From the IMG/VR virus record IMGVR_UViG_3300033143_002710: a DNA stretch of 64,000 bases; one strand, given 5' to 3'. This document shows positions 1 to 64,000 of this stretch, one piece after another (position 1 is the stretch's first letter; every line of letters starts with the position of its first letter). The notes under the pieces are model-generated. The model was not told the DNA's origin. It was given only the letters and a program-made list of their open reading frames with translations, and did no database searches. The translations under genes and the position numbers were made by a program. Source of the stretch: a virus. Its lineage: Duplodnaviria > Heunggongvirae > Uroviricota > Caudoviricetes.

Positions 1-1768
1 TTTGATTGTTGATGCCGAGTCTATCGAGTGGTAGTCCAACCGCGTAAGCGACTTCAGTTGCCAACTCAACCTTATATCCTGACATCGATCCAGAAAGGTC
101 GACGACCAATTGAACGTCAACGTCCTTGGTTGTCATTTTATGAACGCGCCGAAACACTCTGTCGTCACCCGTTGGCACACGATGCAATGCTGAGCCGTCC
201 AGCTTTCCAGATCGAAAACCAGGTATCTTCCTGTCATACGATCTGGCTTGAATCATTCTTTGAAGGCGCTTGGTCAGTTGACCTATGTGCTTTGCAATGT
301 CTTCTTGTCGAACTCGAACGTAAGAGGTGTTGACGTTTTTCGGAGTGTAGCGTTCGATAACGTCTGCGTCCTTAGTGAGCGGCCAGTAGTCTACAGAACT
401 CAGAGCCTTGTCCATCTCTTCACCGATCAATTCATTTGCAAGACTCTCCATGTCTTTCATGTCCTCCATCGCTTCAAGCATTTTCTCCGCTTCAGATTCA
501 AAATCGGAAATGTCCTCTTCTTCCTCTTCTTTCTCTGGTTCCGGTTCGGGTTCGCCTTCTGGTGAAGTTGATCCGCTCTCTTCTTTTTCTTCTCCAGTTT
601 CTTTTCCGTCTTCACTGGTAGCGTCATCACCCTCCGCGTCTTCACCTTCTCCGCCCTCAGTTGATTCTTTTTCGTCCGAGTCAACTTCGTGATCTTCGTC
701 TTTTCCCTTTTCTTCTTCGTCACCTTCGTCACCTTCGTCACCTTCGTCACCCGACTCAGACCCGCTATCGTCTTTTGGCTCCGACTTTTCGACTTCTTCA
801 TCATCAGGCTCATCGTCTTTTCTCGAATCGGGTGGGCGAAAGTCTTCGTCGTCCTCATCAAAATCATCGTCTTCAGAATCGTCACCCTTTTCGCATTCGT
901 CATCGCCTAAGACAGACTCTTCGTCATCATCGTCTTCTATTGGAGACTCAGGGTCTGGTTCTCCATCTCCGTCCGGATCTTTTGGAGGATCGAGTACGTC
1001 GTCCATGCTTGGCTCGGGTGGTTCACCTGGCTCGCCATCCGAACCCGGCTCGCCTTCTCTTTCGGACCTCTCTTTTTCACGCTCCTTCTTACGTTTTTCC
1101 CGCTCTTCTTCTTCCTCTTTTTCTTTCCATTCCATGAGTCTGTTCTTCATGGCTACCGCCAATAACAAGCCGTCATTAGAATTCTTGATATCAGGTATCT
1201 TCTCGATGATATCAAGTCCGATAATTTTCTTGATGTCCTCGAAAGCCTCCCATCTGGTTGACATGAATTCTTCCGCAGCTTCGTTACCTGCCCACGCATG
1301 AATAGCGATTGGCAAACCTGTCGCTACGATATTTGGACGACTGCCGCTGGCAATAGCCGCGTCGAGCGGCTCCTTCAACATCTCTTCGGCTATGAACCCC
1401 CAAACCTCCAGGAGATTGTGTTTGGAACCGGCGTAGAGCTTTTTCATCTCACGCTCTATATATGTGTCTTCGAGAATGTTCCCAACCATTCCTGCTCCAG
1501 ACTTAATTGCTGCCTTTACGCATTTGAAATCCGTAAAAAGAACGTGGGCGCACTCGTGATCTACAAAGCCTTGCACCGCTTTGATAAGGCGATCAGATGC
1601 GTTGTCCGGAACGTATGGGATATTGATTCGTTTTGGATTGCCCGTGACTGGATGCCACTCGACAAAGGCTCGTGAGCCAGCTTGCGTTACCGGCACTGAC
1701 TTCTCTGACAGAGCCGAGATTATAACCTTTATAGTCTCTCTTAGAATTTCTACTTTCGTCAATCTCAT
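1..1768 (-). CDS. VWA-domain protein (CobT-like) with long acidic low-complexity linker; partial, continues beyond window start
   Basis: Manual minus-strand translation from ATG at 1768..1766, preceded by GGAGGTGG RBS. About 230 aa of D/E-rich linker are followed by a VVDLSGSM MIDAS motif typical of von Willebrand A domains. No in-frame stop is reached before position 1, which explains why the ORF track does not list it. Confidence 0.75.
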   Translation of the reverse strand, partial: MRLTKVEILRETIKVIISALSEKSVPVTQAGSRAFVEWHPVTGNPKRINIPYVPDNASDRLIKAVQGFVDHECAHVLFTDFKCVKAAIKSGAGMVGNILEDTYIEREMKKLYAGSKHNLLEVWGFIAEEMLKEPLDAAIASGSRPNIVATGLPIAIHAWAGNEAAEEFMSTRWEAFEDIKKIIGLDIIEKIPDIKNSNDGLLLAVAMKNRLMEWKEKEEEEEREKRKKEREKERSEREGEPGSDGEPGEPPEPSMDDVLDPPKDPDGDGEPDPESPIEDDDDEESVLGDDECEKGDDSEDDDFDEDDEDFRPPDSRKDDEPDDEEVEKSEPKDDSGSESGDEGDEGDEGDEEEKGKDEDHEVDSDEKESTEGGEGEDAEGDDATSEDGKETGEEKEESGSTSPEGEPEPEPEKEEEEEDISDFESEAEKMLEAMEDMKDMESLANELIGEEMDKALSSVDYWPLTKDADVIERYTPKNVNTSYVRVRQEDIAKHIGQLTKRLQRMIQARSYDRKIPGFRSGKLDGSALHRVPTGDDRVFRRVHKMTTKDVDVQLVVDLSGSMSGYKVELATEVAYAVGLPLDRLGINNQ

Positions 1769-1798
1769 TGACCACCTCCGATTTGATTAGCCGATCTT

Positions 1799-1840
1799 GC
1801 TGGCGACTCATTGCTTATGGTACAGCAAAAAGTCGCCAGC
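1799..1840 (-). other. Compound stem-loop in the 5' leader of the VWA gene (10-bp outer stem, 5-bp inner stem)
   Basis: GCTGGCGACT ... AGTCGCCAGC forms a perfect 10-bp inverted repeat enclosing TTGCT/AGCAA. No U-run follows on either strand, so it is not a classical intrinsic terminator. Confidence 0.5.
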
Positions 1841-1871
1841 GGGGTAGGTGACTTTGATACTACCTGGATGG

Positions 1872-1946
1872 TAGTGAGGGGTGGACTCGAACCACCGACC
1901 AACGGGTTATAAGCCACGCTGCTCTAACCTGCTGAGCTACCCCACC
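1872..1946 (-). tRNA. tRNA-like element with degenerate anticodon stem (possible pseudo-tRNA); 3' CCA encoded at 1871..1869
   Basis: The reverse complement gives a canonical acceptor stem (GGTGGGG/CCTCACT with two G-U pairs). The D-arm (TAGCTCAGCAGGTTAGAGC) and T-arm (GGTGG TTCGAGT CCACC) plus discriminator A and CCA are also canonical. The 17-nt anticodon region GCGTGGCTTATAACCCG cannot form a 5-bp stem. Confidence 0.5.
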
Positions 1947-1953
1947 TTAATTT

Positions 1954-3327
1954 TTATCCCCACTCTCCAACGGACGGATCAGCCTTATTCTTTCTGTCGT
2001 TTTCGATATCGTAGGCGTCTTTGTCATCGCGAAACCACTTGAATCGAGGGTGTCTCATACTCTTGTCGGGCGTGACTTCGTGGAACCAGACTTCGACAAC
2101 CTTTCCGACCAAATTACCGGCATTATGATCAATCCACAGTTGCGCTCGTTCAACGTCCGAGAAACCACCGCCGACGTTCACTTTGACGCCGTTGAAATCA
2201 ACGATGATAGCGCCAAGCATTCCTTCGTACTTACCAGTGCCTTCTTCTGCTCCAATGATAACAACGTCCTCTTCTTCCTGGCCCTTCATTTTCATCCAGT
2301 CGACATTCCTGCGTGGATGATACAGCCCGTCGATACGCTTGAGAATAAGACCTTCAAGTCCACGCGCTCGAACACCATCGTAAATGGCGGTTATTTCTTC
2401 AAACGTTCGAACGATATAGCTGGGCGGCAGAATTACCCCATCGTCCTCACCGAGATTCGCAGCGTCATATACCTGCCGCAATTCTTTGTGCCTTTCTTCG
2501 TAAGGGACAGATGGATTTGGTTTGCTGCGAAGCTGCTGAAAGACCTCGAGTGGGAAGGCGTCGAAACAATAAAACTTACCATTCTCGAATTTGTGACCCG
2601 CCTTGCGGCCCTGTCTCATTGTGTCAGCGAAGTTTTCACCCATCAGTTCGCCGTCGAACACCATAAGCGTCTCAGGTTTCCACATATCGATACCCTCTTC
2701 GTACATGGTCTTCAAGGTGTTGATGACGTTATCGCTGATCGAATCAACCAGCTTGCCTGATCGTGTTCTGAACTCGAACCCGTCCTGGTTGCCAATGGCG
2801 AGCAGGCGCATACCATCGTATTTCGGCTCGACTCTGATTGGATATTGAATCTTTGCCTCGTCGAACTTGTGGGCCAGCATCACATCAAAAGAGAATAAAG
2901 TTCCTGGCCGCACACGATTCACTGTATTAGCGCCAGCACCAACGCGTAAATCCTTCGACAGAATCTTAATCAAAAGATCGTGTGACGGGCCGTCGTACTC
3001 ACCTACTACACGACGAATCACATCTTTTGCCGCGTTGCCAGTCAATGATCTGTTTGCTAGATCGATTAACAACCTGAAGAAAGACGATCCTTTGTAATCG
3101 TCCGCAGTTAGCATTTGACCGGTTGATGAACCTTCGATGCCTTCCAAGAACGAGAGGTCTTTGATGCCAAACGTAATCATTGGATCGAGAGCCTGTACGA
3201 TGATGACCCTGAACAGTTCGTCGTTCAAACTCTCCTTCATCACCCTCTCTTTGTCTTTACGACCGGGCCAATCCCCAATCTCCTGAATCATTTTCAGAAC
3301 TACGGTGCTATTTGTCATCGGCTTCAT
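1954..3327 (-). CDS. ATP-dependent DNA ligase
   Basis: KYDGMR (motif I, KxDG adenylation lysine) and EGLILK-type motifs, plus an OB-fold-like C-terminus. The likely start is the second ATG at 3318, preceded by AGAGGA. Confidence 0.9.
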   Translation of the reverse strand: MKPMTNSTVVLKMIQEIGDWPGRKDKERVMKESLNDELFRVIIVQALDPMITFGIKDLSFLEGIEGSSTGQMLTADDYKGSSFFRLLIDLANRSLTGNAAKDVIRRVVGEYDGPSHDLLIKILSKDLRVGAGANTVNRVRPGTLFSFDVMLAHKFDEAKIQYPIRVEPKYDGMRLLAIGNQDGFEFRTRSGKLVDSISDNVINTLKTMYEEGIDMWKPETLMVFDGELMGENFADTMRQGRKAGHKFENGKFYCFDAFPLEVFQQLRSKPNPSVPYEERHKELRQVYDAANLGEDDGVILPPSYIVRTFEEITAIYDGVRARGLEGLILKRIDGLYHPRRNVDWMKMKGQEEEDVVIIGAEEGTGKYEGMLGAIIVDFNGVKVNVGGGFSDVERAQLWIDHNAGNLVGKVVEVWFHEVTPDKSMRHPRFKWFRDDKDAYDIENDRKNKADPSVGEWG

Positions 3328-3610
3328 CCTCTATAATTTTATTCACCAGATCAGCGTGACTCGCTGAGTTTTCCGATAGAGCTTCCTCCATCGACAAATC
3401 TCTCTTGACAGGTGGGTCTATTCGAACCTCCATGCCAAGACTTTTCTTTTCTCGCGGCGGATCAGGCTCGCAGAAGTTTTCCGTGGTTCCGATCACAGGT
3501 GGGTCATCTTTCTTTGCCGTTTTGAGATACTTCTTTATCTTCTCGAACAAAGCAATTGAAAGGAATCCGTTTTCGTCTTTCGTTTCTATACTCATGCCCA
3601 ACCTCCCCAT
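3308..3610 (-). CDS. hypothetical protein (probable start at 3595; ATGA overlap with upstream stop)
   Basis: Minus-strand ORF in the gene block. An internal ATG at 3595..3593 overlaps the stop of 3592..4347 (translational coupling). Confidence 0.5.
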   Translation of the reverse strand: MGRLGMSIETKDENGFLSIALFEKIKKYLKTAKKDDPPVIGTTENFCEPDPPREKKSLGMEVRIDPPVKRDLSMEEALSENSASHADLVNKIIEDEADDK

Positions 3611-4347
3611 TCTGAACCGCGTATGACGCTCGGCTCTGGTATGTGAATTTCAGCTTTACTTTCTATTGTTGTGACTGACGATGCCACCATCTTGTCTCTC
3701 AAGCCGTCAGCCAATTGTATTATTTCCTTGATTCTATCCCCATCCATAGGGGAGTGTGACACTGGCTCACCGCCCAACACATCTGCTAAATCGTCCTTAG
3801 CTGATGTCATAAATTCGTCTATAGCAAGTATATTATCAGCATATTTACCGCCGCTCTTGAATGTAGCTTTAACCCTTGAGGCCATCCCTTGATTTAATTG
3901 ATTGCAAGTAACGGTCTCATCGTCTAAATCAATTATGCCGAACATCGTCTTATTGAAACAGGCTTCACTGTCCCATGCGTCATCAGCCCCTACTATTTGT
4001 AGTCTTAGTTTTGCCTTTTCATGGTTGCTTGCTTCCAACGCTTTGCCGAGATTTTTCAGAGGACCAATAACTGAATACTCGGCATCACCAACCATTTCCA
4101 GATCAATGTTTTCGTCCAAAGCGTTCATAGATGATTTTGCAATTCTTCCTGACAAATATTTGCCAAGTAATAAGTCCGTTCTGAATGTCTTTATATATCC
4201 ATCTGGTTTGCCACCCCAGGACTCTATCAGCATTCTTGTCGTCGCGTCAGTCCTGCTAATTACGTCCCAGACGTATCGCAGGGTCATTTTACCATGACCG
4301 TTTCTACGTCTGAATTGTAAGGACTGTACGCTAAAATCTATTGCCAT
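3592..4347 (-). CDS. hypothetical protein (251 aa)
   Basis: Long ORF preceded by GGAGGTGA RBS. No recognisable motif. Confidence 0.6.
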   Translation of the reverse strand: MAIDFSVQSLQFRRRNGHGKMTLRYVWDVISRTDATTRMLIESWGGKPDGYIKTFRTDLLLGKYLSGRIAKSSMNALDENIDLEMVGDAEYSVIGPLKNLGKALEASNHEKAKLRLQIVGADDAWDSEACFNKTMFGIIDLDDETVTCNQLNQGMASRVKATFKSGGKYADNILAIDEFMTSAKDDLADVLGGEPVSHSPMDGDRIKEIIQLADGLRDKMVASSVTTIESKAEIHIPEPSVIRGSEWGGWA

Positions 4348-4420
4348 TGGTCACCTCCAACCGTATGTTTGTGTTTCGATTTCTGAAGTATGCCATATAT
4401 AAGAATAGAAAACATCACGG

Positions 4421-5524
4421 CTATAGCAGTTGCCTAAGCAACTCCATTTTTTGACCTGGAATGGCTAAGTCTTTCGCGCTATAATAGCACTTGATTACTT
4501 CTTCCGGGCGCATCTCGTTCGGGTCTTTACCGTCAGGTAATATCGCGACTCGAACTCTTAGACCCAATCTCTGTAGTCGCACTGCCGCTTCGAGTGCTTT
4601 CTTGAGGGCGCGTCTTTCGCCATCCCACATGAAGGTCACTCGTTGTAATCCCAGGCGCTGTAGCTTCACGAAGCAGCCAACCTGATCATCACCATCGGAA
4701 GAAATATTATCAGACAAGTGCATTCCAAAGGTAGCTGTCACTCCAACATTGGCAAGATCAATGTCGGCTCGCATAGCTTTGAGAACAGACCAACAATCGA
4801 ATACGCCCTCGGTCACCACAATCTCTTTCTTCCCCTTCGCGAGATTTCCACCGTAAAGAAAGCGTCCACTCGCTGGCAAGCCTGGTGGGAACAGGTACTT
4901 TCTATCACTCAGACCTGGTACATCTCGACCTTGGAAAGTGACTTGCTCTCCGTCTAGGTTGAAGATGGGAATCACAACTCTTTCCCCGTAGTATTGAATT
5001 CCTTCCCTTTCCCCTATAGAATTCGACCACCGAAACTCACCGCCGTCGCAATAGCACAAGCCGAACTCTTTGGACATTTCGGCTGATATTCCACGATTGC
5101 TTAGATATTCCATATGATTGCCGTGTTCATCTGGAATCGACACGCATCTTGATGGAAATAATGGGCCGGTTGATATTATCGGTGGGGCGGCTGGTAGAGG
5201 CGCTCTCTTTGGTTTCCAGCCGTGTCTCGCTGCTAATCTCTTTAGATAGGTAATTACATCTTTCGCTGGCGGATTGCTAAGTTGTTCGCGTATGAACGAA
5301 TACTTGTTGAAGGTCTTTTGATGACAGTCACCGTGAAAGCAATTGCCAAGGCCAGACTCTTGATTTATCCAAACTCTCCACTTTCGATCACCACAGGCTG
5401 GACACTCTTGAATGTTGAATTGTGGGCCTGATGATCCCGTTCGTTCCTTGTATTCGATACCCTCGTATTCCAAAAAGTCGATTATGTCTAGATGTTTTAA
5501 CGCCTCTGTTAATTCCGATCCCAT
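4421..5524 (-). CDS. DNA primase (DnaG-like: CHC2 zinc finger plus TOPRIM)
   Basis: CPACGDRKWRVW...CFHGDCHQK zinc-binding motif and TOPRIM VVTEGVFDCWS (EGxxD). Confidence 0.85.
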   Translation of the reverse strand: MGSELTEALKHLDIIDFLEYEGIEYKERTGSSGPQFNIQECPACGDRKWRVWINQESGLGNCFHGDCHQKTFNKYSFIREQLSNPPAKDVITYLKRLAARHGWKPKRAPLPAAPPIISTGPLFPSRCVSIPDEHGNHMEYLSNRGISAEMSKEFGLCYCDGGEFRWSNSIGEREGIQYYGERVVIPIFNLDGEQVTFQGRDVPGLSDRKYLFPPGLPASGRFLYGGNLAKGKKEIVVTEGVFDCWSVLKAMRADIDLANVGVTATFGMHLSDNISSDGDDQVGCFVKLQRLGLQRVTFMWDGERRALKKALEAAVRLQRLGLRVRVAILPDGKDPNEMRPEEVIKCYYSAKDLAIPGQKMELLRQLL

Positions 5525-5589
5525 TGTTACCTCTGTATATGGTGTTGTAGCTTACGTCGCCCCAGGCCGCACTACAAAGGACTGGTCCT

Positions 5590-5808
5590 TCATTTCAGAC
5601 CTACTCCCATGCAGTTTATCCAATTGTCAGTTCCGTCTAAATAAAACTCTTCACATTTTTCCGGCAGACTTATTCGATGTCTTGCCACTTTCTTTTCAAC
5701 TTTCTCTACCGGCAAAACATTGAATACAGTCCCAACAATAAAACACAAGATGATAATTATTGTCGTAATGACGGTCGATTCAAAAGGCTTCATTTTGAGT
5801 TTACACAC
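5590..5808 (-). CDS. small membrane protein
   Basis: Hydrophobic segment TVITTIIIILCFIVGTVF. Minus-strand ORF. Confidence 0.4.
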   Translation of the reverse strand: MCKLKMKPFESTVITTIIIILCFIVGTVFNVLPVEKVEKKVARHRISLPEKCEEFYLDGTDNWINCMGVGLK

Positions 5809-5814
5809 CCGACT

Positions 5815-6033
5815 TCATGCACGATCCGAGTCCTCGTTATGAGGGTTTACACTTGGCGGATTATTCTCACCAAAATGACCGTTATTCCGAATGTCTGCCC
5901 ATGACCAACTTTCGGCCCCACTTACGTGCAATATAAAGCTGATCTCACCTTCTGGTAATTCCGGGTGATTAGTTTCGCGGAGAATCTTTTGTACTGCACT
6001 CGCTATTTGTTGTTTTTGACTCATTGAAAACAT
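5815..6033 (-). CDS. hypothetical protein
   Basis: ORF in the co-oriented block. Confidence 0.4.
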   Translation of the reverse strand: MFSMSQKQQIASAVQKILRETNHPELPEGEISFILHVSGAESWSWADIRNNGHFGENNPPSVNPHNEDSDRA

Positions 6034-6036
6034 AAT

Positions 6037-6411
6037 TTACTCCCGTCCTTTCTCAGTAGTCTTCTTGTATCGACACGGATTACGTTCTTGTCTTGCTCGA
6101 CGCTCTTGATGCGCTAATGACCAGGCATCATCGGTCAGTTCAACCCAATTAGTTCCTTGTCCGTTATGATCTTTAATAACTATACGACCGAACCCGACAA
6201 ACCCATTTTCCGCCCAACATTTAGCAATCTGAATATCGTCTTCATTCAGACGACGCATATCCACTCGGCCACCAAGATCAACAGCGCATGTTTCGAAGTA
6301 CAATAGTAACGACCGCTCATTACGACTCATTTTATTAAGATTCATCGTCGTTCTCCTGGTTTGAATCATCTGGAACACCTTCCAGAGCCTCGCACAGACT
6401 CTTTGGGTCAT
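6037..6411 (-). CDS. hypothetical protein (likely shorter, starting near 6330-6345)
   Basis: ORF overlaps the upstream gene. Internal ATGs lie just downstream of the 6335 stop. Confidence 0.45.
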   Translation of the reverse strand: MTQRVCARLWKVFQMIQTRRTTMNLNKMSRNERSLLLYFETCAVDLGGRVDMRRLNEDDIQIAKCWAENGFVGFGRIVIKDHNGQGTNWVELTDDAWSLAHQERRARQERNPCRYKKTTEKGRE

Positions 6412-6691
6412 TGAATATCGGCCCTCTGTATTCCATATTGTGAACGTGCAAGAAAACCCAGATGCTTTTATACCTATCGCTTTGGATAACGTATTCGTAC
6501 TGCTTGATGAAATCTCTGGCGCAATCTCTCACAAGCCTGAGCTTTGTTCTTTCCTTCTTGAGCGTGTCGACCTCATCAGACATGGTGTTGATTAATTTGG
6601 CGGCATCATTGAGTTTTTGTCTATCTACTGACGACATAAACTCTGGCGTATTCGATCTGGCCGAAAGCCATTTTGATAATTCGTTTTTCAT
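6335..6691 (-). CDS. hypothetical protein
   Basis: ORF in the co-oriented block, with charged coiled-coil-like composition. Confidence 0.45.
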   Translation of the reverse strand: MKNELSKWLSARSNTPEFMSSVDRQKLNDAAKLINTMSDEVDTLKKERTKLRLVRDCARDFIKQYEYVIQSDRYKSIWVFLHVHNMEYRGPIFNDPKSLCEALEGVPDDSNQENDDES

Positions 6692-6927
6692 TTTTGATTA
6701 CCTGAGATAGTAATTGCAACGTGCGCGAGCCGTCTAAATTCATCCATGAGTTCGTCAGATGGCGGGTTATGCTCAATCAATTCCTCAACAAACACCTGCC
6801 AGTCAGTGTTTTCGGCGATTAGATTTTCAACCGCTTCGATAAGCTCCCGAATGTTATCCATATCCTTCTTGCCAAGAGCATTTATTTGCTCATCAGGATA
6901 TTGAGATTTGATTTTTTCTATATTCAC
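6688..6927 (-). CDS. hypothetical protein
   Basis: ORF with a 4-nt overlap with its downstream neighbour. Confidence 0.45.
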   Translation of the reverse strand: MNIEKIKSQYPDEQINALGKKDMDNIRELIEAVENLIAENTDWQVFVEELIEHNPPSDELMDEFRRLAHVAITISGNQK

Positions 6928-6944
6928 TTTGATGTCTCATCTAC

Positions 6945-7238
6945 TTACGTTTTTGCACCGAGAAATTTCTCGATCTTCATTGATATCTTAGCACCAAACA
7001 TGCTGCCGCAAGCGGTGCCAATGATGTATGGCGCAAACAAAGCGTAGCTTAGTTCCGCCGTAAACAACTCTCTCATCATAAGCAACCAAATACCGTTGCT
7101 GAAAACGGCGCAGAAACCGTTGTACAACATATGATCTCGATTCTTTGACCTCGATGTCATCGTGAAGGCTATGCTTTGCACAAAAGCTAACACTAGAATG
7201 AATAGTAACGGCGCGACTGTTAGTATCGTCTGTTCCAT
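6945..7238 (-). CDS. hypothetical membrane protein
   Basis: Two or three hydrophobic helices (LLFILVLAFVQSIAF, GIWLLMM, YIIGTACGSMF). Confidence 0.45.
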   Translation of the reverse strand: MEQTILTVAPLLFILVLAFVQSIAFTMTSRSKNRDHMLYNGFCAVFSNGIWLLMMRELFTAELSYALFAPYIIGTACGSMFGAKISMKIEKFLGAKT

Positions 7239-7257
7239 ATTTATCCCCTTGTTTTGG

Positions 7258-7331
7258 TTGGCTCGGTAGGAATCGAACCTACAACCTCTCGCGTATCAGG
7301 CGAACGCTCTAACCAAATGAGCTACGAGCCA
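7258..7331 (-). tRNA. tRNA-Ile (anticodon GAT)
   Basis: Reverse complement is TGGCTCG TA GCTC ATTTGGTTA GAGC G TTCGC CTGATAC GCGAG AGGTT GTAGG TTCGATT CCTAC CGAGCCA A. Full cloverleaf, anticodon loop CTGATAC. Confidence 0.85.
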
Positions 7332-7431
7332 TAAATTTAGCATGTTGGCCTACCAACTCCGGGGTGCGACTCCCGCACAGATCACGCTGTACACGGTTAG
7401 CTTTGCCCAATCGGGCGGCGGCTCTACCTGG

Positions 7432-7504
7432 TGCCGAATCGAGGAGTCGAACCCCGGACAAACTGCTTACAAGGCAGTTGCTCTACCAACTGAGCTAATT
7501 CGGC
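7432..7504 (-). tRNA. tRNA-Thr (anticodon TGT)
   Basis: Reverse complement is GCCGAAT TA GCTC AGTTGGTA GAGC A ACTGC CTTGTAA GCAGT TTGTC CGGGG TTCGACT CCTCG ATTCGGC A. Perfect acceptor and anticodon stems. Confidence 0.85.
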
Positions 7505-7513
7505 GAAATTTGG

Positions 7514-7585
7514 TTGGTCGGGTAGGGCTCGAACCTACAACCTCCGTAGTACAACACGGGCTCTGCCAATTGGAGCTACCGACCA
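7514..7585 (-). tRNA. tRNA with non-canonical 16-nt anticodon stem-loop (candidate GTA/Tyr-like anticodon)
   Basis: The acceptor stem (TGGTCGG/CCGACCA), D-arm (GCTC...GAGC) and T-arm (GTAGG TTCGAGC CCTAC) are canonical. The anticodon arm CCGTG TTGTAC TACGG has a 6-nt loop, or a 4-bp stem with an 8-nt loop. Confidence 0.6.
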
Positions 7586-8902
7586 TTATTCGACCGCTAA
7601 TATCCTAGCTATGAATTTGCCACGATCCAGAGCGGTCTGTACTTTGATTGTAACATCAGCGGCCTGATTTCTGGAAGCGGCAAAATATAACCTTCTGATT
7701 CCTCTTGTTACTTCGTCTGCCGTAGCGTTGATTGATATCAACAGATCGCAGGTTCTGGCCTTATTTATGTCGTCTGATATGTCAGTCATCTTTGCTACGG
7801 CCGCCTTCATGCCTTCTCGATTTGTCTGCGTTGCTGAAAGCATTGCCAGGTCATGTTGCTGTGCGATACCTCGTAGGTCGATGTAGATGCGCTTTGAGTT
7901 CTCGATCACATCATCCATCGTCCTTGTTGGAATCATCAGATCGGCGTAGTCGACCACAACGAGATCGAACTTGATTCCCATCGCGTCATATCGACTGATC
8001 AATCTGTTCAAGTCCTGCGGCGTCATCGCACCAGAAGGAAATTCGTGTAGTTTGAACACCCCGCCCTTTGCCATTGCGGCGTTGACAGAATCGAAAACCT
8101 CCTCTGATCGAGAGGCAATCTCTGAAAATGGTATCTCGGATATGCTGGCGTCCAATCTTTCGGCTACGATCTTGGAGGCGACCTCAAGCGTCACATATAA
8201 GACGTTGAAGCTGAGTAGACAGGCTGCTCTTGCAGCATCAATCAGCATGGTTGTTTTGCCGGATTTCGCACCGCCCATGATCAGGCTGAGTTCTTTTCTG
8301 CCCCAGCCCTTGTGGTACAGCATCGCGTCCATTGGTCCGATGCCCGTAGGGATGCCATCGTGAACCACCCTACCCGCTGTGATATCGTCTCTAAGCGTCT
8401 TTCTGCCCAAAGACTCACCAACGTAGTCATATGCCCCTAAAGTATCGTCACAGCCCACCTCGTTGGCTTTGCGCACTATTTCCTCGACTGTATCAAAGTC
8501 TCCCTTTTCAATTAGATCGACTGAGTTAAGAATTGCGTCTGATAGAGCCTGGTGTTTGGCGAATTCAGCCACCTTATCGACGATGAAATCTCTGTCGACA
8601 ATCTTGAGGGCTATTAGCTCAGCCAGCTTGCCTTTGACATCTGGAATCATGTCCTTTCTGATTCGAGACTCTTTGATCCCCTTGGTCAAAACTTCTTTGA
8701 TGACGCCGGGGTCTGCTGGGAGCCTGCGATACTTCTGGAAATGATCCTGCCATATGGCAAACAAAGAACCTTCAATCTCGCTTGTGAAATACTCTGGCCT
8801 TATGAGTCCGTCTGTTCTTATACAGAAGTCAACGTCACGTAAGGCCAGTGCAGCCACGCAAGACTGAAACTCCTCATCGAAGGAATATGTTGCAGTCGTC
8901 AT
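7586..8902 (-). CDS. DnaB-like replicative DNA helicase
   Basis: Walker A GGAKSGKTT, Walker B LVVVDYADLM and a DnaB-type N-terminal domain. Confidence 0.9.
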   Translation of the reverse strand: MTTATYSFDEEFQSCVAALALRDVDFCIRTDGLIRPEYFTSEIEGSLFAIWQDHFQKYRRLPADPGVIKEVLTKGIKESRIRKDMIPDVKGKLAELIALKIVDRDFIVDKVAEFAKHQALSDAILNSVDLIEKGDFDTVEEIVRKANEVGCDDTLGAYDYVGESLGRKTLRDDITAGRVVHDGIPTGIGPMDAMLYHKGWGRKELSLIMGGAKSGKTTMLIDAARAACLLSFNVLYVTLEVASKIVAERLDASISEIPFSEIASRSEEVFDSVNAAMAKGGVFKLHEFPSGAMTPQDLNRLISRYDAMGIKFDLVVVDYADLMIPTRTMDDVIENSKRIYIDLRGIAQQHDLAMLSATQTNREGMKAAVAKMTDISDDINKARTCDLLISINATADEVTRGIRRLYFAASRNQAADVTIKVQTALDRGKFIARILAVE

Positions 8903-8905
8903 GGA

Positions 8906-9286
8906 CTACTCTTCGTCTGGGCCGTGTGTCTTGTTCTTGTCGCCGTGAACGTGGAGGTTGAAGCTCTCGATGCTGTGCTTATACACGATCTGAGTGTGAT
9001 GTTCGGCGTTGGTCAGTTTTTGCCCTACAACTTCATCATCGTCGGTTCTCTCGAGCATAACCGCTTCTCGCAGAGAGATCGTGAATCGATCACTACCCGC
9101 CAACTCGCCAACCATTATCAGGCCAGACATCATCATAAGTCTGATCGTCGTTCCTGGCGGCGTCAGTTTTGCGATCAACTGATCGTGCCCTTCCTTTTTG
9201 GATTTTACTCTTTGCTGGGTGTGCGCCATTACCCTTCCTTTGTCGTCTGCATCCAATGCTTCCGCAAGTACATTTTCTCTTGACAT
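8906..9286 (-). CDS. hypothetical protein
   Basis: ORF immediately upstream of the helicase gene (the next stop is adjacent). Confidence 0.5.
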   Translation of the reverse strand: MSRENVLAEALDADDKGRVMAHTQQRVKSKKEGHDQLIAKLTPPGTTIRLMMMSGLIMVGELAGSDRFTISLREAVMLERTDDDEVVGQKLTNAEHHTQIVYKHSIESFNLHVHGDKNKTHGPDEE

Positions 9287-9298
9287 TTTCCCTGCTCC

Positions 9299-9988
9299 TT
9301 ATTCATAAAAGTTAGCGTACATTTCCAAACCAAAATACCGTTCGTTGTTAAGATAGTGCCAATTGCGAACCGGGTCCGACTTTGTGTCTAGCCAATCCGA
9401 ATAAGCCTCTTCCCATTCTTCTTGATGCTGCTTGCGCTCGTTATTATAGCGTAAAAAATAGTCCTCATGATCTGGCATCTGTGGCATTCCCGATGCCGAC
9501 AACAATTCCCAATCCTCAAGTACAGGTATGATCACATCTCGTCTATACATTTCCTGTGGTCGAGGTAAATCTTCGAAGTAATCTTCTGCCTTACTGAAAA
9601 ACTGCTGGCAGTAAAATCCATATGGCATTCCAGCCTCATCACAGTATCGTCTTGCTTTCCAGAAAGCTCTCGCTCTGGCCTGTGCTTCGATGAATGGATT
9701 CCAGTTTCTATCTATGAACGGATACGAAACCAAATCCCATCTCTCTGAATTGTCACCCTCTCTTCTGTCGTGAGCCTGTCGCCATGCAAGACCGTATGCT
9801 ATTGCAAATAGAGTCGTAGCGTGTGCCGGGTGAATAGGTCGATAGTCCCACCATTTTGTTTTATACAGAACTGCCTCATCCTGTCTTTGCTTCAACGGAA
9901 TGTGTCGCAGGACTTCAATGTCCCATTGAGCATCACTCAATCTTTCGATGAACGCTTCCGCTTCTACTGGTAAATGGTCTTTATTCAT
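9299..9988 (-). CDS. hypothetical protein (W/Y-rich, 229 aa)
   Basis: Long minus-strand ORF. No recognised motif. Confidence 0.55.
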   Translation of the reverse strand: MNKDHLPVEAEAFIERLSDAQWDIEVLRHIPLKQRQDEAVLYKTKWWDYRPIHPAHATTLFAIAYGLAWRQAHDRREGDNSERWDLVSYPFIDRNWNPFIEAQARARAFWKARRYCDEAGMPYGFYCQQFFSKAEDYFEDLPRPQEMYRRDVIIPVLEDWELLSASGMPQMPDHEDYFLRYNNERKQHQEEWEEAYSDWLDTKSDPVRNWHYLNNERYFGLEMYANFYE

Positions 9989-10020
9989 CTTGATATTATA
10001 ACGAGATGAATAAAGCCTTT

Positions 10021-10326
10021 CTACAGAACGTTATAAGTTCCAACCACACCAGCATTAAGGCTTGCTGCTGTACCGCCCGTGACGTTTGCTCTAGCTATGT
10101 ATTCACCCGCCCCAAGTTCAATCGTTCCAAAACCTATAGCCGACAGACTTACAGCGGTTGGAAACCATGTCACACCTTCGTCGGGAGAAATATCAATGAC
10201 GACGGTTGCGCCACCAAATGTTCCCCAAACAAAAAACGTAATTCTTCCTGTTTGAGAATTCTTAAGATAAAACTTCTCCGTGTCAGTGGCTACATTTCCA
10301 GCCTGCGCGGTCATAAACTGTTTCAT
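10021..10326 (-). CDS. hypothetical protein (Gly/Thr-rich, beta-rich composition)
   Basis: Co-oriented ORF. The overlapping plus-strand ORF 10006..10344 is judged antisense noise. Confidence 0.45.
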   Translation of the reverse strand: MKQFMTAQAGNVATDTEKFYLKNSQTGRITFFVWGTFGGATVVIDISPDEGVTWFPTAVSLSAIGFGTIELGAGEYIARANVTGGTAASLNAGVVGTYNVL

Positions 10327-10366
10327 TGGTCTTGCTCCTATTAGATAGTAAAATTATAACCTATTA

Positions 10367-11695
10367 TTACTTTCCTGGCCACACGCCAGGGTTGCCAGCG
10401 CCTTCTTCTTCCGTTCTGTAATACCAGTCACCCGCTACCACAGAAAAGTCCGTCATCTGCACGTAATCCATATTTGTAGATTTCGATTCGATGTTGCAAT
10501 TTGCCATTAAGAATCCGTTGGCCCACTTCTCGCCTTCACAATACGTCGCTTCTCGTTTATGTCCTGCACCAAGCTGATGCCACTCGTAGGCACCGAACAT
10601 TGGGCTGAACTTGGAATACATTTCGTGCCTGTGATGGTGGCCGTTCCAACCTGGCATACCAAGGTCTTTGCCGTGTGCGAAGTGATGCGCGATGAAAATG
10701 TCATAGTAGTTTCTGTACGACTTGGCTAACTCCTTCCGCATGTCGTGCTTGTTTGTTGCCGCCAGGTCTGCCTTTGCGACGTAGTTGATCTCGTATCGGT
10801 CGAGTCCGAGTAGCTTGGGTATCGTCAGGCCATGTAGGTCTGACAGAACTGCTTTGAGTGCTGGTGTGGCGTCTGCAAGGTGAATTAGCATTCGCGCTTC
10901 GTGGTTGCCCTCGATAAGATCGATCTGCGTATCCGGACAAGCTTCACGTAGCGGCTCAAGAACATTCTCGTGAACGAATTTGATGCGACCTGTTACGTCC
11001 CACTCACGAGGGTCGACGTTGTATCTGCCGAACTCTGGAAGATCAAAGATGTCACCGTTTAGGCAAATGATATCTGGGTTGATTCGTTTGGCCGTGTCTA
11101 TGAACACTCTCAGCCAGAAAGGGTCGCACTCGATATCGTGAAGATCGCTACCCACCAGGATTGTCTTGTACTTGCTACCGTTGTCTCGAACGTACTTGTC
11201 CTCGAGTCCGATACGCTCTTCACCAAGTCTGCGATAAACATCACGGCTGACATGGGTGGCGATCTTCCTTTCCATTCCATGAGCCGCTCTAGACAGTTTT
11301 ATCTTGGCTTGGCGCTTGAACTCTTCGAAGGTGCCAAAGTGCCTGTTCCAGACTGACTCGGCTATTGCCCCGTTACATCGAAAGAAATTCCTGGAAATGA
11401 CTTGATCTGGATGGGCCTCTGCAACTTGTCGCAACTCTTGTATACAGTCTTCCGAAGTCATGAAGCCGCTGAATTTAGAGGGCGACTCCGACATAAGAGT
11501 GCGATCTTCGTATATCTTTTTACTTCTTGCAACTAGTGGTGGCAGATTTGTTTCACCTTCTTTGCGACGAATTCGATACTGCGCCGCCTTGTTCTTTATT
11601 GTTTGTGGTGCGAGTTTTAGCTTTGTCGCTACGTCCTTGATTGAGGGGTAGGCTTCGAGATTGTTGTATATCTTCGCAAATCGTTTAGGACTCAA
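10367..11695 (-). CDS. calcineurin-like metallophosphoesterase with N-terminal HTH-like region
   Basis: Phosphoesterase motifs ILVGSDLHD, LNGDIFD, GNHE, AHHFAHG and GHHH. The N-terminal segment KDVATKLKLAPQTIKNKAAQYRIRR is HTH-like. Confidence 0.8.
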   Translation of the reverse strand: MSPKRFAKIYNNLEAYPSIKDVATKLKLAPQTIKNKAAQYRIRRKEGETNLPPLVARSKKIYEDRTLMSESPSKFSGFMTSEDCIQELRQVAEAHPDQVISRNFFRCNGAIAESVWNRHFGTFEEFKRQAKIKLSRAAHGMERKIATHVSRDVYRRLGEERIGLEDKYVRDNGSKYKTILVGSDLHDIECDPFWLRVFIDTAKRINPDIICLNGDIFDLPEFGRYNVDPREWDVTGRIKFVHENVLEPLREACPDTQIDLIEGNHEARMLIHLADATPALKAVLSDLHGLTIPKLLGLDRYEINYVAKADLAATNKHDMRKELAKSYRNYYDIFIAHHFAHGKDLGMPGWNGHHHRHEMYSKFSPMFGAYEWHQLGAGHKREATYCEGEKWANGFLMANCNIESKSTNMDYVQMTDFSVVAGDWYYRTEEEGAGNPGVWPGK

Positions 11696-11705
11696 GGTAA
11701 ATTCC

Positions 11706-12203
11706 TTATTGGTCTAGGGATGACTGTTGAATGTCTATCCACTCAATCAGCGCGTTTAGCTGGGTATAAACCTTGTTGTACTCGATTGCTAAGGCTGTGT
11801 CGGACTCAAGTAAATCTGCTCTGGTAACAGTGGAGGCTTTTCGGCCTTCTTCATCAGACTCGTCGGTGGTGCCTTGCAGACTATCTGTGCGAAGCTCTCC
11901 ACTTCTTGCATTGTTGAGCATCCGGACACTGCCAATAGGAATGTTGCAAGCAATGGGATCAATTTCACGGTCGACATATTTGATTACCTCTTTCTCAACG
12001 ACCTTTTCGACAATTCGAATCTCGGCCTGGCGAACTGCTTCTTCTACCACGATCTCTTGCATTGGCTCCTGAGCTTCGGTTACTTCTTCTATATACTCGA
12101 TCTGCTCAGATGGCGACGGGTTTATGGTTTTGACTGCAATCCAAAAACCCAACGTCACACCTATAACAACCAGTGCTAGATATTTGTAAAACCCAGATAG
12201 CAT
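11706..12203 (-). CDS. i-spanin (Rz-like): N-terminal TM plus periplasmic coiled coil
   Basis: N-terminal TM YKYLALVVIGVTLGFWIAV followed by charged coiled-coil-like sequence. An o-spanin gene is embedded in another frame. Confidence 0.7.
   Translation of the reverse strand: MLSGFYKYLALVVIGVTLGFWIAVKTINPSPSEQIEYIEEVTEAQEPMQEIVVEEAVRQAEIRIVEKVVEKEVIKYVDREIDPIACNIPIGSVRMLNNARSGELRTDSLQGTTDESDEEGRKASTVTRADLLESDTALAIEYNKVYTQLNALIEWIDIQQSSLDQ
11789..11977 (-). CDS. o-spanin (Rz1-like proline-rich lipoprotein) embedded within the i-spanin gene
   Basis: Signal peptide with lipobox LAVSGC. The mature part is short and Pro-rich (PPTSL...KPPLLPEQ). It lies wholly inside 11706..12203 in a different frame. 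Confidence 0.7.
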   Translation of the reverse strand: MSTVKLIPLLATFLLAVSGCSTMQEVESFAQIVCKAPPTSLMKKAEKPPLLPEQIYLSPTQP

Positions 12204-12409
12204 TATTTTCCTTTGGCGGCAGCGAAATAACCCGCTACGTTACTCACGCCATAAATAGTTAATATTGCTGAGATTATATCAACAAACTCTTCGCCGCTAA
12301 CATTCCCCGCAAAAAGAGCGACGTTTGCCATGAATAGAGATGATGCCGTCAGTATAAATTTTCTCGAACTATAGCGACTCTCGGCTGCTGTTTCTAAATT
12401 AGATGGCAC
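12203..12409 (-). CDS. holin-like small membrane protein (two predicted TM helices)
   Basis: 68 aa with two hydrophobic helices (FILTASSLFMANVALFAG; VDIISAILTIYGVSNVAGYFAAA). Its stop overlaps the i-spanin start. Confidence 0.45.
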   Translation of the reverse strand: MPSNLETAAESRYSSRKFILTASSLFMANVALFAGNVSGEEFVDIISAILTIYGVSNVAGYFAAAKGK

Positions 12410-13016
12410 CTATCACCTCCACTACACCCATGTAACCGGTTGTCTCGCCTTTGGCAGATGTCATTTTGTAACTTCGAACATCACCCTTGAACGCTACATC
12501 GGCGGTGTCCATAAATTCAATAATCATTTCAAATTCTCTATTGTGTTTGATCGCGTCATACCAGGCTTTTGCTACCCTGTCTCTTTGTGACGGGTGAACG
12601 ACGTTTATCCAGCCAGAGCCTCTTACTTCCTCTATGGTTCTGCCGGTGTGTCTTGCGTACGCTCTGTTTGCCCAGGTGCAATCGCCCTTTTCGTCTGTGA
12701 TGAATATCATCTCTCTGTCATTGTCCATGCGCGCTCTTTGGACTTCAACATTGCTCCAAGTCATAGACTCGATTCTGTTTAAGGTCTCTTCATTTCGAAT
12801 CACAGAGTCTCGTAGAGACGCCCCGCCATTCGTCTTTAACTCAGATACGATGAATTCAATGTCTGCCGACATCTTGGTTATTTGCTCTTGCATTGCGTAC
12901 ATCATCCAACCAGATACCTTGGCCCAAATTTTAGGAACTAATCTCCATGCGGTAGCGATGGCTACTATCGCGCCTCCCATAATCTTACCAATCTCTATAA
13001 GAGGGTTCCAGTCCAT
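12399..13016 (-). CDS. membrane-anchored PAS-domain protein
   Basis: N-terminal TM (IMGGAIVAIATAWRLV), then a ~115-aa region matching the PAS consensus (MIFITDEKGDCTWANRAYARHTGRTIEEVRGSGWINVVHPSQRDRV...). No output domain. Confidence 0.65.
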   Translation of the reverse strand: MDWNPLIEIGKIMGGAIVAIATAWRLVPKIWAKVSGWMMYAMQEQITKMSADIEFIVSELKTNGGASLRDSVIRNEETLNRIESMTWSNVEVQRARMDNDREMIFITDEKGDCTWANRAYARHTGRTIEEVRGSGWINVVHPSQRDRVAKAWYDAIKHNREFEMIIEFMDTADVAFKGDVRSYKMTSAKGETTGYMGVVEVIGAI

Positions 13017-13148
13017 CTTATTTCATTCCCTTGTTGTAAATAATGGGCCGCGTCAGATACATAAGTATATCAGTTTCTTGGGCACAGTTGGTATTCTCCG
13101 TCATTAATCCATCCGGGAATAATCGACCTAATTATCGCCCTTAATAGA

Positions 13149-13415
13149 TTACAGATAGCTGGCGTCCCGCAATCGCGAGTTTATTCCGACGGGCAACGAT
13201 GAGAAGAACGCACCCACTTCAGCGACGGTCGTAAACCCATCAATGGACAACTCCTCTATCAGATCATCTTCGCTGTCGCTTACGACTGAAATTTCCAACG
13301 TGGCAGGAAACGGAACAACATTCACGGCTGCTCCGACGGGAATTGCAATATTACTCAGGCCAGATCGAATCTGCGCCCGTGTATATGGGTTAGAAAAATG
13401 CATTAATACTATCAT
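13149..13415 (-). CDS. hypothetical protein downstream of the tail fibre gene (possible fibre assembly factor)
   Basis: 88-aa ORF whose start abuts the J-like gene stop. The function is a guess from position. Confidence 0.4.
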   Translation of the reverse strand: MIVLMHFSNPYTRAQIRSGLSNIAIPVGAAVNVVPFPATLEISVVSDSEDDLIEELSIDGFTTVAEVGAFFSSLPVGINSRLRDASYL

Positions 13416-16400
13416 TACGTGTTCCTTATCTTCTTGATCGTAAGACTGGTACTTGTTCCAACCTGATTACCAGTCGTTCCAGATTCGTCGTTCTGTTGCA
13501 GCCGAATTGTATCATTTGCGACGAATAGGGCGATGAACGTACTCGTTACGCTTGCCGGACGAGTGTTGGCCTTATAAATCAATTGGCGAGACTGCGATCC
13601 TGACAGCACCGTGGTCGTTCCGTTTTTCGTTACTCGACAACCAATAGAGTCGTTCGTCGCTCCGCCAGTTGGATGATAATTGAAGTTATATGTTATTTCA
13701 TAATATCCTGGCGAACTGATCGTAACAACGTCAGCCGAAATCGTGTAGTTAGCGTCAGGATCGTAGACTTCTGTTGTTAGGTCCATCGTTTTCCATGTTG
13801 TACTTCCTGATAGTGCCAGAGAACCGGCCCCAACAAAAAAGCCTGGCTTTGACGCTGGTGAAATATCTGCCGCACTAGCTTCATCTGCGTTTGCTACTGT
13901 GAATTTAGGGTCGAATAAACTACCGGCAGTTTTTTCATAGCTTATTCTGAATTCATATACAGAATCCGCTACTGTCGATGAATAATTGAATGATCGTGTG
14001 GCGTTTAGAGTATGACTCCAGTATTCTATTTCCTCTTCTTGCGGATCTACGTACTCCTCATATACGCCAGTAAAATTGTACGAAGCGCCCGCAACGTCGT
14101 TCCAACCTCCACTGTCTATATTGACCTGCCACTTAATTGTCCAAAGCGCACGAACCTTGCCGCCAATGCCAAATCCAGAATCGTCATCTACGAATTGAAA
14201 ATTTAGAAGTATATCTTGACCCGCACTTGTAATTGAAGTGCCGATAGTAAGTGCTTTTGTTGCTGGCCCGGCCGTTACGTCAACAGGCGTTGCAAAGCTA
14301 ACATGTCCACCCTGTCCTCCACCGGACAATCCCAATCTCAATGCCAAAGCTGAAATTCCAGTCTGAGAATATGCATTGGCGGTATTCAAACTGTCAGGCG
14401 AAAAATCTCCCAGCAAGGTCATTACTAGATCGCCATTCCCATCTTCTGTTAAACCAAACAACACTGTTGTGTCGTCGTCAGGTCTGAAGACTTGAATAGG
14501 GGAATTAGTATCTGACAGTCTCAATCTTGGACTGGCGTTTGCATCTGCGCCAGGAGTTCTCGTATCCAACTGGCCGATTATTGCAGCCAAAGAACTCAAG
14601 TCCGCTATTTCGATTCTGCCCGCAGTAATGTGCTGCGAAGATAACGTCATGGGTGAGGTTATAGTTGCGTTCGCAATCAAATTTGCGGCTGAAGCATTGT
14701 ACGTTCCGATGACAATATGCTCTGTTGTAGGGGTAAAATTTACCCACTCCGTATTGTTATCGTATTGCCACTGAACTGTGCCGATTGTGGCCGAGGATTG
14801 CATTCGACAAGCTGCCATATCTGTGCTGGCACCTAGCGGCGCTGTGGTTGTGAAAGCTCCTAATTCAGCCGTGTCAAAAACCAAGAAGCCTTGGTTTTCT
14901 AATTGAGAGGTCGTGATATAGGCGTTCGGTATAGCTACCGCAACCCCATCGAAAAGAAGAGAACCTGGAACATCTGCTGGTGTGCCGCTATTAAATCCGT
15001 GAATATACATGTCACCAGGGCTACTTGCCACTGTGAACGTCTTTGTGTTGAATCTTACTGCCGCCACAACAAGACCATCTACACCCGCTACTCCGTCTGC
15101 TCCGCCAATTCCGACAACCTGGGCGGCATTAAAATCGGCAGTTGGTACGGAGTCTGTTGCCGTATTCGAACTAGCGACTGCTTGCCTTTGCCACAGATAA
15201 TCTCCAGCCGCAAGAGTTGGTGCATTCTGCGTCCAACCATTTAGAGTGCCGCCCGACAATACTCCAGTAGAAAACGTGTAAGTAAATGTTCCGCTAAAGG
15301 CAGATGGAGGGGTTCCGCCATCTGTGTTGCTGGCAAAAAGTGTTACCGTTGCGTTGTTAAGACCTGCATCGCCATCAGCACCATCAGCACCATCGCCACC
15401 ATCAGCGCCGCCAATTCCGACAACCTGGGCGGCATTAAAATCGGCAGTTGGTACGGAGTCTGTTGCTGTATTTGAACTTGCTGGCGCTTGCCTTTGCCAC
15501 AGATAATCTCCAGCCGCAAGAGTTGGGGCGGTTTGTGACCAACCGTTTGGTGTTCCACCCGATAAGACTCCGGTTGCAAATGTATAGGTAAATGTTCCGC
15601 TAAAGGCAGATGGTGGAGTTACGCCACTGGTGTTGCTAGCGAAAAGCGTCACCGTCGCATTGTTAAGACCATCTGTGCCGTCACCACCTGTATCTCCAGT
15701 ATCTCCCGTTTCTGCTAATTTTTGAGCCGCTTGCCATTCAGCGGCGAGAATTTCGTCTGTGGCGGCAGTGTTACTTGCCGTTGCAAACGACGCCCACAGA
15801 AAGTCATCGGTTCCGGCTGCTGGTATGGTGCTTGTCCATCCATTATCGAGCGCATCCAGTGCGCCAGTCGCAAACGTGTAAGTGGCTGAAGCTGTTGTAG
15901 GCAACGTTGGTGCGCTGTCTGTTGCTGTGCGCTGGTAAATATAAACAGTAGCGACATTCAGTCCATCTGTTCCATCTGTTCCATCTGTTCCGTCCGTTCC
16001 GTCTGTTCCTGTTCCGCTTGAAACAACCGCCGCCGCAAAATCTGCGGTTGGAACCGAATCTGTTGCCGTATCTGCCGACGCTACCGCCTGTCTTACCCAT
16101 AAAAACTCACCTGCCGCTACGGTCGGTGGGTCTTGTGTCCAGCCATTAGGCGTACCACCAGAAAGAATCGCGGTTGCAAACGTATAGGTAAATGTTCCAC
16201 TAAATGCAGATGGCGGCGTTACATCGCTGGTATTTTTATTGTAAAGATAAACCGTGGCATTATTAAGGCCATCGGAACCATCACCTCCAGTTGCGCCATC
16301 TGCACCGTCTTCTGCCAAATGCTGTGGTGTTTGCCACTCACCCGTAAGAATGTCATCTGTCGCCGCTGCTGCACTAGCCGTAGCTAAAGTTACCCAAAGA

Positions 16401-19400
16401 AAAGGATTCGAACCCGCTGCCGGTACAGTGTCGGTCCAGCCATTATCTAGACCTGTGATGTTTCCCGTTGAAAATGTAAATGTCGCTGTGACACTTGGCA
16501 CAGACGGTGCTGAGTCCGTAGCTGTGCGCTGATAGATGTATGCTGTTGCTACATTCAGTCCGGCATCGCCGTCAGCGCCGTCAGCGCCGTCAGCGCCGTC
16601 TTGCAAAATTAATACAGGCGCGGACCAATCGGCAGACAGAACGTCATCTGTTGTTGCCTGAGAACGAGCCGTAGCTGATAGCGCATACAAAGGGTCTGAT
16701 CCAGCGGGTATGGTTTTTGACCAGCTATTGCCCGGCGTCCAGTCTGCTGTCGAGAAGGTGTATGTTATTGATACGCCTGGATCATCCGTTGGAGCTACCG
16801 CCGCTCTCTTGAAAGCAGTTAGTGTTGCTGTGTTGAAACCGTCCGACCCTGGCGACCCTGGCGTTCCATCTGCACCGTCTTCTGCTAAATGCTGTGGCGT
16901 TTGCCATTCGCCCGTAAGAATGTCGTCTGTTGCTGTCGCTGCGCTGGCCGTAGCTAAAGTTACCCAAAGAAAAGGATTCGAACCCGCTGCCGGTACAGTG
17001 TCGGTCCAGCCATTGTCTAAGCCAGTGATAGCTCCTGTAGCGAATGTCAAAGTTGCCGTTACGCTTGGTACAGATGGTGCGGAGTCAGTTGCTGTACGCT
17101 GGTAAATATATGCTGTTGCTACATTCAGACCGTCACCACCGTCAGCGCCGTCCTGTAAAATTAATGCAGGGGCGGACCAATCGGCACTAAGCACATCGTC
17201 CGTTTCTTCTGTTGAAAACGCAGTTGCCGATAGCGCATACAAAGGGTCTGATCCGGCTGGCATTGTTTTAGACCAGCCGTTTCCTGGTGTCCAATCTGCG
17301 GTTGCGAATGTGTACGTTATCGACACACCCGGATCGTCGGTTGGTGCTGACGCTGATCGTTTATAGGCGATTAGTGTGGCTGTATTGTAGCCATCTACAA
17401 ATTCTATTGGTTGAAGATCGGTCGGCGTTGTCGCAACCCAAGCACTCGAATTACCATTGCTGTCAACCGCACGTATCCAATAAAAATAACTATTGGCGGC
17501 AATCGTTGCCTGAACATCTTCGTATGAAACCTGTAACTTGTCTGTGGTAAATATAATTGTTGCGCCAGGTTCGTCGTCTGTTGTGTTTCTCTTGATATCG
17601 CAACCGGCAAAATCTGAATCAACAGGATTGACCCAGCTAACTTGAAGACCCACTGTTCCAATCGAGATGGCTGCACTTGTTGGTACACCAGGAGCGATAA
17701 CGTCTCCGGTCATTGTTAGTCCCGTAATCTCCGGCGCTGTTGAGTTTAGAGCGAATCTGCCGTCAGAACTCATTGCCACAACGCGAACATCTGCGGCATC
17801 GTTAAGACTAACCTCGACTGTGGTGCTTAGCCCGCCTCTTTGAATCTTCGCAAATTCGTAGCCTCCTCCACCTATGTTAAGCTCCACCAGAACTCCGGCA
17901 TAGTTTTCAAAGTTCTCTGGTAAATCCCAGGAAATATCTATTACTGGTCTTAATATCCCGCCTATACTCACGCTTCCTTCTACCGCATCAAGATTGATAA
18001 CGTGAGGTACGATTCTGCTTTGACCGGTGTCCGGCTCTGGTTGGACCGTTAGCGGCGTCCAATCGTATATTTGCTCGTCGTAGGTTGCCCCCGTAATCGT
18101 AACCTCGAGATTTTTGTTAATGTCGAGTTTTGTAACTCGCCACTCACTTTCCATAATGGTGTCTTCACCTACCATGTAGATGAAATGCTCTGACGGAGCA
18201 GAATCTAACGCCGAATTAAGAGGTATAGTTGTCAGATCGCCGCTGGTCGCTGCCACAACATCTCTGATTTCGATTGCATCCGTTTCTATCAAATCAAGAG
18301 AGTCTGTAACCGAAAGACCGCTTACGTCATCAACCCAAATTGTGTCCGTGTCTACTCTAGTTATTCTTACGTCAACGGTGTGATCGGCCGTCAACCAACA
18401 TCTATTGATATTTGTTGCACCAGCGTATCCGCTAAGCGTTATTTTTCTACCTGTGATGTCCGTTATCGTCGCAACATCTCTAACCAGATAATCAAATCTG
18501 GCCATGAACTTGTATGATTTAGCACCGTCAAATGTTATTTCTCTATCGACCTCCATACTTGTAGTTGTGCTTCCAGAGACAAACCTACCTCCCACAGACC
18601 ATTCTGGTTGATCATGTTGAAGGGCAAATACGTCTCCAACTACAACCGCTATCGCCTCCATTGGCGACTTAAATGTTACGACGCTTTTGAGATACCTGTT
18701 GTTCAGTAGCATATAGGTTGCTTCTTCTGCGGCCCTTGTTTTATCAACGATTCCATACATCGTTGCACTAGCCGTATTTTGTGCAGCACCCGTTACGCTC
18801 AAGGCGTCGTAGACCTTAATCGTTCGTCTTTTGAATCGATCCGACTCATCAAAGTAATGAAGCTCTACTTCATTAGCTCTGTCACTCAAGGATAACCACT
18901 TCTGATTAAAACTTCCCTTTATGATATTTCCAACCGTAAACATCTGCGAAGGCGCTATCGCTCTGTCGATTGCAACCGAGTATTTCGTTCCCATTTTGAT
19001 CGGACGAGCGTGGCCAGCACGAAAGATATGCATGGATGCGTCCCAAAGATTTGATGCCGTATCAAATACACCTTGAAAAGTCAGACCTTCGGCATCACAA
19101 TACTCTCCCCACTCAATCCAGGCGTCTATATCTATTCTTGATTCATCTACGCTACCTCCAAATCTTTGATTGGTAAGCGCATCATAAACTACCCATGCGG
19201 GATTTTTACTTGGACCGCTCGACCACACTTTATTGATAGAGTCCCAAAATTTAATAACTCGACCTGAGTTCAAATACGTAACCGTAGGAAAGCTAGATAA
19301 CTGATCTGTCAGTCGAATCTTTAACCCAAGAAGAGCGGTGTGCTTATATGTCACCGTATCGTTGACTATTTCATTGAGATCAGTCCACGTAATGGCGTCT

Positions 19401-20803
19401 CGAATCTTTGGATCGGTCGATTCAACAGTGGTTCGTCTTACGCGAATGTCATAGGTGTCCTGGTCAAGATCGGGACTGTAAAAACTGAATCTTACCGCAC
19501 TTGTTTGCGCTTTCGTTATGATGGTTGATTTTCCATAGACCGCCTTGTGCTTAACAAAGCCAACTACATTTTCATCCACATCAAAGATAAACTCTCTATT
19601 GTGACTGCCTGCTACATGTATATGATCTCCGGCATCACGAAAAGTCGTTCTGTCTTCATACGGAACGCTCGATGTGACATTTCCATCGGCGTCATAAACA
19701 TTGTACGGATAATATCTGTACCACTCATCTACATCTGATACAAAACCCTGGTCCTTTAATGTGGTCCAGATAGTCGGCTCACTAACTTTTTTATATTCTA
19801 TTTCGAATATGACCTGGACCACTGATCTGGTTCCGTCATCATTATATTGAACCAAACCTTGTGGCGCAACAAAGTCCAGCCTGAACGCATCTATTGTGCC
19901 TGTTGTTCTTGTTTGAAATGTGTCCGTTACAGATGTGGCTACAGATATTGGACTGACGGTATTTCCGAACCATTCAATTATGTTATCGTTGTCGGTGTCT
20001 CCAAGACGTATTTTCACCTCTGCATCTAAAAATCCAGCTATGTCCTGTTCATTAAGCTCTATGTCACTTATGCCTGCGCTAACACCTTCGCCCGCATTCA
20101 ACAGTAGATAAAGATATTGAGCGCCAGCCTGGTTTCTGGTGTGGAAATTTATGATATTTCCGGCCATTCTAAAGGGGCCGTAACAAACTGGAAGTGGGGT
20201 GCCTTCATCAGAAGTATTTTTTGCTCCGTCGATACCATAGGTTTTGGAATCTTCAAAGCTACTTGATCCTCCCAAAGCATCTGGAGCTATTGGCGGTAAT
20301 ATTGCATTTACAAGTAGAGAGCCTGCTATTACGAACGCAATCTCAATTGCGCTCGTGGCAAATGTCCCAAACTCAAACGCCCCTGCAAACTCTGGAGCGT
20401 AAATGGTAATAACAACCATAAGAACTAGACGCAATATCGCTTTACTATCGTTCTCGTCTCCACCGCCCGGAACTTCAAAAATAACAACCACATCGCCTTT
20501 GGCTATGAGACTGTCCTTCCAATCTTCCTTTGGAATTATGTCGCCGTTTATACTAGCTACTATAACCTCGTCGGGTAACTCTCGAGCCTTCTTGGATATC
20601 ACATCAAAAATAGAAAGTCGCTCTCCTACTTTCTTAAATTCGTGGGTATGTTTGGTGTTGTCAAACGGATTTGTGGAATATATGACGCGAGCCATACCTT
20701 CAGGAATTGGGGCAACCCTGAGTTTGGCGTTCGACTTTAATTCTGCTTTACAGAGGCTCATAATATCCCAATACTCTACGTTCCCAAATTCGCAGGTACT
20801 CAA
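13415..20803 (-). CDS. central tail fibre / host-specificity protein (lambda gpJ-like) with an N-terminal gpI-like region, ~9 internal repeat modules and collagen-like linkers
   Basis: 2462-aa ORF. The N-terminal ~230 aa resemble tail assembly protein I (EGMARVIY..., a hydrophobic segment, PLPVCYGPFRMAG). gpJ-like regions follow. The central part contains ~90-aa modules (YTFATG..NGW..P.AG..LW...TDD/S) separated by (G-X-D)n triplets such as GTDGTDGTDG and GADGADGADG. A distinct C-terminal domain follows. Confidence 0.9.
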   Translation of the reverse strand: MSTCEFGNVEYWDIMSLCKAELKSNAKLRVAPIPEGMARVIYSTNPFDNTKHTHEFKKVGERLSIFDVISKKARELPDEVIVASINGDIIPKEDWKDSLIAKGDVVVIFEVPGGGDENDSKAILRLVLMVVITIYAPEFAGAFEFGTFATSAIEIAFVIAGSLLVNAILPPIAPDALGGSSSFEDSKTYGIDGAKNTSDEGTPLPVCYGPFRMAGNIINFHTRNQAGAQYLYLLLNAGEGVSAGISDIELNEQDIAGFLDAEVKIRLGDTDNDNIIEWFGNTVSPISVATSVTDTFQTRTTGTIDAFRLDFVAPQGLVQYNDDGTRSVVQVIFEIEYKKVSEPTIWTTLKDQGFVSDVDEWYRYYPYNVYDADGNVTSSVPYEDRTTFRDAGDHIHVAGSHNREFIFDVDENVVGFVKHKAVYGKSTIITKAQTSAVRFSFYSPDLDQDTYDIRVRRTTVESTDPKIRDAITWTDLNEIVNDTVTYKHTALLGLKIRLTDQLSSFPTVTYLNSGRVIKFWDSINKVWSSGPSKNPAWVVYDALTNQRFGGSVDESRIDIDAWIEWGEYCDAEGLTFQGVFDTASNLWDASMHIFRAGHARPIKMGTKYSVAIDRAIAPSQMFTVGNIIKGSFNQKWLSLSDRANEVELHYFDESDRFKRRTIKVYDALSVTGAAQNTASATMYGIVDKTRAAEEATYMLLNNRYLKSVVTFKSPMEAIAVVVGDVFALQHDQPEWSVGGRFVSGSTTTSMEVDREITFDGAKSYKFMARFDYLVRDVATITDITGRKITLSGYAGATNINRCWLTADHTVDVRITRVDTDTIWVDDVSGLSVTDSLDLIETDAIEIRDVVAATSGDLTTIPLNSALDSAPSEHFIYMVGEDTIMESEWRVTKLDINKNLEVTITGATYDEQIYDWTPLTVQPEPDTGQSRIVPHVINLDAVEGSVSIGGILRPVIDISWDLPENFENYAGVLVELNIGGGGYEFAKIQRGGLSTTVEVSLNDAADVRVVAMSSDGRFALNSTAPEITGLTMTGDVIAPGVPTSAAISIGTVGLQVSWVNPVDSDFAGCDIKRNTTDDEPGATIIFTTDKLQVSYEDVQATIAANSYFYWIRAVDSNGNSSAWVATTPTDLQPIEFVDGYNTATLIAYKRSASAPTDDPGVSITYTFATADWTPGNGWSKTMPAGSDPLYALSATAFSTEETDDVLSADWSAPALILQDGADGGDGLNVATAYIYQRTATDSAPSVPSVTATLTFATGAITGLDNGWTDTVPAAGSNPFLWVTLATASAATATDDILTGEWQTPQHLAEDGADGTPGSPGSDGFNTATLTAFKRAAVAPTDDPGVSITYTFSTADWTPGNSWSKTIPAGSDPLYALSATARSQATTDDVLSADWSAPVLILQDGADGADGADGDAGLNVATAYIYQRTATDSAPSVPSVTATFTFSTGNITGLDNGWTDTVPAAGSNPFLWVTLATASAAAATDDILTGEWQTPQHLAEDGADGATGGDGSDGLNNATVYLYNKNTSDVTPPSAFSGTFTYTFATAILSGGTPNGWTQDPPTVAAGEFLWVRQAVASADTATDSVPTADFAAAVVSSGTGTDGTDGTDGTDGTDGLNVATVYIYQRTATDSAPTLPTTASATYTFATGALDALDNGWTSTIPAAGTDDFLWASFATASNTAATDEILAAEWQAAQKLAETGDTGDTGGDGTDGLNNATVTLFASNTSGVTPPSAFSGTFTYTFATGVLSGGTPNGWSQTAPTLAAGDYLWQRQAPASSNTATDSVPTADFNAAQVVGIGGADGGDGADGADGDAGLNNATVTLFASNTDGGTPPSAFSGTFTYTFSTGVLSGGTLNGWTQNAPTLAAGDYLWQRQAVASSNTATDSVPTADFNAAQVVGIGGADGVAGVDGLVVAAVRFNTKTFTVASSPGDMYIHGFNSGTPADVPGSLLFDGVAVAIPNAYITTSQLENQGFLVFDTAELGAFTTTAPLGASTDMAACRMQSSATIGTVQWQYDNNTEWVNFTPTTEHIVIGTYNASAANLIANATITSPMTLSSQHITAGRIEIADLSSLAAIIGQLDTRTPGADANASPRLRLSDTNSPIQVFRPDDDTTVLFGLTEDGNGDLVMTLLGDFSPDSLNTANAYSQTGISALALRLGLSGGGQGGHVSFATPVDVTAGPATKALTIGTSITSAGQDILLNFQFVDDDSGFGIGGKVRALWTIKWQVNIDSGGWNDVAGASYNFTGVYEEYVDPQEEEIEYWSHTLNATRSFNYSSTVADSVYEFRISYEKTAGSLFDPKFTVANADEASAADISPASKPGFFVGAGSLALSGSTTWKTMDLTTEVYDPDANYTISADVVTISSPGYYEITYNFNYHPTGGATNDSIGCRVTKNGTTTVLSGSQSRQLIYKANTRPASVTSTFIALFVANDTIRLQQNDESGTTGNQVGTSTSLTIKKIRNT

Positions 20804-21128
20804 TTGTCACACCGCCTGTTGATTTAGTGGTGTGAATAAATTTTTTGTAAGGCAATAAAAAACCAACATGCATCGACATTGGCAGTTTAATTAAAATGGT
20901 GCAGCCAGGCTTAGGCTCTACCTCAACCCACTCATTTACCTTACCCATCATCATAGCAATAATCTCCGCACCTTGCGAAGACGATCCGTAATCTGCTATA
21001 TCAATGCCGATCCTTTTGTGCATTTCCATCAGTAAACCGTAGCAATCAAATGTCTCAGGGCCACGACCGCCATACTCAAATGGAGCGCCGATCAGATCAC
21101 AAAACTCAACATCTTGCGCGCTAACCAT
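20748..21128 (-). CDS. tail tip protein with NlpC/P60 peptidase fold (lambda gpK-like, MPN domain not seen)
   Basis: Catalytic-like FDCYGL and MHVGFL motifs. Positioned between the L-like and J-like genes. Confidence 0.7.
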   Translation of the reverse strand: MVSAQDVEFCDLIGAPFEYGGRGPETFDCYGLLMEMHKRIGIDIADYGSSSQGAEIIAMMMGKVNEWVEVEPKPGCTILIKLPMSMHVGFLLPYKKFIHTTKSTGGVTIEYLRIWERRVLGYYEPL

Positions 21129-21789
21129 ATCTTATTCCAGTTCCTTTGAGACCTGGATAGCCTCCAAAATTCGGAGCGTTTGAGTGAAACCCACATCCAT
21201 TTGCACCCTGCAATGTAAGATCGCAAGATGATTCAACACCAACATAGCCGCACTCATCAGATTTATATCTCCATCGACACCTGTCACGCATCTGTGAGCT
21301 ATTTGGAAATCGTCTGGCTAGAATATTTTCCGCACCCAACTGGAAATTAACAACATAATCATTTGCAGACGAACCGATGATCTCAAAAATTTCCTCTAGC
21401 TCTGGCTCCTCAGATAAATTATCGGAATTCACAACTCTCATAATGACAGTCGATCCGGTTGCTCCGGAGTATTCATTCATCTTGTTCAACAGAATCTTTT
21501 GGAAGTCTTGCGCGGTTAATGAAATCTGCGGAACCCCGCCAGCCTCGTGCTTCATTTTGATATCGAACGGATACGCTTGGTAAATATTGGAATCGTAGGT
21601 TATATCTTCATTGTTGTTGACTACGTATTCCGTCTCGACAACAAGACCTGTATTTGTGTCAACAAATTGAACCTCCAGCAACACCAGCCATGCATTGGCC
21701 GAAGCTATCTTGTTTTTTTCAACCGCGTTTACTACTGAAAATGACTTTGACACTATACTTGCTCCAGTGTAATGTCCGTTATCTCCCAA
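21121..21789 (-). CDS. minor tail protein, lambda gpL-like
   Basis: The C-terminus CRWRYKSDECGYVGVESSCDLTLQGANGCGFHSNAPNFGGY matches the gpL Fe-S cysteine/DECGY/NFGG region. Confidence 0.8.
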   Translation of the reverse strand: MGDNGHYTGASIVSKSFSVVNAVEKNKIASANAWLVLLEVQFVDTNTGLVVETEYVVNNNEDITYDSNIYQAYPFDIKMKHEAGGVPQISLTAQDFQKILLNKMNEYSGATGSTVIMRVVNSDNLSEEPELEEIFEIIGSSANDYVVNFQLGAENILARRFPNSSQMRDRCRWRYKSDECGYVGVESSCDLTLQGANGCGFHSNAPNFGGYPGLKGTGIRYG

Positions 21790-22118
21790 CGTCTCAATGC
21801 GGCCATACCAACGTACTTAATTTTTGGCTGACTCATAAACCTTACGGTGTACGTTGTTGCGTCTGCTGGATTGAGATATGTGAATGACGCCGAACCTCCC
21901 ATTTTCGCGTCCCAGAAGTCGGCAAAACTGTCCTTTTGAGCGTCTGTTAAATCCGAGAAGCCCGTTGTCCATGTTTTCCTGGGCAAGCGAGTATAGCGAG
22001 ATCGACTGACGGTATAGCCACCTTCAACCTCTGCCATTTTTGCCGGGTTTGCTTGAGCCACGCCAAAATACTTAGAGTTTTCAAGTCCCGCTAGTGCTAC
22101 TGTTGGAAAATCTGCCAT
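21753..22118 (-). CDS. minor tail protein, lambda gpM-like
   Basis: Size and position match. The C-terminal pattern GGSASFTY...EQV resembles gpM. Confidence 0.6.
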   Translation of the reverse strand: MADFPTVALAGLENSKYFGVAQANPAKMAEVEGGYTVSRSRYTRLPRKTWTTGFSDLTDAQKDSFADFWDAKMGGSASFTYLNPADATTYTVRFMSQPKIKYVGMAALRRWEITDITLEQV

Positions 22119-22131
22119 TATCGTTTCCTAA

Positions 22132-25100
22132 TTATCTCGTTGCTGACTTTAGTCCGTCACGAAAACCGCCTGGTCGACCAGCCGCCTTAAGTACAACATC
22201 AAGAACATAACTCTCTCCGTCAAATTCAATTCCGCCGCTCTCTTCAGCGTCGACAGGAACCCCAGACTCATTTATAACATTCACGGTTACGTCCGGCATT
22301 TGACCGCCCCCGCGTCCGCCGCTTATCGAAACGGGTATACTTCTACCATCAGGCAACGGAACATACGCCTCATTCATATCGCCCTCACCGAATACAGATA
22401 TCTGAGGTTTGGTTGCTATACCCCCTCTAGCATATTGTTTGATGGGGCCGTTTGAAGACATAACCCCTCCAAGAGCAAACATACCAGCAAACGGATTAAA
22501 GCCATCACCGCTTCCGTCAAGACTGCTTGTGTTTATACCTGAATTGGTTGTTCCAGTTGTTCCACCTATCGAAGCCATGACAGCGCGAACAACCAAGGCC
22601 CTCAGAAGAATCTTCAAAAGATCGGAAAGAAGCGACTTTGCAAAATCCTTGAATGCGAATTTTCCTTCCGCTATTCCATCAACAAATGTATCGACGAAGT
22701 TACTCATCCAGTCCGCATAAGACGCCTCCAGTTTACCTCTGGTGTCCTCCCAATCTTTCAACATACGTCGCAAAGGGGTCGTGTCTTCGAACGCCTCCGC
22801 TCTCTTCACACGAAGCTCCTCGTAAAGACGAGTCATCTCCTGTATATTTTCCGCCTGTGCGTTTTCCAAAAGAAACGACTCTACTTGCTGGTCGAACAAT
22901 ATCTGCTCTGCCTTAAATCTGTCTCTGGCATTTTGAATTCCAGCTACATCTAGCTCCTCTATTTCCCTTCTGATTTTCAGTATTTCTTTATCTATACTTG
23001 TAGACGCCTGCACCGAAAGCAACTCGTCTCTCAGGGCAATCATCTTCTCCATTTCATCACTGCCCTCTTCGATACCAATCGCAATACTTGCAAATAGCAT
23101 ACGTATCTTTCGAAGACTACGACCTGGAACCTCACTGAGATTCTTACCAACTGCGTCTGCAAATATAAGGGCCTCTTCTTTTGCCTTTGCCAGAGTTGCT
23201 GTTGCCGATTTCATTGCCGACTCGAACGACTTTTTGGCCTTTACTTCGTCACTCAGTTTGTCAATCTCGAAAAGAAGAGGGATTATTTCTCTCATCGCCT
23301 GCTTCATTTCCTCACTCCATTCGGAAACATTCCCGAAAATCTTACCGGAGTTTACTTTAGCTATGAAGCTTGCCAGCCTTGTGCCTTGCTCTAGCAATTC
23401 GGCATTAAGACTTGCCACTTTCCCTTTTGAGTTGCCGATGATTGTGTTAAGAGATGACGTATAGCCTTCCATCGCCTTTTTCGCTGCGGACATAAGAACT
23501 GTCCCCGACGCTATATGCGCAAGATCATTCGCAACCCTTAGATTTTCAGACCTTGCCACATTTGCAATTTCAATAAGAGCGGCTATCGCCGTTTCCTTTT
23601 TAACTTCCCAGTCCGACCTGTCTTTCTCATTTAGCTCACCTCGCATAGCGAAGTCTGCATTATTGATAATGTCTCTGGCTTCGGACGCCTTTTTTACTGC
23701 AAGCGCGGTCTGAGCAGTCTGAAACTCCTCCCAATTAGCAAGACGCTCCTTGAGTCTTTGTTTTGCGTCTATCTCGCCCTTTTCAAATCTAGTATCGATT
23801 TCAGAATCGTTAGATCGAGCCAGATTTCTAGCCTCTTCGAGACTATCTCTAAACGCCCCCATCATCTCTCTTCTGGCCGCACCCGCTCTTCTTCTTGCAG
23901 CACCTTCGGTTGCGTCAGATATTACCTTTTCTGTTTCGGCTAAATTCTTTTCTAAATTAGCCACCATACCTCTTTGGGCTGCTATCGAGTCCTCGAGTAT
24001 CTTCGCTGTTGATTTCTGACCTGTATCGTTTGCAGCCTTAAGACTGCCGATCATACTATTCAGAATCCTTTTCTGTTCTGCTACTCGTTTTCTACCTACC
24101 ATCACTTCTGTTTTGGCAAGATTAATGCTGGCCTCAGACGCTGCCTCGCCATACTTTCTTACCTGTTCGATACCTGTTTCTGTCGCCTCATTAACCGACT
24201 TCGAAGCTCTCCACCATCCCCAAAGTGCGGCAGCAACAGACAGTATGATGCCGATAATACTTGACAGTCTTAGCGCCTTGAGTGCCTTGCCGACCATTCC
24301 TACGCTACCACCCAGCAATCTCATTGCTGCCGCTGCCTTTGCTGTTTTTCCAAATAGCGGCGCTAGACCCGCCACTGCCAACAATGACAGTGTTCTCGTC
24401 ATCTGCCTCAATACTACGTTGGTTAGCATAAGGGCTTTTAATATTCCCATAGCCTTCCAAGCACCCCAAGCAGCTACGACCTTCCATATCATCTTTGAAT
24501 GTTCACTCAGCCACGTAACCGACTTTCTAATGGCGTCGACCAGAAGCACGAATGCTTTGACCATGCCGCTGGCAATATCAATGCCGAATCGACGAACGGC
24601 TGGATCATCCAACTGCTCGATCAAAAGTTTGACTTCACCCTTGACCGCCTCAAACAACCCACTGGCCTCGCCCATCTCCTTCAACGTCAACTGCCAGACC
24701 GTAGACAGTCGAGCCAGGGAGCCTATGTACGTCTCCATAAGTCTTTGTGATGCGCCACCAAACGTAAGGTCAAACTCTGCGAACAGCTTCTGTAGAGCCG
24801 GTTTTGCTACAACAGCACCCTTTGAAATGGCATCCACCATATCGCCAACGGACATGTTCATACCACGCGCCAGTAGTACCATCGCCTGTGGAACTGCTTC
24901 ACCCATCTGCTGGCGAAGCTCCTCCATGCTTATAACGCCCTTACCAGCCATCTGCTGGACTGCAATGGTCGCTCGATGCAAGATGTCACCAGTACCACCA
25001 AAAGCTGATACAGCGTCAACCAGAGCGTTTAGAGAGCCAGTAGCTGGGTCGACTCCAACAGATTTGAACTTGACCCACGAACTTGTGAGTTCCTTGACTG

Positions 25101-25497
25101 CAAACGGGGCATTCTTGGCCAGGTCAATTACCTGGTTGAATTGGTCCGCCGCGTCAGTCATCTTCTCCATAGCGGTGACGCCCTTGCTCATTCCAGTAAG
25201 CAGAACGTTCAGTCGTTCGAATTCGGCGGTGACATCGACAATGCCCTGAACCAGACCGCCTGACACTCGCCATGCGGTTCTCAGGGCGTCTCGCAAAAGA
25301 CCAAGGGTGACTACGGTGTGTCGAAATGAGGTACTGAGATTGCGAACGTTCTTTTCGTGGCGCTTAACCTTTCTGTCGGCCTTTCCGACCACAGTTGAAA
25401 ACGCTTTTAGAGCTTCTTTTGAACCACGGATTCTGGCCTCGAAATTCTTCGAATCCAGGGTCAGTTCGACCTCTAACTTGGAAATTGTAGTTGCCAC
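22132..25497 (-). CDS. tail tape measure protein
   Basis: 1121 aa, largely coiled-coil/alpha-helical, with internal hydrophobic segments and a C-terminal GGV...YARGGI...PLPDGRSIPV region typical of tape measure proteins. Confidence 0.9.
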   Translation of the reverse strand: MATTISKLEVELTLDSKNFEARIRGSKEALKAFSTVVGKADRKVKRHEKNVRNLSTSFRHTVVTLGLLRDALRTAWRVSGGLVQGIVDVTAEFERLNVLLTGMSKGVTAMEKMTDAADQFNQVIDLAKNAPFAVKELTSSWVKFKSVGVDPATGSLNALVDAVSAFGGTGDILHRATIAVQQMAGKGVISMEELRQQMGEAVPQAMVLLARGMNMSVGDMVDAISKGAVVAKPALQKLFAEFDLTFGGASQRLMETYIGSLARLSTVWQLTLKEMGEASGLFEAVKGEVKLLIEQLDDPAVRRFGIDIASGMVKAFVLLVDAIRKSVTWLSEHSKMIWKVVAAWGAWKAMGILKALMLTNVVLRQMTRTLSLLAVAGLAPLFGKTAKAAAAMRLLGGSVGMVGKALKALRLSSIIGIILSVAAALWGWWRASKSVNEATETGIEQVRKYGEAASEASINLAKTEVMVGRKRVAEQKRILNSMIGSLKAANDTGQKSTAKILEDSIAAQRGMVANLEKNLAETEKVISDATEGAARRRAGAARREMMGAFRDSLEEARNLARSNDSEIDTRFEKGEIDAKQRLKERLANWEEFQTAQTALAVKKASEARDIINNADFAMRGELNEKDRSDWEVKKETAIAALIEIANVARSENLRVANDLAHIASGTVLMSAAKKAMEGYTSSLNTIIGNSKGKVASLNAELLEQGTRLASFIAKVNSGKIFGNVSEWSEEMKQAMREIIPLLFEIDKLSDEVKAKKSFESAMKSATATLAKAKEEALIFADAVGKNLSEVPGRSLRKIRMLFASIAIGIEEGSDEMEKMIALRDELLSVQASTSIDKEILKIRREIEELDVAGIQNARDRFKAEQILFDQQVESFLLENAQAENIQEMTRLYEELRVKRAEAFEDTTPLRRMLKDWEDTRGKLEASYADWMSNFVDTFVDGIAEGKFAFKDFAKSLLSDLLKILLRALVVRAVMASIGGTTGTTNSGINTSSLDGSGDGFNPFAGMFALGGVMSSNGPIKQYARGGIATKPQISVFGEGDMNEAYVPLPDGRSIPVSISGGRGGGQMPDVTVNVINESGVPVDAEESGGIEFDGESYVLDVVLKAAGRPGGFRDGLKSATR

Positions 25498-25502
25498 CTA
25501 AG

Positions 25503-25844
25503 CTACCTTATTTGCACCATGTCTCTCAAGCCAGCAAGACCTTCGCTGTCCAACTTAGGCGCTTCGAGAGCAATAACTCCAATCTGCTGCTTGAGGCGTT
25601 CGTGCATATCTTCGTATCCGTCCTTACTCCCAGATGCGACCATCAAATCAAGAGTTTGGATACTGCCCGTTGCCTCTATTCTCGATACGTTCTTGTCAAA
25701 CAACCAGAACCGCTTTACTGGCATCGATAGGACTTCGTTTGGAGAGAGTGAGTATGTGCTGCAAACCCTGCAAAACAAAAATCCAAAATCTATTGTTACT
25801 GGTCCGTCGAGGTCTTCTCCTCCGGCTCCAGTATTACTTTTCCC
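25503..25844 (-). CDS. tail assembly chaperone frameshift extension (gpT-like; G-T fusion via -1 frameshift)
   Basis: The -1 frame is open from the slippery site through the 25503..25778 ORF (manual translation GKSNTGAGGEDLDGPVTIDFGFLFCRV...). Confidence 0.7.
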   Translation of the reverse strand, partial: GKSNTGAGGEDLDGPVTIDFGFLFCRVCSTYSLSPNEVLSMPVKRFWLFDKNVSRIEATGSIQTLDLMVASGSKDGYEDMHERLKQQIGVIALEAPKLDSEGLAGLRDMVQIR

Positions 25845-26215
25845 TCTTCTGCGGCCTCTGCGATTGCCGCTTCAGCGCCTTCAGCGCCCAACTGACCGGT
25901 AAACTTAATCAGAGCCGTCAGCTTGACGATTGGAAGAGCTTCTATTTCCTTTCGAGGACATGTCGGGAACTGTCGACTAAGAACCTCGATCATACTTTGC
26001 ATGACCTTCTCGTAACCCTCGTTGTCCATATCACTCGGGTCTAGTTTGGATTGTTCACCGGATAACTTCTGCGCCCACACAAAATCCGCAACTGACATCT
26101 CCGCCATCTCATGCTTGTTGCCGTTTATTAAGATAGAGACTGCGACCTCTGGTGCGAGTGCATCAAGATCAAGAAAACGAGCTTCGGTCTGGGTATTTTT
26201 GGTGGGTTTGGTCAT
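25796..26215 (-). CDS. tail assembly chaperone (gpG-like)
   Basis: 139-aa acidic protein directly upstream of the tape measure gene. A slippery heptamer lies 13 codons before its stop. Confidence 0.75.
   Translation of the reverse strand: MTKPTKNTQTEARFLDLDALAPEVAVSILINGNKHEMAEMSVADFVWAQKLSGEQSKLDPSDMDNEGYEKVMQSMIEVLSRQFPTCPRKEIEALPIVKLTALIKFTGQLGAEGAEAAIAEAAEEGKVILEPEEKTSTDQ
25838..25844 (-). promoter_or_regulatory. programmed -1 ribosomal frameshift slippery heptamer GGGAAAA (G GGA AAA in the G frame)
   Basis: Seen directly. The plus-strand TTTTCCC at 25838..25844 reads GGGAAAA on the minus strand, in phase with the gpG-like codons GAG GGA AAA. Confidence 0.7.
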
Positions 26216-26246
26216 TTTGGTACTCCCTCTAAAGAGTCAATAAATA

Positions 26247-26272
26247 GTGGCGGCCCCTTCTGGAGCCGCCAC
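26247..26272 (-). terminator. stem-loop between major tail and chaperone genes (partial terminator/attenuator)
   Basis: GTGGCGGC-10nt-GCCGCCAC 8-bp stem, followed on the minus strand by TATTTATTG and then a GGGAG RBS. Confidence 0.45.
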
Positions 26273-26302
26273 CGCTTTTACTTTCGTTCGACAATCAGTC
26301 TA

Positions 26303-27109
26303 TTACGCTGATGTGTCTCCGACTTGGAACAACAGTCCACCCTGGGTGTCATCAGGATAAGCGTTGAACTCGACATTGTAAATCCGCTCCTCGTCCAGCT
26401 TGAAGCTGAATGTCAAGGCACCGCCAGTTGCAGCCAGTGGAACCGTAAAGTCTTCGTTCAAATCTGCGCCAGCCGAAACTGGATGCAGTTTGAGTGTGGA
26501 CGCCAGAGCCAGGAGATCGGCCGAGATGTTCGTGGTGACATCGACGCGCTTGCTGCCAGAAGCAGAAGGTGTCGTATCGGTAACCGTATCGAATGCACCA
26601 GGGCTGTCCGTTGCTTCGATTGCAATGTAAGACTTTCCTGAAACTCGAGCCGTCAAAATCAGATCGTCGGCGGGTGCTGTTGCGTCCATCGCACGAGCCG
26701 GATCAGCGTTGACCACAGCTAACAGTCCATTGGCCAGATCAGCAGGAACGGTACTTGTCGTCAAAAACTCGTAATCGACGCCATTTACGGTGATTCTGTA
26801 GATGGTCGCGTCGACCGGCAGGGCTTCAACGAAAGTCGTAACCTGCTTGGTTGCGTTATCGATGAATGTGTTGCCCGGCATGATATCCTTGAGAATTTCA
26901 AGGGTCGTCTCAGCCAGTGGACAACGAACCACACACGTTCGAGCGGTAATGTATTCTTTGATTGGAGTGTTGCCGAATTGATCGATCATCGACTTGTACG
27001 TTTCGGTGGCTACTTCAACCTCGACACCGCCCTTGGTGTAACCCAGGTCGACACCGCCGAAAACGATAGTGCAAATGCCGAGCTTGACATTGGTTGTGGA
27101 TGACGACAT
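26303..27109 (-). CDS. major tail protein (gpV-like, with probable C-terminal Ig-like extension)
   Basis: 268 aa in the position of the major tail protein between the U-like and G-like genes. Beta-rich. A stem-loop lies downstream. Confidence 0.7.
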   Translation of the reverse strand: MSSSTTNVKLGICTIVFGGVDLGYTKGGVEVEVATETYKSMIDQFGNTPIKEYITARTCVVRCPLAETTLEILKDIMPGNTFIDNATKQVTTFVEALPVDATIYRITVNGVDYEFLTTSTVPADLANGLLAVVNADPARAMDATAPADDLILTARVSGKSYIAIEATDSPGAFDTVTDTTPSASGSKRVDVTTNISADLLALASTLKLHPVSAGADLNEDFTVPLAATGGALTFSFKLDEERIYNVEFNAYPDDTQGGLLFQVGDTSA

Positions 27110-27125
27110 GCGTTGTATCTCCTAA

Positions 27126-27518
27126 CTAGGTGCAAAAATTGATATCGTAGATAACTAACAACTCAATGTAGTCACCCTCCGACACCGGAAAAACCATCGG
27201 AACTATGCGTGGTCGAATGAAGTTCACTGCAAGGCCACCATATACACCGCTTTCGTTGATCGTGAGGGCGGTCGACATAGCATTTGCGGTGGCTTCACCT
27301 TTCGCATGTTCTGTAGCCCTTACAATAGCATAAAATTCCGTCGAGAAATATCCCGGTAGCTCGTGATCGATGGGAGTTCCCAGCGGTGCGTCCTTCAGTA
27401 AGATGGCTGAATCCACCCTATCTGGCATCTGATACACGAAAATATCCTTCCCAGCACCGGTGTAGTTACCCAATCCGGAGTCTTGTAAATGTTGTGCGAT
27501 GTTCAGTAAGTAACTCAT
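27126..27518 (-). CDS. tail terminator protein (gpU-like by size and position)
   Basis: 130 aa directly upstream of the major tail gene. Confidence 0.55.
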   Translation of the reverse strand: MSYLLNIAQHLQDSGLGNYTGAGKDIFVYQMPDRVDSAILLKDAPLGTPIDHELPGYFSTEFYAIVRATEHAKGEATANAMSTALTINESGVYGGLAVNFIRPRIVPMVFPVSEGDYIELLVIYDINFCT

Positions 27519-27539
27519 TTTTAAGCCTTTATTGAAATT

Positions 27540-28052
27540 CTATATAAGACCGCGTTCCATCGCGGACTTGAAAGCCTTCTTGAAACGCCTGTGCCATTTT
27601 ATCTCAAGAGCGTCTATCGTTCTGCCAAAAAATACACCGCCAACATATGTGCCTTGTGGCGATCTTTTGACCCCTAATCCCGCCAGTTTGCGCTTATTTA
27701 CGTACCCTTCTTTTTCCCTTGATCGAGGGCCGATAGCTTCGAAATTACCACTCTCTATCTTCAGGAGATAATCCCTTACGTATCGACCTTGTGCGTCACC
27801 ATTGCTACCCCTTTTCTTCGGCACTTTTTGATCTTCATTTATCCAGATAGTCCAACTATCTGCGCTATTCCTTTTGATTCGAACCGCTCGCTGTAATGTT
27901 CCGCTCTTGTACGGAGTGAGCATCCTCATGACTGCGTGTGTTTCTTCGGCCGCTTCCTTGAGGCGATTTCTCAATGCCAGGTTTGCTCTTTTGCCTCTTT
28001 TCCTTAATTCATCTGAAACTTGATTGGCTGAGAAATTTGCCTTTAGGCCCAT
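27540..28052 (-). CDS. tail completion protein (gpZ-like by size and position)
   Basis: 170-aa basic protein. Order FII-Z-U-V as in lambdoid phages. Confidence 0.5.
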   Translation of the reverse strand: MGLKANFSANQVSDELRKRGKRANLALRNRLKEAAEETHAVMRMLTPYKSGTLQRAVRIKRNSADSWTIWINEDQKVPKKRGSNGDAQGRYVRDYLLKIESGNFEAIGPRSREKEGYVNKRKLAGLGVKRSPQGTYVGGVFFGRTIDALEIKWHRRFKKAFKSAMERGLI

Positions 28053-28384
28053 ATTACTAAATCCACTTCGTCGTGATCGTGTGCGCCTCCCATAACGTGT
28101 CTTGGGTCAATCGCGATGACCCTCAGTGTTTGTCCACTGACTTCTACCTTTGAATTTATCGATGCTATTCCTGGAGCCAGTAATATTCTCGCCTCTGATG
28201 TTCTTTCATTACCCGATCCTCTCGAGGCAGCCGAGTCTGTGCGAACAGACGTTGGGCCGGACTTCAACGAAAGGCTGATGATTGCGCATTTTGTGCTTAT
28301 CGAATCACCAAGTTGTTCGGCCCCATAGACATCGAATCCGATTGTCGGGGTTACTGTGCAAGGAATTCTGGGTCTCATTCTCAT
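28043..28384 (-). CDS. head-tail joining protein (gpFII-like by size and position)
   Basis: 113 aa with synteny to lambdoid head-tail connector genes. Confidence 0.5.
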   Translation of the reverse strand: MRMRPRIPCTVTPTIGFDVYGAEQLGDSISTKCAIISLSLKSGPTSVRTDSAASRGSGNERTSEARILLAPGIASINSKVEVSGQTLRVIAIDPRHVMGGAHDHDEVDLVIWA

Positions 28385-28399
28385 AATTAGATTATAGCA

Positions 28400-29524
28400 C
28401 TAGGCTCCAAATGATCCAAAGACAACTGTTGGGCCGCTGACTGCCACCGTGACTGCTATCCAACCTACGTCCCCGTTGTTTCTATTTTCAACCCCAAGAA
28501 ATAATGATCCTGTTGGGAATCCAACATTGTCATCGAACGTGATTGATGTTCCGTCTGCCGCCACACTCTGAACTGTCATTTCTGTTGCACCGACAAGCGT
28601 CTCTGTTGCGTTGAGATAAACTCTCGGCCATATGAATGAATTACCAGAAGCTGTAAATTTGGTAACTGATGGGCTGCCGTCAGCAGTTTGATCTGCGCCA
28701 CCGCTTGGTCCGATTGCTGCACCACTTGCCTCTACTGGCGTGATGCTCGGTGATCCATCGGCCGTTCTAATTGTCTCCGCTACGCCAGCCGCTTCAACAG
28801 GTGTGATTGAGGGCGAACCATCTGCTGTTTCAATCCTCTCTGCTACACCGGCAGCCTCAACTGGTGTGATACTTGGTGATCCGTTTGCCGAACGCTCTTG
28901 TCTTGCTGTACCGGCAGCTTCAATTGGAGTGATTGAAGGTGAGCCATCTGCTGTTTCAATTCTTTCTGCTACACCGGCCGCTGTAATTGGGGTGATTGAA
29001 GGCGAGCCATTTGCCGTTTGATCTGCTAAAGCTCCAAGGTCAACAATCCACTTGAACGCACCAACTTCTACGCCGCGCTGATTACTTGGATTGCCCGTTG
29101 CGCCGCTTGTTTGTATTAGTGCTATAAGAACCTCTGATCCGTCAGGGTCTGTCAGTAAGTTGGCATTCCACTTACCAGAAATAACTTCGCCGGGATTGAG
29201 AGTGGTAGTTGTTCCTGTCGCAAGAACGGAAACCTGTGTATAGGTAGAGGATATAAGCTCCCAAAGTTCTAGTGACCAACCAGGATCGTTGCCGCCTGAT
29301 GCGGATTTTCTTATCTGTACGCGAAATTCCTGAAGATCAACACCTACTGCTGGATTACTTGTTGGATCAGCTATAAGTGCCCGAACAGTGGTATTACCGG
29401 CACCGTCCCAAACTAGCCAATTGCCGTCTGGAGAATCAGGATCGTCATCAACATCTGCGATACTTGGCGCTGTGTAATTAGTTCCTATTTGTAAGCTAGT
29501 GGCAAGTTTATTTTCAATAGCCAT
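28400..29524 (-). CDS. tandem-repeat virion protein (22-aa repeats TADGSPSITPVEAAGVAERxx) with conserved C-terminal SGPTVVF..GA tail
   Basis: About 6 copies of the 22-aa repeat encoded by 66-bp DNA repeats. The N-terminal ~170 aa are non-repetitive. The C-terminus VAVSGPTVVFGSFGA resembles that of 34733..35647. Confidence 0.7.
   Translation of the reverse strand: MAIENKLATSLQIGTNYTAPSIADVDDDPDSPDGNWLVWDGAGNTTVRALIADPTSNPAVGVDLQEFRVQIRKSASGGNDPGWSLELWELISSTYTQVSVLATGTTTTLNPGEVISGKWNANLLTDPDGSEVLIALIQTSGATGNPSNQRGVEVGAFKWIVDLGALADQTANGSPSITPITAAGVAERIETADGSPSITPIEAAGTARQERSANGSPSITPVEAAGVAERIETADGSPSITPVEAAGVAETIRTADGSPSITPVEASGAAIGPSGGADQTADGSPSVTKFTASGNSFIWPRVYLNATETLVGATEMTVQSVAADGTSITFDDNVGFPTGSLFLGVENRNNGDVGWIAVTVAVSGPTVVFGSFGA
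28740..29021. repeat. 66-bp in-frame tandem repeat array (coding)
   Basis: Seen as repeated protein units and as mirror-image repeated plus-strand ORF 28740..29021. Confidence 0.8.
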
Positions 29525-30723
29525 TACGCGAATCCCGTTCCTGTTATTACGAGGCCAGTGTCTCCATCAGTCCAGGACTCTGTGCCGTTTACATCTGTAA
29601 TTTTAACAGATGTTCTTACACCTTGACCACCTGAGATCACATTGCTGATAGATGGGGAGCCGTCCGCTGTCAACTTTCTTTCAGCAACACCCGTCGCTTC
29701 AACTGGTGATATTTGCGGCGAACCATCTGCCGTTTTTCTTGATGCTGCCGTACCAGCAGACTCAACTGGTGTGGTCGATGGTGACCCGTCTGCTGTTATC
29801 TCTCTCTCTGCTGCACCAGATGATTCGACAGGCGTGATGCTTGGTGAACCATCTGCCGTTAGCTCTCTCTTCGCAGAACCGGTCGATGTTATTGGCGTGA
29901 TGCTTGGTGCGCCATCAGCCGTTATTTCTCTTCCAGCCGTACCCATCGCTTCCACTGGAGTTATGGACGGTGAGCCGTCTGCTGTCAATTCTCTTTCAGC
30001 TACACCCGCTGCTTCCACTGGTGTTGTAGATGGTGAACCGTTTGCTGACTTCTCCTGTCTTGCTGAACCAGAAGATTCTACAGGGGTAATTGAAGGTGAG
30101 CCATTCGCTGTTTGATCCGCAGCACCAGGGTTTAATACCGCCGTACCCGCTGCTTCAACTGGAGTTATGGACGGTGATCCATCAGCCGTCAGTTCTCTTT
30201 CTGCAACTCCGGCAGCCGTTATTTTGGTTGTAGACGGTGAACCGTTTGCAGACCTTTCTTGTCTTGCTGAGCCAGACGATTCTGCCGAAGTTATGCTTGG
30301 CGCACCATCTGCCGTTAATTCTCTCTCAGCGACACCTGATGCTTCAATGGGTGTTATGGACGGCGCACCATCTGCCGTTAGCTCTCTTTCAGCAACTCCA
30401 GCCGCAGTGATCTTGGTTGTGGTTGGTGCGCCGTCTGCCGTCTGCACTCGTTCTGCTGAACCAGATGACTCTACCGGAGTGATACTTGGTGAGCCATTTG
30501 CAGATAGCTCTCTCTCAGCGACACCTGATGCTTCAACGGGGCTTATGCTAGGGGAGCCATTTGCCGAACGCTCTTGTCTTGCTGTACCGGTTGCTGTTAT
30601 AGGGGTTATGCTTGGCGAGCCATTTGCTGTGGGACTCCCTGCTTCGGCAGGTGGCGCACGAAAGCGCCTCCGATAAATCGGAGTAAATGACCCGTCTCTT
30701 CGAAAAACGCCGCCGCTAGCCAT
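29524..30723 (-). CDS. tandem-repeat virion protein (about 15 copies of the same 22-aa repeat)
   Basis: Almost entirely repeats (ELTADGSPSITPVEAAGVAER variants). Its stop overlaps the start of 28400..29524. Confidence 0.7.
   Translation of the reverse strand: MASGGVFRRDGSFTPIYRRRFRAPPAEAGSPTANGSPSITPITATGTARQERSANGSPSISPVEASGVAERELSANGSPSITPVESSGSAERVQTADGAPTTTKITAAGVAERELTADGAPSITPIEASGVAERELTADGAPSITSAESSGSARQERSANGSPSTTKITAAGVAERELTADGSPSITPVEAAGTAVLNPGAADQTANGSPSITPVESSGSARQEKSANGSPSTTPVEAAGVAERELTADGSPSITPVEAMGTAGREITADGAPSITPITSTGSAKRELTADGSPSITPVESSGAAEREITADGSPSTTPVESAGTAASRKTADGSPQISPVEATGVAERKLTADGSPSISNVISGGQGVRTSVKITDVNGTESWTDGDTGLVITGTGFA
29642..30676. repeat. 66-bp in-frame tandem repeat array (coding, about 15 units)
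   Basis: The same repeat family as 28740..29021. The plus-strand ORFs 29642..30115 and 30167..30676 are antisense shadows. Confidence 0.8.
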
Positions 30724-31420
30724 ACATAACGCCCAAACGCCTTGTCACTCTTTTACGCGCACTTGGTTCTTTTATAAATACAGCAATCAACCCTGCTCCA
30801 TCTACTGCCGCATTGTCCCATGTTGCCTGACCACGGGCGGGTTCTTGTCCTGTCAAAACCTTATGCGCGCTTCCCATAAACGTGTCGCCTGTTGGAAGGG
30901 CGGTCGGATCGATATCTTCGATATATGAATTAACCCAAGAGCCGATTGCGTCTCCCTGGTCTATAGGCTCTCCACCCGCTAAAACGATAGCTATAGAATC
31001 TGGCCCAGCGAGACTTTCGGTTTCGCCAGAATCGAATGCTGTTCCAGTCTGTTCGCTAATCATAGCCATTTTGTCTAAAGGATCGGTTTTGAACGGACCC
31101 TCTATATGGTACAAAATACCACACATAGCCGCAGAAGCTGACGTTCGAAATGTTACTAGCTCTTCGTCGCCAGCCGCTATTTTATACCATATATTGTAGA
31201 AGCCTCCCACGCCGTCGTACGCCTCTATAGGAGCCTTTGTCCATATATTTTCACCGTCGTCTTGAGGGACTAGCGACGTTGCCGCTTCAACATGATGACA
31301 TGCTACCAGCAAGTTTCCGGCTATAGCAGTTTGAGATACGTCATTCATATCAACAGCAAATATCGCCGCTGTAGCTACAAACGATTGCGGCGGTGAGGTG
31401 AGTAAATCGCCAAAGGCCAT
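30716..31420 (-). CDS. hypothetical virion-module protein
   Basis: 234-aa ORF in the co-oriented structural block. Confidence 0.55.
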   Translation of the reverse strand: MAFGDLLTSPPQSFVATAAIFAVDMNDVSQTAIAGNLLVACHHVEAATSLVPQDDGENIWTKAPIEAYDGVGGFYNIWYKIAAGDEELVTFRTSASAAMCGILYHIEGPFKTDPLDKMAMISEQTGTAFDSGETESLAGPDSIAIVLAGGEPIDQGDAIGSWVNSYIEDIDPTALPTGDTFMGSAHKVLTGQEPARGQATWDNAAVDGAGLIAVFIKEPSARKRVTRRLGVMYG

Positions 31421-31425
31421 TGTTG

Positions 31426-31878
31426 TTACCCTATTTCTTCGAACTCGATCTCGTAAGCCAATGTTACTGAGGTAACGGCGATTCCAAGATTGATAGCGAA
31501 GAAGTGACCGCCACGAATAATCGGACGCTGCTCTGGAGTCCAGATTTTCTGGTAACCAGCAAGCAGTGAAATGCCTTCGCGCACCAGAAACTCTTCACCC
31601 GTCGAGATGTCGACCGAATGATTGTCTTCGGCTGTACCGGCAAATGCCGCATCACCAAAGTCTTTCTTCTCGACGTTTGCGACAATGTTTGTGCCCGTAC
31701 CAGAAGCTGTATAGCGGCCCATAGTCAATAGGGTGCTATCGTCAGTCTCGCTAGTAGACTGAGATACAGACACCGAGTGAATGACAACTATTCGATTAGC
31801 TACTGCGCCAATCTCAACAATTGTCTTTGGCCCGGTGAACGCGGCTATTGTGTTTGATAAAATATACTTTCTGCCCAT
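31426..31878 (-). CDS. hypothetical virion-module protein
   Basis: 150-aa ORF. Confidence 0.55.
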   Translation of the reverse strand: MGRKYILSNTIAAFTGPKTIVEIGAVANRIVVIHSVSVSQSTSETDDSTLLTMGRYTASGTGTNIVANVEKKDFGDAAFAGTAEDNHSVDISTGEEFLVREGISLLAGYQKIWTPEQRPIIRGGHFFAINLGIAVTSVTLAYEIEFEEIG

Positions 31879-31888
31879 GACGGGACTC

Positions 31889-33121
31889 CTACATAGTTAA
31901 AAGGGTTTTCATTGATCGTCGTCGTTCTTTGATTATGTGGTACGGAAATGCCGATGGTGCTTCGCCAACTACAAGAATCTTTTCATTGTACTTTTGAACT
32001 CCTGCATCGTCATATATATATGCAAAAACAGTGTCGACGCCGCGAATATAGATATGCCCTGATAGCCAGTTGCAAGTGATCGCATCCATTTCTTCGTTAA
32101 GGCTACCCCAAAGAGCGCCATCATTGGTGCTGGACATATAATAAATATCTTGATCGACGCCCTGTGCGCCACCGCCAGAGTAAAGTGCGTGGAGGTTGCC
32201 GTTTTCCTCACCGATTGAATGAACCCCAAAATTACCGTTAGCGAATACCTCTTGCGCGCTTGAAATAAATCTAGCGGCTAATGTTGAAATATCATCGGAC
32301 CCGTCTTCTACTGCTCGAATACTGTTTATCGTATTTATGCTGCCAGCGTTACGAGTATAGGCCCAGCACATGCGCTGAGTTCCAGCGTCCTCGTACGACA
32401 CTGCGTTAGTGATAGTGGTCAACGCTTCAGTGCTGCCAAGATTAATGGCGGCAATCGTTGTACTTAAAACGTCAGATGGATCGAGCGTTCGCGCCTCATA
32501 TTCGATGTACGTTGAGAGCGAGCCACCGCCAGTTGTTTTCGTCCACAATAGGTGCATATCGTCAGTTAGCGGACCCTTGGTGATAACCGGGTTTCCAAAA
32601 TGAATCGCACTTGCGTCATCTATTGCAACTGGGCCTCCCCATGTTCCACCCGTTCGCACGTTAAGGTCGATACGCTCTTTCTGCGCACCATGAACAGTCT
32701 CACTTGCGCCATTGTACGCAACCACAACATCGCCGTCCGAACGAACCGATATAGATATCCACTGATTGAGTGGTAAAAATGTCGTAATTGTTTCGATTAC
32801 TTCATTCGTAATAACCCACGCATCGGTCGCCATGTTGAATGTGTGATAACGATAATTTTGGTTCGCACCTGACACTTCTGCCGTGGCGATATGCAGAACG
32901 TCGCCGTCTTGATATTGACTTACGACATTGGCAATTACGCCGAGAACTGGATTATTTGCCGCGTCCTGGATGGCCCATGATGATGTTGGGTCAGTCGCCT
33001 TGAATACGTCAACCCCCGTTCCATTAATCGATACAGCGTAAAAACTTCCACCGCTTGATTTTCTTGGCGGATAAAACCCACCAACTTGAGCGGTTGATTG
33101 AATTGTAGTTGGCAAAGCCAT
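31889..33121 (-). CDS. hypothetical protein, beta-rich (possible propeller-like fold)
   Basis: 410 aa with repeated G/S/T-rich segments. No catalytic motif recognised. Confidence 0.55.
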   Translation of the reverse strand: MALPTTIQSTAQVGGFYPPRKSSGGSFYAVSINGTGVDVFKATDPTSSWAIQDAANNPVLGVIANVVSQYQDGDVLHIATAEVSGANQNYRYHTFNMATDAWVITNEVIETITTFLPLNQWISISVRSDGDVVVAYNGASETVHGAQKERIDLNVRTGGTWGGPVAIDDASAIHFGNPVITKGPLTDDMHLLWTKTTGGGSLSTYIEYEARTLDPSDVLSTTIAAINLGSTEALTTITNAVSYEDAGTQRMCWAYTRNAGSINTINSIRAVEDGSDDISTLAARFISSAQEVFANGNFGVHSIGEENGNLHALYSGGGAQGVDQDIYYMSSTNDGALWGSLNEEMDAITCNWLSGHIYIRGVDTVFAYIYDDAGVQKYNEKILVVGEAPSAFPYHIIKERRRSMKTLLTM

Positions 33122-33741
33122 TACGGAGCTACCAATTCAAAAGTGCCGGTGGTTATCACACGATGGCCTGTCAACGTCGCCAGGTCTTGTGCTGTTCTGA
33201 ACCCTGACGGTGTGTAAATCCAAAACTTCTTAGCCGTTGATTGATCGAACAAAGTCACCATCGTTAAGATTTCAGCATCTGTCATTCCGTCCGTTACCAT
33301 GTCCTCGGTGCAAATCCACGTAGGAGCGCCGCCCAGAGCCGCCCCAATCGCTTGTCTCGACTCTTGGGTACTCATGTCCTCATTGAGAACCAACTCCTTA
33401 GCCCTGGCCGCTGCGCCTATCTCCACGGAGTCGTCTGAGTCTTTCTCTGCTTGGATATAAACCGATGTGTCGGTTCCTATCGCTGAGCAACCAATTCTGT
33501 TTCGAAGAGCCTTGACACCCCAACCAAATCCAGCGCCTACAATCAACACTCGATCAGAAGCATCTATGGCTGGCGTAATTATAGGAAGAATGCCTTTCCA
33601 ACGGGCAACCATAATTGGTCGCATAAAGTATTCGTGATAGTTTATTCGAACCTCTGGACGAGTATTTGGATGACCACCCATGTGCCTTTCTACACGAAAG
33701 GAATACGATGCGTCAAAGTCTGATTTTGTCCAAGCTGCCAT
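33121..33741 (-). CDS. putative SAM-dependent methyltransferase-like protein
   Basis: Rossmann motif I-like VLIVGAGFGWG, followed by an acidic AIGTDTS motif II-like segment. Weak assignment. Confidence 0.45.
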   Translation of the reverse strand: MAAWTKSDFDASYSFRVERHMGGHPNTRPEVRINYHEYFMRPIMVARWKGILPIITPAIDASDRVLIVGAGFGWGVKALRNRIGCSAIGTDTSVYIQAEKDSDDSVEIGAAARAKELVLNEDMSTQESRQAIGAALGGAPTWICTEDMVTDGMTDAEILTMVTLFDQSTAKKFWIYTPSGFRTAQDLATLTGHRVITTGTFELVAP

Positions 33742-33764
33742 ACTACCCTCTTTCAGAAAATAAA

Positions 33765-33797
33765 AAGGCGCTGGCCCAATTACATGAGCAGCGCCTT
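33765..33797 (-). terminator. rho-independent terminator downstream of 33873..34244
   Basis: AAGGCGCTG-15nt-CAGCGCCTT 9-bp stem, followed on the minus strand by TTTTATTTTCT. Confidence 0.65.
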
Positions 33798-33872
33798 TCG
33801 TGGATTATTATCGGTCTCCACCTACCGCACCCTCAATGGAGTGTGGTAGATAGTGGCGTCAAAATCTCGCTA

Positions 33873-34244
33873 TTAAGCCGGTACGTCTATCGAGAACGTT
33901 GTCAGTTCAACGGTATCCGTCGCCCCAACAATCAGCGAAGACATATTGATGTCTGCGCCTGATGTAGCAACCGTTCCCGTAATCTTGAGAACAGCGCCTG
34001 ATGCAAAAATCTGGAAGGCATCAACTGCGCCAGCATTACCCGTCGCATTGGTGTCCTGAATTGGTTGGCCTGCCATTGTGATAACGCCAACAGCGGCGGA
34101 ACCAAACGCCGGATTCTGGAAGGTAATTGTTGCAACCTCCACCTGTGCGCCAGTCTGGAATTCGAGATAACCCGCCGTTCCAATTTCCGCGTCAATCGCG
34201 TCTGCTGCTGCGTTTCGAACAGCCGTTTCTAAAGTTAGTGCCAT
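33873..34244 (-). CDS. hypothetical virion protein followed by a strong terminator (candidate abundant protein)
   Basis: 123 aa, Ala/Thr/Gly-rich and beta-like. A terminator lies immediately downstream. Confidence 0.55.
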   Translation of the reverse strand: MALTLETAVRNAAADAIDAEIGTAGYLEFQTGAQVEVATITFQNPAFGSAAVGVITMAGQPIQDTNATGNAGAVDAFQIFASGAVLKITGTVATSGADINMSSLIVGATDTVELTTFSIDVPA

Positions 34245-34250
34245 GCCAAA

Positions 34251-34460
34251 TTACTCCTTTGAAGGCTTCGCAGCAGGAGCAGGTTTCTCGAGAACTTCGA
34301 GAACCCGCCCATATGAATTTTGGAACTCAACAAGGGCATCTTTGGCCTTCTTGTAGTTGTTCTTACTTTTGTCGAAGGAGTCGCGAGCCTCGTTAAAGGT
34401 TTCCTTTAACTCGGCCTGTTCTTTCTTCAATCCAACAACCGTAATCTGTCTTTCCGCCAT
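34251..34460 (-). CDS. small coiled-coil protein
   Basis: 69 aa, charged/helical. ATGA overlap with the upstream gene. Confidence 0.45.
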   Translation of the reverse strand: MAERQITVVGLKKEQAELKETFNEARDSFDKSKNNYKKAKDALVEFQNSYGRVLEVLEKPAPAAKPSKE

Positions 34461-34657
34461 TACTTCCTTCCTTCTTCAAATTGGGCCGGGTCAACTCCGG
34501 GGTCGTACTTAATGTCGCCGTTGGCTTTGCGAACTACCGCTGTGCCTCGCAATCTTGCTCCTGGTCTTCCCAAAAGCTCCTTGATATCTTCCGGGTCCAT
34601 AGCTTCCAGTTGTTCCTGCGTGAAAACCCGTCTCAAAACTTTCTGTTGTTCGTCCAT
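34460..34657 (-). CDS. hypothetical small protein
   Basis: 65-aa ORF. Confidence 0.4.
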   Translation of the reverse strand: MDEQQKVLRRVFTQEQLEAMDPEDIKELLGRPGARLRGTAVVRKANGDIKYDPGVDPAQFEEGRK

Positions 34658-34732
34658 CCTGGTCTCCCTTAAACGACTGATTGGCCGCTTACAGAATAAG
34701 CGAGGTGACTATTCACCCCGCTTACTTATATA

Positions 34733-35647
34733 TTACGCTCCTACCGCTACGAATACAACCGTAGGACCAGCAGAATCAACAATCGCATCGATGTCAACCG
34801 ACAAAGCGACTCCGCCAGATTTCGTTCTAAACTCAAGCGCACCATAATTGATGGCGGCTCCGTTTCCACAGGTTATACCTGAAGTCTCGGCAGCAGCAAG
34901 GGTCTTCTCTGCTATACCACCGCCAGATGTCCATGTGAAATCGTTGACCGACTGAACACTGTGGTTGGCCAATGTGACATGCGAGATACCACCTTGGTTT
35001 GTCCATCCTGCCAGAATAGCTAGAGTTAGTAATGTGTCGCCGAATGTCTGGCCAGTATAATCCGCTGCATCAAGAGCGATGTAAGCAGCGCCCGTTAATG
35101 CGTCACGCGCCCAGAAAGAATCTTCGGCATCTGTTTGGTTTGCTCCAGAATCGTCGACTCGAGCCTTGAAATAGTTTTGATCGCCAGGGGCGTCCGACAC
35201 GATTGGTGCCGTTCCTATGGTCTCGATGAACGACCAACCAACCTGGAATGAAATTGCCGTTTGGTTTCCACCGGCCATAAATGGGTCATTTTCGAGAGTT
35301 ACCCTGTCCGTTGAAACCAATGCCAGAATAATATAAAAACCGTCTGTAATTGTTGCGTGTGAAATATACAGAGCGTCACCCGCTGCAAGACCGGTATTTG
35401 AAGCTATGTTTAATTCATCCAACGTATCGTCATATGTCGCCGTTGTACCGGCCAATACGACTGTGGCAGCAGGAGTAAGCGAAGATTTGACTGAGCTTGT
35501 TCCGGGGAATCCAGACGCTTGATCAAGCCAAGCCTCTACTACCGTCGCGACATCGAAACTTGACGCGGCAAATACAAACTGAGCGTTAAGACCGTCGAGA
35601 ATTGGATCAGCGGCAGATGCACCAGCGCCGTTTATTAATAGTGCCAT
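34733..35647 (-). CDS. hypothetical virion protein sharing a C-terminal motif with the repeat protein 28400..29524
   Basis: The C-terminus DSAGPTVVFVAVGA aligns with VSGPTVVFGSFGA. Confidence 0.55.
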   Translation of the reverse strand: MALLINGAGASAADPILDGLNAQFVFAASSFDVATVVEAWLDQASGFPGTSSVKSSLTPAATVVLAGTTATYDDTLDELNIASNTGLAAGDALYISHATITDGFYIILALVSTDRVTLENDPFMAGGNQTAISFQVGWSFIETIGTAPIVSDAPGDQNYFKARVDDSGANQTDAEDSFWARDALTGAAYIALDAADYTGQTFGDTLLTLAILAGWTNQGGISHVTLANHSVQSVNDFTWTSGGGIAEKTLAAAETSGITCGNGAAINYGALEFRTKSGGVALSVDIDAIVDSAGPTVVFVAVGA

Positions 35648-35657
35648 GTTTTATTTC

Positions 35658-35870
35658 CTAGGTCTTCAGTGCCCAAATGCCATCGGAGACTACGTGCCTC
35701 TCCATGAATGCGATACGGCTTATGCCGAGCGCCCGCGCAAAATCATTTGGCCCATCGGCGTCTTCATTTGCCTTGTCCAAAATCTCGTCGATTTGAGGCA
35801 TTGAGAGCGGCGTCCCATTAAGTTTCCTCAGAAACCTTGGCACGTAGTTCAAACTCTTGAAATCGCTCAA
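35658..35870 (-). CDS. hypothetical small protein
   Basis: 70-aa ORF. Confidence 0.4.
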   Translation of the reverse strand: MSDFKSLNYVPRFLRKLNGTPLSMPQIDEILDKANEDADGPNDFARALGISRIAFMERHVVSDGIWALKT

Positions 35871-36033
35871 CCTTTTCTCCTCGCTCTCATGTCGATGAAC
35901 TTATTCATTGATGCAGCACAACGACTGCAAACCGGAACATACGGCTCACCCATGTGTTTCCAGATGTAAAACCGCCTTTCGCAAGAACAGGTCACACGCT
36001 TCAAAAGGCTTACCATATCAGACTCTTAGTTTA

Positions 36034-36381
36034 TCATACAAAAATTTTGACCGCATCAACAATACTCTTCTCAACCTTGAATCTCACAACGTGAGAGGGT
36101 CTGATTAAAGTGCCATTTGCGTCATTTGTGAAAACCTGAACCATGTATTCACCTGGCTCTGTGAAATCGGTAGATTCGATATCAAAATAAACGTGACCGG
36201 TTACGGCGTCCAATACCTTTGCCAGCGGGATCGTTCTTGAAACAATCGAGCCATTTGGTCTGCCAATAACACCTTTGACCTCCCCTTCCTCCAGATTGCT
36301 CATATCGATGCCCGTTTTGATTGAAAACGAGAAACCCGCTTCACCAGGATAAAATACTTCTTCCAATAAAATATGTGCCAT
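36034..36381 (-). CDS. hypothetical protein
   Basis: 115-aa ORF. Confidence 0.5.
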   Translation of the reverse strand: MAHILLEEVFYPGEAGFSFSIKTGIDMSNLEEGEVKGVIGRPNGSIVSRTIPLAKVLDAVTGHVYFDIESTDFTEPGEYMVQVFTNDANGTLIRPSHVVRFKVEKSIVDAVKIFV

Positions 36382-36929
36382 TATGCTGCTCTCTCCGCCC
36401 CGATCACTTCAAGCGTTGGCCTGACTGTGACTGAGTTTGTGTGATATGTATATTGTACTGCAAATCCGTCGATCACTTCTAGCGTCAAGGTGGTTATATC
36501 CTCTCCCCCTAGCGGAACTGCAACAGAACCAAAAATCGTATAGTTACCGGCGATGTCACGAACTCGACCTTCAAGCTCGTAAAACCCATTGATAATGGAC
36601 GCAAGAGGAACCGTTATTCTCCAAACGTCATTTGGTATCCCCGGTGTTTCATCTGGTACAGCGACAGTGGGATAAGACACTCTGAGACTGTCTGAGAGAC
36701 GCTTGAGCGTCATAAAGCCATCTACCCCATCATAGTCTTCAACATAGTCAGAATCCAGCACACCAAGCTCTTCACTGGACTTGATGGTCAGGAGCATATT
36801 GGTAAATGCACCCCTGGGAAACACAACGTCCACGCCGTACCCCACCGTGCCGACGCCAATGGTATTTTGAGACCTAATCGCATTCACGATTTCTGTCTGT
36901 CGAAGTCCGGCCGTTAGGATCTGAGTCAT
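36381..36929 (-). CDS. hypothetical protein
   Basis: 182-aa ORF with ATGA-type overlaps on both sides. Confidence 0.55.
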   Translation of the reverse strand: MTQILTAGLRQTEIVNAIRSQNTIGVGTVGYGVDVVFPRGAFTNMLLTIKSSEELGVLDSDYVEDYDGVDGFMTLKRLSDSLRVSYPTVAVPDETPGIPNDVWRITVPLASIINGFYELEGRVRDIAGNYTIFGSVAVPLGGEDITTLTLEVIDGFAVQYTYHTNSVTVRPTLEVIGAERAA

Positions 36930-37618
36930 ATCAAAATCCCTTGGCTTCCTGGATGGAGATATTTTGATTTCATCTCTGGAGTAATATCGACCAGATCAAA
37001 TTCTATTCCGTCACTCAAATGGTCTGGTCTATTCAGGGTGACACTCTTGCGATTCTCAGAGCTAATATCTCCAATTGCCAGATCATTCGCCAGCCCGTAG
37101 TAGTATTGTGAGCTATGCGCCTTCAAATATATTTTGGTATACCAAATCTTACCAGCTTTGTCCTTGTACGTGAATGTATTCGGCTTGGTTATGTGTCTGA
37201 GAGCTTGCGCTTTGGCCGAAACATGTTTGTCTTTGGGCAATGTGTTGATGACTGTCTGAACCTGTCTAAACAGGGAGCTTACCGCCTGGCTATCGCGAGA
37301 TATTTGACGAACGATCTCGATCTGAAAGTCATATAAGTTTGCGACCATCTCCGGAGTCTCTATCCAACCAACCACGCCTTTTATTTCCTGGGTGATTGAT
37401 TTAGCAATACTCCTTTCCGTTCTCGCAGCTTCACCACCTACGGTAGATAACTTGCGATCAAGTTGACTTTGAGCCTTTGAACTTGGAACGGCTGGTGAAT
37501 AAACGGCCGACATAAACTCACCACGCATCGCGGCATGGATTGCGTCGTATCGTCCAATTAAGTCTCGTTTGGCCCTTTCAATGATTTGTCTAAGCCTGAC
37601 TGCTTTTTCCGCATCCAT
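36926..37618 (-). CDS. hypothetical protein
   Basis: 230-aa ORF. Confidence 0.55.
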   Translation of the reverse strand: MDAEKAVRLRQIIERAKRDLIGRYDAIHAAMRGEFMSAVYSPAVPSSKAQSQLDRKLSTVGGEAARTERSIAKSITQEIKGVVGWIETPEMVANLYDFQIEIVRQISRDSQAVSSLFRQVQTVINTLPKDKHVSAKAQALRHITKPNTFTYKDKAGKIWYTKIYLKAHSSQYYYGLANDLAIGDISSENRKSVTLNRPDHLSDGIEFDLVDITPEMKSKYLHPGSQGILI

Positions 37619-37619
37619 G

Positions 37620-38381
37620 CTACGTCCTTGTTATAACTGGCGTCCAGTTGATGTACTTGCCGACATACTGCAAGGCGTGTCGAGACAGCGCCAGCGTCAG
37701 TGTCGCTCTGGGCCGATAGAATTGTGATACTTCACCCTGAGAAGATGACTGCAACCCATCGTCGATATCCTTTTCAATCGTCGAGCCTCCCAGGTGATAG
37801 TCTGCCTGTGCAAGTTGTGCCATGCGAAGATCGTGTTGATGCCTCGAGTCGAGCAAGGCCCATTCTGCCAAAGTCAAAAGATCAAGAGTCTTCACCTGGT
37901 AGGTGTCATCTGTGAAGTTGAATTGCCAGTTGAACCCGCCGAATCTGTCATAGGCTTGAGTCATGGCAGACCTGCGATGATCTTCGTTAGCAGCGCCCCA
38001 CCCTTCGAGAATTATTCCGCGAGAGTGTAAAAGGGCTTCCTCATACGTCTGAAAGGAATTCGAAAGCAATACCAGAGATGCTTTTAGTTCGACAATGTAG
38101 CCCGCTCGAATTATGATCGAGTCTGTGGCCGTTGTCATCGTTAGAATTACTTGTCGATAACCTCGAACGATGTCTGCCGCCAATGCATTATCTGCCCCCT
38201 GGATTACAATAGAGGCTTCACCGGTTGTTGGTATCACTGGAATGTTTGTCGTCGCTACAACTTCGACACCGAACTCGTTTACGACCGTATAGTCGAGTGC
38301 TATCGGAGTTATCGATTCCCCCTCGTCATCGACGAAGGGCATCTTTACCGTTACATCGACGCTTGGCTCAAAAATCCTCAA
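37620..38381 (-). CDS. hypothetical protein
   Basis: 253-aa ORF. Confidence 0.55.
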   Translation of the reverse strand: MRIFEPSVDVTVKMPFVDDEGESITPIALDYTVVNEFGVEVVATTNIPVIPTTGEASIVIQGADNALAADIVRGYRQVILTMTTATDSIIIRAGYIVELKASLVLLSNSFQTYEEALLHSRGIILEGWGAANEDHRRSAMTQAYDRFGGFNWQFNFTDDTYQVKTLDLLTLAEWALLDSRHQHDLRMAQLAQADYHLGGSTIEKDIDDGLQSSSQGEVSQFYRPRATLTLALSRHALQYVGKYINWTPVITRT

Positions 38382-38386
38382 GAGAC

Positions 38387-38980
38387 TTACTCCTCGGCAG
38401 CGTCGTCAAACCCATCGCTATCGGGAGTTGGTTCGGAAACTTGCTTCGACAGAATGTTCTGGATCAGATCGCCAATTGACCGGCCTTTGACATTAAGAAT
38501 GTCGCCAACCTCTCTCAAGCCAGAGATGCCTTCTGAGTCGGCAATTGCCTCAAGCTCTGACAATGACCAAACGCGAGGGTCTTTATGCTCTTCGCCTGGC
38601 TCGTGGAATCCAACGTTGTCATCGACAAAGCCGCCGTCGTCTTCTTCCATTGGTTCGTCAGATAACGCCTTTCCAGCAGACTCTTCAACCTCTGCCATTT
38701 CAGCCGCCTCGATGTCACTCTTTCGAGGGCTGACGACAGAAGGGAAGTCGGCAGCAGATACTTCGCCGACTTGTTCAAATTTGTACGTGTTCGGATTCAA
38801 GGCCCTTCCATCTTCATCTTCGCAAGAACATGATGCGCCGAGTAAAAGTGCCATCCTTACTGGAATGGCTTCGACTGATTTGCCGTCTTTGAATAGATGA
38901 CGCCGAAGATAACCGTTGTACGTTTGCATACCCGGCTGAGTGATCGTAACTCGAATCAATTTGTCGTAAGCGGTTGGCAT
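38387..38980 (-). CDS. hypothetical acidic protein
   Basis: 197 aa with an acidic C-terminal half. The first gene after the capsid terminator. Confidence 0.55.
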   Translation of the reverse strand: MPTAYDKLIRVTITQPGMQTYNGYLRRHLFKDGKSVEAIPVRMALLLGASCSCEDEDGRALNPNTYKFEQVGEVSAADFPSVVSPRKSDIEAAEMAEVEESAGKALSDEPMEEDDGGFVDDNVGFHEPGEEHKDPRVWSLSELEAIADSEGISGLREVGDILNVKGRSIGDLIQNILSKQVSEPTPDSDGFDDAAEE

Positions 38981-39008
38981 GTTAAATTCCCTGTTTGTTA
39001 AAAACGAA

Positions 39009-39035
39009 AGGGGGGTAGAATTTAATCCTACCCCC
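39009..39035 (-). terminator. rho-independent terminator downstream of the major capsid gene
   Basis: GGGGGGTAG-9nt-CTACCCCCC stem, followed on the minus strand by TTTCGTTTTT. Confidence 0.75.
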
Positions 39036-39066
39036 CTTCTAGACCTTGGGTCAAGACCTACTCAGC

Positions 39067-39975
39067 TTAGGAGCTAAGCAAACCTTCGTACTTGGCGAGC
39101 GACCGCGTAGACTTCAGCACGAGGCCAGAGTACCATTTCAGTCGGACGCGCCATGCATCCTTGTTCTGTACCGTGCCGATGTTCTCGACTCGAATACCGG
39201 CAGACGCTCCACCGAAGATTGCGTGTACGCCGTCTTGCTCGTTCAGGCGAATGGCGTAGATGCCCATGCAATCTGTCTTCGTACCCTTCGTTTCGTCGGC
39301 GTTGACGAAATCGTTCTTCAGAATCGGAATACCGTTATGCGTGAGCATCGGACGGTCGAAGTTCTTCAACTGAAGCATGTTGGCGTCGGTGCCGCCACCA
39401 ACAGTTCGCAGGAGGTTACGATACTGCCGGATCGCAATGCTGTTCATGATGAAAGCGTCTGGGCCGTTAGGCACCTCGTCTTCCAACTCGTCAAGCATGG
39501 ACAGGGTAAGTGCGTCACCGTTCGCGCCAGCACCCGTGAGAGTCTGACCGGCAACTACGAGATTGACAAGACCGTCGAATTCTTTCGGGCTGCCTGTTTC
39601 GTCACCGTTGATGAAAGTGTCGCTCCACTTGCGGCCAAGACCCTTCGCCTTCAACGCGATCTGAATAGCCAACTGCTCATTGGTATCAGACATTGTTTCG
39701 GACAGGAACTTGTCAACATCGACATCGCCAGCCAGAATTTTCAGCGTGGCAACGACGTTCGTGAAGGTGACAGCCTCTTCGGTAACCGCATCATTCGGAT
39801 CGAGGAATGTACCCTGTGACTCCGTGTTCTCGCGGTTGTAGACGTAAGCCTTACCATTCGTCTTCATGAAAGGAATAACCTGGAAGACATCATCGTGAGT
39901 GATGATCTCCTCGATCACGCCGCGCTGTAGATCGTTGTTGGAGAGCTTCTCAGCTTCAACCTTCAATAATGCCAT
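39067..39975 (-). CDS. major capsid protein (HK97-fold, T7-like size)
   Basis: 302 aa between the scaffold gene and a strong terminator. Composition and length are typical of phage major capsid proteins. Confidence 0.75.
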   Translation of the reverse strand: MALLKVEAEKLSNNDLQRGVIEEIITHDDVFQVIPFMKTNGKAYVYNRENTESQGTFLDPNDAVTEEAVTFTNVVATLKILAGDVDVDKFLSETMSDTNEQLAIQIALKAKGLGRKWSDTFINGDETGSPKEFDGLVNLVVAGQTLTGAGANGDALTLSMLDELEDEVPNGPDAFIMNSIAIRQYRNLLRTVGGGTDANMLQLKNFDRPMLTHNGIPILKNDFVNADETKGTKTDCMGIYAIRLNEQDGVHAIFGGASAGIRVENIGTVQNKDAWRVRLKWYSGLVLKSTRSLAKYEGLLSS

Positions 39976-40052
39976 TTGTGTAACTCCCTAAAAAGAAGAT
40001 TCTAAACCAATGACCTACAACGGTCACGACTGCCTTCAGACTTAATTATGCG

Positions 40053-40988
40053 TCAGTCGGAACCTAACTTCAACCCCTTTGCTTCTTTGAGTAGGCCGTC
40101 TTTGAGACCGGCAGCAATACGAGAGGCTCCTGGAGCTACACCTGGCGGATCATCATCAGGTCCGCCCAGAGGATCTGTCTTCGACCTTGCTCCCGGCTTA
40201 ACCTTTGATCTGTAAAGGGATTTCTTGTCCGGATCAGCGTCGACAATCTTTTCGAAAGCCGCGTCAAACTCAAGATTTACCCCGGCACCGTCAACCAGTG
40301 GCGCTCGTCCATCGACGCCAGAAGGTTTGTTGTATCCGACAACATTGCCGCTTTCGTCACGCTCAAAATGCGCACCATAAAGTGTTCGCGCTTTCGCCGC
40401 TGGAAGATTTAATCTTTCCTGGATAAACTTCGAGGCACTAAAGGTATTGCCGATACTGAGATTATCAATTTCAGTATCCTTCCCTGCGAGCTTCGCATTC
40501 AGATCCGCAATGATTTCGTCTTTGCCAGTGACAATGACTGCATGTGCTTCGTTCATCTGATCTTTGACCTGAGTAAACTCGCCAGCAGCGATCAGAGCCG
40601 CTTCGTCAGCGTCCTTGTTTTTCTGAAGCATGTCTTTGACCGCAGTCAAATCGATTCCTTCCCATGCTTTGGCCGCTTCTTTCAATGCCGCGACTTCACC
40701 GGACAGAGTGCCGATCTTTTCCTTCTTCTTCATTACTTCTGTGAGAAGGGTTTTTTCCTTGTCGGTAGGCTTTGGATCGGGATCGGGATCGGGGTCTGGA
40801 TCAGGATCGGGGTCTGGATCAGGATCGGGGTCTGGATCAGGATCGGGGTCTGGATCAGGATCGGGATCAGGATCGGGGTCAGGGTCTGGATCGCCATCTG
40901 CACCGACAGATCGGTGAAACCCTGGATTTTCATCATAAAAAGCATTCCAACCATTTACGTCATAATTGTCTAATTCGATACTCATCAT
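40053..40988 (-). CDS. scaffolding protein with (DP)23 dipeptide repeat
   Basis: ATG at 40988 preceded by GAGAGG. 23 consecutive Asp-Pro repeats, then a helical K/E/A-rich region. Lies between the portal and capsid genes. Confidence 0.65.
   Translation of the reverse strand: MMSIELDNYDVNGWNAFYDENPGFHRSVGADGDPDPDPDPDPDPDPDPDPDPDPDPDPDPDPDPDPDPDPDPKPTDKEKTLLTEVMKKKEKIGTLSGEVAALKEAAKAWEGIDLTAVKDMLQKNKDADEAALIAAGEFTQVKDQMNEAHAVIVTGKDEIIADLNAKLAGKDTEIDNLSIGNTFSASKFIQERLNLPAAKARTLYGAHFERDESGNVVGYNKPSGVDGRAPLVDGAGVNLEFDAAFEKIVDADPDKKSLYRSKVKPGARSKTDPLGGPDDDPPGVAPGASRIAAGLKDGLLKEAKGLKLGSD
40750..40905. repeat. GATC-rich 18-bp tandem repeat (GGATCAGGATCGGGGTCT) encoding the (DP)n tract
   Basis: Seen directly. 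About 15 GATC sites within ~150 bp. Confidence 0.85.
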
Positions 40989-41068
40989 ACAGACCTCTCT
41001 CTTGGTCAACTCGGTCCAATCTTGGACCTACTTCTCGTGGTGCTGGAATTCAAACAAAGAGAATTCTC

Positions 41069-42619
41069 TTACTCTTCATCGTCCTTATCAGCGGAACTGT
41101 TATCACCATTATCCGACGAATCGTCTTCAAATGCAAAGTCTTCTGGCGCAGGGGGCCAATCGTCGCTATCAATCTCGTCAAACATCTTCTTCTTTAGGGC
41201 CTCTGATATGGTCGGGAAGAGCTTCTCGACCAGGGTCTTCATTTGCTCTTTTCGAACCGTGTCTGGCGCAGAAACCAGCGATAGGCTTCCTGCAATTTCA
41301 AACTCGCTCGCTAATCCGCGAACGTCAAAGTTATCGGCCCATGTAATATGCGCTGGGTCATGCGCCTGGTCGCCGTTCCACGCAGCTACCAGATCAAGTA
41401 TCTCATTCTCCGCCTTAGACAGAGTTTTCGACTTGTTGATAAGCAGGGCGTTCACTCGCTCAAAGTCATACGCTTTAGCTACGCCGGAACTGTTGTCGAT
41501 CCCCATAGAGTTATCCTCTTTGGTTCTCTCTCCGGCCATTCCGACTGAGTGATATATCTCGTTGATGATCGTGCGAATAGCTGTAATAATCAATTCAGCT
41601 TGAGTTGGGTCTGGCGATATAAATGCCGGAGCCATTCCGCCCTCTCCATTGAACAGAAAGATTCGTTTGGTTCCCATTTCGGTCAGCTTCTCAGTGGCCT
41701 TTTCTTCTTCGCCTGGCATCAAGCCTTGCGCTGGCATTGCCAACTGCGAGAAAGTCTGGTCCTGAATTATGGCGTCAAGATTGGATAGATAATTTGCCAC
41801 CGCACGATCCTGATATGCGATGTCGTTAATTAACGCTGGCGAACTGTAAGGATCGTCGCTATCCATATGGTCGACTATTACGACCGGGACTATTCCGAGA
41901 TCGTGAACCCCTTCGCTAAAAAGCTCAACCTTTCTTTTGGAATCTTCCGTTGTCTCAATCTTGCCTTCACTGTTCATTGCGTAACGAAACAGGTGCCAGG
42001 AATTCTTCCTCCACAATCTGAATTGTTCGCTTTGGCCTACGGCTTCACCAAATGGGTCGTCATCATTTCGATACTTCTCTCGAAGCAGAATCCAGTTTAG
42101 TTTGCCTAAGCTATCAAAGGACATGTCAAGAGCGTCTTGAGGACCAACCCAATATGCATAGGTCTGGACATCTTCTTCGTCAGCCTCAGAGTCTGGCGTT
42201 TCCGTCGCCGTGTTGTCGACGACGATGTAAATTCGTCCGGATATCGAAGACCGCTTACAGACCTGAGACATCAGATAATTAATGTCGTACCCTTCGGAAG
42301 TGGCCGACTTCCAGAATTTCTTAATCGAATCTTGCGCGTCATCCTCATTTCTGGAAACGTCAGTTCGAAACACGTACTTATTTACGAGATCGACGACCTC
42401 ACGAGAATGGTTGAAGCGATATGCTCGCTCCTGTCTTTTTTCATATTCTTTGTCACCTTCCTTGATGTACTTGAAGATGTTGTCCTTAAACCAACCACGG
42501 CCGCCCTCATAACACGCCTCCATAAATTCCCAATGGGATTTACGTTCCGTATATTCGGGGTGTCGCCTCTGCGCAATCTTGGAAACATCGCGCTCTTGTG
42601 ATTTCAGTTCTTCTGCCAT
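41069..42619 (-). CDS. portal protein (T7 gp8-like head-to-tail connector family)
   Basis: 516 aa with an acidic C-terminus, located between TerL and the scaffold gene. Confidence 0.75.
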   Translation of the reverse strand: MAEELKSQERDVSKIAQRRHPEYTERKSHWEFMEACYEGGRGWFKDNIFKYIKEGDKEYEKRQERAYRFNHSREVVDLVNKYVFRTDVSRNEDDAQDSIKKFWKSATSEGYDINYLMSQVCKRSSISGRIYIVVDNTATETPDSEADEEDVQTYAYWVGPQDALDMSFDSLGKLNWILLREKYRNDDDPFGEAVGQSEQFRLWRKNSWHLFRYAMNSEGKIETTEDSKRKVELFSEGVHDLGIVPVVIVDHMDSDDPYSSPALINDIAYQDRAVANYLSNLDAIIQDQTFSQLAMPAQGLMPGEEEKATEKLTEMGTKRIFLFNGEGGMAPAFISPDPTQAELIITAIRTIINEIYHSVGMAGERTKEDNSMGIDNSSGVAKAYDFERVNALLINKSKTLSKAENEILDLVAAWNGDQAHDPAHITWADNFDVRGLASEFEIAGSLSLVSAPDTVRKEQMKTLVEKLFPTISEALKKKMFDEIDSDDWPPAPEDFAFEDDSSDNGDNSSADKDDEE

Positions 42620-42669
42620 TCGGAAGTGCTTCCTATAAGAATGTAAATTATCTCATCGTAGACGATGAT

Positions 42670-43914
42670 TTACAAGGATATGCCAGCGATGATGATCTTG
42701 CGCAGCGGGTATTTGAACTCGATTGCGTAACCCAAGGCGTCGGCCGAGTGTTCTGTTCCCATCTTTTTATCTACTTCACGACAGCCTTCCTTGTAGATTG
42801 TTTGCTCCAATGAGTCTATCAGGTGTTGGCAGCCGCTGTCGACCCGTAGCCTGGTCGAACCATCTGCCGCCCGAAGCATTCTGTTCACGCAATTCACTCT
42901 ATCAGCCACTGGCGGGTGTTTTCTTCGATGATAGATTCGCCTGTAACCAGACTCTCTAAAGATGTCCAGATCAGTCTCGCCTCGAGCATGTTGAGTGTAC
43001 GCACCCGCTGGATCAGGAAATATCGCCGTGACACTCTTGTACCGCCAATGCCTTCTGTCCAGTTCACTCACTGCCTCTGCTGTTGAGCTATTTGGCAGCA
43101 CAATCTCGTCTATTACCCAAACCTCACCGTTCTTCTGAGGCTGCATAACGACAGCAGACATTGGGTCTCTGTTGAAGTCCTGACCAACCCACAGTGGTAG
43201 CTCCTTGTTGAACTTGTACTCGCCAACATGAACAGACCTGTCAAATGGGTAGTAGACCCGGCCGCCCATAGTCTCGAACGACGCCTCAAACTCCTGCTTG
43301 AAAGATCGCTCGTCCATGTCTTGTCGTGCCTGTTCGATTTCTGACGCTGGAACAAACGGGCTGTCGATTGATTTGAACTGCCAGCTTTCCCACCTTTTGG
43401 CTGCGACTAGCTTTGGGTTCTGTCCGAACTGGTACACATCATGGAGATAATTGAATGATTTCGGCGTGCCGATGAAGGTAGCTCTGCCAGCAGTGGTTGC
43501 CAGCGTTGGTCGAAGTGCCTTCTTCCATGTGTCAGGGTGCATGTCCTGAAACTCATCCAGCACCACATGATTCAAACCTACACCGCGCAAGGAGTCATAT
43601 TTGTCCGCACCCTTGAGTGTAATAATTGATCTGTTCTTCAGCAGAATATACAGACCGGTCTCGTTGGTCTTTCGTATCCACGCTCTAGGGATGGCGTCCA
43701 GAAGCTCCGGCCACATGATGGTTTTTGCCATCGCATAGGTTGGAGCGACGTACCAGACCAGTTGTCGTGGTAATGCGGCCGCCCTAATCATCTCGGTTCT
43801 GCCAAGTTGAGTTTTGCCCCAACGTCTACCGGCCACCACAACTTTGAATCGCGCCAGCGACCGCCACACTATGGCCTGGCCTTTGTGCAGCTTTAGAGCT
43901 TTTGCGCGAGACAT
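42670..43914 (-). CDS. terminase large subunit
   Basis: Walker A VVAGRRWGKTQ, ATPase followed by an RNase H-like nuclease region (IFPDPAG...). Confidence 0.9.
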   Translation of the reverse strand: MSRAKALKLHKGQAIVWRSLARFKVVVAGRRWGKTQLGRTEMIRAAALPRQLVWYVAPTYAMAKTIMWPELLDAIPRAWIRKTNETGLYILLKNRSIITLKGADKYDSLRGVGLNHVVLDEFQDMHPDTWKKALRPTLATTAGRATFIGTPKSFNYLHDVYQFGQNPKLVAAKRWESWQFKSIDSPFVPASEIEQARQDMDERSFKQEFEASFETMGGRVYYPFDRSVHVGEYKFNKELPLWVGQDFNRDPMSAVVMQPQKNGEVWVIDEIVLPNSSTAEAVSELDRRHWRYKSVTAIFPDPAGAYTQHARGETDLDIFRESGYRRIYHRRKHPPVADRVNCVNRMLRAADGSTRLRVDSGCQHLIDSLEQTIYKEGCREVDKKMGTEHSADALGYAIEFKYPLRKIIIAGISL

Positions 43915-44567
43915 TAGACTCCTTCCCCAGCTATCTCGTCCGCGAGTTGGTCGATTGTCTTCTCGCTTTCCTTGATCTCAAGATCAGGGTCACCAAGCCT
44001 TTCAATTTCATCCAACTCGTCTTGAGTAAACTCCTCAATCGGCAATACCGGAATCTCATCGCCAGCGTCTGGTTCGCGATCCAAACCTGTGATTGCCCAC
44101 CTATCTGCGCGAGCCATCTGAATACCTGCCATCGCCAACTTCAACGTTGCAATGTCATCCTTCGCGTCAGAAATTGGAGTTTCGTCATTTATCGCCTTGG
44201 CTATTCTGGCGAATATCAGCTTCGCTATTGTCGTAGCGTATTTGTAATGCTCGTCCTTCGAACTCTTGATCCGCTTGATATTGTTTGCGGCGTCAGAGAT
44301 CATCTCTCTTGCCGTTTCATCTTTGGCTGCTTCAGCGTAGACCTCTGCTTTAGAACCCTTCTCGATGCCGCGCTTCGATAGGGCCTGGCTCAGATACGAT
44401 GCGTTCGCTCCGAATGTTGTGGCTAGGTCTACGAGTGTGAAATCACCTGACGCCCACATCTCCTCGATCTGGCCCCACTCAGTAGGAGTGAGACGCTTTC
44501 CAGTTTTGAGAGGCGTCTTTTTCTTTCGAATCGGTTTCTTTCTTATTTTTCTACTGGCAGCAGTCAT
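43914..44567 (-). CDS. terminase small subunit (HTH)
   Basis: The track ORF 43914..44633 starts at TTG. A more likely ATG at 44567 gives MTAASRKIRKK..., with a basic N-terminus and HTH FTLVDLATTFGANASYLSQALSKRG. It lies immediately upstream of TerL. Confidence 0.6.
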   Translation of the reverse strand: MTAASRKIRKKPIRKKKTPLKTGKRLTPTEWGQIEEMWASGDFTLVDLATTFGANASYLSQALSKRGIEKGSKAEVYAEAAKDETAREMISDAANNIKRIKSSKDEHYKYATTIAKLIFARIAKAINDETPISDAKDDIATLKLAMAGIQMARADRWAITGLDREPDAGDEIPVLPIEEFTQDELDEIERLGDPDLEIKESEKTIDQLADEIAGEGV

Positions 44568-44696
44568 AGCCCACCAAGTAAAAATGGGCCGTCGCCAAGA
44601 GGGACCAGGGGGTGTGCGACGACCCGTTGACAACCGTTGTAAAGATATATTTTATCACAAAATTCAATTTACTATTCCCGAAATCGCTAAATAAAT

Positions 44697-44717
44697 CCCC
44701 GTGCCGGGGTCTTTTCT
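44697..44717. terminator. short GC hairpin with flanking T/A runs (possible bidirectional terminator)
   Basis: CCCCG-TGC-CGGGG followed by TCTTTTCT on the plus strand, and by ATTTATTTAG on the minus strand. Confidence 0.35.
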
Positions 44718-44838
44718 CAGCCGTCGTTTTCCCTTTGCTATAATAACTCTTGGACCCTTGGGGCTTAGACCTTAAATACTCTAAAAGCTAATTAAAGCGA
44801 AAAATTAAAATCCCCGGAATGAAATCCAATCCACAGAA

Positions 44839-45153
44839 TTAGACCTCACTCGCAAGCTCCCTGGAAAGAACCCTGGACATGGCTTCTGGTGTCGAGGTTC
44901 TTTTTCTGGATACAAATTCGTAACCATTTTTTGTGGCACACAAGGTGATACGTCTCCTGGCTCTGCGCTTCTGGGTTTCTTTCTTTTCAATCATACCCTT
45001 TGATATCAGATTTCGAATGATGAACTGGATTGAGGGCTTATTTGTGTCATAAAAGACTCTCTGGATTATTTCGTCCAGATCACAAAAGGAGCCATTTGAA
45101 TTTGCTCTTACAATGACTGTTAGTACATTTTCTTGCTTGTCCGTGAGTATCAC
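44839..45153 (-). CDS. winged-helix DNA-binding protein (MarR-like)
   Basis: FIIRNLISKGMIEKK-type recognition helix and a basic C-terminal wing. Confidence 0.5.
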   Translation of the reverse strand: MILTDKQENVLTVIVRANSNGSFCDLDEIIQRVFYDTNKPSIQFIIRNLISKGMIEKKETQKRRARRRITLCATKNGYEFVSRKRTSTPEAMSRVLSRELASEV

Positions 45154-46052
45154 GATTGTTCTCCATCTAATAAAATCAGCTTTTCTCCGGTCGCTTGCCT
45201 GTCAAAAGCCGTGAGTGGTAGGGTGTCTGGAATCTTGCGTCCAAAGTCTGGATTCTCGTACACGCCGTATTCGGGCATGGCAAAGACCAACTGTTGCGTG
45301 TTGCGCAACACACTCTCTATGGGCATGTCTTCCATTACTCGGCGTTTCTTTTCCAATCTTACATCGCCAACGCCCTGTTTTTCAAGGGAACTGCGATAAT
45401 AATAGAAATTTCGAAGTAAAGGTTCCAGCCCTTTTCTTTCACTTTCTGACTTCGCCATCAGTTCATCTCTGAGGGCAATGTAGTCTATTGGGTTACAGTC
45501 GAAGTGCAGACCGAAAAACTCAATTCCCTCTTTGTAGTAAGGTGATCGACGCGGTTTGGTGAACAAGAATCCCGCCTTTTGAGCGAACTGATTGTATCTG
45601 CTCATGGAGGATTGTATTTCAGCGAATCTCTTACCTTCCATTCTGGCCGCCAGGTTCAACGCTCTCACCGCCACACCGATTCCTCGATACATTGTGTCGA
45701 CCACGGTGCGCGAATTCAGACACACATTCTGGTTCAGCCATTTGAATCGATGAACGTTCGTTATTCTGGTGTCTCCTCCGCCTGCTGCCAATATAGGAAA
45801 CAATTCATGTCGAGATTTCAGCAAACCACGCGGAGAAGTCATAACGACACACCCGACCAGATCATCAAACAGACTTATTCGATACACTCGTCCAGCCGTT
45901 CTGCCTGTCGATTTGTAATGCAACTCGTGCAGAGCTTCCCAATCCGACTTGTCTCCCGGCGAGATTATCATCTTGCGAAGAAGATCGAATTTAGCGGGCA
46001 CGAGCAGGCGCTGGATCTCGACATCGACAATTGCTGAAGAATTTTTACTCAT
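45150..46052 (-). CDS. GNAT-like acetyltransferase domain protein with C-terminal extension
   Basis: Segment NSRTVVDTMYRGIGVAVRALNLAA matches GNAT motif A (R/Q-x-x-G-x-G/A). The remaining ~150 aa are unassigned. Confidence 0.45.
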   Translation of the reverse strand: MSKNSSAIVDVEIQRLLVPAKFDLLRKMIISPGDKSDWEALHELHYKSTGRTAGRVYRISLFDDLVGCVVMTSPRGLLKSRHELFPILAAGGGDTRITNVHRFKWLNQNVCLNSRTVVDTMYRGIGVAVRALNLAARMEGKRFAEIQSSMSRYNQFAQKAGFLFTKPRRSPYYKEGIEFFGLHFDCNPIDYIALRDELMAKSESERKGLEPLLRNFYYYRSSLEKQGVGDVRLEKKRRVMEDMPIESVLRNTQQLVFAMPEYGVYENPDFGRKIPDTLPLTAFDRQATGEKLILLDGEQS

Positions 46053-46063
46053 CTGTTAAATTT

Positions 46064-46336
46064 CTACTTTTTCTCTGGAATTGTGTTGACAATCTCTTTG
46101 AATTCGTCGAATGGTAAATACCAAAATGGATATCTTTCTTTGAACGGAGCGTCTTTTGGTAAGCTCGTGTTCATCAGATATGGAAACACTTCAGGGTGAG
46201 TTGCGATAAACGCAATGACTCTCAGCACATTCATTAGATTGCTGGCATCCCAATGCCCTGATCGTAAAGCTCGAAAGGCTACAAGTGCAATGAAAGAAAA
46301 GAATCCTAGGCCGTAGCCAACAAAGAAGCTACTCAT
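46064..46336 (-). CDS. small membrane protein
   Basis: N-terminal TM FFVGYGLGFFSFIALVAF. Overlaps the ATPase gene by 8 nt. Confidence 0.45.
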   Translation of the reverse strand: MSSFFVGYGLGFFSFIALVAFRALRSGHWDASNLMNVLRVIAFIATHPEVFPYLMNTSLPKDAPFKERYPFWYLPFDEFKEIVNTIPEKK

Positions 46337-46973
46337 TTTTATCTCCTCGAGAAATTTCCACTTTATCTCTGAATCTCTTTTTCACAACCAGGGATGGCCC
46401 CAACTCTTCCAGGAGATCCTCGTGGGTGGTGGCCACGATCAAAGTCTTTCCCTCTTTTCGAGCGTGTTTCTGTAGAGAGAACGCAACAATCTTTGCCGTA
46501 ACGCGATCAAGAACGGCACCAAATTCATCAGCAACCCATACATCTGCTGGTAGATTTAACAGGTGGGCCAGTCTCAGTCGATATCGCTGACCATCGGACA
46601 ATTCACTTGGCTTACGAATGAACAGATAAGCGTCATTCAAACCAACTCTGGATAGGATCATCAGAGCTTCTTTTGTAGTCTTGCCAACTTGGTCGACTAG
46701 CGGAACATTTTCGAGTTGAACATCGTCAATATTCATCACGACTTGGTTATCGAGTTGCAGCGCCGTTTCACATTGTTTCAGCAGCACCGTTTTGCCAGAT
46801 CCAGATTGACCTGTTATATAGACGACATCTCCGTTTTCGATTTCCATTTCGAAATCCTCAAACAAGATGAACTCTCGATCATCAAGCCCTAGTCCAAAAG
46901 ACTCGGCGACTTCGATTACTCGATCAGTTCGCGCTACCTTTGTGGAGAATTTCTTGCTAACTGTGAATTTCAT
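46329..46973 (-). CDS. stand-alone ABC-type ATPase (214 aa)
   Basis: Walker A GQSGSGKT, ABC signature LSDGQRYR, Walker B VWVADEF and H-loop ATTHED. Confidence 0.75.
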   Translation of the reverse strand: MKFTVSKKFSTKVARTDRVIEVAESFGLGLDDREFILFEDFEMEIENGDVVYITGQSGSGKTVLLKQCETALQLDNQVVMNIDDVQLENVPLVDQVGKTTKEALMILSRVGLNDAYLFIRKPSELSDGQRYRLRLAHLLNLPADVWVADEFGAVLDRVTAKIVAFSLQKHARKEGKTLIVATTHEDLLEELGPSLVVKKRFRDKVEISRGDKNE

Positions 46974-47048
46974 AGCCTTTCCTGTGATAAATTTACGATT
47001 TCGATGAATGGATTTGGCTACCTGGCCGCCTAAGCCGTCACCTGGATG

Positions 47049-47729
47049 CTAATTGTTGTCAAAATAGTCTTTGGCTATTGCTACCAGTGCCTTTGCTGTG
47101 TCTACCTCATAGACACCTCGCATTGTACTGAGCCACCTCGCCACTAATTTTGCGTCCCCTGCTTCGAAAAATCCAAACCCCAGAACTTCCTTTATTGGAA
47201 CGCTTCTGTCTTTTGCATCTGCGCTGTCTGATTTTGCGTCGGAGACATTTTCGTTTGTGATGTCATCTTCACCGACCAGGGCTGACAAGTCCATCGAGCC
47301 AAGGTCTTGAGACATGAACTCGAGTTCCTTTTCTGACAGACCCATAGCGGCCATCAAATCGTCTGCGTCGTCTTCTGCGATCTCCATGATCTCAGCGTTC
47401 AGGATATTTGTATCAACGTCGCCAACAGCCACACGATTGTCCGCTATGCGACTGGCGTTCGCTTCTTTAGCTGTCATGTCGGTTCGAACAAGAACGGGCA
47501 CATGGGTGTACTTTAGATAGATTGCCGCAAGTCGTCTACCGTGCCCTTTTATGATTACCCCAGCGCCGTCAATTACGATTGGAACATCGAAGCCGAACTT
47601 CTGGATTGACAGGGCGATGCTCTTGACTTGCTTTTCGTCGTGAATCTTGGCGTTTCCTGGGTACGGGTGAACCTGCTCTATTGGCCAGCTTTCAACCTTT
47701 CCTTCGCCTGCTAAATTATTTGTAATCAT
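47049..47729 (-). CDS. ParB/Srx-like nuclease-domain protein
   Basis: ParB N-terminal domain with the GHGRRLAA box and the downstream VPVLVR...ADN pattern. Acidic C-terminus. Confidence 0.75.
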   Translation of the reverse strand: MITNNLAGEGKVESWPIEQVHPYPGNAKIHDEKQVKSIALSIQKFGFDVPIVIDGAGVIIKGHGRRLAAIYLKYTHVPVLVRTDMTAKEANASRIADNRVAVGDVDTNILNAEIMEIAEDDADDLMAAMGLSEKELEFMSQDLGSMDLSALVGEDDITNENVSDAKSDSADAKDRSVPIKEVLGFGFFEAGDAKLVARWLSTMRGVYEVDTAKALVAIAKDYFDNN

Positions 47730-48099
47730 TGCGGTATCTAAGCTCCTCTTTGAATAGCTCTCTTGAACTTCCGATTGATTTCTCTGAGTTCAATATGGTC
47801 TCAATGTGACTCGTTTTCATATCCATAAGGAATATTCGCTTGAGCGGTTGGTCGCCTTTCTTACCAAAAGTTCCCCATCTGAAATGCTTTCTGTTGTGTT
47901 CGTGAACGCCTTCTATTTCGACTATCGACAGGTCTTCTGCTTGGACCTCATTTGTTGATCGACCAAAATAGCTCATTCCTCCGTCTACCACGTAGAGTTC
48001 GCCGTTCTCGTCTTGATACGCCACGTAATCGTGTCGATGAAAGCTCTCGATGACTGTGCCGTCAGGGGTTTTCATTGCGTTGCGAAATATTCTACTCAT
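47716..48099 (-). CDS. hypothetical protein
   Basis: 127-aa ORF between the two ParB-like genes. Confidence 0.5.
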   Translation of the reverse strand: MSRIFRNAMKTPDGTVIESFHRHDYVAYQDENGELYVVDGGMSYFGRSTNEVQAEDLSIVEIEGVHEHNRKHFRWGTFGKKGDQPLKRIFLMDMKTSHIETILNSEKSIGSSRELFKEELRYRNDYK

Positions 48100-48736
48100 C
48101 TTTTTCCCCTAGCAGCAGAAAGACCAAAGCGTCTCCTGCATTTGTGAGTGCATTGCTTCCATCGAAACCCTGGGCTTTCATTATTTTGTTGATCACCTCT
48201 GAAATCTCTTCAGCATCTCTTACTGGAACCTTGAATCTCATAATGGTATCGGTTGGCGGAGCTTTAGTTTCATCTACCAGTGGAACGTCGTCGTCATCGT
48301 CAAGGTTCAAATCGTCGATGTCTATTTCGCTAGTGGCGATGATGGCCGATAAATCGTTGTCAGAATAGGGAAGAAAGGTTGTAATGTCTTCCAGATCGAG
48401 TTCGGCTAATACTTCTGCGAGCTTGCCTGCGTCGTCATGACCCCATCGACCGTTATCTGCCAGACCGATCTCTTTTGCCGTTACATCGTCAATCTCGCCA
48501 AGGTTGATTACCGGTAACTCAGTGAGACCCAGGCGAATGGCCGATTCCCATCTGTGGTGTCCACCCAAAATCTCCAGAACTCCGACGTCCAATTCTCGCG
48601 CTATAATTGGTTTGAAGAATCCGAGTCTTTTAATACTCGCGTCCAACTTGTGTTCGGACGCTGGATCGAGGACGTTTGGGTTCCAGGGATTGCCTCTTAG
48701 TTCGTTGGGTTCTACTATTAGGTGAGTGTAAGCCAT
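48092..48736 (-). CDS. ParB/Srx-like nuclease-domain protein (second copy)
   Basis: ILGGHHRWESAIRLGLTELPV matches the ParB box. Acidic C-terminal half. Confidence 0.7.
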   Translation of the reverse strand: MAYTHLIVEPNELRGNPWNPNVLDPASEHKLDASIKRLGFFKPIIARELDVGVLEILGGHHRWESAIRLGLTELPVINLGEIDDVTAKEIGLADNGRWGHDDAGKLAEVLAELDLEDITTFLPYSDNDLSAIIATSEIDIDDLNLDDDDDVPLVDETKAPPTDTIMRFKVPVRDAEEISEVINKIMKAQGFDGSNALTNAGDALVFLLLGEKDE

Positions 48737-48918
48737 TGTCGCTCTTTGATTGTTGCTTCGGATTTCCTTATACTATCAGTCTAATACTTTGCAGGCAAAT
48801 ATCTTGAACACCGTAACGATAATCTACAATCCGGTGGCGGCAAAAATAGTTAGCCCCACGCACCAGGTGGACCTTCATATCCAGCACATTCTGTCGTATA
48901 ACGTATCTGGCGCGGATA
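48737..48918. promoter_or_regulatory. divergent intergenic region between the minus-strand block and the plus-strand early module (expected promoters)
   Basis: 182-bp AT-rich spacer separating oppositely oriented gene blocks. Candidate -10 GATAAT/TATACT elements are present, but no confident -35/-10 pair. Confidence 0.4.
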
Positions 48919-50324
48919 TGAGTGATTCCTATCAGAGCGGTTATTGGGATGGTCGATCTAGTTTTTACGAAATGCGCAAACATAGATTCCCCGCTGGATT
49001 TGTTCCGGCAGTCATAAAGGGTCTTCGTCAATTAGGGTACGAGGTCAACTCTCGTCGAGCCAAAAAGCCAAAACCTCTTGGCCCAGAGCGTCCTATCTTT
49101 GACGAATTTCAGTACAAAGACGAACGCTACGATTTCCAAGCTGAGACCGTTGATCGACTGATAAGACACGGTTCGATGATCGCACAGGTTGCTACTGGTG
49201 GCGGCAAGTCTCGTATCGCTCAGATCGCCACCGCCAGGATACAACGTCCAACGCTTTTTCTAACCACTAGAAAGGTTTTGATGTATCAGATGAGAGGTCA
49301 TTACGTCGACATGCTAAAGTATGACGGTATGCCGAAGCACCATAAAGTAGGTGTGATGGGTGATGGGGAGTGGAGTCCGGAACCCTGGATTAATGTCGGA
49401 ATGACTCAGACACTTATCTCCAGATTAAAACCCGCTGGCGTACTTGATTCCCAAGAGAAGCAGGACGCTCAAGATAAACGAATACGAGAGACTATTGCCT
49501 TGCTCGAGCGGTTCGAGCTTGTCATTCTTGAAGAGGCTCACGAAGCGTCCGGAAACAGTTATTACGATATTATGAAACGATGTAAGAATGCTCACTATCG
49601 ACTCGCACTAACTGCCACCCCTTTCATGAAGGAAGATGAAGAGGGCAATATGAATTTGATGGCATGTGCAGGTGCCATTGGAATAAGGGTTTCTGAAAAG
49701 CAGTTGATCGACTGTGGAATTTTGGCCAGACCGGTTTTCAAATATGTCGTTCCAGAGAAGCCTAAGTTTTTGCTTAGAAACACTTCTTGGCAGGCAGCCT
49801 ATCGTCTCGGGGTCGTAGAGAGTGTTTCCAGAAATGCTTTGATTTTGCAGAACGGAATAAAGTCCTCCAAATATAACCTTCCCACTCTCGTGCTTGTGCA
49901 GCAGCAGAAACATGGAAAGATTCTCGAGGCCGCCTTTCGTAAGAATGGCGTCAGGTGTAAATTTATTTTTGGCCCAAGCAAGACGCATGAGCGCGATCTA
50001 GCTCTAAAGGAATTGGAGTCTGGCGTTATACAGGTCTTGATAGGCTCGAATATTCTGGACGTTGGTGTCGATTGTCCGGCACTTGGCATGGTCATGAATG
50101 CTGCTGGAGGAAAAGCTGAAGTCAATCTTCGCCAGAGAATCGGTCGAGGACTTCGAGCGAAGAAGGTCGGCCCAAACGTCTGCTTCTTTCTTGACTTCAC
50201 CGATATTCATAATAAACATCTTGGAAAGCATAGCGCCGCTCGACGCGGTATAGTCCAGGCTACACCTGGCTTTGCTGAGAATATACTGCTGGATTCACAG
50301 GATTTTCCATATGATTTATTCTAA
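48919..50324 (+). CDS. SF2 DEAH-type DNA helicase
   Basis: Motif I ATGGGKS, motif II LEEAHE, motif III TATP and motif VI QRIGRGLR. The track ORF starts at 48750, but the ATG at 48919 (MSDSYQ) is more plausible. Confidence 0.8.
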
Positions 50325-50354
50325 ACCTCTCTTTTCTAGTGCTATCATGCTGAT

Positions 50355-50576
50355 ATGACCTCGAACGCAGCAGAAAAAACGCCTTTGACTATTTCTTTGG
50401 AAACCAAAACGCTTGGTGTAGTCAAATTTACGGCCTTTTCTAGTATCTCTGACGCTGCGGATTACGCAATCTTACTCATATCATCAGGAGAGGCAATACC
50501 CAAGTCGATCAGGCTTGGTGATGAAGTTGTTATGAGTGAAGCCGATATCAACCTCTATTGGGAATCGTCACTATGA
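50355..50576 (+). CDS. hypothetical protein
   Basis: 73-aa ORF. Confidence 0.4.
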   Translation: MTSNAAEKTPLTISLETKTLGVVKFTAFSSISDAADYAILLISSGEAIPKSIRLGDEVVMSEADINLYWESSL

Positions 50577-50585
50577 TCCCTATTC

Positions 50586-50900
50586 TTGGAAAACGGATTT
50601 ACCAGAGTAGGAGAAATTATGTCTGATTACGATAATCGAGAATTGCTAAAGCTAATGAAGGAGCTTTCCTATCGACACTTCAATGTAGAATGGGAAAACG
50701 GACTCGAGTATATTCTTTGGCATTGGATGCACCATCCCTCTCCATTAACGGTTCATGACGAACACAGGCTTTACATGGCGCACTCTCGTGCTAAGGGATG
50801 GTTTGCGATTCTTGACGAACCCTCAGAAGGAGTTCAGTTTATGACTACCGACAAATGGATCAGACTGTTCCAGGATGAGTTTGATGGGGCGGTGAACTAA
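50586..50900 (+). CDS. hypothetical protein
   Basis: 104-aa ORF. Confidence 0.45.
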   Translation: MENGFTRVGEIMSDYDNRELLKLMKELSYRHFNVEWENGLEYILWHWMHHPSPLTVHDEHRLYMAHSRAKGWFAILDEPSEGVQFMTTDKWIRLFQDEFDGAVN

Positions 50901-50901
50901 T

Positions 50902-51117
50902 GTGGTCGCTGACAGCCCTGATGTATCTTTTGGACCGGATACGTGCAGCATATGTGAATGTGATTTTTCATTTGAAAATGAAGGTGGCGTTTCTGGCTTT
51001 ATTGGTATTATTGGCGTCTCTTTCTGCCCAACATGTCATGCCGGGCTACACGATCTCTATCTCTCGTGGTACGGCGAAGACGACAACGACGAAGTAGGAG
51101 ATAAAAATGGGAACTAA
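50902..51117 (+). CDS. zinc-ribbon protein (CxxC...CxxC)
   Basis: CSICEC ... CPTCH. Preferred over the overlapping frame 50900..51097. Its 3' end contains AGGAG for the next gene. Confidence 0.45.
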   Translation: MVADSPDVSFGPDTCSICECDFSFENEGGVSGFIGIIGVSFCPTCHAGLHDLYLSWYGEDDNDEVGDKNGN

Positions 51118-51499
51118 TTATTACTGGCATGAACAACCAGCGCCGTGCCATGCTTGCGGTCACGATAAGGCCAAGATTCTGCATATAGGCAAATCCAGTA
51201 TGGGATGGGTCTTTATGCTTCGCGTCGATCCAGAAGAGGGTCTGAACACGCTCAGAGACTGGCGAGATCGCTGGACTGAGCCCGGCTCAAAGATTTTGAG
51301 TGAGTACGGAACACTCATACAACCTTCTGGAATGAGCGAAATAATTCTTGATCGCGCAAATATGAGCGCCCCTTGGTCGGTTCAAAAACAAAAAGAAAAC
51401 GGCGCTATACAGGGTCCAAACGGTCTTTATCGTGGATTCCAAAATTTTGCGCCTATTGATGACGCCACCTATGATCTTGTTGATAAGGAATTTTTCTGA
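51107..51499 (+). CDS. hypothetical protein
   Basis: 130 aa with a CHACGH pair near the N-terminus. Confidence 0.5.
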   Translation: MGTNYYWHEQPAPCHACGHDKAKILHIGKSSMGWVFMLRVDPEEGLNTLRDWRDRWTEPGSKILSEYGTLIQPSGMSEIILDRANMSAPWSVQKQKENGAIQGPNGLYRGFQNFAPIDDATYDLVDKEFF

Positions 51500-51501
51500 C
51501 A

Positions 51502-51674
51502 TGAGAACCAAAGAAGAAGTCGAAAGTGTTAGGCTTAAAGTTAATCCATACGAGGGAAGCAAATTTCCAGGAATGACTTATGAAGAAGGTATTGAAGTTG
51601 CTTTGTCTTGGGTTTCAGGCGACACTGAAGACTTTGAGATTGAGGGAGACCCCTATTTTGACCCGGAGTACTGA
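51502..51674 (+). CDS. hypothetical small acidic protein
   Basis: ATG at 51502 directly after the upstream stop. 57 aa. Confidence 0.4.
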
Positions 51675-51675
51675 C

Positions 51676-52176
51676 ATGATAATGAGCATTAAAGGCACTA
51701 ATCTTCTAAAATTGATCGAAGAGTTTCGCGCTTATCCGTATGACGATCAAACGGGTGACGATACTGAAGTCTGGGAGCCAGGTGCCACCATTGGTTACGG
51801 CCATCTGATTAGCAAAGCTGAGTGGCCCAATTTTTGCGGCAGGCGTATCAGCACTTTTGAAGCTGATCGTATATTTGCAAAAGACCTGTTCCCTTTTGAA
51901 CTTTGCGTTAAGGATGCAATCGAAAGCTCTTTCAAGCTATTCAAAAACGAATACGACGCTTTGGTTATGCTCGCCTTCAACATCGGGAGAAGTGGCTTTG
52001 CAAGTTCGTCGGTCGTAAAGCTGATCAACGATGAACATGCGGAGACGAGTTACGACAGTTTAGAGCAGGCATGGATGGCCTGGAACAAGTCGCAGGGCAA
52101 AGTCATGCGCGGACTGATCAATCGAAGAAATGCCGAATGGCAGATATATTCCAACGGGATTTATGAACGCTGGTAA
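51676..52176 (+). CDS. endolysin, GH24 phage lysozyme (T4L/lambda R-like fold)
   Basis: EEFRAYPYDDQTGDDTEVWEPGATIGYGH has the catalytic E...D...T pattern. The C-terminus GLINRRNAEWQIY is typical of this family. Confidence 0.85.
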   Translation: MIMSIKGTNLLKLIEEFRAYPYDDQTGDDTEVWEPGATIGYGHLISKAEWPNFCGRRISTFEADRIFAKDLFPFELCVKDAIESSFKLFKNEYDALVMLAFNIGRSGFASSSVVKLINDEHAETSYDSLEQAWMAWNKSQGKVMRGLINRRNAEWQIYSNGIYERW

Positions 52177-52246
52177 GCTGCTATAATGAACACACACGTA
52201 TTCCAGTGCCATATGACGCACGATCACTAAACAAGAGGGCGGATCG

Positions 52247-52744
52247 ATGGAAGCACAGCAAACACCACTCAGAACGGCAATCATGCGCATAATGAGCGAC
52301 ATGCTTGATAATCCCTGCGAACACGGTCTGTATGATACCGGACGGTTCATGGATCGCATCGAACAACTTCTGTGCGACATGATGGCCGCACCAGAGGTTA
52401 TGCAGTTGTCTGGTTCCGAAGCAGTCTTTGGATTGCTTGCCTGGTTGACAACGAGAGACGAAACTACCGTTCTCGGTCCTCATCAGCAGGTTGACGTTAG
52501 TATTGCTACTCAATTTGTAGAGGCTAATCGTCTTGCCGAACCACGAGAGGCTTGGCATGAGTTACTGACTCACCCTAAAACTGAAGTGCCGGAAATTGCC
52601 AGTCTGTCTAGCGAAGTGGATTTTGATATCGGTAAGCCCGAATGCGGTTCTCTTCGTGCCACCTTGTTTGATTTGAACGGTAAGGTTGTCGTCACCGGTT
52701 CGCTAGAAGAAGTTATTGGCGTTCTCACGGAGAAAAAGGGGTGA
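52247..52744 (+). CDS. hypothetical protein
   Basis: 165-aa ORF. Confidence 0.5.
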   Translation: MEAQQTPLRTAIMRIMSDMLDNPCEHGLYDTGRFMDRIEQLLCDMMAAPEVMQLSGSEAVFGLLAWLTTRDETTVLGPHQQVDVSIATQFVEANRLAEPREAWHELLTHPKTEVPEIASLSSEVDFDIGKPECGSLRATLFDLNGKVVVTGSLEEVIGVLTEKKG

Positions 52745-53034
52745 TGCTTACTCTAACTCAAATTGCTACATCACTTACCGCCGTTGGCATTATCGGTGGT
52801 GGCGCTCTTACGCTCGACAGAATGCATGTTGCAACGGAAGACTTCAAAGAATACATTGAGGTGCAGCAGCAATCTGACGAAAGGGACTACGTTCTCACAC
52901 TCAAAAAGGACATTCGAGAAATCAAACTCGCGATAGCGTCGAACCCAAGTGAGGTCTATCTCATTAACGCTTTGGCCGATTCTTTGGATGATCTTTGTGA
53001 ACTTCGCCCAGACGACAGACTTTGTGAGGAATAA
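52741..53034 (+). CDS. single-TM membrane protein (possible holin/antiholin-like)
   Basis: N-terminal TM LTQIATSLTAVGIIGGGALTL followed by a charged helical region. Confidence 0.4.
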   Translation: MMLTLTQIATSLTAVGIIGGGALTLDRMHVATEDFKEYIEVQQQSDERDYVLTLKKDIREIKLAIASNPSEVYLINALADSLDDLCELRPDDRLCEE

Positions 53035-53037
53035 CCA

Positions 53038-53421
53038 ATGACGCCAGATCGTTACGATACTTTTGTGTCCGACTGTTGGATGGGCGGCGTACAACCTTTG
53101 AAAGAACAGGTTGCTGTAACCGCTCTTGGACTGGCTGGCGAATCTGCCGAGGTCATGGAAAAGGTTTTGTCTGCCGCATCAGCGTGTCTGGCTGCCGGAA
53201 ACCATGCCGAGCGAATCAAGAAGGTCACTCGCGGAGACGATCCGAAACTAAGTCATAATGTCAATGTAGGCAAAGAGCTTGGTGATATTTTGTTTTACGT
53301 ATCGAACCAGGCTCGCTTACACGGCATGACTCTTCAGGATATCATGCTGCTGAATTACGATAAGTTGTCTGGTCGGATCGAGCGTCTCGGAACTTTACGA
53401 GGTGACGGGGACAATCGATAA
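53038..53421 (+). CDS. mazG: MazG-like nucleotide pyrophosphohydrolase
   Basis: Segments GLAGESAEVMEKV and ELGDILFYV...LQDIMLLNYDKL, typical of all-alpha NTP pyrophosphatases. Confidence 0.75.
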   Translation: MTPDRYDTFVSDCWMGGVQPLKEQVAVTALGLAGESAEVMEKVLSAASACLAAGNHAERIKKVTRGDDPKLSHNVNVGKELGDILFYVSNQARLHGMTLQDIMLLNYDKLSGRIERLGTLRGDGDNR

Positions 53422-53470
53422 GGCGATCTCACTTCTACTATAATCACATTACGAAATTCAATTACGAGGG

Positions 53471-53686
53471 GTGGTCATGGGAAAGAATACGGCAAGAATC
53501 GACAACTGGTTTATAGTTGGCAATTGTCTTTGGGGCAATGTGACCGAACACAGCGTTCGACAGTTTGACCCTGACAATCTTCAGCGAACGTCCGATATCG
53601 TCAGAATTGATGAAGAGGCTGGAATTGCTGAAACTCTCAACACTCACTACACGCTCGGAAATAAACAAGAGGAACCTTTCTCATGA
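53471..53686 (+). CDS. hypothetical protein
   Basis: 71-aa ORF. Confidence 0.4.
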   Translation: MVMGKNTARIDNWFIVGNCLWGNVTEHSVRQFDPDNLQRTSDIVRIDEEAGIAETLNTHYTLGNKQEEPFS

Positions 53687-54003
53687 GAGACATTATCTTA
53701 CGCGCTGTCGAAGTAGCCAAAGGCTGGCAGTTCATACCAAGTCATTCGTTCGTCAAGATTCCTGGTCTCACCGAACCTGCCGATGTGATGCGAATCGAAT
53801 CCGTCATAATGAATGGTTTGGCGGCTCAACTCGTTTTGCAAATTGACGAGTCGGATAACTACGCCTTTCACTCAAACGATGACGGGCGATGTACCGTCAC
53901 CAATAGCGATCCGAAGAAGGATCAGCCGGAACTGTCTTCGCATCACGGAGAGTCTCGCGCTGTTAATACTCTTCATGCTATGGCTCGCGCAGGATTCATC
54001 TAA
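53683..54003 (+). CDS. hypothetical protein
   Basis: 106-aa ORF with AAGAGGAA RBS. Confidence 0.5.
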   Translation: MRDIILRAVEVAKGWQFIPSHSFVKIPGLTEPADVMRIESVIMNGLAAQLVLQIDESDNYAFHSNDDGRCTVTNSDPKKDQPELSSHHGESRAVNTLHAMARAGFI

Positions 54004-54582
54004 GTGGAAAAATCGGATTCAAAACGCGAGCGCATGGAAGAGGGCGCTCTGCTAATCACCGGCTGTCCAAGAAGCGCCACTCGATCTGTCACTAAGTATT
54101 TTGAGGATCATGGTGTAAGTCTTGGCCATGAAACTGCTGGCGAAAAGGGCACCGTTGATTGGCGACACGCTTACACGATAATGGACACGAAAAACCCGGC
54201 TTTCATTATTCAGATGACTCTCATTCGAAATCCTATCGACACTATTCGATCACTCGCGGAATTACTTACACACTGTGATCGCAGAAGTGAAACCTGGGAT
54301 TGGATACGGGCTCTTTCTACGCTTGGTAGTTGGGATGAGAAGCTGAATAATCTAGATTTTTTTGGTGCCGCCACAGACTGGTGGATAACCGTCTATGATC
54401 GTTTGATTGACTTTCCCGTATTAAAAATGGAGCATCTGCCGAAACTTCCACAGACGAATCGTCATGGGCGAATTGATCGAGGATTTGATGTCGGCGGGTT
54501 ACTTAAGGGCAATGAAGAGCTTTGGCGAGTGGCAGAAATGTACGGTTATAACCAAGAGGATTATCTCGGAGACAGTCAATGA
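54004..54582 (+). CDS. sulfotransferase-like protein (Stf0-type, PAPS-binding motifs)
   Basis: 5'-PSB-like LITGCPRSATRS and 3'-PB-like LIRNPIDTIRS. An alternative start lies at 54034. Confidence 0.55.
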   Translation: MEKSDSKRERMEEGALLITGCPRSATRSVTKYFEDHGVSLGHETAGEKGTVDWRHAYTIMDTKNPAFIIQMTLIRNPIDTIRSLAELLTHCDRRSETWDWIRALSTLGSWDEKLNNLDFFGAATDWWITVYDRLIDFPVLKMEHLPKLPQTNRHGRIDRGFDVGGLLKGNEELWRVAEMYGYNQEDYLGDSQ

Positions 54583-54956
54583 CTGACACGATCTACAGAG
54601 TTAAGATTAGGAGATACCATCTCTGTCCAATCGAAAAGTTGGAAGTTGTAAGGAGAACCGCAAAAACGGTTACTGTTATTCTCAAAGACTTCTGGCACAA
54701 AGGTAAAAACTGCGAAAGCAGATATTCATTGGAAAGCCAAGACTATCTATTTTTCGACACGCTAAAAGAAGCTGAAAATGTCGCTGAAAATATCATTACC
54801 AATCGTATGCAGGAGTCTATAACTGAAACAGAAGAATTGCGTGAACGACTCCAGGAAATATGTAAGCATGTGGCTATCAACAGTCCGTCTGATGGCAGGT
54901 GCTGTCGATGTGATTTTCGAGTGACCAATCCAGAGGATTATTGCAATGGTGGATAG
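54579..54956 (+). CDS. hypothetical protein
   Basis: 125-aa ORF. Confidence 0.45.
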   Translation: MTDTIYRVKIRRYHLCPIEKLEVVRRTAKTVTVILKDFWHKGKNCESRYSLESQDYLFFDTLKEAENVAENIITNRMQESITETEELRERLQEICKHVAINSPSDGRCCRCDFRVTNPEDYCNGG

Positions 54957-55219
54957 CTGTGAATCTCACTAACAGAAAAGGCTACTGGTTCAAATTGTTT
55001 GTTGCGTTGAGTATTTTGGTCAATGCAATATTTGGCGGTCAAATGTATGAGTCTGCTTGTGCAAAGGCGTGGCGAATGAGACATTACGGTGGATTTCGCG
55101 GACTGTGGGCTGTTATAACTATTTGGCTAATGAACTTTTTTGAAAGGGATCATTGCAGAAAAAGCGAAATTGCATACAAGAGAATTCAATCTGGACTAAA
55201 CAAGGGCAGAATCGAATGA
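54941..55219 (+). CDS. small membrane protein
   Basis: Two hydrophobic helices. Confidence 0.4.
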   Translation: MQWWIAVNLTNRKGYWFKLFVALSILVNAIFGGQMYESACAKAWRMRHYGGFRGLWAVITIWLMNFFERDHCRKSEIAYKRIQSGLNKGRIE

Positions 55220-56427
55220 TATATCATAAGGGTGAAAGAGTTCACGCGAAAATTTGGACAAACCAGGTCGAAGAGTCGGCTATGAAGCAGATCGATGATC
55301 TCTGTGGTCTGCCGTTTATTCACAAACATATAGCGGTCATGCCAGACGTTCATGCTGGTTATGGCTCGACCGTTGGCTCTGTAATCCCAACCAGAGGAGC
55401 TATCATTCCTTCTGCCGTTGGTGTCGACATTGGATGCGGAATGATGGCTATTCAGCTTGATCTTAATGCGGCCCAACTTCCGGACAGTTTGTTGGATGCC
55501 AGACTTTCTATTGAAGCCAGTGTTCCTCATGGTCGCTCCGCAAATGGAGGGCCAGGTGACAAAGGCGCTTGGGATAATTTACCGACTGATGTTGGGGATT
55601 TGTGGCGAGCCGAATTGTACGACGGTCTTATGGATATCTCTGAGCGTCATCCAAAAATTCTTAAAGGCCATGTCAACACGCATAGACATCTTGGAACTCT
55701 TGGTACGGGCAATCATTTCATCGAAGTGTGTCTTGACGAGACGGACGCCGTTTGGGTGATGCTGCACTCAGGCTCTCGTGGAATTGGAAATCGAATTGGC
55801 CAGTATTTTATCAATCTCGCCAAAGAGGATATGAGAAAGTGGTTTATCAATCTTCCAGAAAAAGACCTGTCTTATTTTCCAGAAGGCACCGATCACTTTG
55901 ATGATTATTGGAAGGCTGTATCTTGGGCGCAAGAATACGCCTCTATGAATCGTGAAATTATGATGGCTAGGACTCTCGTCGCTCTTCGTCATTCGCTGGG
56001 TTTAGGAATACACATTCAAAAGAAGGCTGTGAACTGTCATCACAACTACGTCGCGCTGGAAAATCACTTTGGTGCCAATGTATACGTTACACGCAAAGGC
56101 GCTGTTAGAGCGCGTGTGGGTGACTTGGGGATCATTCCGGGAAGCATGGGTACGCGATCATACATAGTCGAGGGACTTGGCAACAAAGATTCGTTCAATT
56201 CCTGCTCTCACGGCGCTGGTCGAATCATGAGTCGCACAAAGGCTCGAAAGATATTCACCGTTGATGATTTGGAAAAGCAGACAATTGGTGTAGAATGTAG
56301 GAAGGACTCTGATGTGATTGATGAAATCCCAGGTTCCTACAAGGACATCGACGAAGTGATGGCAAATCAGGCTGATCTCGTTAAGCCGATCCACACTCTT
56401 CGTCAGATTGTTTGTGTGAAAGGATAA
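55216..56427 (+). CDS. rtcB: RtcB RNA ligase
   Basis: MPDVHAGYG, GVDIGCGM, GTGNHFIE, HSGSRGIGN, CHHNYV and HGAGR motifs. Likely start is the ATG at 55216. Confidence 0.95.
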   Translation: MIYHKGERVHAKIWTNQVEESAMKQIDDLCGLPFIHKHIAVMPDVHAGYGSTVGSVIPTRGAIIPSAVGVDIGCGMMAIQLDLNAAQLPDSLLDARLSIEASVPHGRSANGGPGDKGAWDNLPTDVGDLWRAELYDGLMDISERHPKILKGHVNTHRHLGTLGTGNHFIEVCLDETDAVWVMLHSGSRGIGNRIGQYFINLAKEDMRKWFINLPEKDLSYFPEGTDHFDDYWKAVSWAQEYASMNREIMMARTLVALRHSLGLGIHIQKKAVNCHHNYVALENHFGANVYVTRKGAVRARVGDLGIIPGSMGTRSYIVEGLGNKDSFNSCSHGAGRIMSRTKARKIFTVDDLEKQTIGVECRKDSDVIDEIPGSYKDIDEVMANQADLVKPIHTLRQIVCVKG

Positions 56428-56502
56428 TGGCGAGTAGCTCAATGGTAGAGTGCCTGACTGTTAATCAGGGGGTTGTAGGTTCGAGTCCTACCTTGCCAGC
56501 CA
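56428..56502 (+). tRNA. tRNA-Asn (anticodon GTT), CCA encoded
   Basis: TGGCGAG TA GCTC AATGGTA GAGT G CCTGA CTGTTAA TCAGG GGGTT GTAGG TTCGAGT CCTAC CTTGCCA G CCA. Starts on the nucleotide after the rtcB stop. Confidence 0.85.
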
Positions 56503-56507
56503 GTATT

Positions 56508-56584
56508 CGGAGTGTGGCGCAGTCTGGTAGCGCACTTGCTTTGGGAGCATGGGGCCGTAGGTTCAAATCCTACCATTCCGACCA
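56508..56584 (+). tRNA. tRNA-Pro (anticodon TGG), CCA encoded
   Basis: CGGAGTG TG GCGC AGTCTGGTA GCGC A CTTGC TTTGGGA GCATG GGGCC GTAGG TTCAAAT CCTAC CATTCCG A CCA. One T-T mismatch in the anticodon stem. Confidence 0.75.
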
Positions 56585-56599
56585 ATTTGAGTCATTGAT

Positions 56600-57166
56600 A
56601 TGCAAGCCTTAGACTGGATCAATGACATTATGCGCTGGTTCGGCCAGTTTATTCCAGAGTGGGACTTGCTCGATCCGACAGAGGGCGGAGTAAAGTTCAA
56701 ACCTGGCGGTAAGATAGTCTTGCTGAAACCCGGCCATATTTATTGGTTCTGGCCTATTACGACCAATGTTTACACGATTGAGACTAAACGGCAGCCGCTA
56801 GTTATATCTCAGCGACTGACAACGGCTGATGACATTTCTGTATTGGTCGAAACCGTCATCGTATATGTGATTGATGATGTTGAGAAGGCTATCGTCGAAA
56901 CACGCGATCATGAAGATACTATTTCAGAGATCGGCGAGAAGGTCACTGTTAAGCCCGTCATGAGTAGAACTTTTGAGAATATTCGAATTGACATTGCCGA
57001 TTCGAACAAACTCAACAATGAAATCAAGTCCGGCGCTCGTTCTGAGTTGGGTGCTTACGGAGTCAAAGTTGTAGACGGTTACATATCCAGCTTTGCAGAA
57101 ACAAAAGTATTCAGCCATGACGGGTCGGGCATGGTTATAGAGGAAGACGAATATGAAGAAGAGTAA
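56600..57166 (+). CDS. SPFH (band-7/stomatin/prohibitin)-like domain protein
   Basis: The core VKFKPGGKIVLLKPGHIYWFWPITTNVYTIETKRQPLVISQRLTTADDISVLVETVIVY matches the SPFH pattern. Acidic C-terminus. Confidence 0.55.
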   Translation: MQALDWINDIMRWFGQFIPEWDLLDPTEGGVKFKPGGKIVLLKPGHIYWFWPITTNVYTIETKRQPLVISQRLTTADDISVLVETVIVYVIDDVEKAIVETRDHEDTISEIGEKVTVKPVMSRTFENIRIDIADSNKLNNEIKSGARSELGAYGVKVVDGYISSFAETKVFSHDGSGMVIEEDEYEEE

Positions 57167-57497
57167 GCCTTTTTTCACCATTGGTTTGATGATAATTCTA
57201 GGTCTGTCAATCGCAGCTACAGAGGTGTATGGCGAAGAATACTGTTATGTCCCGTATGGCGTAGGCGTCCATCCAGAGTTCGTTGCTGGAACCTCACTGG
57301 TGAAGGTGAATTGGATAGAGGGCGAGCGCGGGATGGAGGCTCAGGCTTCCTACATGTACGACGAGGAAACCAACTCCACAATATGTGTGATAACGGTTCG
57401 TATGCCCGATCAGGTTATTGGCGATCCGGATATGGATTCGTTAGGTCATGAGCTTTTACATTGCTTGACCGGTGACTTTCACGAAGGGGAACACTGA
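57153..57497 (+). CDS. small secreted protein with HExxH motif
   Basis: Signal peptide MKKSKPFFTIGLMIILGLSIAA and a C-terminal HELLHCLTGDFHEGEH. Confidence 0.45.
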   Translation: MKKSKPFFTIGLMIILGLSIAATEVYGEEYCYVPYGVGVHPEFVAGTSLVKVNWIEGERGMEAQASYMYDEETNSTICVITVRMPDQVIGDPDMDSLGHELLHCLTGDFHEGEH

Positions 57498-57748
57498 TGA
57501 AACCTGTTAAATTCCCAGAGGCTAATCGTGAACTTACGAGACCTGATGGAATGACGGAAGAAGAATGTTCGTCGTTATTTGTTTGGTCGGACGATGAACG
57601 CTGTTTAAGTCTTTGGAGACCCACCTGGCGCGAACGATTGAGATTTCTTTTTTACGGAGAGCTATGGCTTTTTGTTTTATCCGGCGATACACAACCGCCA
57701 GTGTCTTTACAGTTTCACTACCCTTTTAAGGTGAAAAATAATGGCTAA
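57497..57748 (+). CDS. hypothetical protein
   Basis: 83-aa ORF. The stop/start reads ATGA. Confidence 0.4.
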   Translation: MKPVKFPEANRELTRPDGMTEEECSSLFVWSDDERCLSLWRPTWRERLRFLFYGELWLFVLSGDTQPPVSLQFHYPFKVKNNG

Positions 57749-57944
57749 GGTTCGATTCGAAATGGAAGTTGAGGTCATGCGACTCTACACGGTGCCTATT
57801 ATGGCAGAAGATTTAGAGGGTGCAATCGTACAGGCCAAGAAGATAAACACGACTGTTCAAATAGAGGCTTTGGGTGAGCCTCAGGATCACGAGATCAATT
57901 TGGTGGGCATCTCACGCCAGGTCGGTCGGAAGATGTACCAATGA
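57741..57944 (+). CDS. hypothetical protein
   Basis: 67-aa ORF. Confidence 0.4.
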   Translation: MAKVRFEMEVEVMRLYTVPIMAEDLEGAIVQAKKINTTVQIEALGEPQDHEINLVGISRQVGRKMYQ

Positions 57945-58255
57945 AAATGGCGGCCGTTCTTCTGTCTTTATTTTTGGTCGTAGGATGCGCCAGCGAAAAA
58001 GTCAGACCTTTTGGGTCACTTGGTCTCGGATATCAAGCTGAAGGCTCGACGGATCATGTTTTACAGCGTGATCGTGAATGGCAGTGCAAAAGATGGCAGC
58101 AAGCCTGGATCGAAATAGGGGCAGAATTTAGAAACGGATGCTCAATTTCGCTGCTGCACCAATCATGGTATTTATGTGGATCGCCGTTCAATGAGCGACC
58201 AGAAGTTGACATGAATACCTTTGTTGGCAAATGCAAGATTGGAGGGTTCAAATAA
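57941..58255 (+). CDS. lipoprotein (possible superinfection-exclusion type)
   Basis: Lipobox LFLVVGC after a signal peptide. Confidence 0.5.
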   Translation: MKMAAVLLSLFLVVGCASEKVRPFGSLGLGYQAEGSTDHVLQRDREWQCKRWQQAWIEIGAEFRNGCSISLLHQSWYLCGSPFNERPEVDMNTFVGKCKIGGFK

Positions 58256-58262
58256 TAGTCTC

Positions 58263-58700
58263 ATGCCAATAGCCAATTACACAACTTCGATTAAAACCGA
58301 AAAAACTGTTGGTGAAATACAGAAGATGCTTGCTACCGCAGGAGCGGCACAAGTGCTATTTGATTTCGACGGGCCGAATGTATCAGCAATTTCATTTCGT
58401 TTGCTTTACAATGGCACGATGGTCTCTTTTAGACTACCTGCAAATGTTGATAATATTTACGTGGTGCTTCAGCGCGACGACGGTGTTCCTCGCAAACTGA
58501 AAACTACGGAGCAAGCTACTCGAGTAGCCTGGCGAATCATCAAAGACTGGCTACGGGCGCAACTTGCTATCGTTGAAGCAGAACAAGCTGAGATGATCGA
58601 AGTGTTTTTGCCTTACGCTCAGAATCCAACCACTGGTCAAACCTTATTTCGTGAATTTGAACAAGTCGGCTTTAAGTTGCTGGCAGCACCCGATTCGTAA
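58263..58700 (+). CDS. hypothetical protein
   Basis: ATG at 58263 (MPIANY...). Confidence 0.45.
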   Translation: MPIANYTTSIKTEKTVGEIQKMLATAGAAQVLFDFDGPNVSAISFRLLYNGTMVSFRLPANVDNIYVVLQRDDGVPRKLKTTEQATRVAWRIIKDWLRAQLAIVEAEQAEMIEVFLPYAQNPTTGQTLFREFEQVGFKLLAAPDS

Positions 58701-58712
58701 GAGGAGAGAAAA

Positions 58713-59300
58713 ATGAAGTCGTACATGAAAGCTCTATATATCGCCAGTTGGATTCCCGTTGTCCTGCTGCACACGTTCCCACTTGTAATGTTGTGGCCGT
58801 TCTTCGATCTGTCAGTGTGGCAGGCGTTCCTTCCTATTGGACTTATGCCGCTTGGTCTTGTCATGGTTCCGTTCGCACTGTCTCGCGATAGCTGGCCGAA
58901 ATATCTTTGGCTCTGGTGTAATGACGAAGAGGGCTGTCCTGATTGGTGGCTTAACGTTGCGGATGGTAAAGGTGGTTTCATTGGCAAGTTTCCGCGTTTT
59001 TGGTGGTACGCCGTGCGAAACCCGGTCAATAACTTTCGATTTATATTCAAGGATCGCACAGCAGAACTCGATACCAACTGGTTCGACCCTAAACCTATGG
59101 AAGCCGCAAATTTGCTGGAAGCTGGCCAAGCTATGGCGTATCGATGGGCATACGCTGGCCCGTTCGCTGGCTATCGTCAGGTCTGGCTCAACAGCAGCGA
59201 CAAGTATTCTGAATTCTGGATCGGCTGGAAAGTGAGTTCGATTGTTTCAGGTCTGGGATTCACGTTCCAGTATCGTCGCAAAAGGCAGATCGGTCAGTGA
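58713..59300 (+). CDS. Trp-rich integral membrane protein
   Basis: Two N-terminal TM helices and a W-rich body. Confidence 0.5.
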   Translation: MKSYMKALYIASWIPVVLLHTFPLVMLWPFFDLSVWQAFLPIGLMPLGLVMVPFALSRDSWPKYLWLWCNDEEGCPDWWLNVADGKGGFIGKFPRFWWYAVRNPVNNFRFIFKDRTAELDTNWFDPKPMEAANLLEAGQAMAYRWAYAGPFAGYRQVWLNSSDKYSEFWIGWKVSSIVSGLGFTFQYRRKRQIGQ

Positions 59301-59302
59301 TA

Positions 59303-59437
59303 ATGTCCATCATTGGTCATCTGCTTGCGGTCTTGGTAATCTACGTTATCGGCTATGCCATTGGGTGGGCACATGCATTCAGTTACTCGGATCATCTGAG
59401 CAATTTGCGCGATCCAGAGGCTGGTGATCGGTGGTGA
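59303..59437 (+). CDS. small membrane protein (44 aa, below the track size cut-off)
   Basis: Manual translation MSIIGHLLAVLVIYVIGYAIGWAHAFSYSDHLSNLRDPEAGDRW. Confidence 0.35.
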   Translation: MSIIGHLLAVLVIYVIGYAIGWAHAFSYSDHLSNLRDPEAGDRW

Positions 59438-59814
59438 CTACAACGCTCGAGGGCCTTTTGAGAATGACCGTTCCAATCGGCCCTGGTTGTGTTGCGCCTG
59501 AAGACACTCAGATGACACCCGACTTTCGTATTGCTGTCCAGGAAATTGATAGTGGAGGGGTGCGGGTCATCATTCACTCTTCTGGCCACGATAGCGACAC
59601 GCTGGACTTTATTGTCATTGGCAATAAACTGTTGACCCTGGAGCAGCACGAACGTAGGAAAATACTCATAGAGAGCAGGGTCATTTTGCAAAGCGCCCTG
59701 TCGATTGCTTCTCGAGAAGGCAAAGACACCAATTGGTCTGCTTTCGGGAATCGATTGAGAGTAACCTTGGAATCTCAAAGTAAACAGTTAAAGGAGATAT
59801 TGCCAGATGGCTAG
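59431..59814 (+). CDS. hypothetical protein
   Basis: 127-aa ORF, preferred over the antisense ORF 59392..59778. Confidence 0.45.
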   Translation: MVTTTLEGLLRMTVPIGPGCVAPEDTQMTPDFRIAVQEIDSGGVRVIIHSSGHDSDTLDFIVIGNKLLTLEQHERRKILIESRVILQSALSIASREGKDTNWSAFGNRLRVTLESQSKQLKEILPDG

Positions 59815-60010
59815 ATCATTCGAACTTGACGACGAGGCTCATGCTTTGGCGGAGCGATTCATAGTCGATCACACCTGCTCTGTTGATTATGCCGGGGCCA
59901 TTGGTGGTAAAATCTCCTATGAATTCACAGAAACAAGTATGGGCCTTATAACCGAGGTAAAATGCAGTTGTGGTGATAGCCAGAACTTGACGGATTACGG
60001 TCAATGGTAG
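59807..60010 (+). CDS. hypothetical small Cys-containing protein
   Basis: 67-aa ORF. Confidence 0.4.
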   Translation: MARSFELDDEAHALAERFIVDHTCSVDYAGAIGGKISYEFTETSMGLITEVKCSCGDSQNLTDYGQW

Positions 60011-60426
60011 ACTCAATGAAAATCGTCATGGAGTTCCCGCCCAACATTGAGGACATACGAAAAGTTCTCCCGTTGAAGGGTGGTGAAATCTTTGCTTGGA
60101 ATGACACAATCTACAGCCCCATGACCTCTAAATTACCACCGTGGATGATCGTACATGAAGAGGTCCATCGAAAGCAACAGGCTGGAAATCCCGAAGGCTG
60201 GTGGGCCAAATATCTGATAGACCCAGCGTTTCGCTTTGAGCAGGAACTGGAAGCGCATCAGGCGGAGTATTTAGCCTTTTGTTCGATAGAGACTGATCGT
60301 AATCGTAAGCGGGTATTTCTGAAAGGAATTGCACGAAGACTGTCGGCACCAATGTACGGTCGAGTAGCGTCTTTTGAAAAATCCAAAAGACTCATCAAAA
60401 AACCCAAAAAAGGACCAGCATCATGA
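60004..60426 (+). CDS. hypothetical protein with HEEVH motif (possible zincin-like)
   Basis: WMIVHEEVHRKQ. The motif alone is weak evidence. Confidence 0.45.
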   Translation: MVDSMKIVMEFPPNIEDIRKVLPLKGGEIFAWNDTIYSPMTSKLPPWMIVHEEVHRKQQAGNPEGWWAKYLIDPAFRFEQELEAHQAEYLAFCSIETDRNRKRVFLKGIARRLSAPMYGRVASFEKSKRLIKKPKKGPAS

Positions 60427-60668
60427 AAAAGAGTAAACGTAATTTCACCGAGAAAAGCATCCCCGAAGGTATAACTGCCTGGTATCATCACATTCGAGAT
60501 AAAAATCGAGTCATCTTCGAAACCACCTGTGATCTGATCGACAGTGTTTCCGGCGAAACCCTGGTAACAGGTCATGCTCGAGTGTCACCCAGAGATAACC
60601 CTTCCAAAAAGATCGGTCGAGCAATCTCTCTTGGTAGGGCGCTCAAACTGTATCACCTGGGGAACTGA
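60423..60668 (+). CDS. hypothetical basic protein
   Basis: 81-aa ORF. Confidence 0.4.
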   Translation: MKKSKRNFTEKSIPEGITAWYHHIRDKNRVIFETTCDLIDSVSGETLVTGHARVSPRDNPSKKIGRAISLGRALKLYHLGN

Positions 60669-60669
60669 C

Positions 60670-60822
60670 ATGAGCAACACGGTTGTTTGTTTATTGGTGT
60701 TGGTACTTCTGATTCGGCTCGACACAGCTTACATCAAGGAAGATGGCCCCGCTGCATGGTGGGTTTTCTCGTTTGCTCTGTTAATTGCGGTGATTACGGA
60801 TTTATTCAGGATGGCTATATGA
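60670..60822 (+). CDS. small two-TM membrane protein
   Basis: ATG at 60670. MSNTVVCLLVLVLLIRL...WWVFSFALLIAVITDLF. Confidence 0.4.
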   Translation: MSNTVVCLLVLVLLIRLDTAYIKEDGPAAWWVFSFALLIAVITDLFRMAI

Positions 60823-61058
60823 GCAAATTCATCAAATTCAGCAGACCCAGGAAGTCGAAAAGCAAAAAGACTCAAATATGGCGGGTGCTAACCAACGACG
60901 ACAGTCTGCTAGGTGAGATTCGCTGGTTTAGTCGCTGGCGCAGATACGCTTTCCATCCTGACGTTTACACGGTGTTCGAGCATGACTGTCTGCGAAAGAT
61001 TGCAGACTTCTGTGAGGACGAATCAAAGAAACTTCGCAAGACTTGGAGAAAAAAGTAA
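60819..61058 (+). CDS. hypothetical basic protein
   Basis: ATGA overlap with the preceding gene. MSKFIKFSRPRKSKSKK... Confidence 0.45.
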   Translation: MSKFIKFSRPRKSKSKKTQIWRVLTNDDSLLGEIRWFSRWRRYAFHPDVYTVFEHDCLRKIADFCEDESKKLRKTWRKK

Positions 61059-61279
61059 TGGACGAAAACGAACGAATGCTCGTACAAACAATGTCGGCAG
61101 TATCCCATCTCATCGAATTCCTTGATACGGGAGAACCCGTCGACCTGGCCACCGCCTTTGCAATGTTGAAAACCCCGGACATGACCAAATGGCTGGAATT
61201 CAATTCAGTGATGTTACCGCTTCGCCGCGATAGAAAGTCTTTGCTCAAGCGGCTGGCTGAAAGCAATAGTGTCGAATGA
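61043..61279 (+). CDS. hypothetical protein
   Basis: 78-aa ORF. Confidence 0.4.
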   Translation: MEKKVMDENERMLVQTMSAVSHLIEFLDTGEPVDLATAFAMLKTPDMTKWLEFNSVMLPLRRDRKSLLKRLAESNSVE

Positions 61280-61464
61280 ATAATCGAATAATTGAACAGG
61301 GCGTTAAAAATCTAAAGGAATTCGGCTATCCAGGTGTGAACGCTGATAATATTCTAACCGACATGATCTATAGCGAATTCTTCAGGTCAATGTTGAAAGA
61401 CAATCTCGGCCACTCAGCTAAGGTGGATATAGATATCAATGAGATTCTGGCGGCGTTGCCGTAG
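61276..61464 (+). CDS. hypothetical protein
   Basis: 62-aa ORF. Confidence 0.4.
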   Translation: MNNRIIEQGVKNLKEFGYPGVNADNILTDMIYSEFFRSMLKDNLGHSAKVDIDINEILAALP

Positions 61465-61479
61465 CGTCCGGAAGTATAA

Positions 61480-62229
61480 GTGCTTGGCGAACGTGTAATT
61501 TCCTGGTTTTCCTGTGGCGCAGCCAGTGCGGTAGCATCCAAACTCGCCATACAAGAATATGACGCCGTTGAAGTGATCTATCAGGAGACTCACTCGGAAC
61601 ACCCAGACAACGAACGATTTCTGGTCGATTGTGAACAATGGTTCAAACAGCCTATTATTCGACTGGCATCTGATCGTTATCATGATATCTGGGATGTATT
61701 CGAAAGGCGTCGATATCTTTCAGGCACTAATGGCGCTCTTTGCACTTCCGAACTCAAACGCATGGTTGCCGAGAAATACATCAGACACGGCATAGACCTC
61801 GAGATATTTGGCTATACGGTTGAGGAGCGAGATCGAGTCATTCGTTTTTGCAAAAACAACCCAGAAAGACGAATACGTGCCGTTCTTCTGGAACGAGGTT
61901 TAACCAAAGAAGACTGTCTTGGAATAGTCAATAAGGCAAATATTGAAATCCCCGTCATGTATAGGCTGGGCTATAATCACAATAATTGCATAGGATGCGT
62001 AAAAGCGGGATTCGGTTACTGGAACAAAATCAGAGTAGATTTCCCCGACACGTTTGATCGTATGGCCAGGTTGGAGCGCAAACTGAATATGGCCATCTGT
62101 AAATCTGACAGAAAGGGTGACAAGAGCAAGCCTGTATTTCTAGATGAACTAGACCCCAATAGAGGGCATCATCCTACAGAGCCAAAGATAAGCTGCGGCA
62201 TCATGTGTGAGTCAGAATTCGTTGAGTAG
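61480..62229 (+). CDS. PAPS reductase-family (PP-loop ATP pyrophosphatase, CysH/DndC-like) protein
   Basis: N-terminal PP-loop variant ISWFSCGAASAV and downstream CIGC. GTG start. Confidence 0.65.
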   Translation: MLGERVISWFSCGAASAVASKLAIQEYDAVEVIYQETHSEHPDNERFLVDCEQWFKQPIIRLASDRYHDIWDVFERRRYLSGTNGALCTSELKRMVAEKYIRHGIDLEIFGYTVEERDRVIRFCKNNPERRIRAVLLERGLTKEDCLGIVNKANIEIPVMYRLGYNHNNCIGCVKAGFGYWNKIRVDFPDTFDRMARLERKLNMAICKSDRKGDKSKPVFLDELDPNRGHHPTEPKISCGIMCESEFVE

Positions 62230-62404
62230 AAATGGAAGGTAGTATAAGGACTATTTTCTCATAGGTGCGGTAGTATAAGAGTGGTGCCAAAAGTTGCTCG
62301 ATGTATTGTAGGCATGGTGTAGCCGATGATGGCCACGCTCTAAGATACACGACATTGGCATGGTTTTTGTTGCGAATCATTCTCATTTGAATAATCTCCA
62401 GCGC

Positions 62405-62445
62405 ATGGGCAAAAAAAATCAGCGCCCAGAATTGGACGCTGATTT
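62405..62445 (-). terminator. rho-independent terminator (effectively bidirectional) between convergent gene blocks
   Basis: TCAGCG-12nt-CGCTGA stem. The minus strand follows with TTTTTTTT, the plus strand with TTTCGTT. Confidence 0.7.
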
Positions 62446-62463
62446 CGTTCGCTTTGGATCAGT

Positions 62464-63237
62464 CTAGAATCCAGCGTCACCAAAGAGCGTGACACGGAGC
62501 GCCAAATATACATCGCTCTCGCGATCCACGTATATTTTGCGCTCGTTTCCAGCATTGGTTCCAGCGCCCAAGACTTGCAACAGATTCGCACTTGTCGTTC
62601 GTTGGGTGCTTGCTGTAGCTGCGCTCTTGTACAGTTGGGCTTCCATGAGTCGAGACTTAAGATCGACGTCACAGTCAACTGTCAGAGCGTCTAGACGAGT
62701 CTTGTGCGACTGGTACACGCTATAAATAAGCTCATTGTCTACAGTGTCGACGTTTAAGACTTCGCAAGCGACGATGATCGAGACAAGATACTTATTTTTA
62801 TTCCATGCTGTACGTGGGTCGCCACTGAGAAGCCAACCAGCGAGTGCCAGTAACTTATCTTGTGCTTTGAGTGCCAAGTAGTCATTGCCACTGCGCTGCG
62901 CGCCAGTCTTAGAAGCGAATCCCCAGACGCGTGAGACTGCTTCAGATGGCTTTGAGAAGCCAAAAGACTGAAACATAGCCAAGAGCATGGCCATGCACTG
63001 GCGACTGTTCCACATGCTTACAGTGCGTTTGACGTCGCTTCCAGTTGGTGTGGGATGATTTTCAACCAGTGCAGCTAAGTGCTTAGCTGCACTCTTGATG
63101 GCGCTCGTGATATGACTCTTTGAGACTTGAGCGATGGACGCCAGTGCCACTGCGCCCATGCGCTCTTTGACATGCTTCGAATCAATAGACGAAACGTCTG
63201 TGATTCGTGGTGCGTTAAATTTCGATTGGTTAGTCAT
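62464..63237 (-). CDS. hypothetical protein with HTH-like segment (possible regulator or replication-initiator-like)
   Basis: 257-aa lone minus-strand gene. LASIAQVSKSHITSAIK is HTH-like. It lies adjacent to an iteron/palindrome-rich non-coding region. Confidence 0.5.
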   Translation of the reverse strand: MTNQSKFNAPRITDVSSIDSKHVKERMGAVALASIAQVSKSHITSAIKSAAKHLAALVENHPTPTGSDVKRTVSMWNSRQCMAMLLAMFQSFGFSKPSEAVSRVWGFASKTGAQRSGNDYLALKAQDKLLALAGWLLSGDPRTAWNKNKYLVSIIVACEVLNVDTVDNELIYSVYQSHKTRLDALTVDCDVDLKSRLMEAQLYKSAATASTQRTTSANLLQVLGAGTNAGNERKIYVDRESDVYLALRVTLFGDAGF

Positions 63238-63379
63238 GATTTTTTAACTCCAGAATTATGCTGTTATCGAACCAGCGACTCTCAGAGAACACGCGCCACA
63301 AGCCAATGCAATCGCGATTCTCTTATACGCTGGAAAAATCTCATTCGAATGGGATTATTTTCGCTCCCAAGTGATTGAT

Positions 63380-63720
63380 TCTATTAAGAAAAGAAAAATA
63401 AATGAAAATAATCAAAAATAATTCAAAAACGCCAAAAAATGGCCCAAAAATCACCGATCTGCGCACTTCTAAATGAGGGTAATTCGCATCAAGAATCGTG
63501 CCAAGTCCGACCAGTCAAAAGTTGGCACGATTCTTGATGAGAATGATCCGCATCGGCCCGACCAGCGAGCCAGGCTCGGATGAGAATCATTTCCCTCCTA
63601 GGACGCGAATCATCCGTATCCGCATCGGGCCGAGCCGCGCCTAGGAAACGGCCAAATGAGAAGGATTCTCATTTGCGTCCTGCCCCCGTTCCTATAGTAA
63701 AGGGAGCCTTTCCCCTATAG
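63380..63720. repeat. non-coding A-rich tract plus iteron-like direct repeats and palindromes
   Basis: A-rich run 63380..63450. A perfect 17-bp inverted repeat ATCAAGAATCGTGCCAA/TTGGCACGATTCTTGAT at 63487..63537. Direct repeats CCGACCAG x3, TCCGCATCGG x2, ATGAGAA x3. Palindrome ATGAGAAggaTTCTCAT. Three CCTAGG sites. Confidence 0.7.
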
Positions 63721-63821
63721 GATTCAGCCGAGCCGTTTTCTTAGGATTTGCCGAGAGAAATTCCTAGGCAGCGGAAGTCCGGCAAATAGGTCGGACTCGA
63801 GAGCCCGACCAGTTGATTTGC

Positions 63822-64000
63822 CTACTTCTGAATGACCAGCCCGACAGGTGGCAGAATCCACCAGTCCCACGTTCCTTCGTCCAGTCCAGACGTATATTGC
63901 CCTATGCAAAAGCAGACCCATTTCGTAGGGTGGCGGTAGCTGACGAACTTGCACTCCGCTCCGGTCCAGACTTCAACGCCTCCATCAACGTGAACCGTGA
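63822..64000 (-). CDS. possible C-terminal fragment of a gene entering from beyond the window end
   Basis: Open minus-strand frame from the window edge to the TAG at 63824..63822 (...VHVDGGVEVWTGAECKFVSYRHPTKWVCFCIGQYTSGLDEGTWDWWILPPVGLVIQK). Confidence 0.3.
   Translation of the reverse strand, partial: TVHVDGGVEVWTGAECKFVSYRHPTKWVCFCIGQYTSGLDEGTWDWWILPPVGLVIQK

Follow-up and report, generated by a model that had tools for sequence, protein, structure and literature searches.

In a reaction that depends on GTP and Mn2+, RtcB joins RNA 3' ends that carry a phosphate or a 2',3'-cyclic phosphate to 5'-OH ends. tRNA-cleaving defences (PARIS, retrons, HEPN proteins, bacterial Schlafens and Cas13) are a major current theme of phage-host research, viral tRNAs are proven countermeasures to such defence, and phage RtcB together with tRNAs has already been proposed as a guard against host defences that cut tRNA (PMC3203893, 2011; PMC7824862, 2021; PMC5648845). 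The phage RtcB-like ligases concerned, those of Cluster K1 and M mycobacteriophages, Sphingobium phage Lacusarx, Proteus phage Privateer and jumbo phages, belong to the same family as the one described here, co-occur with or lie near tRNA genes, and have a proposed role in tRNA repair (PMC3203893, PMC5648845, PMC7881722, PMC7824862). RtcB homologues are encoded in 710 phage records of INPHARED; our literature search turned up no experiment on a phage RtcB. A cyanobacterial precedent also exists: under translational stress Anabaena co-regulates rtcB with an array of tRNA genes. There rtcB does not adjoin the array, but in other cyanobacteria it is found in the neighbourhood of such arrays (PMC8421152).

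An rtcB gene abutted by two tRNA genes

The locus lies on the + strand of the 64,000-nucleotide stretch of viral DNA analysed here (the window). Its rtcB gene (55216..56427), for a 403-aa RNA 3'-phosphate/5'-OH ligase, ends in a TAA codon at 56425-56427, and T56428 is already position 1 of a tRNA-Asn(GUU) gene (56428..56502; ARAGORN Asn(gtt)), which a 5-nt spacer, GTATT (56503..56507), separates from a tRNA-Pro(UGG) gene (56508..56584; ARAGORN Pro(tgg)). The initial annotation had described this zero spacer, the 5-nt gap and the CCA encoded in both tRNA genes, and ARAGORN with direct reading of the sequence bears it out to the base, the genes ending ...CTTGCCA-G-CCA (Asn) and ...CATTCCG-A-CCA (Pro). 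Fifteen nucleotides past tRNA-Pro comes the ATG of an SPFH/Band_7 gene (56600..57166, +), the conserved 3' neighbour that rtcB has in this phage family whether tRNAs intervene or not. Upstream, the TGA of a 92-aa ORF without family match (54941..55219, +) overlaps the rtcB ATG (55216-55218) as ATGA, so that the two may be translationally coupled. We took this ATG, rather than the TTG at 55153, as the rtcB start because homologues are 402-406 aa long and a JGI metagenome protein (P0001) is identical to the 403-aa product. Where known RtcB phages have a large tRNA array, this locus has two tRNAs only, and the distance from stop codon to tRNA, 0 nt here, is ~1 kb in Privateer and is given as the 'same region' in Lacusarx.

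An intact ligase under purifying selection

The product is a full-length RtcB, matching Pfam PF01139 over profile positions 1-426 of 426 (E 1.2e-126; 423.9 bits against a cut-off of 27) as well as PHROG 1075 (E 1.2e-147). We looked for mutated His or Cys ligands and found the metal-binding and GMP-histidine residues all kept, in agreement with the initial annotation: D65, H67, D95, C98, N202, H203, H234, H329 and the guanylylated H404 are in place in a HMMER alignment to P. horikoshii RtcB (1uc2/4dwq). With its catalytic residues complete the protein is predicted to be a functional ligase, and comparison with relatives shows purifying selection on its gene (dN/dS 0.11-0.15, dS 0.84-0.91).

Two bacterial types were considered and rejected. 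The PrfH-coupled RtcB2 ribosome-repair subtype would be recognized by TIGR03073, for which the protein, at 127.8 bits, falls short of the 271.8-bit cut-off, and no prfH lies nearby, the rtcB neighbours being the 92-aa ORF and the SPFH gene. For the rtcBA-rtcR operon type, the RtcA cyclase and RtcR activator were not found among the flanking ORFs scanned; nor did the window proteins scanned include an RtcA, archease, Pnkp or other repair partner.

Two canonical tRNAs

Under the Rfam tRNA model (RF00005; gathering threshold 29 bits), tRNA-Asn scores 71.7 bits and tRNA-Pro 63.6. Isoacceptor identity depends on G34-U35-U36 and G73 for Asn, and on G35-G36, A73 and C1-G72, with G37, for Pro. These elements can be read directly in both genes: tRNA-Asn has U1-A72, the discriminator G73 and the canonical anticodon loop CUGUUAA, and tRNA-Pro has C1-G72, A73, G37 and the canonical loop UUUGGGA. 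Both are valid tRNA genes, predicted to be functional.

The tRNA-Pro gene is mosaic and host-like in its centre, its D-arm and anticodon arm matching Burkholderiales tRNA-Pro and the anticodon arm being identical to Burkholderiales chromosomal copies; recombination inside tRNA genes thus does occur here. Escape variants of the T5 type, with anticodon-loop or stem substitutions, were rejected on the identity of this arm and the canonical Asn loop, with the proviso that the reference tRNAs may not be those of the host. A search of isolate phages for near-identical DNA matched tRNA-Pro alone (87%, Xanthomonas phage XacN1). The portal protein is ~50% identical to those of SSU5-like, Pseudomonas 'hairong' and Rhizobium phages, the lineage itself being uncultivated; to assign a host, 185,579 species genomes were scanned with the portal protein for prophage or plasmid relatives, without a match.

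Transcription of the locus

Genes are densely packed throughout 48750-62229, with gaps of at most 80 nt, no + strand terminator-like site was found from 54907 to 57949, and rtcB and the tRNAs lie too close together for a promoter or terminator to fit between them. From this we infer that ligase and tRNAs are co-transcribed, a reasonable step already taken in the initial annotation. Signal matches are at chance level across 47.5-64 kb, with 22 promoter-like matches against a shuffled expectation of 22.2 and 12 terminator-like against 14.1. Since the total equals the shuffled expectation, no weight was given to two 9/12 promoter-like matches, one inside rtcB (56269-56296) and one that might have served as a dedicated tRNA promoter (56400-56428); in the latter the -10 box overlaps the rtcB stop codon, so that transcription would begin within the tRNA. 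The best match of the region, sigma-70-like (TCGATA-18-TATAAT, 10/12; 53415..53444, +) and in a 49-nt gap past the MazG gene, is an unproven candidate promoter for the transcript carrying rtcB and the tRNAs.

In such a transcript, rtcB, tRNA-Asn-GUU and tRNA-Pro-UGG would be parts of one long + strand polycistron. If standard tRNA processing applies, RNase P would cut exactly past the rtcB stop codon and 3' trimming would halt at the encoded CCA, freeing both tRNAs. The anatomy is as first described, but the proposed unit is not a discrete operon: the tRNAs sit between rtcB and the conserved SPFH gene.

Other tRNA genes and codon usage

The zero spacer is not a signature specific to rtcB but a habit of this genome. 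On the - strand of the window the dnaB helicase gene (7586-8902; TAA at 7588-7586) abuts, again with no spacer, a tRNA-like gene with a deviant anticodon loop (7585-7511), past which lie tRNA-Thr(UGU) (7504-7429) and tRNA-Ile(GAU) (7331-7255). A 7-nt gap separates the gene for an ATP-dependent DNA ligase (1954-3327, -) from the tRNA downstream of it (1946-1869, -), whose anticodon is UAU (Ile, AUA) and whose anticodon stem is bulged. Splicing of the two odd tRNAs (7511-7585 and 1869-1946) by RtcB was considered and rejected: they have no intron-like insert, only a 1-nt deviation in loop length and the bulged stem.

The phage, at 47% GC, uses codons in a way that fits its tRNA set of Pro(UGG), Thr(UGU), Ile(UAU)-like and Asn(GUU): 45% of its Pro codons are CCA, 32% of its Thr codons ACA, 30% of its Ile codons AUA and 54% of its Asn codons AAU. 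The heavy use of CCA, ACA and AUA puts codon supplementation on an equal footing with counter-defence as an explanation for the tRNAs. One could go further and hold that in a compact genome rich in A/U-ending codons the tRNAs were dropped into a permissive junction, their rtcB neighbour being without functional meaning in this genome. We regard this fuller account as possible though on the unlikely side. Apart from the codon shares, it accords with the placing of tRNAs, singly or in small groups, directly past the unrelated dnaB and DNA ligase genes. Should the 60-70% GC Burkholderiales that share the Pro anticodon arm be the host group, CCA, ACA and AUA would be rare there by a crude estimate, a comparison that is only indicative, as Burkholderiales may not be the host.

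A junction kept in diverged relatives

Three metagenomic relatives (L085, L094 and L095), with RtcBs 82-84% identical to that of the window at a dS of ~0.9, have the identical zero-spacer order of rtcB, tRNA-Asn, tRNA-Pro and Band_7, kept despite the rtcB stop codon differing among the four (TAA vs TGA). Their tRNA-Asn is 88-97% identical to the same-place copy in the window; tRNA-Pro has kept its position, with only 70-73% sequence identity. Retention of the junction over such a distance argues against a meaningless neighbourhood. The rtcB/SPFH junction is nonetheless variable among close relatives, as codon supplementation at a permissive site would have it: in L088-91 the tRNAs are absent and the rtcB stop codon overlaps the SPFH start, and in L086, also without tRNAs, a 96-aa ORF fills the junction. 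L087 has an RNA_ligase (PF09414) gene, thus a second ligase, two genes 3' of rtcB. The four isolate phages with the closest RtcBs (PHB04, pf16, Ea35-70 and Cp1R7A-A1) have no tRNA beside rtcB, so the adjacency is not universal.

tRNA genes beside rtcB across viral lineages

Adjacency was assessed in 75 dereplicated viral RtcB lineages, by comparing the immediate 300-nt flanks of rtcB with other flank bins. tRNA genes occupied 21 of the 146 immediate flanks and 26 of the 2368 other bins, same-strand tRNAs being ~15 times commoner in the 300 nt next to rtcB than in the rest of the flanks (odds ratio 15, range 15-19; P = 9e-15, with lineages treated as independent though they are not). Among the first 53 lineages analysed, all adjacent tRNAs were on the rtcB strand. 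The rtcB-tRNA linkage is therefore non-random across phages, and with the junction kept in the three diverged relatives it shows that the layout in the window is more than chance. So sharp an enrichment in unrelated contexts is not expected from random placement, and it counts against codon supplementation as a full account.

About three-quarters of the sampled lineages have no adjacent tRNA, and this suits the idea that RtcB reseals something else, namely rRNA or mRNA cut by MazF-type RNases or by the collateral RNases of type III/VI CRISPR, or that it damps the host Rtc stress response, with the tRNAs as unrelated passengers. Bacterial RtcB has been linked to rRNA and ribosome repair (PMC9304027, PMC7790460). 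The RtcB studied here is not of the PrfH-coupled subtype, however, and the enrichment itself points to tRNA biology; we consider a non-tRNA substrate the least probable of the explanations weighed.

Where an adjacent tRNA is present it is tRNA-Pro in 13 of 18 lineages, and the RtcBs beside a tRNA-Pro are spread over at least five sequence groups. These tRNA-Pro(UGG) copies mostly carry A37, where the canonical base is G37, and are diverse, at 52-73% identity to that of the window. One reading of this preference, which we think improbable, is that rtcB and tRNA-Pro(UGG) are the two parts of a specific module, kept or repeatedly reassembled in many unrelated phages, whose usually-A37 tRNA would evade attack on host tRNA-Pro by a metal-independent nuclease or by a modification-dependent agent while RtcB reseals the cuts; the phage studied here would then have exchanged the middle of its tRNA-Pro for a host-like one with G37.

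Mobility might also create the linkage, if tRNAs were recombination anchors or integration sites and rtcB travelled as a tRNA-flanked cassette that has no need of them. tRNAs do occur on both sides of rtcB (Lys/Lys in L044, Lys/Glu in L012, Gln-Pro/Arg in L022) and, depending on the locus, upstream or downstream of it; the genes around rtcB are unrelated from locus to locus, the first 80 viral loci having shown no synteny of protein genes with the window; a 76%-identical RtcB in a bacterial MAG lies in an integrase element beside tRNA-Met; and the mosaic tRNA-Pro with its host-like centre fits as well. The diversity of the adjacent tRNA-Pro genes, however, argues against one recently spread cassette, we saw neither repeats nor an integrase beside the rtcB of the window, and the preference for Pro is left unexplained. 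We hold mobility to be a poor prospect, on a par with the two-part module.

Proposed role and comparison with known systems

In the explanation that we favour, the locus helps a ~108-kb tailed phage with a long tape-measure tail to maintain translation, as an auxiliary segment in which one transcript provides both an RtcB that reseals cut tRNAs and tRNAs that maintain decoding; we rate the chances of this whole being right as about even. The RNA to be resealed would most plausibly be tRNA anticodon loops with 2',3'-cyclic-phosphate/5'-OH ends, broken by metal-independent ribonucleases (HEPN, colicin E5/D-like or MazF-like enzymes) that either the host or a competing element encodes. The tRNAs would sustain decoding of heavily used phage codons or substitute for depleted host tRNAs. 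Tight linkage could have arisen by insertion of the tRNA pair into a once-overlapping rtcB/SPFH junction, where it was then retained, and rtcB does recur in the company of tRNAs, tRNA-Pro above all, across phages. The counter-defence unit for tRNA repair or replacement first suggested for this locus gains from the intact enzyme and the non-random linkage, whereas the canonical anticodon loops and a codon usage that fits plain supplementation weigh against it, as do the tRNAs placed just behind dnaB and DNA ligase, the rtcB genes that lack tRNAs in close relatives, isolate phages and most sampled lineages, and the absence of a repair partner from the window proteins scanned.

Not all nucleases suggested as targets suit RtcB. 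The initial annotation named retrons; the nuclease of Retron-Eco7, PtuB, belongs to the metal-dependent HNH type, and its products would be unsuitable for joining by RtcB. Nor should PARIS have been listed: its AriB (Toprim) leaves 3'-OH/5'-P ends (PMC12409363), which RtcB cannot join since it needs a 3'-phosphate or 2',3'-cyclic phosphate and a 5'-OH. The T5-type viral tRNAs that neutralise PARIS AriB and Retron-Eco7 PtuAB carry escape substitutions, and tRNA-Asn of the window has none; AriB cuts tRNA-Lys between C and A41 of U36-A-A-U-C-A41, and tRNA-Asn retains that same sequence. Replacement by these tRNAs would thus need to work by dosage, if anything.

The T4 Pnkp/Rnl1 system against PrrC follows a common logic, in that a phage ligase restores a tRNA cut in the anticodon loop with 2',3'-cyclic-P/5'-OH ends, and T4 too encodes tRNAs (PMC10264068). 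It differs in that the RtcB described here is predicted to seal 3'-P/5'-OH ends directly with GTP, without kinase-phosphatase healing, in that the RtcB fold is unrelated to ATP-grasp/Rnl ligases, and in that T4 has a cognate nuclease, PrrC, where this locus has nuclease candidates only. Bacterial rtcBA-rtcR operons share the ligase family, but the window, in its viral context, is without RtcA and RtcR. The cyanobacterial tRNA L-array and rtcB regulon share a regulatory signal, whereas the genes of the window would be fused in one transcript. By itself the window adds another example to an existing hypothesis, without a new mechanism; across lineages, the 15-fold excess of same-strand tRNAs beside rtcB, mostly A37 tRNA-Pro(UGG), is a concrete and falsifiable lead on the purpose of the ligase. 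As the pairing recurs in many phages and the guard role has been proposed before, we regard the locus as a clean new example of recurring phage rtcB-tRNA pairing rather than a new kind of system and, together with the three relatives that share its junction, as an unusually clean minimal construct of one ligase and two tRNAs in ~1.4 kb.

The rtcB gene and the adjoining tRNAs

The rtcB reading frame runs on the + strand from an ATG at 55216, overlapping the TGA of an upstream 92-aa ORF (ATGA), to a TAA at 56425-56427. The encoded RtcB is complete, matching the full 426-position profile of Pfam PF01139 (E 1.2e-126) as well as PHROG 1075, 'tRNA splicing ligase' (E 1.2e-147). The initial annotation had judged the motifs intact, and this held: aligned with HMMER to the sequence of the P. 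horikoshii crystal structure, the protein keeps D65, H67, D95, C98, N202, H203, H234, H329 and H404 (P. horikoshii numbering), the full set of residues for binding the two metals or carrying GMP. An identical protein is present in a JGI metagenome, where its contig measures at most 107,600 nt. The window enzyme does not belong to the PrfH-coupled RtcB subtype, which counts against another possible reading, that its substrate is something other than tRNA.

Position 1 of tRNA-Asn(GUU) (56428-56502, + strand) is T56428, the base after the rtcB stop codon; a 5-nt spacer, GTATT, separates it from tRNA-Pro(UGG) (56508-56584, + strand), both tRNAs encode CCA, and the SPFH/Band_7 gene starts 15 nt past tRNA-Pro. 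The 0-nt and 5-nt spacings first reported, and the two CCA ends, thus proved accurate to the base. Rfam scores are 71.7 bits for tRNA-Asn and 63.6 bits for tRNA-Pro (gathering score 29), and the established identity elements are found in each: U1-A72 and G73 for tRNA-Asn; C1-G72, A73, G35-G36 and G37 for tRNA-Pro.

A near-identical variable-loop/T-arm stretch, GGTTGTAGGTTCGAnnCCTAC, and a 5' TGG start are common to tRNA-Asn, tRNA-Ile(GAU) (7255-7331, - strand) and an odd tRNA-like gene (7511-7585, - strand), which suggests that duplications in the phage lineage gave rise to them. The window tRNA-Pro appears to be a mosaic: its acceptor and T arms are like those of sibling phages (L085, L094, L095 and L099-L103 were compared), while its D-arm and anticodon arm equal, except for one D-loop base, the chromosomal tRNA-Pro(UGG) of Burkholderiales/Rhizobacter genomes of 60-70% GC. 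This pattern suggests that a host tRNA was the donor in a gene conversion that brought in the host-like center and would thereby have turned A37 into G37, and it hints at a Burkholderiales host.

Genomic setting and transcription

The window is a portion of a tailed-phage genome organized in two blocks. The - strand block (~1.9-48.7 kb) encodes DNA ligase, primase, DnaB, a 2462-aa J-like central tail fiber, tape-measure protein, portal and large terminase; the + strand block, from 48750, encodes helicase, endolysin, MazG, RtcB, the SPFH protein and PAPS reductase. The portal is only ~50% identical to portals of SSU5-like phage-plasmids, Pseudomonas phage hairong and ~110-kb Rhizobium phages, and no isolate phage had DNA in common with the window. 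Other products include a PAS-domain protein (12399-13016, - strand; Pfam PAS, E 1e-9), a 442-aa metallophosphoesterase (10367-11695, - strand; PHROG 20266) and the PAPS-reductase-like protein (61480-62229, + strand; PHROG 424).

Because + strand genes are densely packed (gaps of at most 80 nt), promoter-like and terminator-like matches are about as frequent as in shuffled sequence (22 vs 22.2 and 12 vs 14.1, respectively), and no + strand terminator-like site lies between 54907 and 57949, we infer by default that one transcript would cover rtcB, both tRNAs and the SPFH gene. The best-scoring promoter-like site (10/12; 53415-53444) falls in the intergenic gap behind MazG.

Such junctions are not peculiar to rtcB. 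The dnaB TAA (7588-7586, - strand) is directly abutted by the tRNA-like gene 7585-7511, followed by tRNA-Thr(UGU) (7429-7504, - strand) and then tRNA-Ile(GAU), and another tRNA (1946-1869, - strand) begins 7 nt past the DNA ligase gene. Placing tRNAs straight behind protein genes is a habit of this phage, and the abutment by itself is therefore poor evidence that the tRNAs are functionally linked to RtcB.

Some of these genes are unusual. In the tRNA-like gene 7511-7585 the acceptor, D and T arms are well formed and CCA is encoded; the anticodon arm is 2 nt short, folding either with a loop of 6 nt (UUGUAC) or with an 8-nt loop on 4 bp of stem. ARAGORN gives this gene an 'anticodon' of 2 bases, and its Rfam score is under gathering. 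Candidate identities are a tRNA in decay that may once have been Tyr-GUA-like, a signal for processing, and a decoy. ARAGORN read the anticodon of tRNA 1869-1946 (Rfam 57.5 bits) as the 4-base 'tata'; folded by hand, it has a normal CUUAUAA loop (anticodon UAU, Ile/AUA) and one bulged U in the anticodon stem. The 97-nt non-coding spacer between tRNA-Thr and tRNA-Ile (7332-7428, - strand) is unusually long for so tightly packed a genome.

History of the junction

Nearer RtcB homologues from metagenomes were traced to their contigs. In three relatives (L085, L094 and L095, with RtcB 84%, 83% and 82% identical to that of the window) the rtcB stop is followed at 0 nt by tRNA-Asn and then tRNA-Pro, leading to the SPFH gene in L094 and L095 and, in L085, to an ORF cut off by the contig end before it could be identified. 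The junction is kept despite a TGA stop in place of TAA. Relative to the window, dS is 0.84-0.91 in these three, rtcB dN/dS is 0.11-0.15 and tRNA-Asn identity is 88-97%, so both rtcB and tRNA-Asn are under constraint and the junction is old. Other relatives have no tRNA here: L086 (RtcB 81%) has a 96-aa ORF and then SPFH, and in L088-91 (71%) the stop codon of rtcB and the start codon of SPFH share bases (TAATG). The simplest history would be insertion of the tRNA pair into a formerly overlapping rtcB/SPFH junction, which would account for the absent spacer. L092/93 (75%), of a different neighborhood, have tRNA-Pro(UGG) 8 nt past rtcB.

The 101-kb viral-like contig L087 has a 76%-identical RtcB and, two genes downstream (5786-6442), a second RNA ligase (PF09414). 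In L096-L098 a 76%-identical RtcB lies within an integrase-98 aa-RtcB element, which adjoins tRNA-Met in the MAG copies L097 and L098 and is followed in L096 by MazE and Fic genes.

Recurrence of rtcB-tRNA adjacency among viruses

Two scans of IMG/VR yielded 137 usable viral loci, representing 75 RtcB lineages at 80% identity. A tRNA was present in 21 of the 146 immediate 300-nt rtcB flanks and in 26 of 2368 other 300-nt bins out to 6 kb, odds ratio 15, Fisher p 9e-15 (first scan alone: odds ratio 19, p 8e-14), the lineages not being statistically independent in either test; a several-fold excess remains after allowing for a gene boundary in only about half of the distant bins. Adjacency is thus recurrent and not universal, occurring in a minority of lineages (18 of 75) and absent from the four isolate phages with the closest RtcBs. 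tRNA-Pro was included in 13 of the 18 (12 UGG), making up 13 of 30 adjacent tRNAs vs 3 of 33 distant ones (p 0.003). RtcBs with adjacent tRNA-Pro fall into at least five sequence groups, the surveyed tRNA-Pro genes are only 52-73% identical to the window copy, and the protein genes neighboring rtcB are unrelated to those of the window (first 80 loci). Either side of rtcB, or both, may carry the tRNAs; the first scan, which recorded strand, had every adjacent tRNA on the rtcB strand.

A37 occurs in 15 of 18 tRNA-Pro copies within 300 nt of rtcB (loci L006-L138, plus L085, L092, L094 and L095), the exceptions being the window, L006 and L032; G37 was canonical in the bacterial copies compared, and several rtcB-adjacent phage copies have loops CUUGGAA or UUUGGAA. 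Among L044, L012/L054, L021/L022, L004 and L069, rtcB is embedded in short arrays of tRNA genes (Lys|rtcB|Lys, Lys|rtcB|Glu, Gln-Pro|rtcB|Arg), and a Pro/Gln/Arg trio recurs on either side in varying order.

tRNA genes may instead serve as recombination anchors that carry rtcB about, as would fit the loci flanked on both sides, the integrase-RtcB element beside tRNA-Met in a MAG and the mosaic window tRNA-Pro.

Possible function and target nucleases

RtcB joins 3'-phosphate or 2',3'-cyclic-phosphate ends to 5'-OH ends, such as are made by the metal-independent RNases PrrC/RloC, other HEPN enzymes, colicins E5 and D, and MazF; it cannot seal 3'-OH/5'-P ends. We give an even chance to a scheme in which the segment would be transcribed as a single RNA, RNase P and 3' trimming would free the tRNAs, the RNase P cut giving an rtcB mRNA whose last bases are the stop codon, and RtcB would keep tRNAs whole during infection while the extra tRNAs support decoding.

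The initial annotation had proposed a tRNA repair or replacement unit against ribotoxins, and had included retron and PARIS-type tRNases among its targets. The anatomy, the intact RtcB and the recurrent adjacency speak for such a unit; the abutment, not being specific to rtcB, does not, and those two target classes do not fit. Retron-Eco7 employs the nuclease PtuB. PtuB, a metal-dependent HNH enzyme, would leave 3'-OH/5'-P ends. Likewise, PARIS AriB, a Toprim enzyme, leaves 3'-OH/5'-P ends (PMC12409363). The window tRNA-Asn keeps U36-A-A-U-C|A41, the exact context cut by AriB in E. coli tRNA-Lys, without escape substitutions, so any effect on a PARIS-like system would be by dosage, independent of RtcB. 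In tRNA-Thr(UGU), G39 replaces U39, the position mutated in the resistant tRNA-Lys of T5.

As to why the tRNAs exist, codon supplementation is a serious alternative. The commonest Pro and Thr codons of the phage are CCA (45%) and ACA (32%), AUA makes up 30% of Ile and AAU 54% of Asn codons, and this usage matches the phage tRNA set; the Burkholderiales-like tRNA-Pro arms weakly hint that the host is GC-rich and seldom uses these codons.

Relation to known phage RtcB systems

An RtcB homologue is encoded in 710 phage records; the literature searched yielded no experiment that put a phage RtcB to the test. Pope et al. (2011) proposed that mycobacteriophage RtcB, confined to a subcluster that also has tRNA, protects against host tRNA cleavage (PMC3203893), and Iyer et al. 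(2021) described RtcB and Rnl ligases as supplements to the tRNAs of jumbo phages (PMC7824862). What may be new are the quantitative enrichment of tRNAs beside rtcB, the dominance of tRNA-Pro(UGG), mostly with A37, and the mosaic, host-like tRNA-Pro of the window, all of them leads and not demonstrated biology. In Lacusarx, rtcB lies within the tRNA region (PMC5648845), in Anabaena it is co-regulated with a tRNA array (PMC8421152), and in Privateer three tRNAs lie ~1 kb from rtcB (PMC7881722), whereas the spacing in the window is 0 nt; the locus is a very compact case, in an uncultivated phage lineage, of the already noted phage RtcB-tRNA association.
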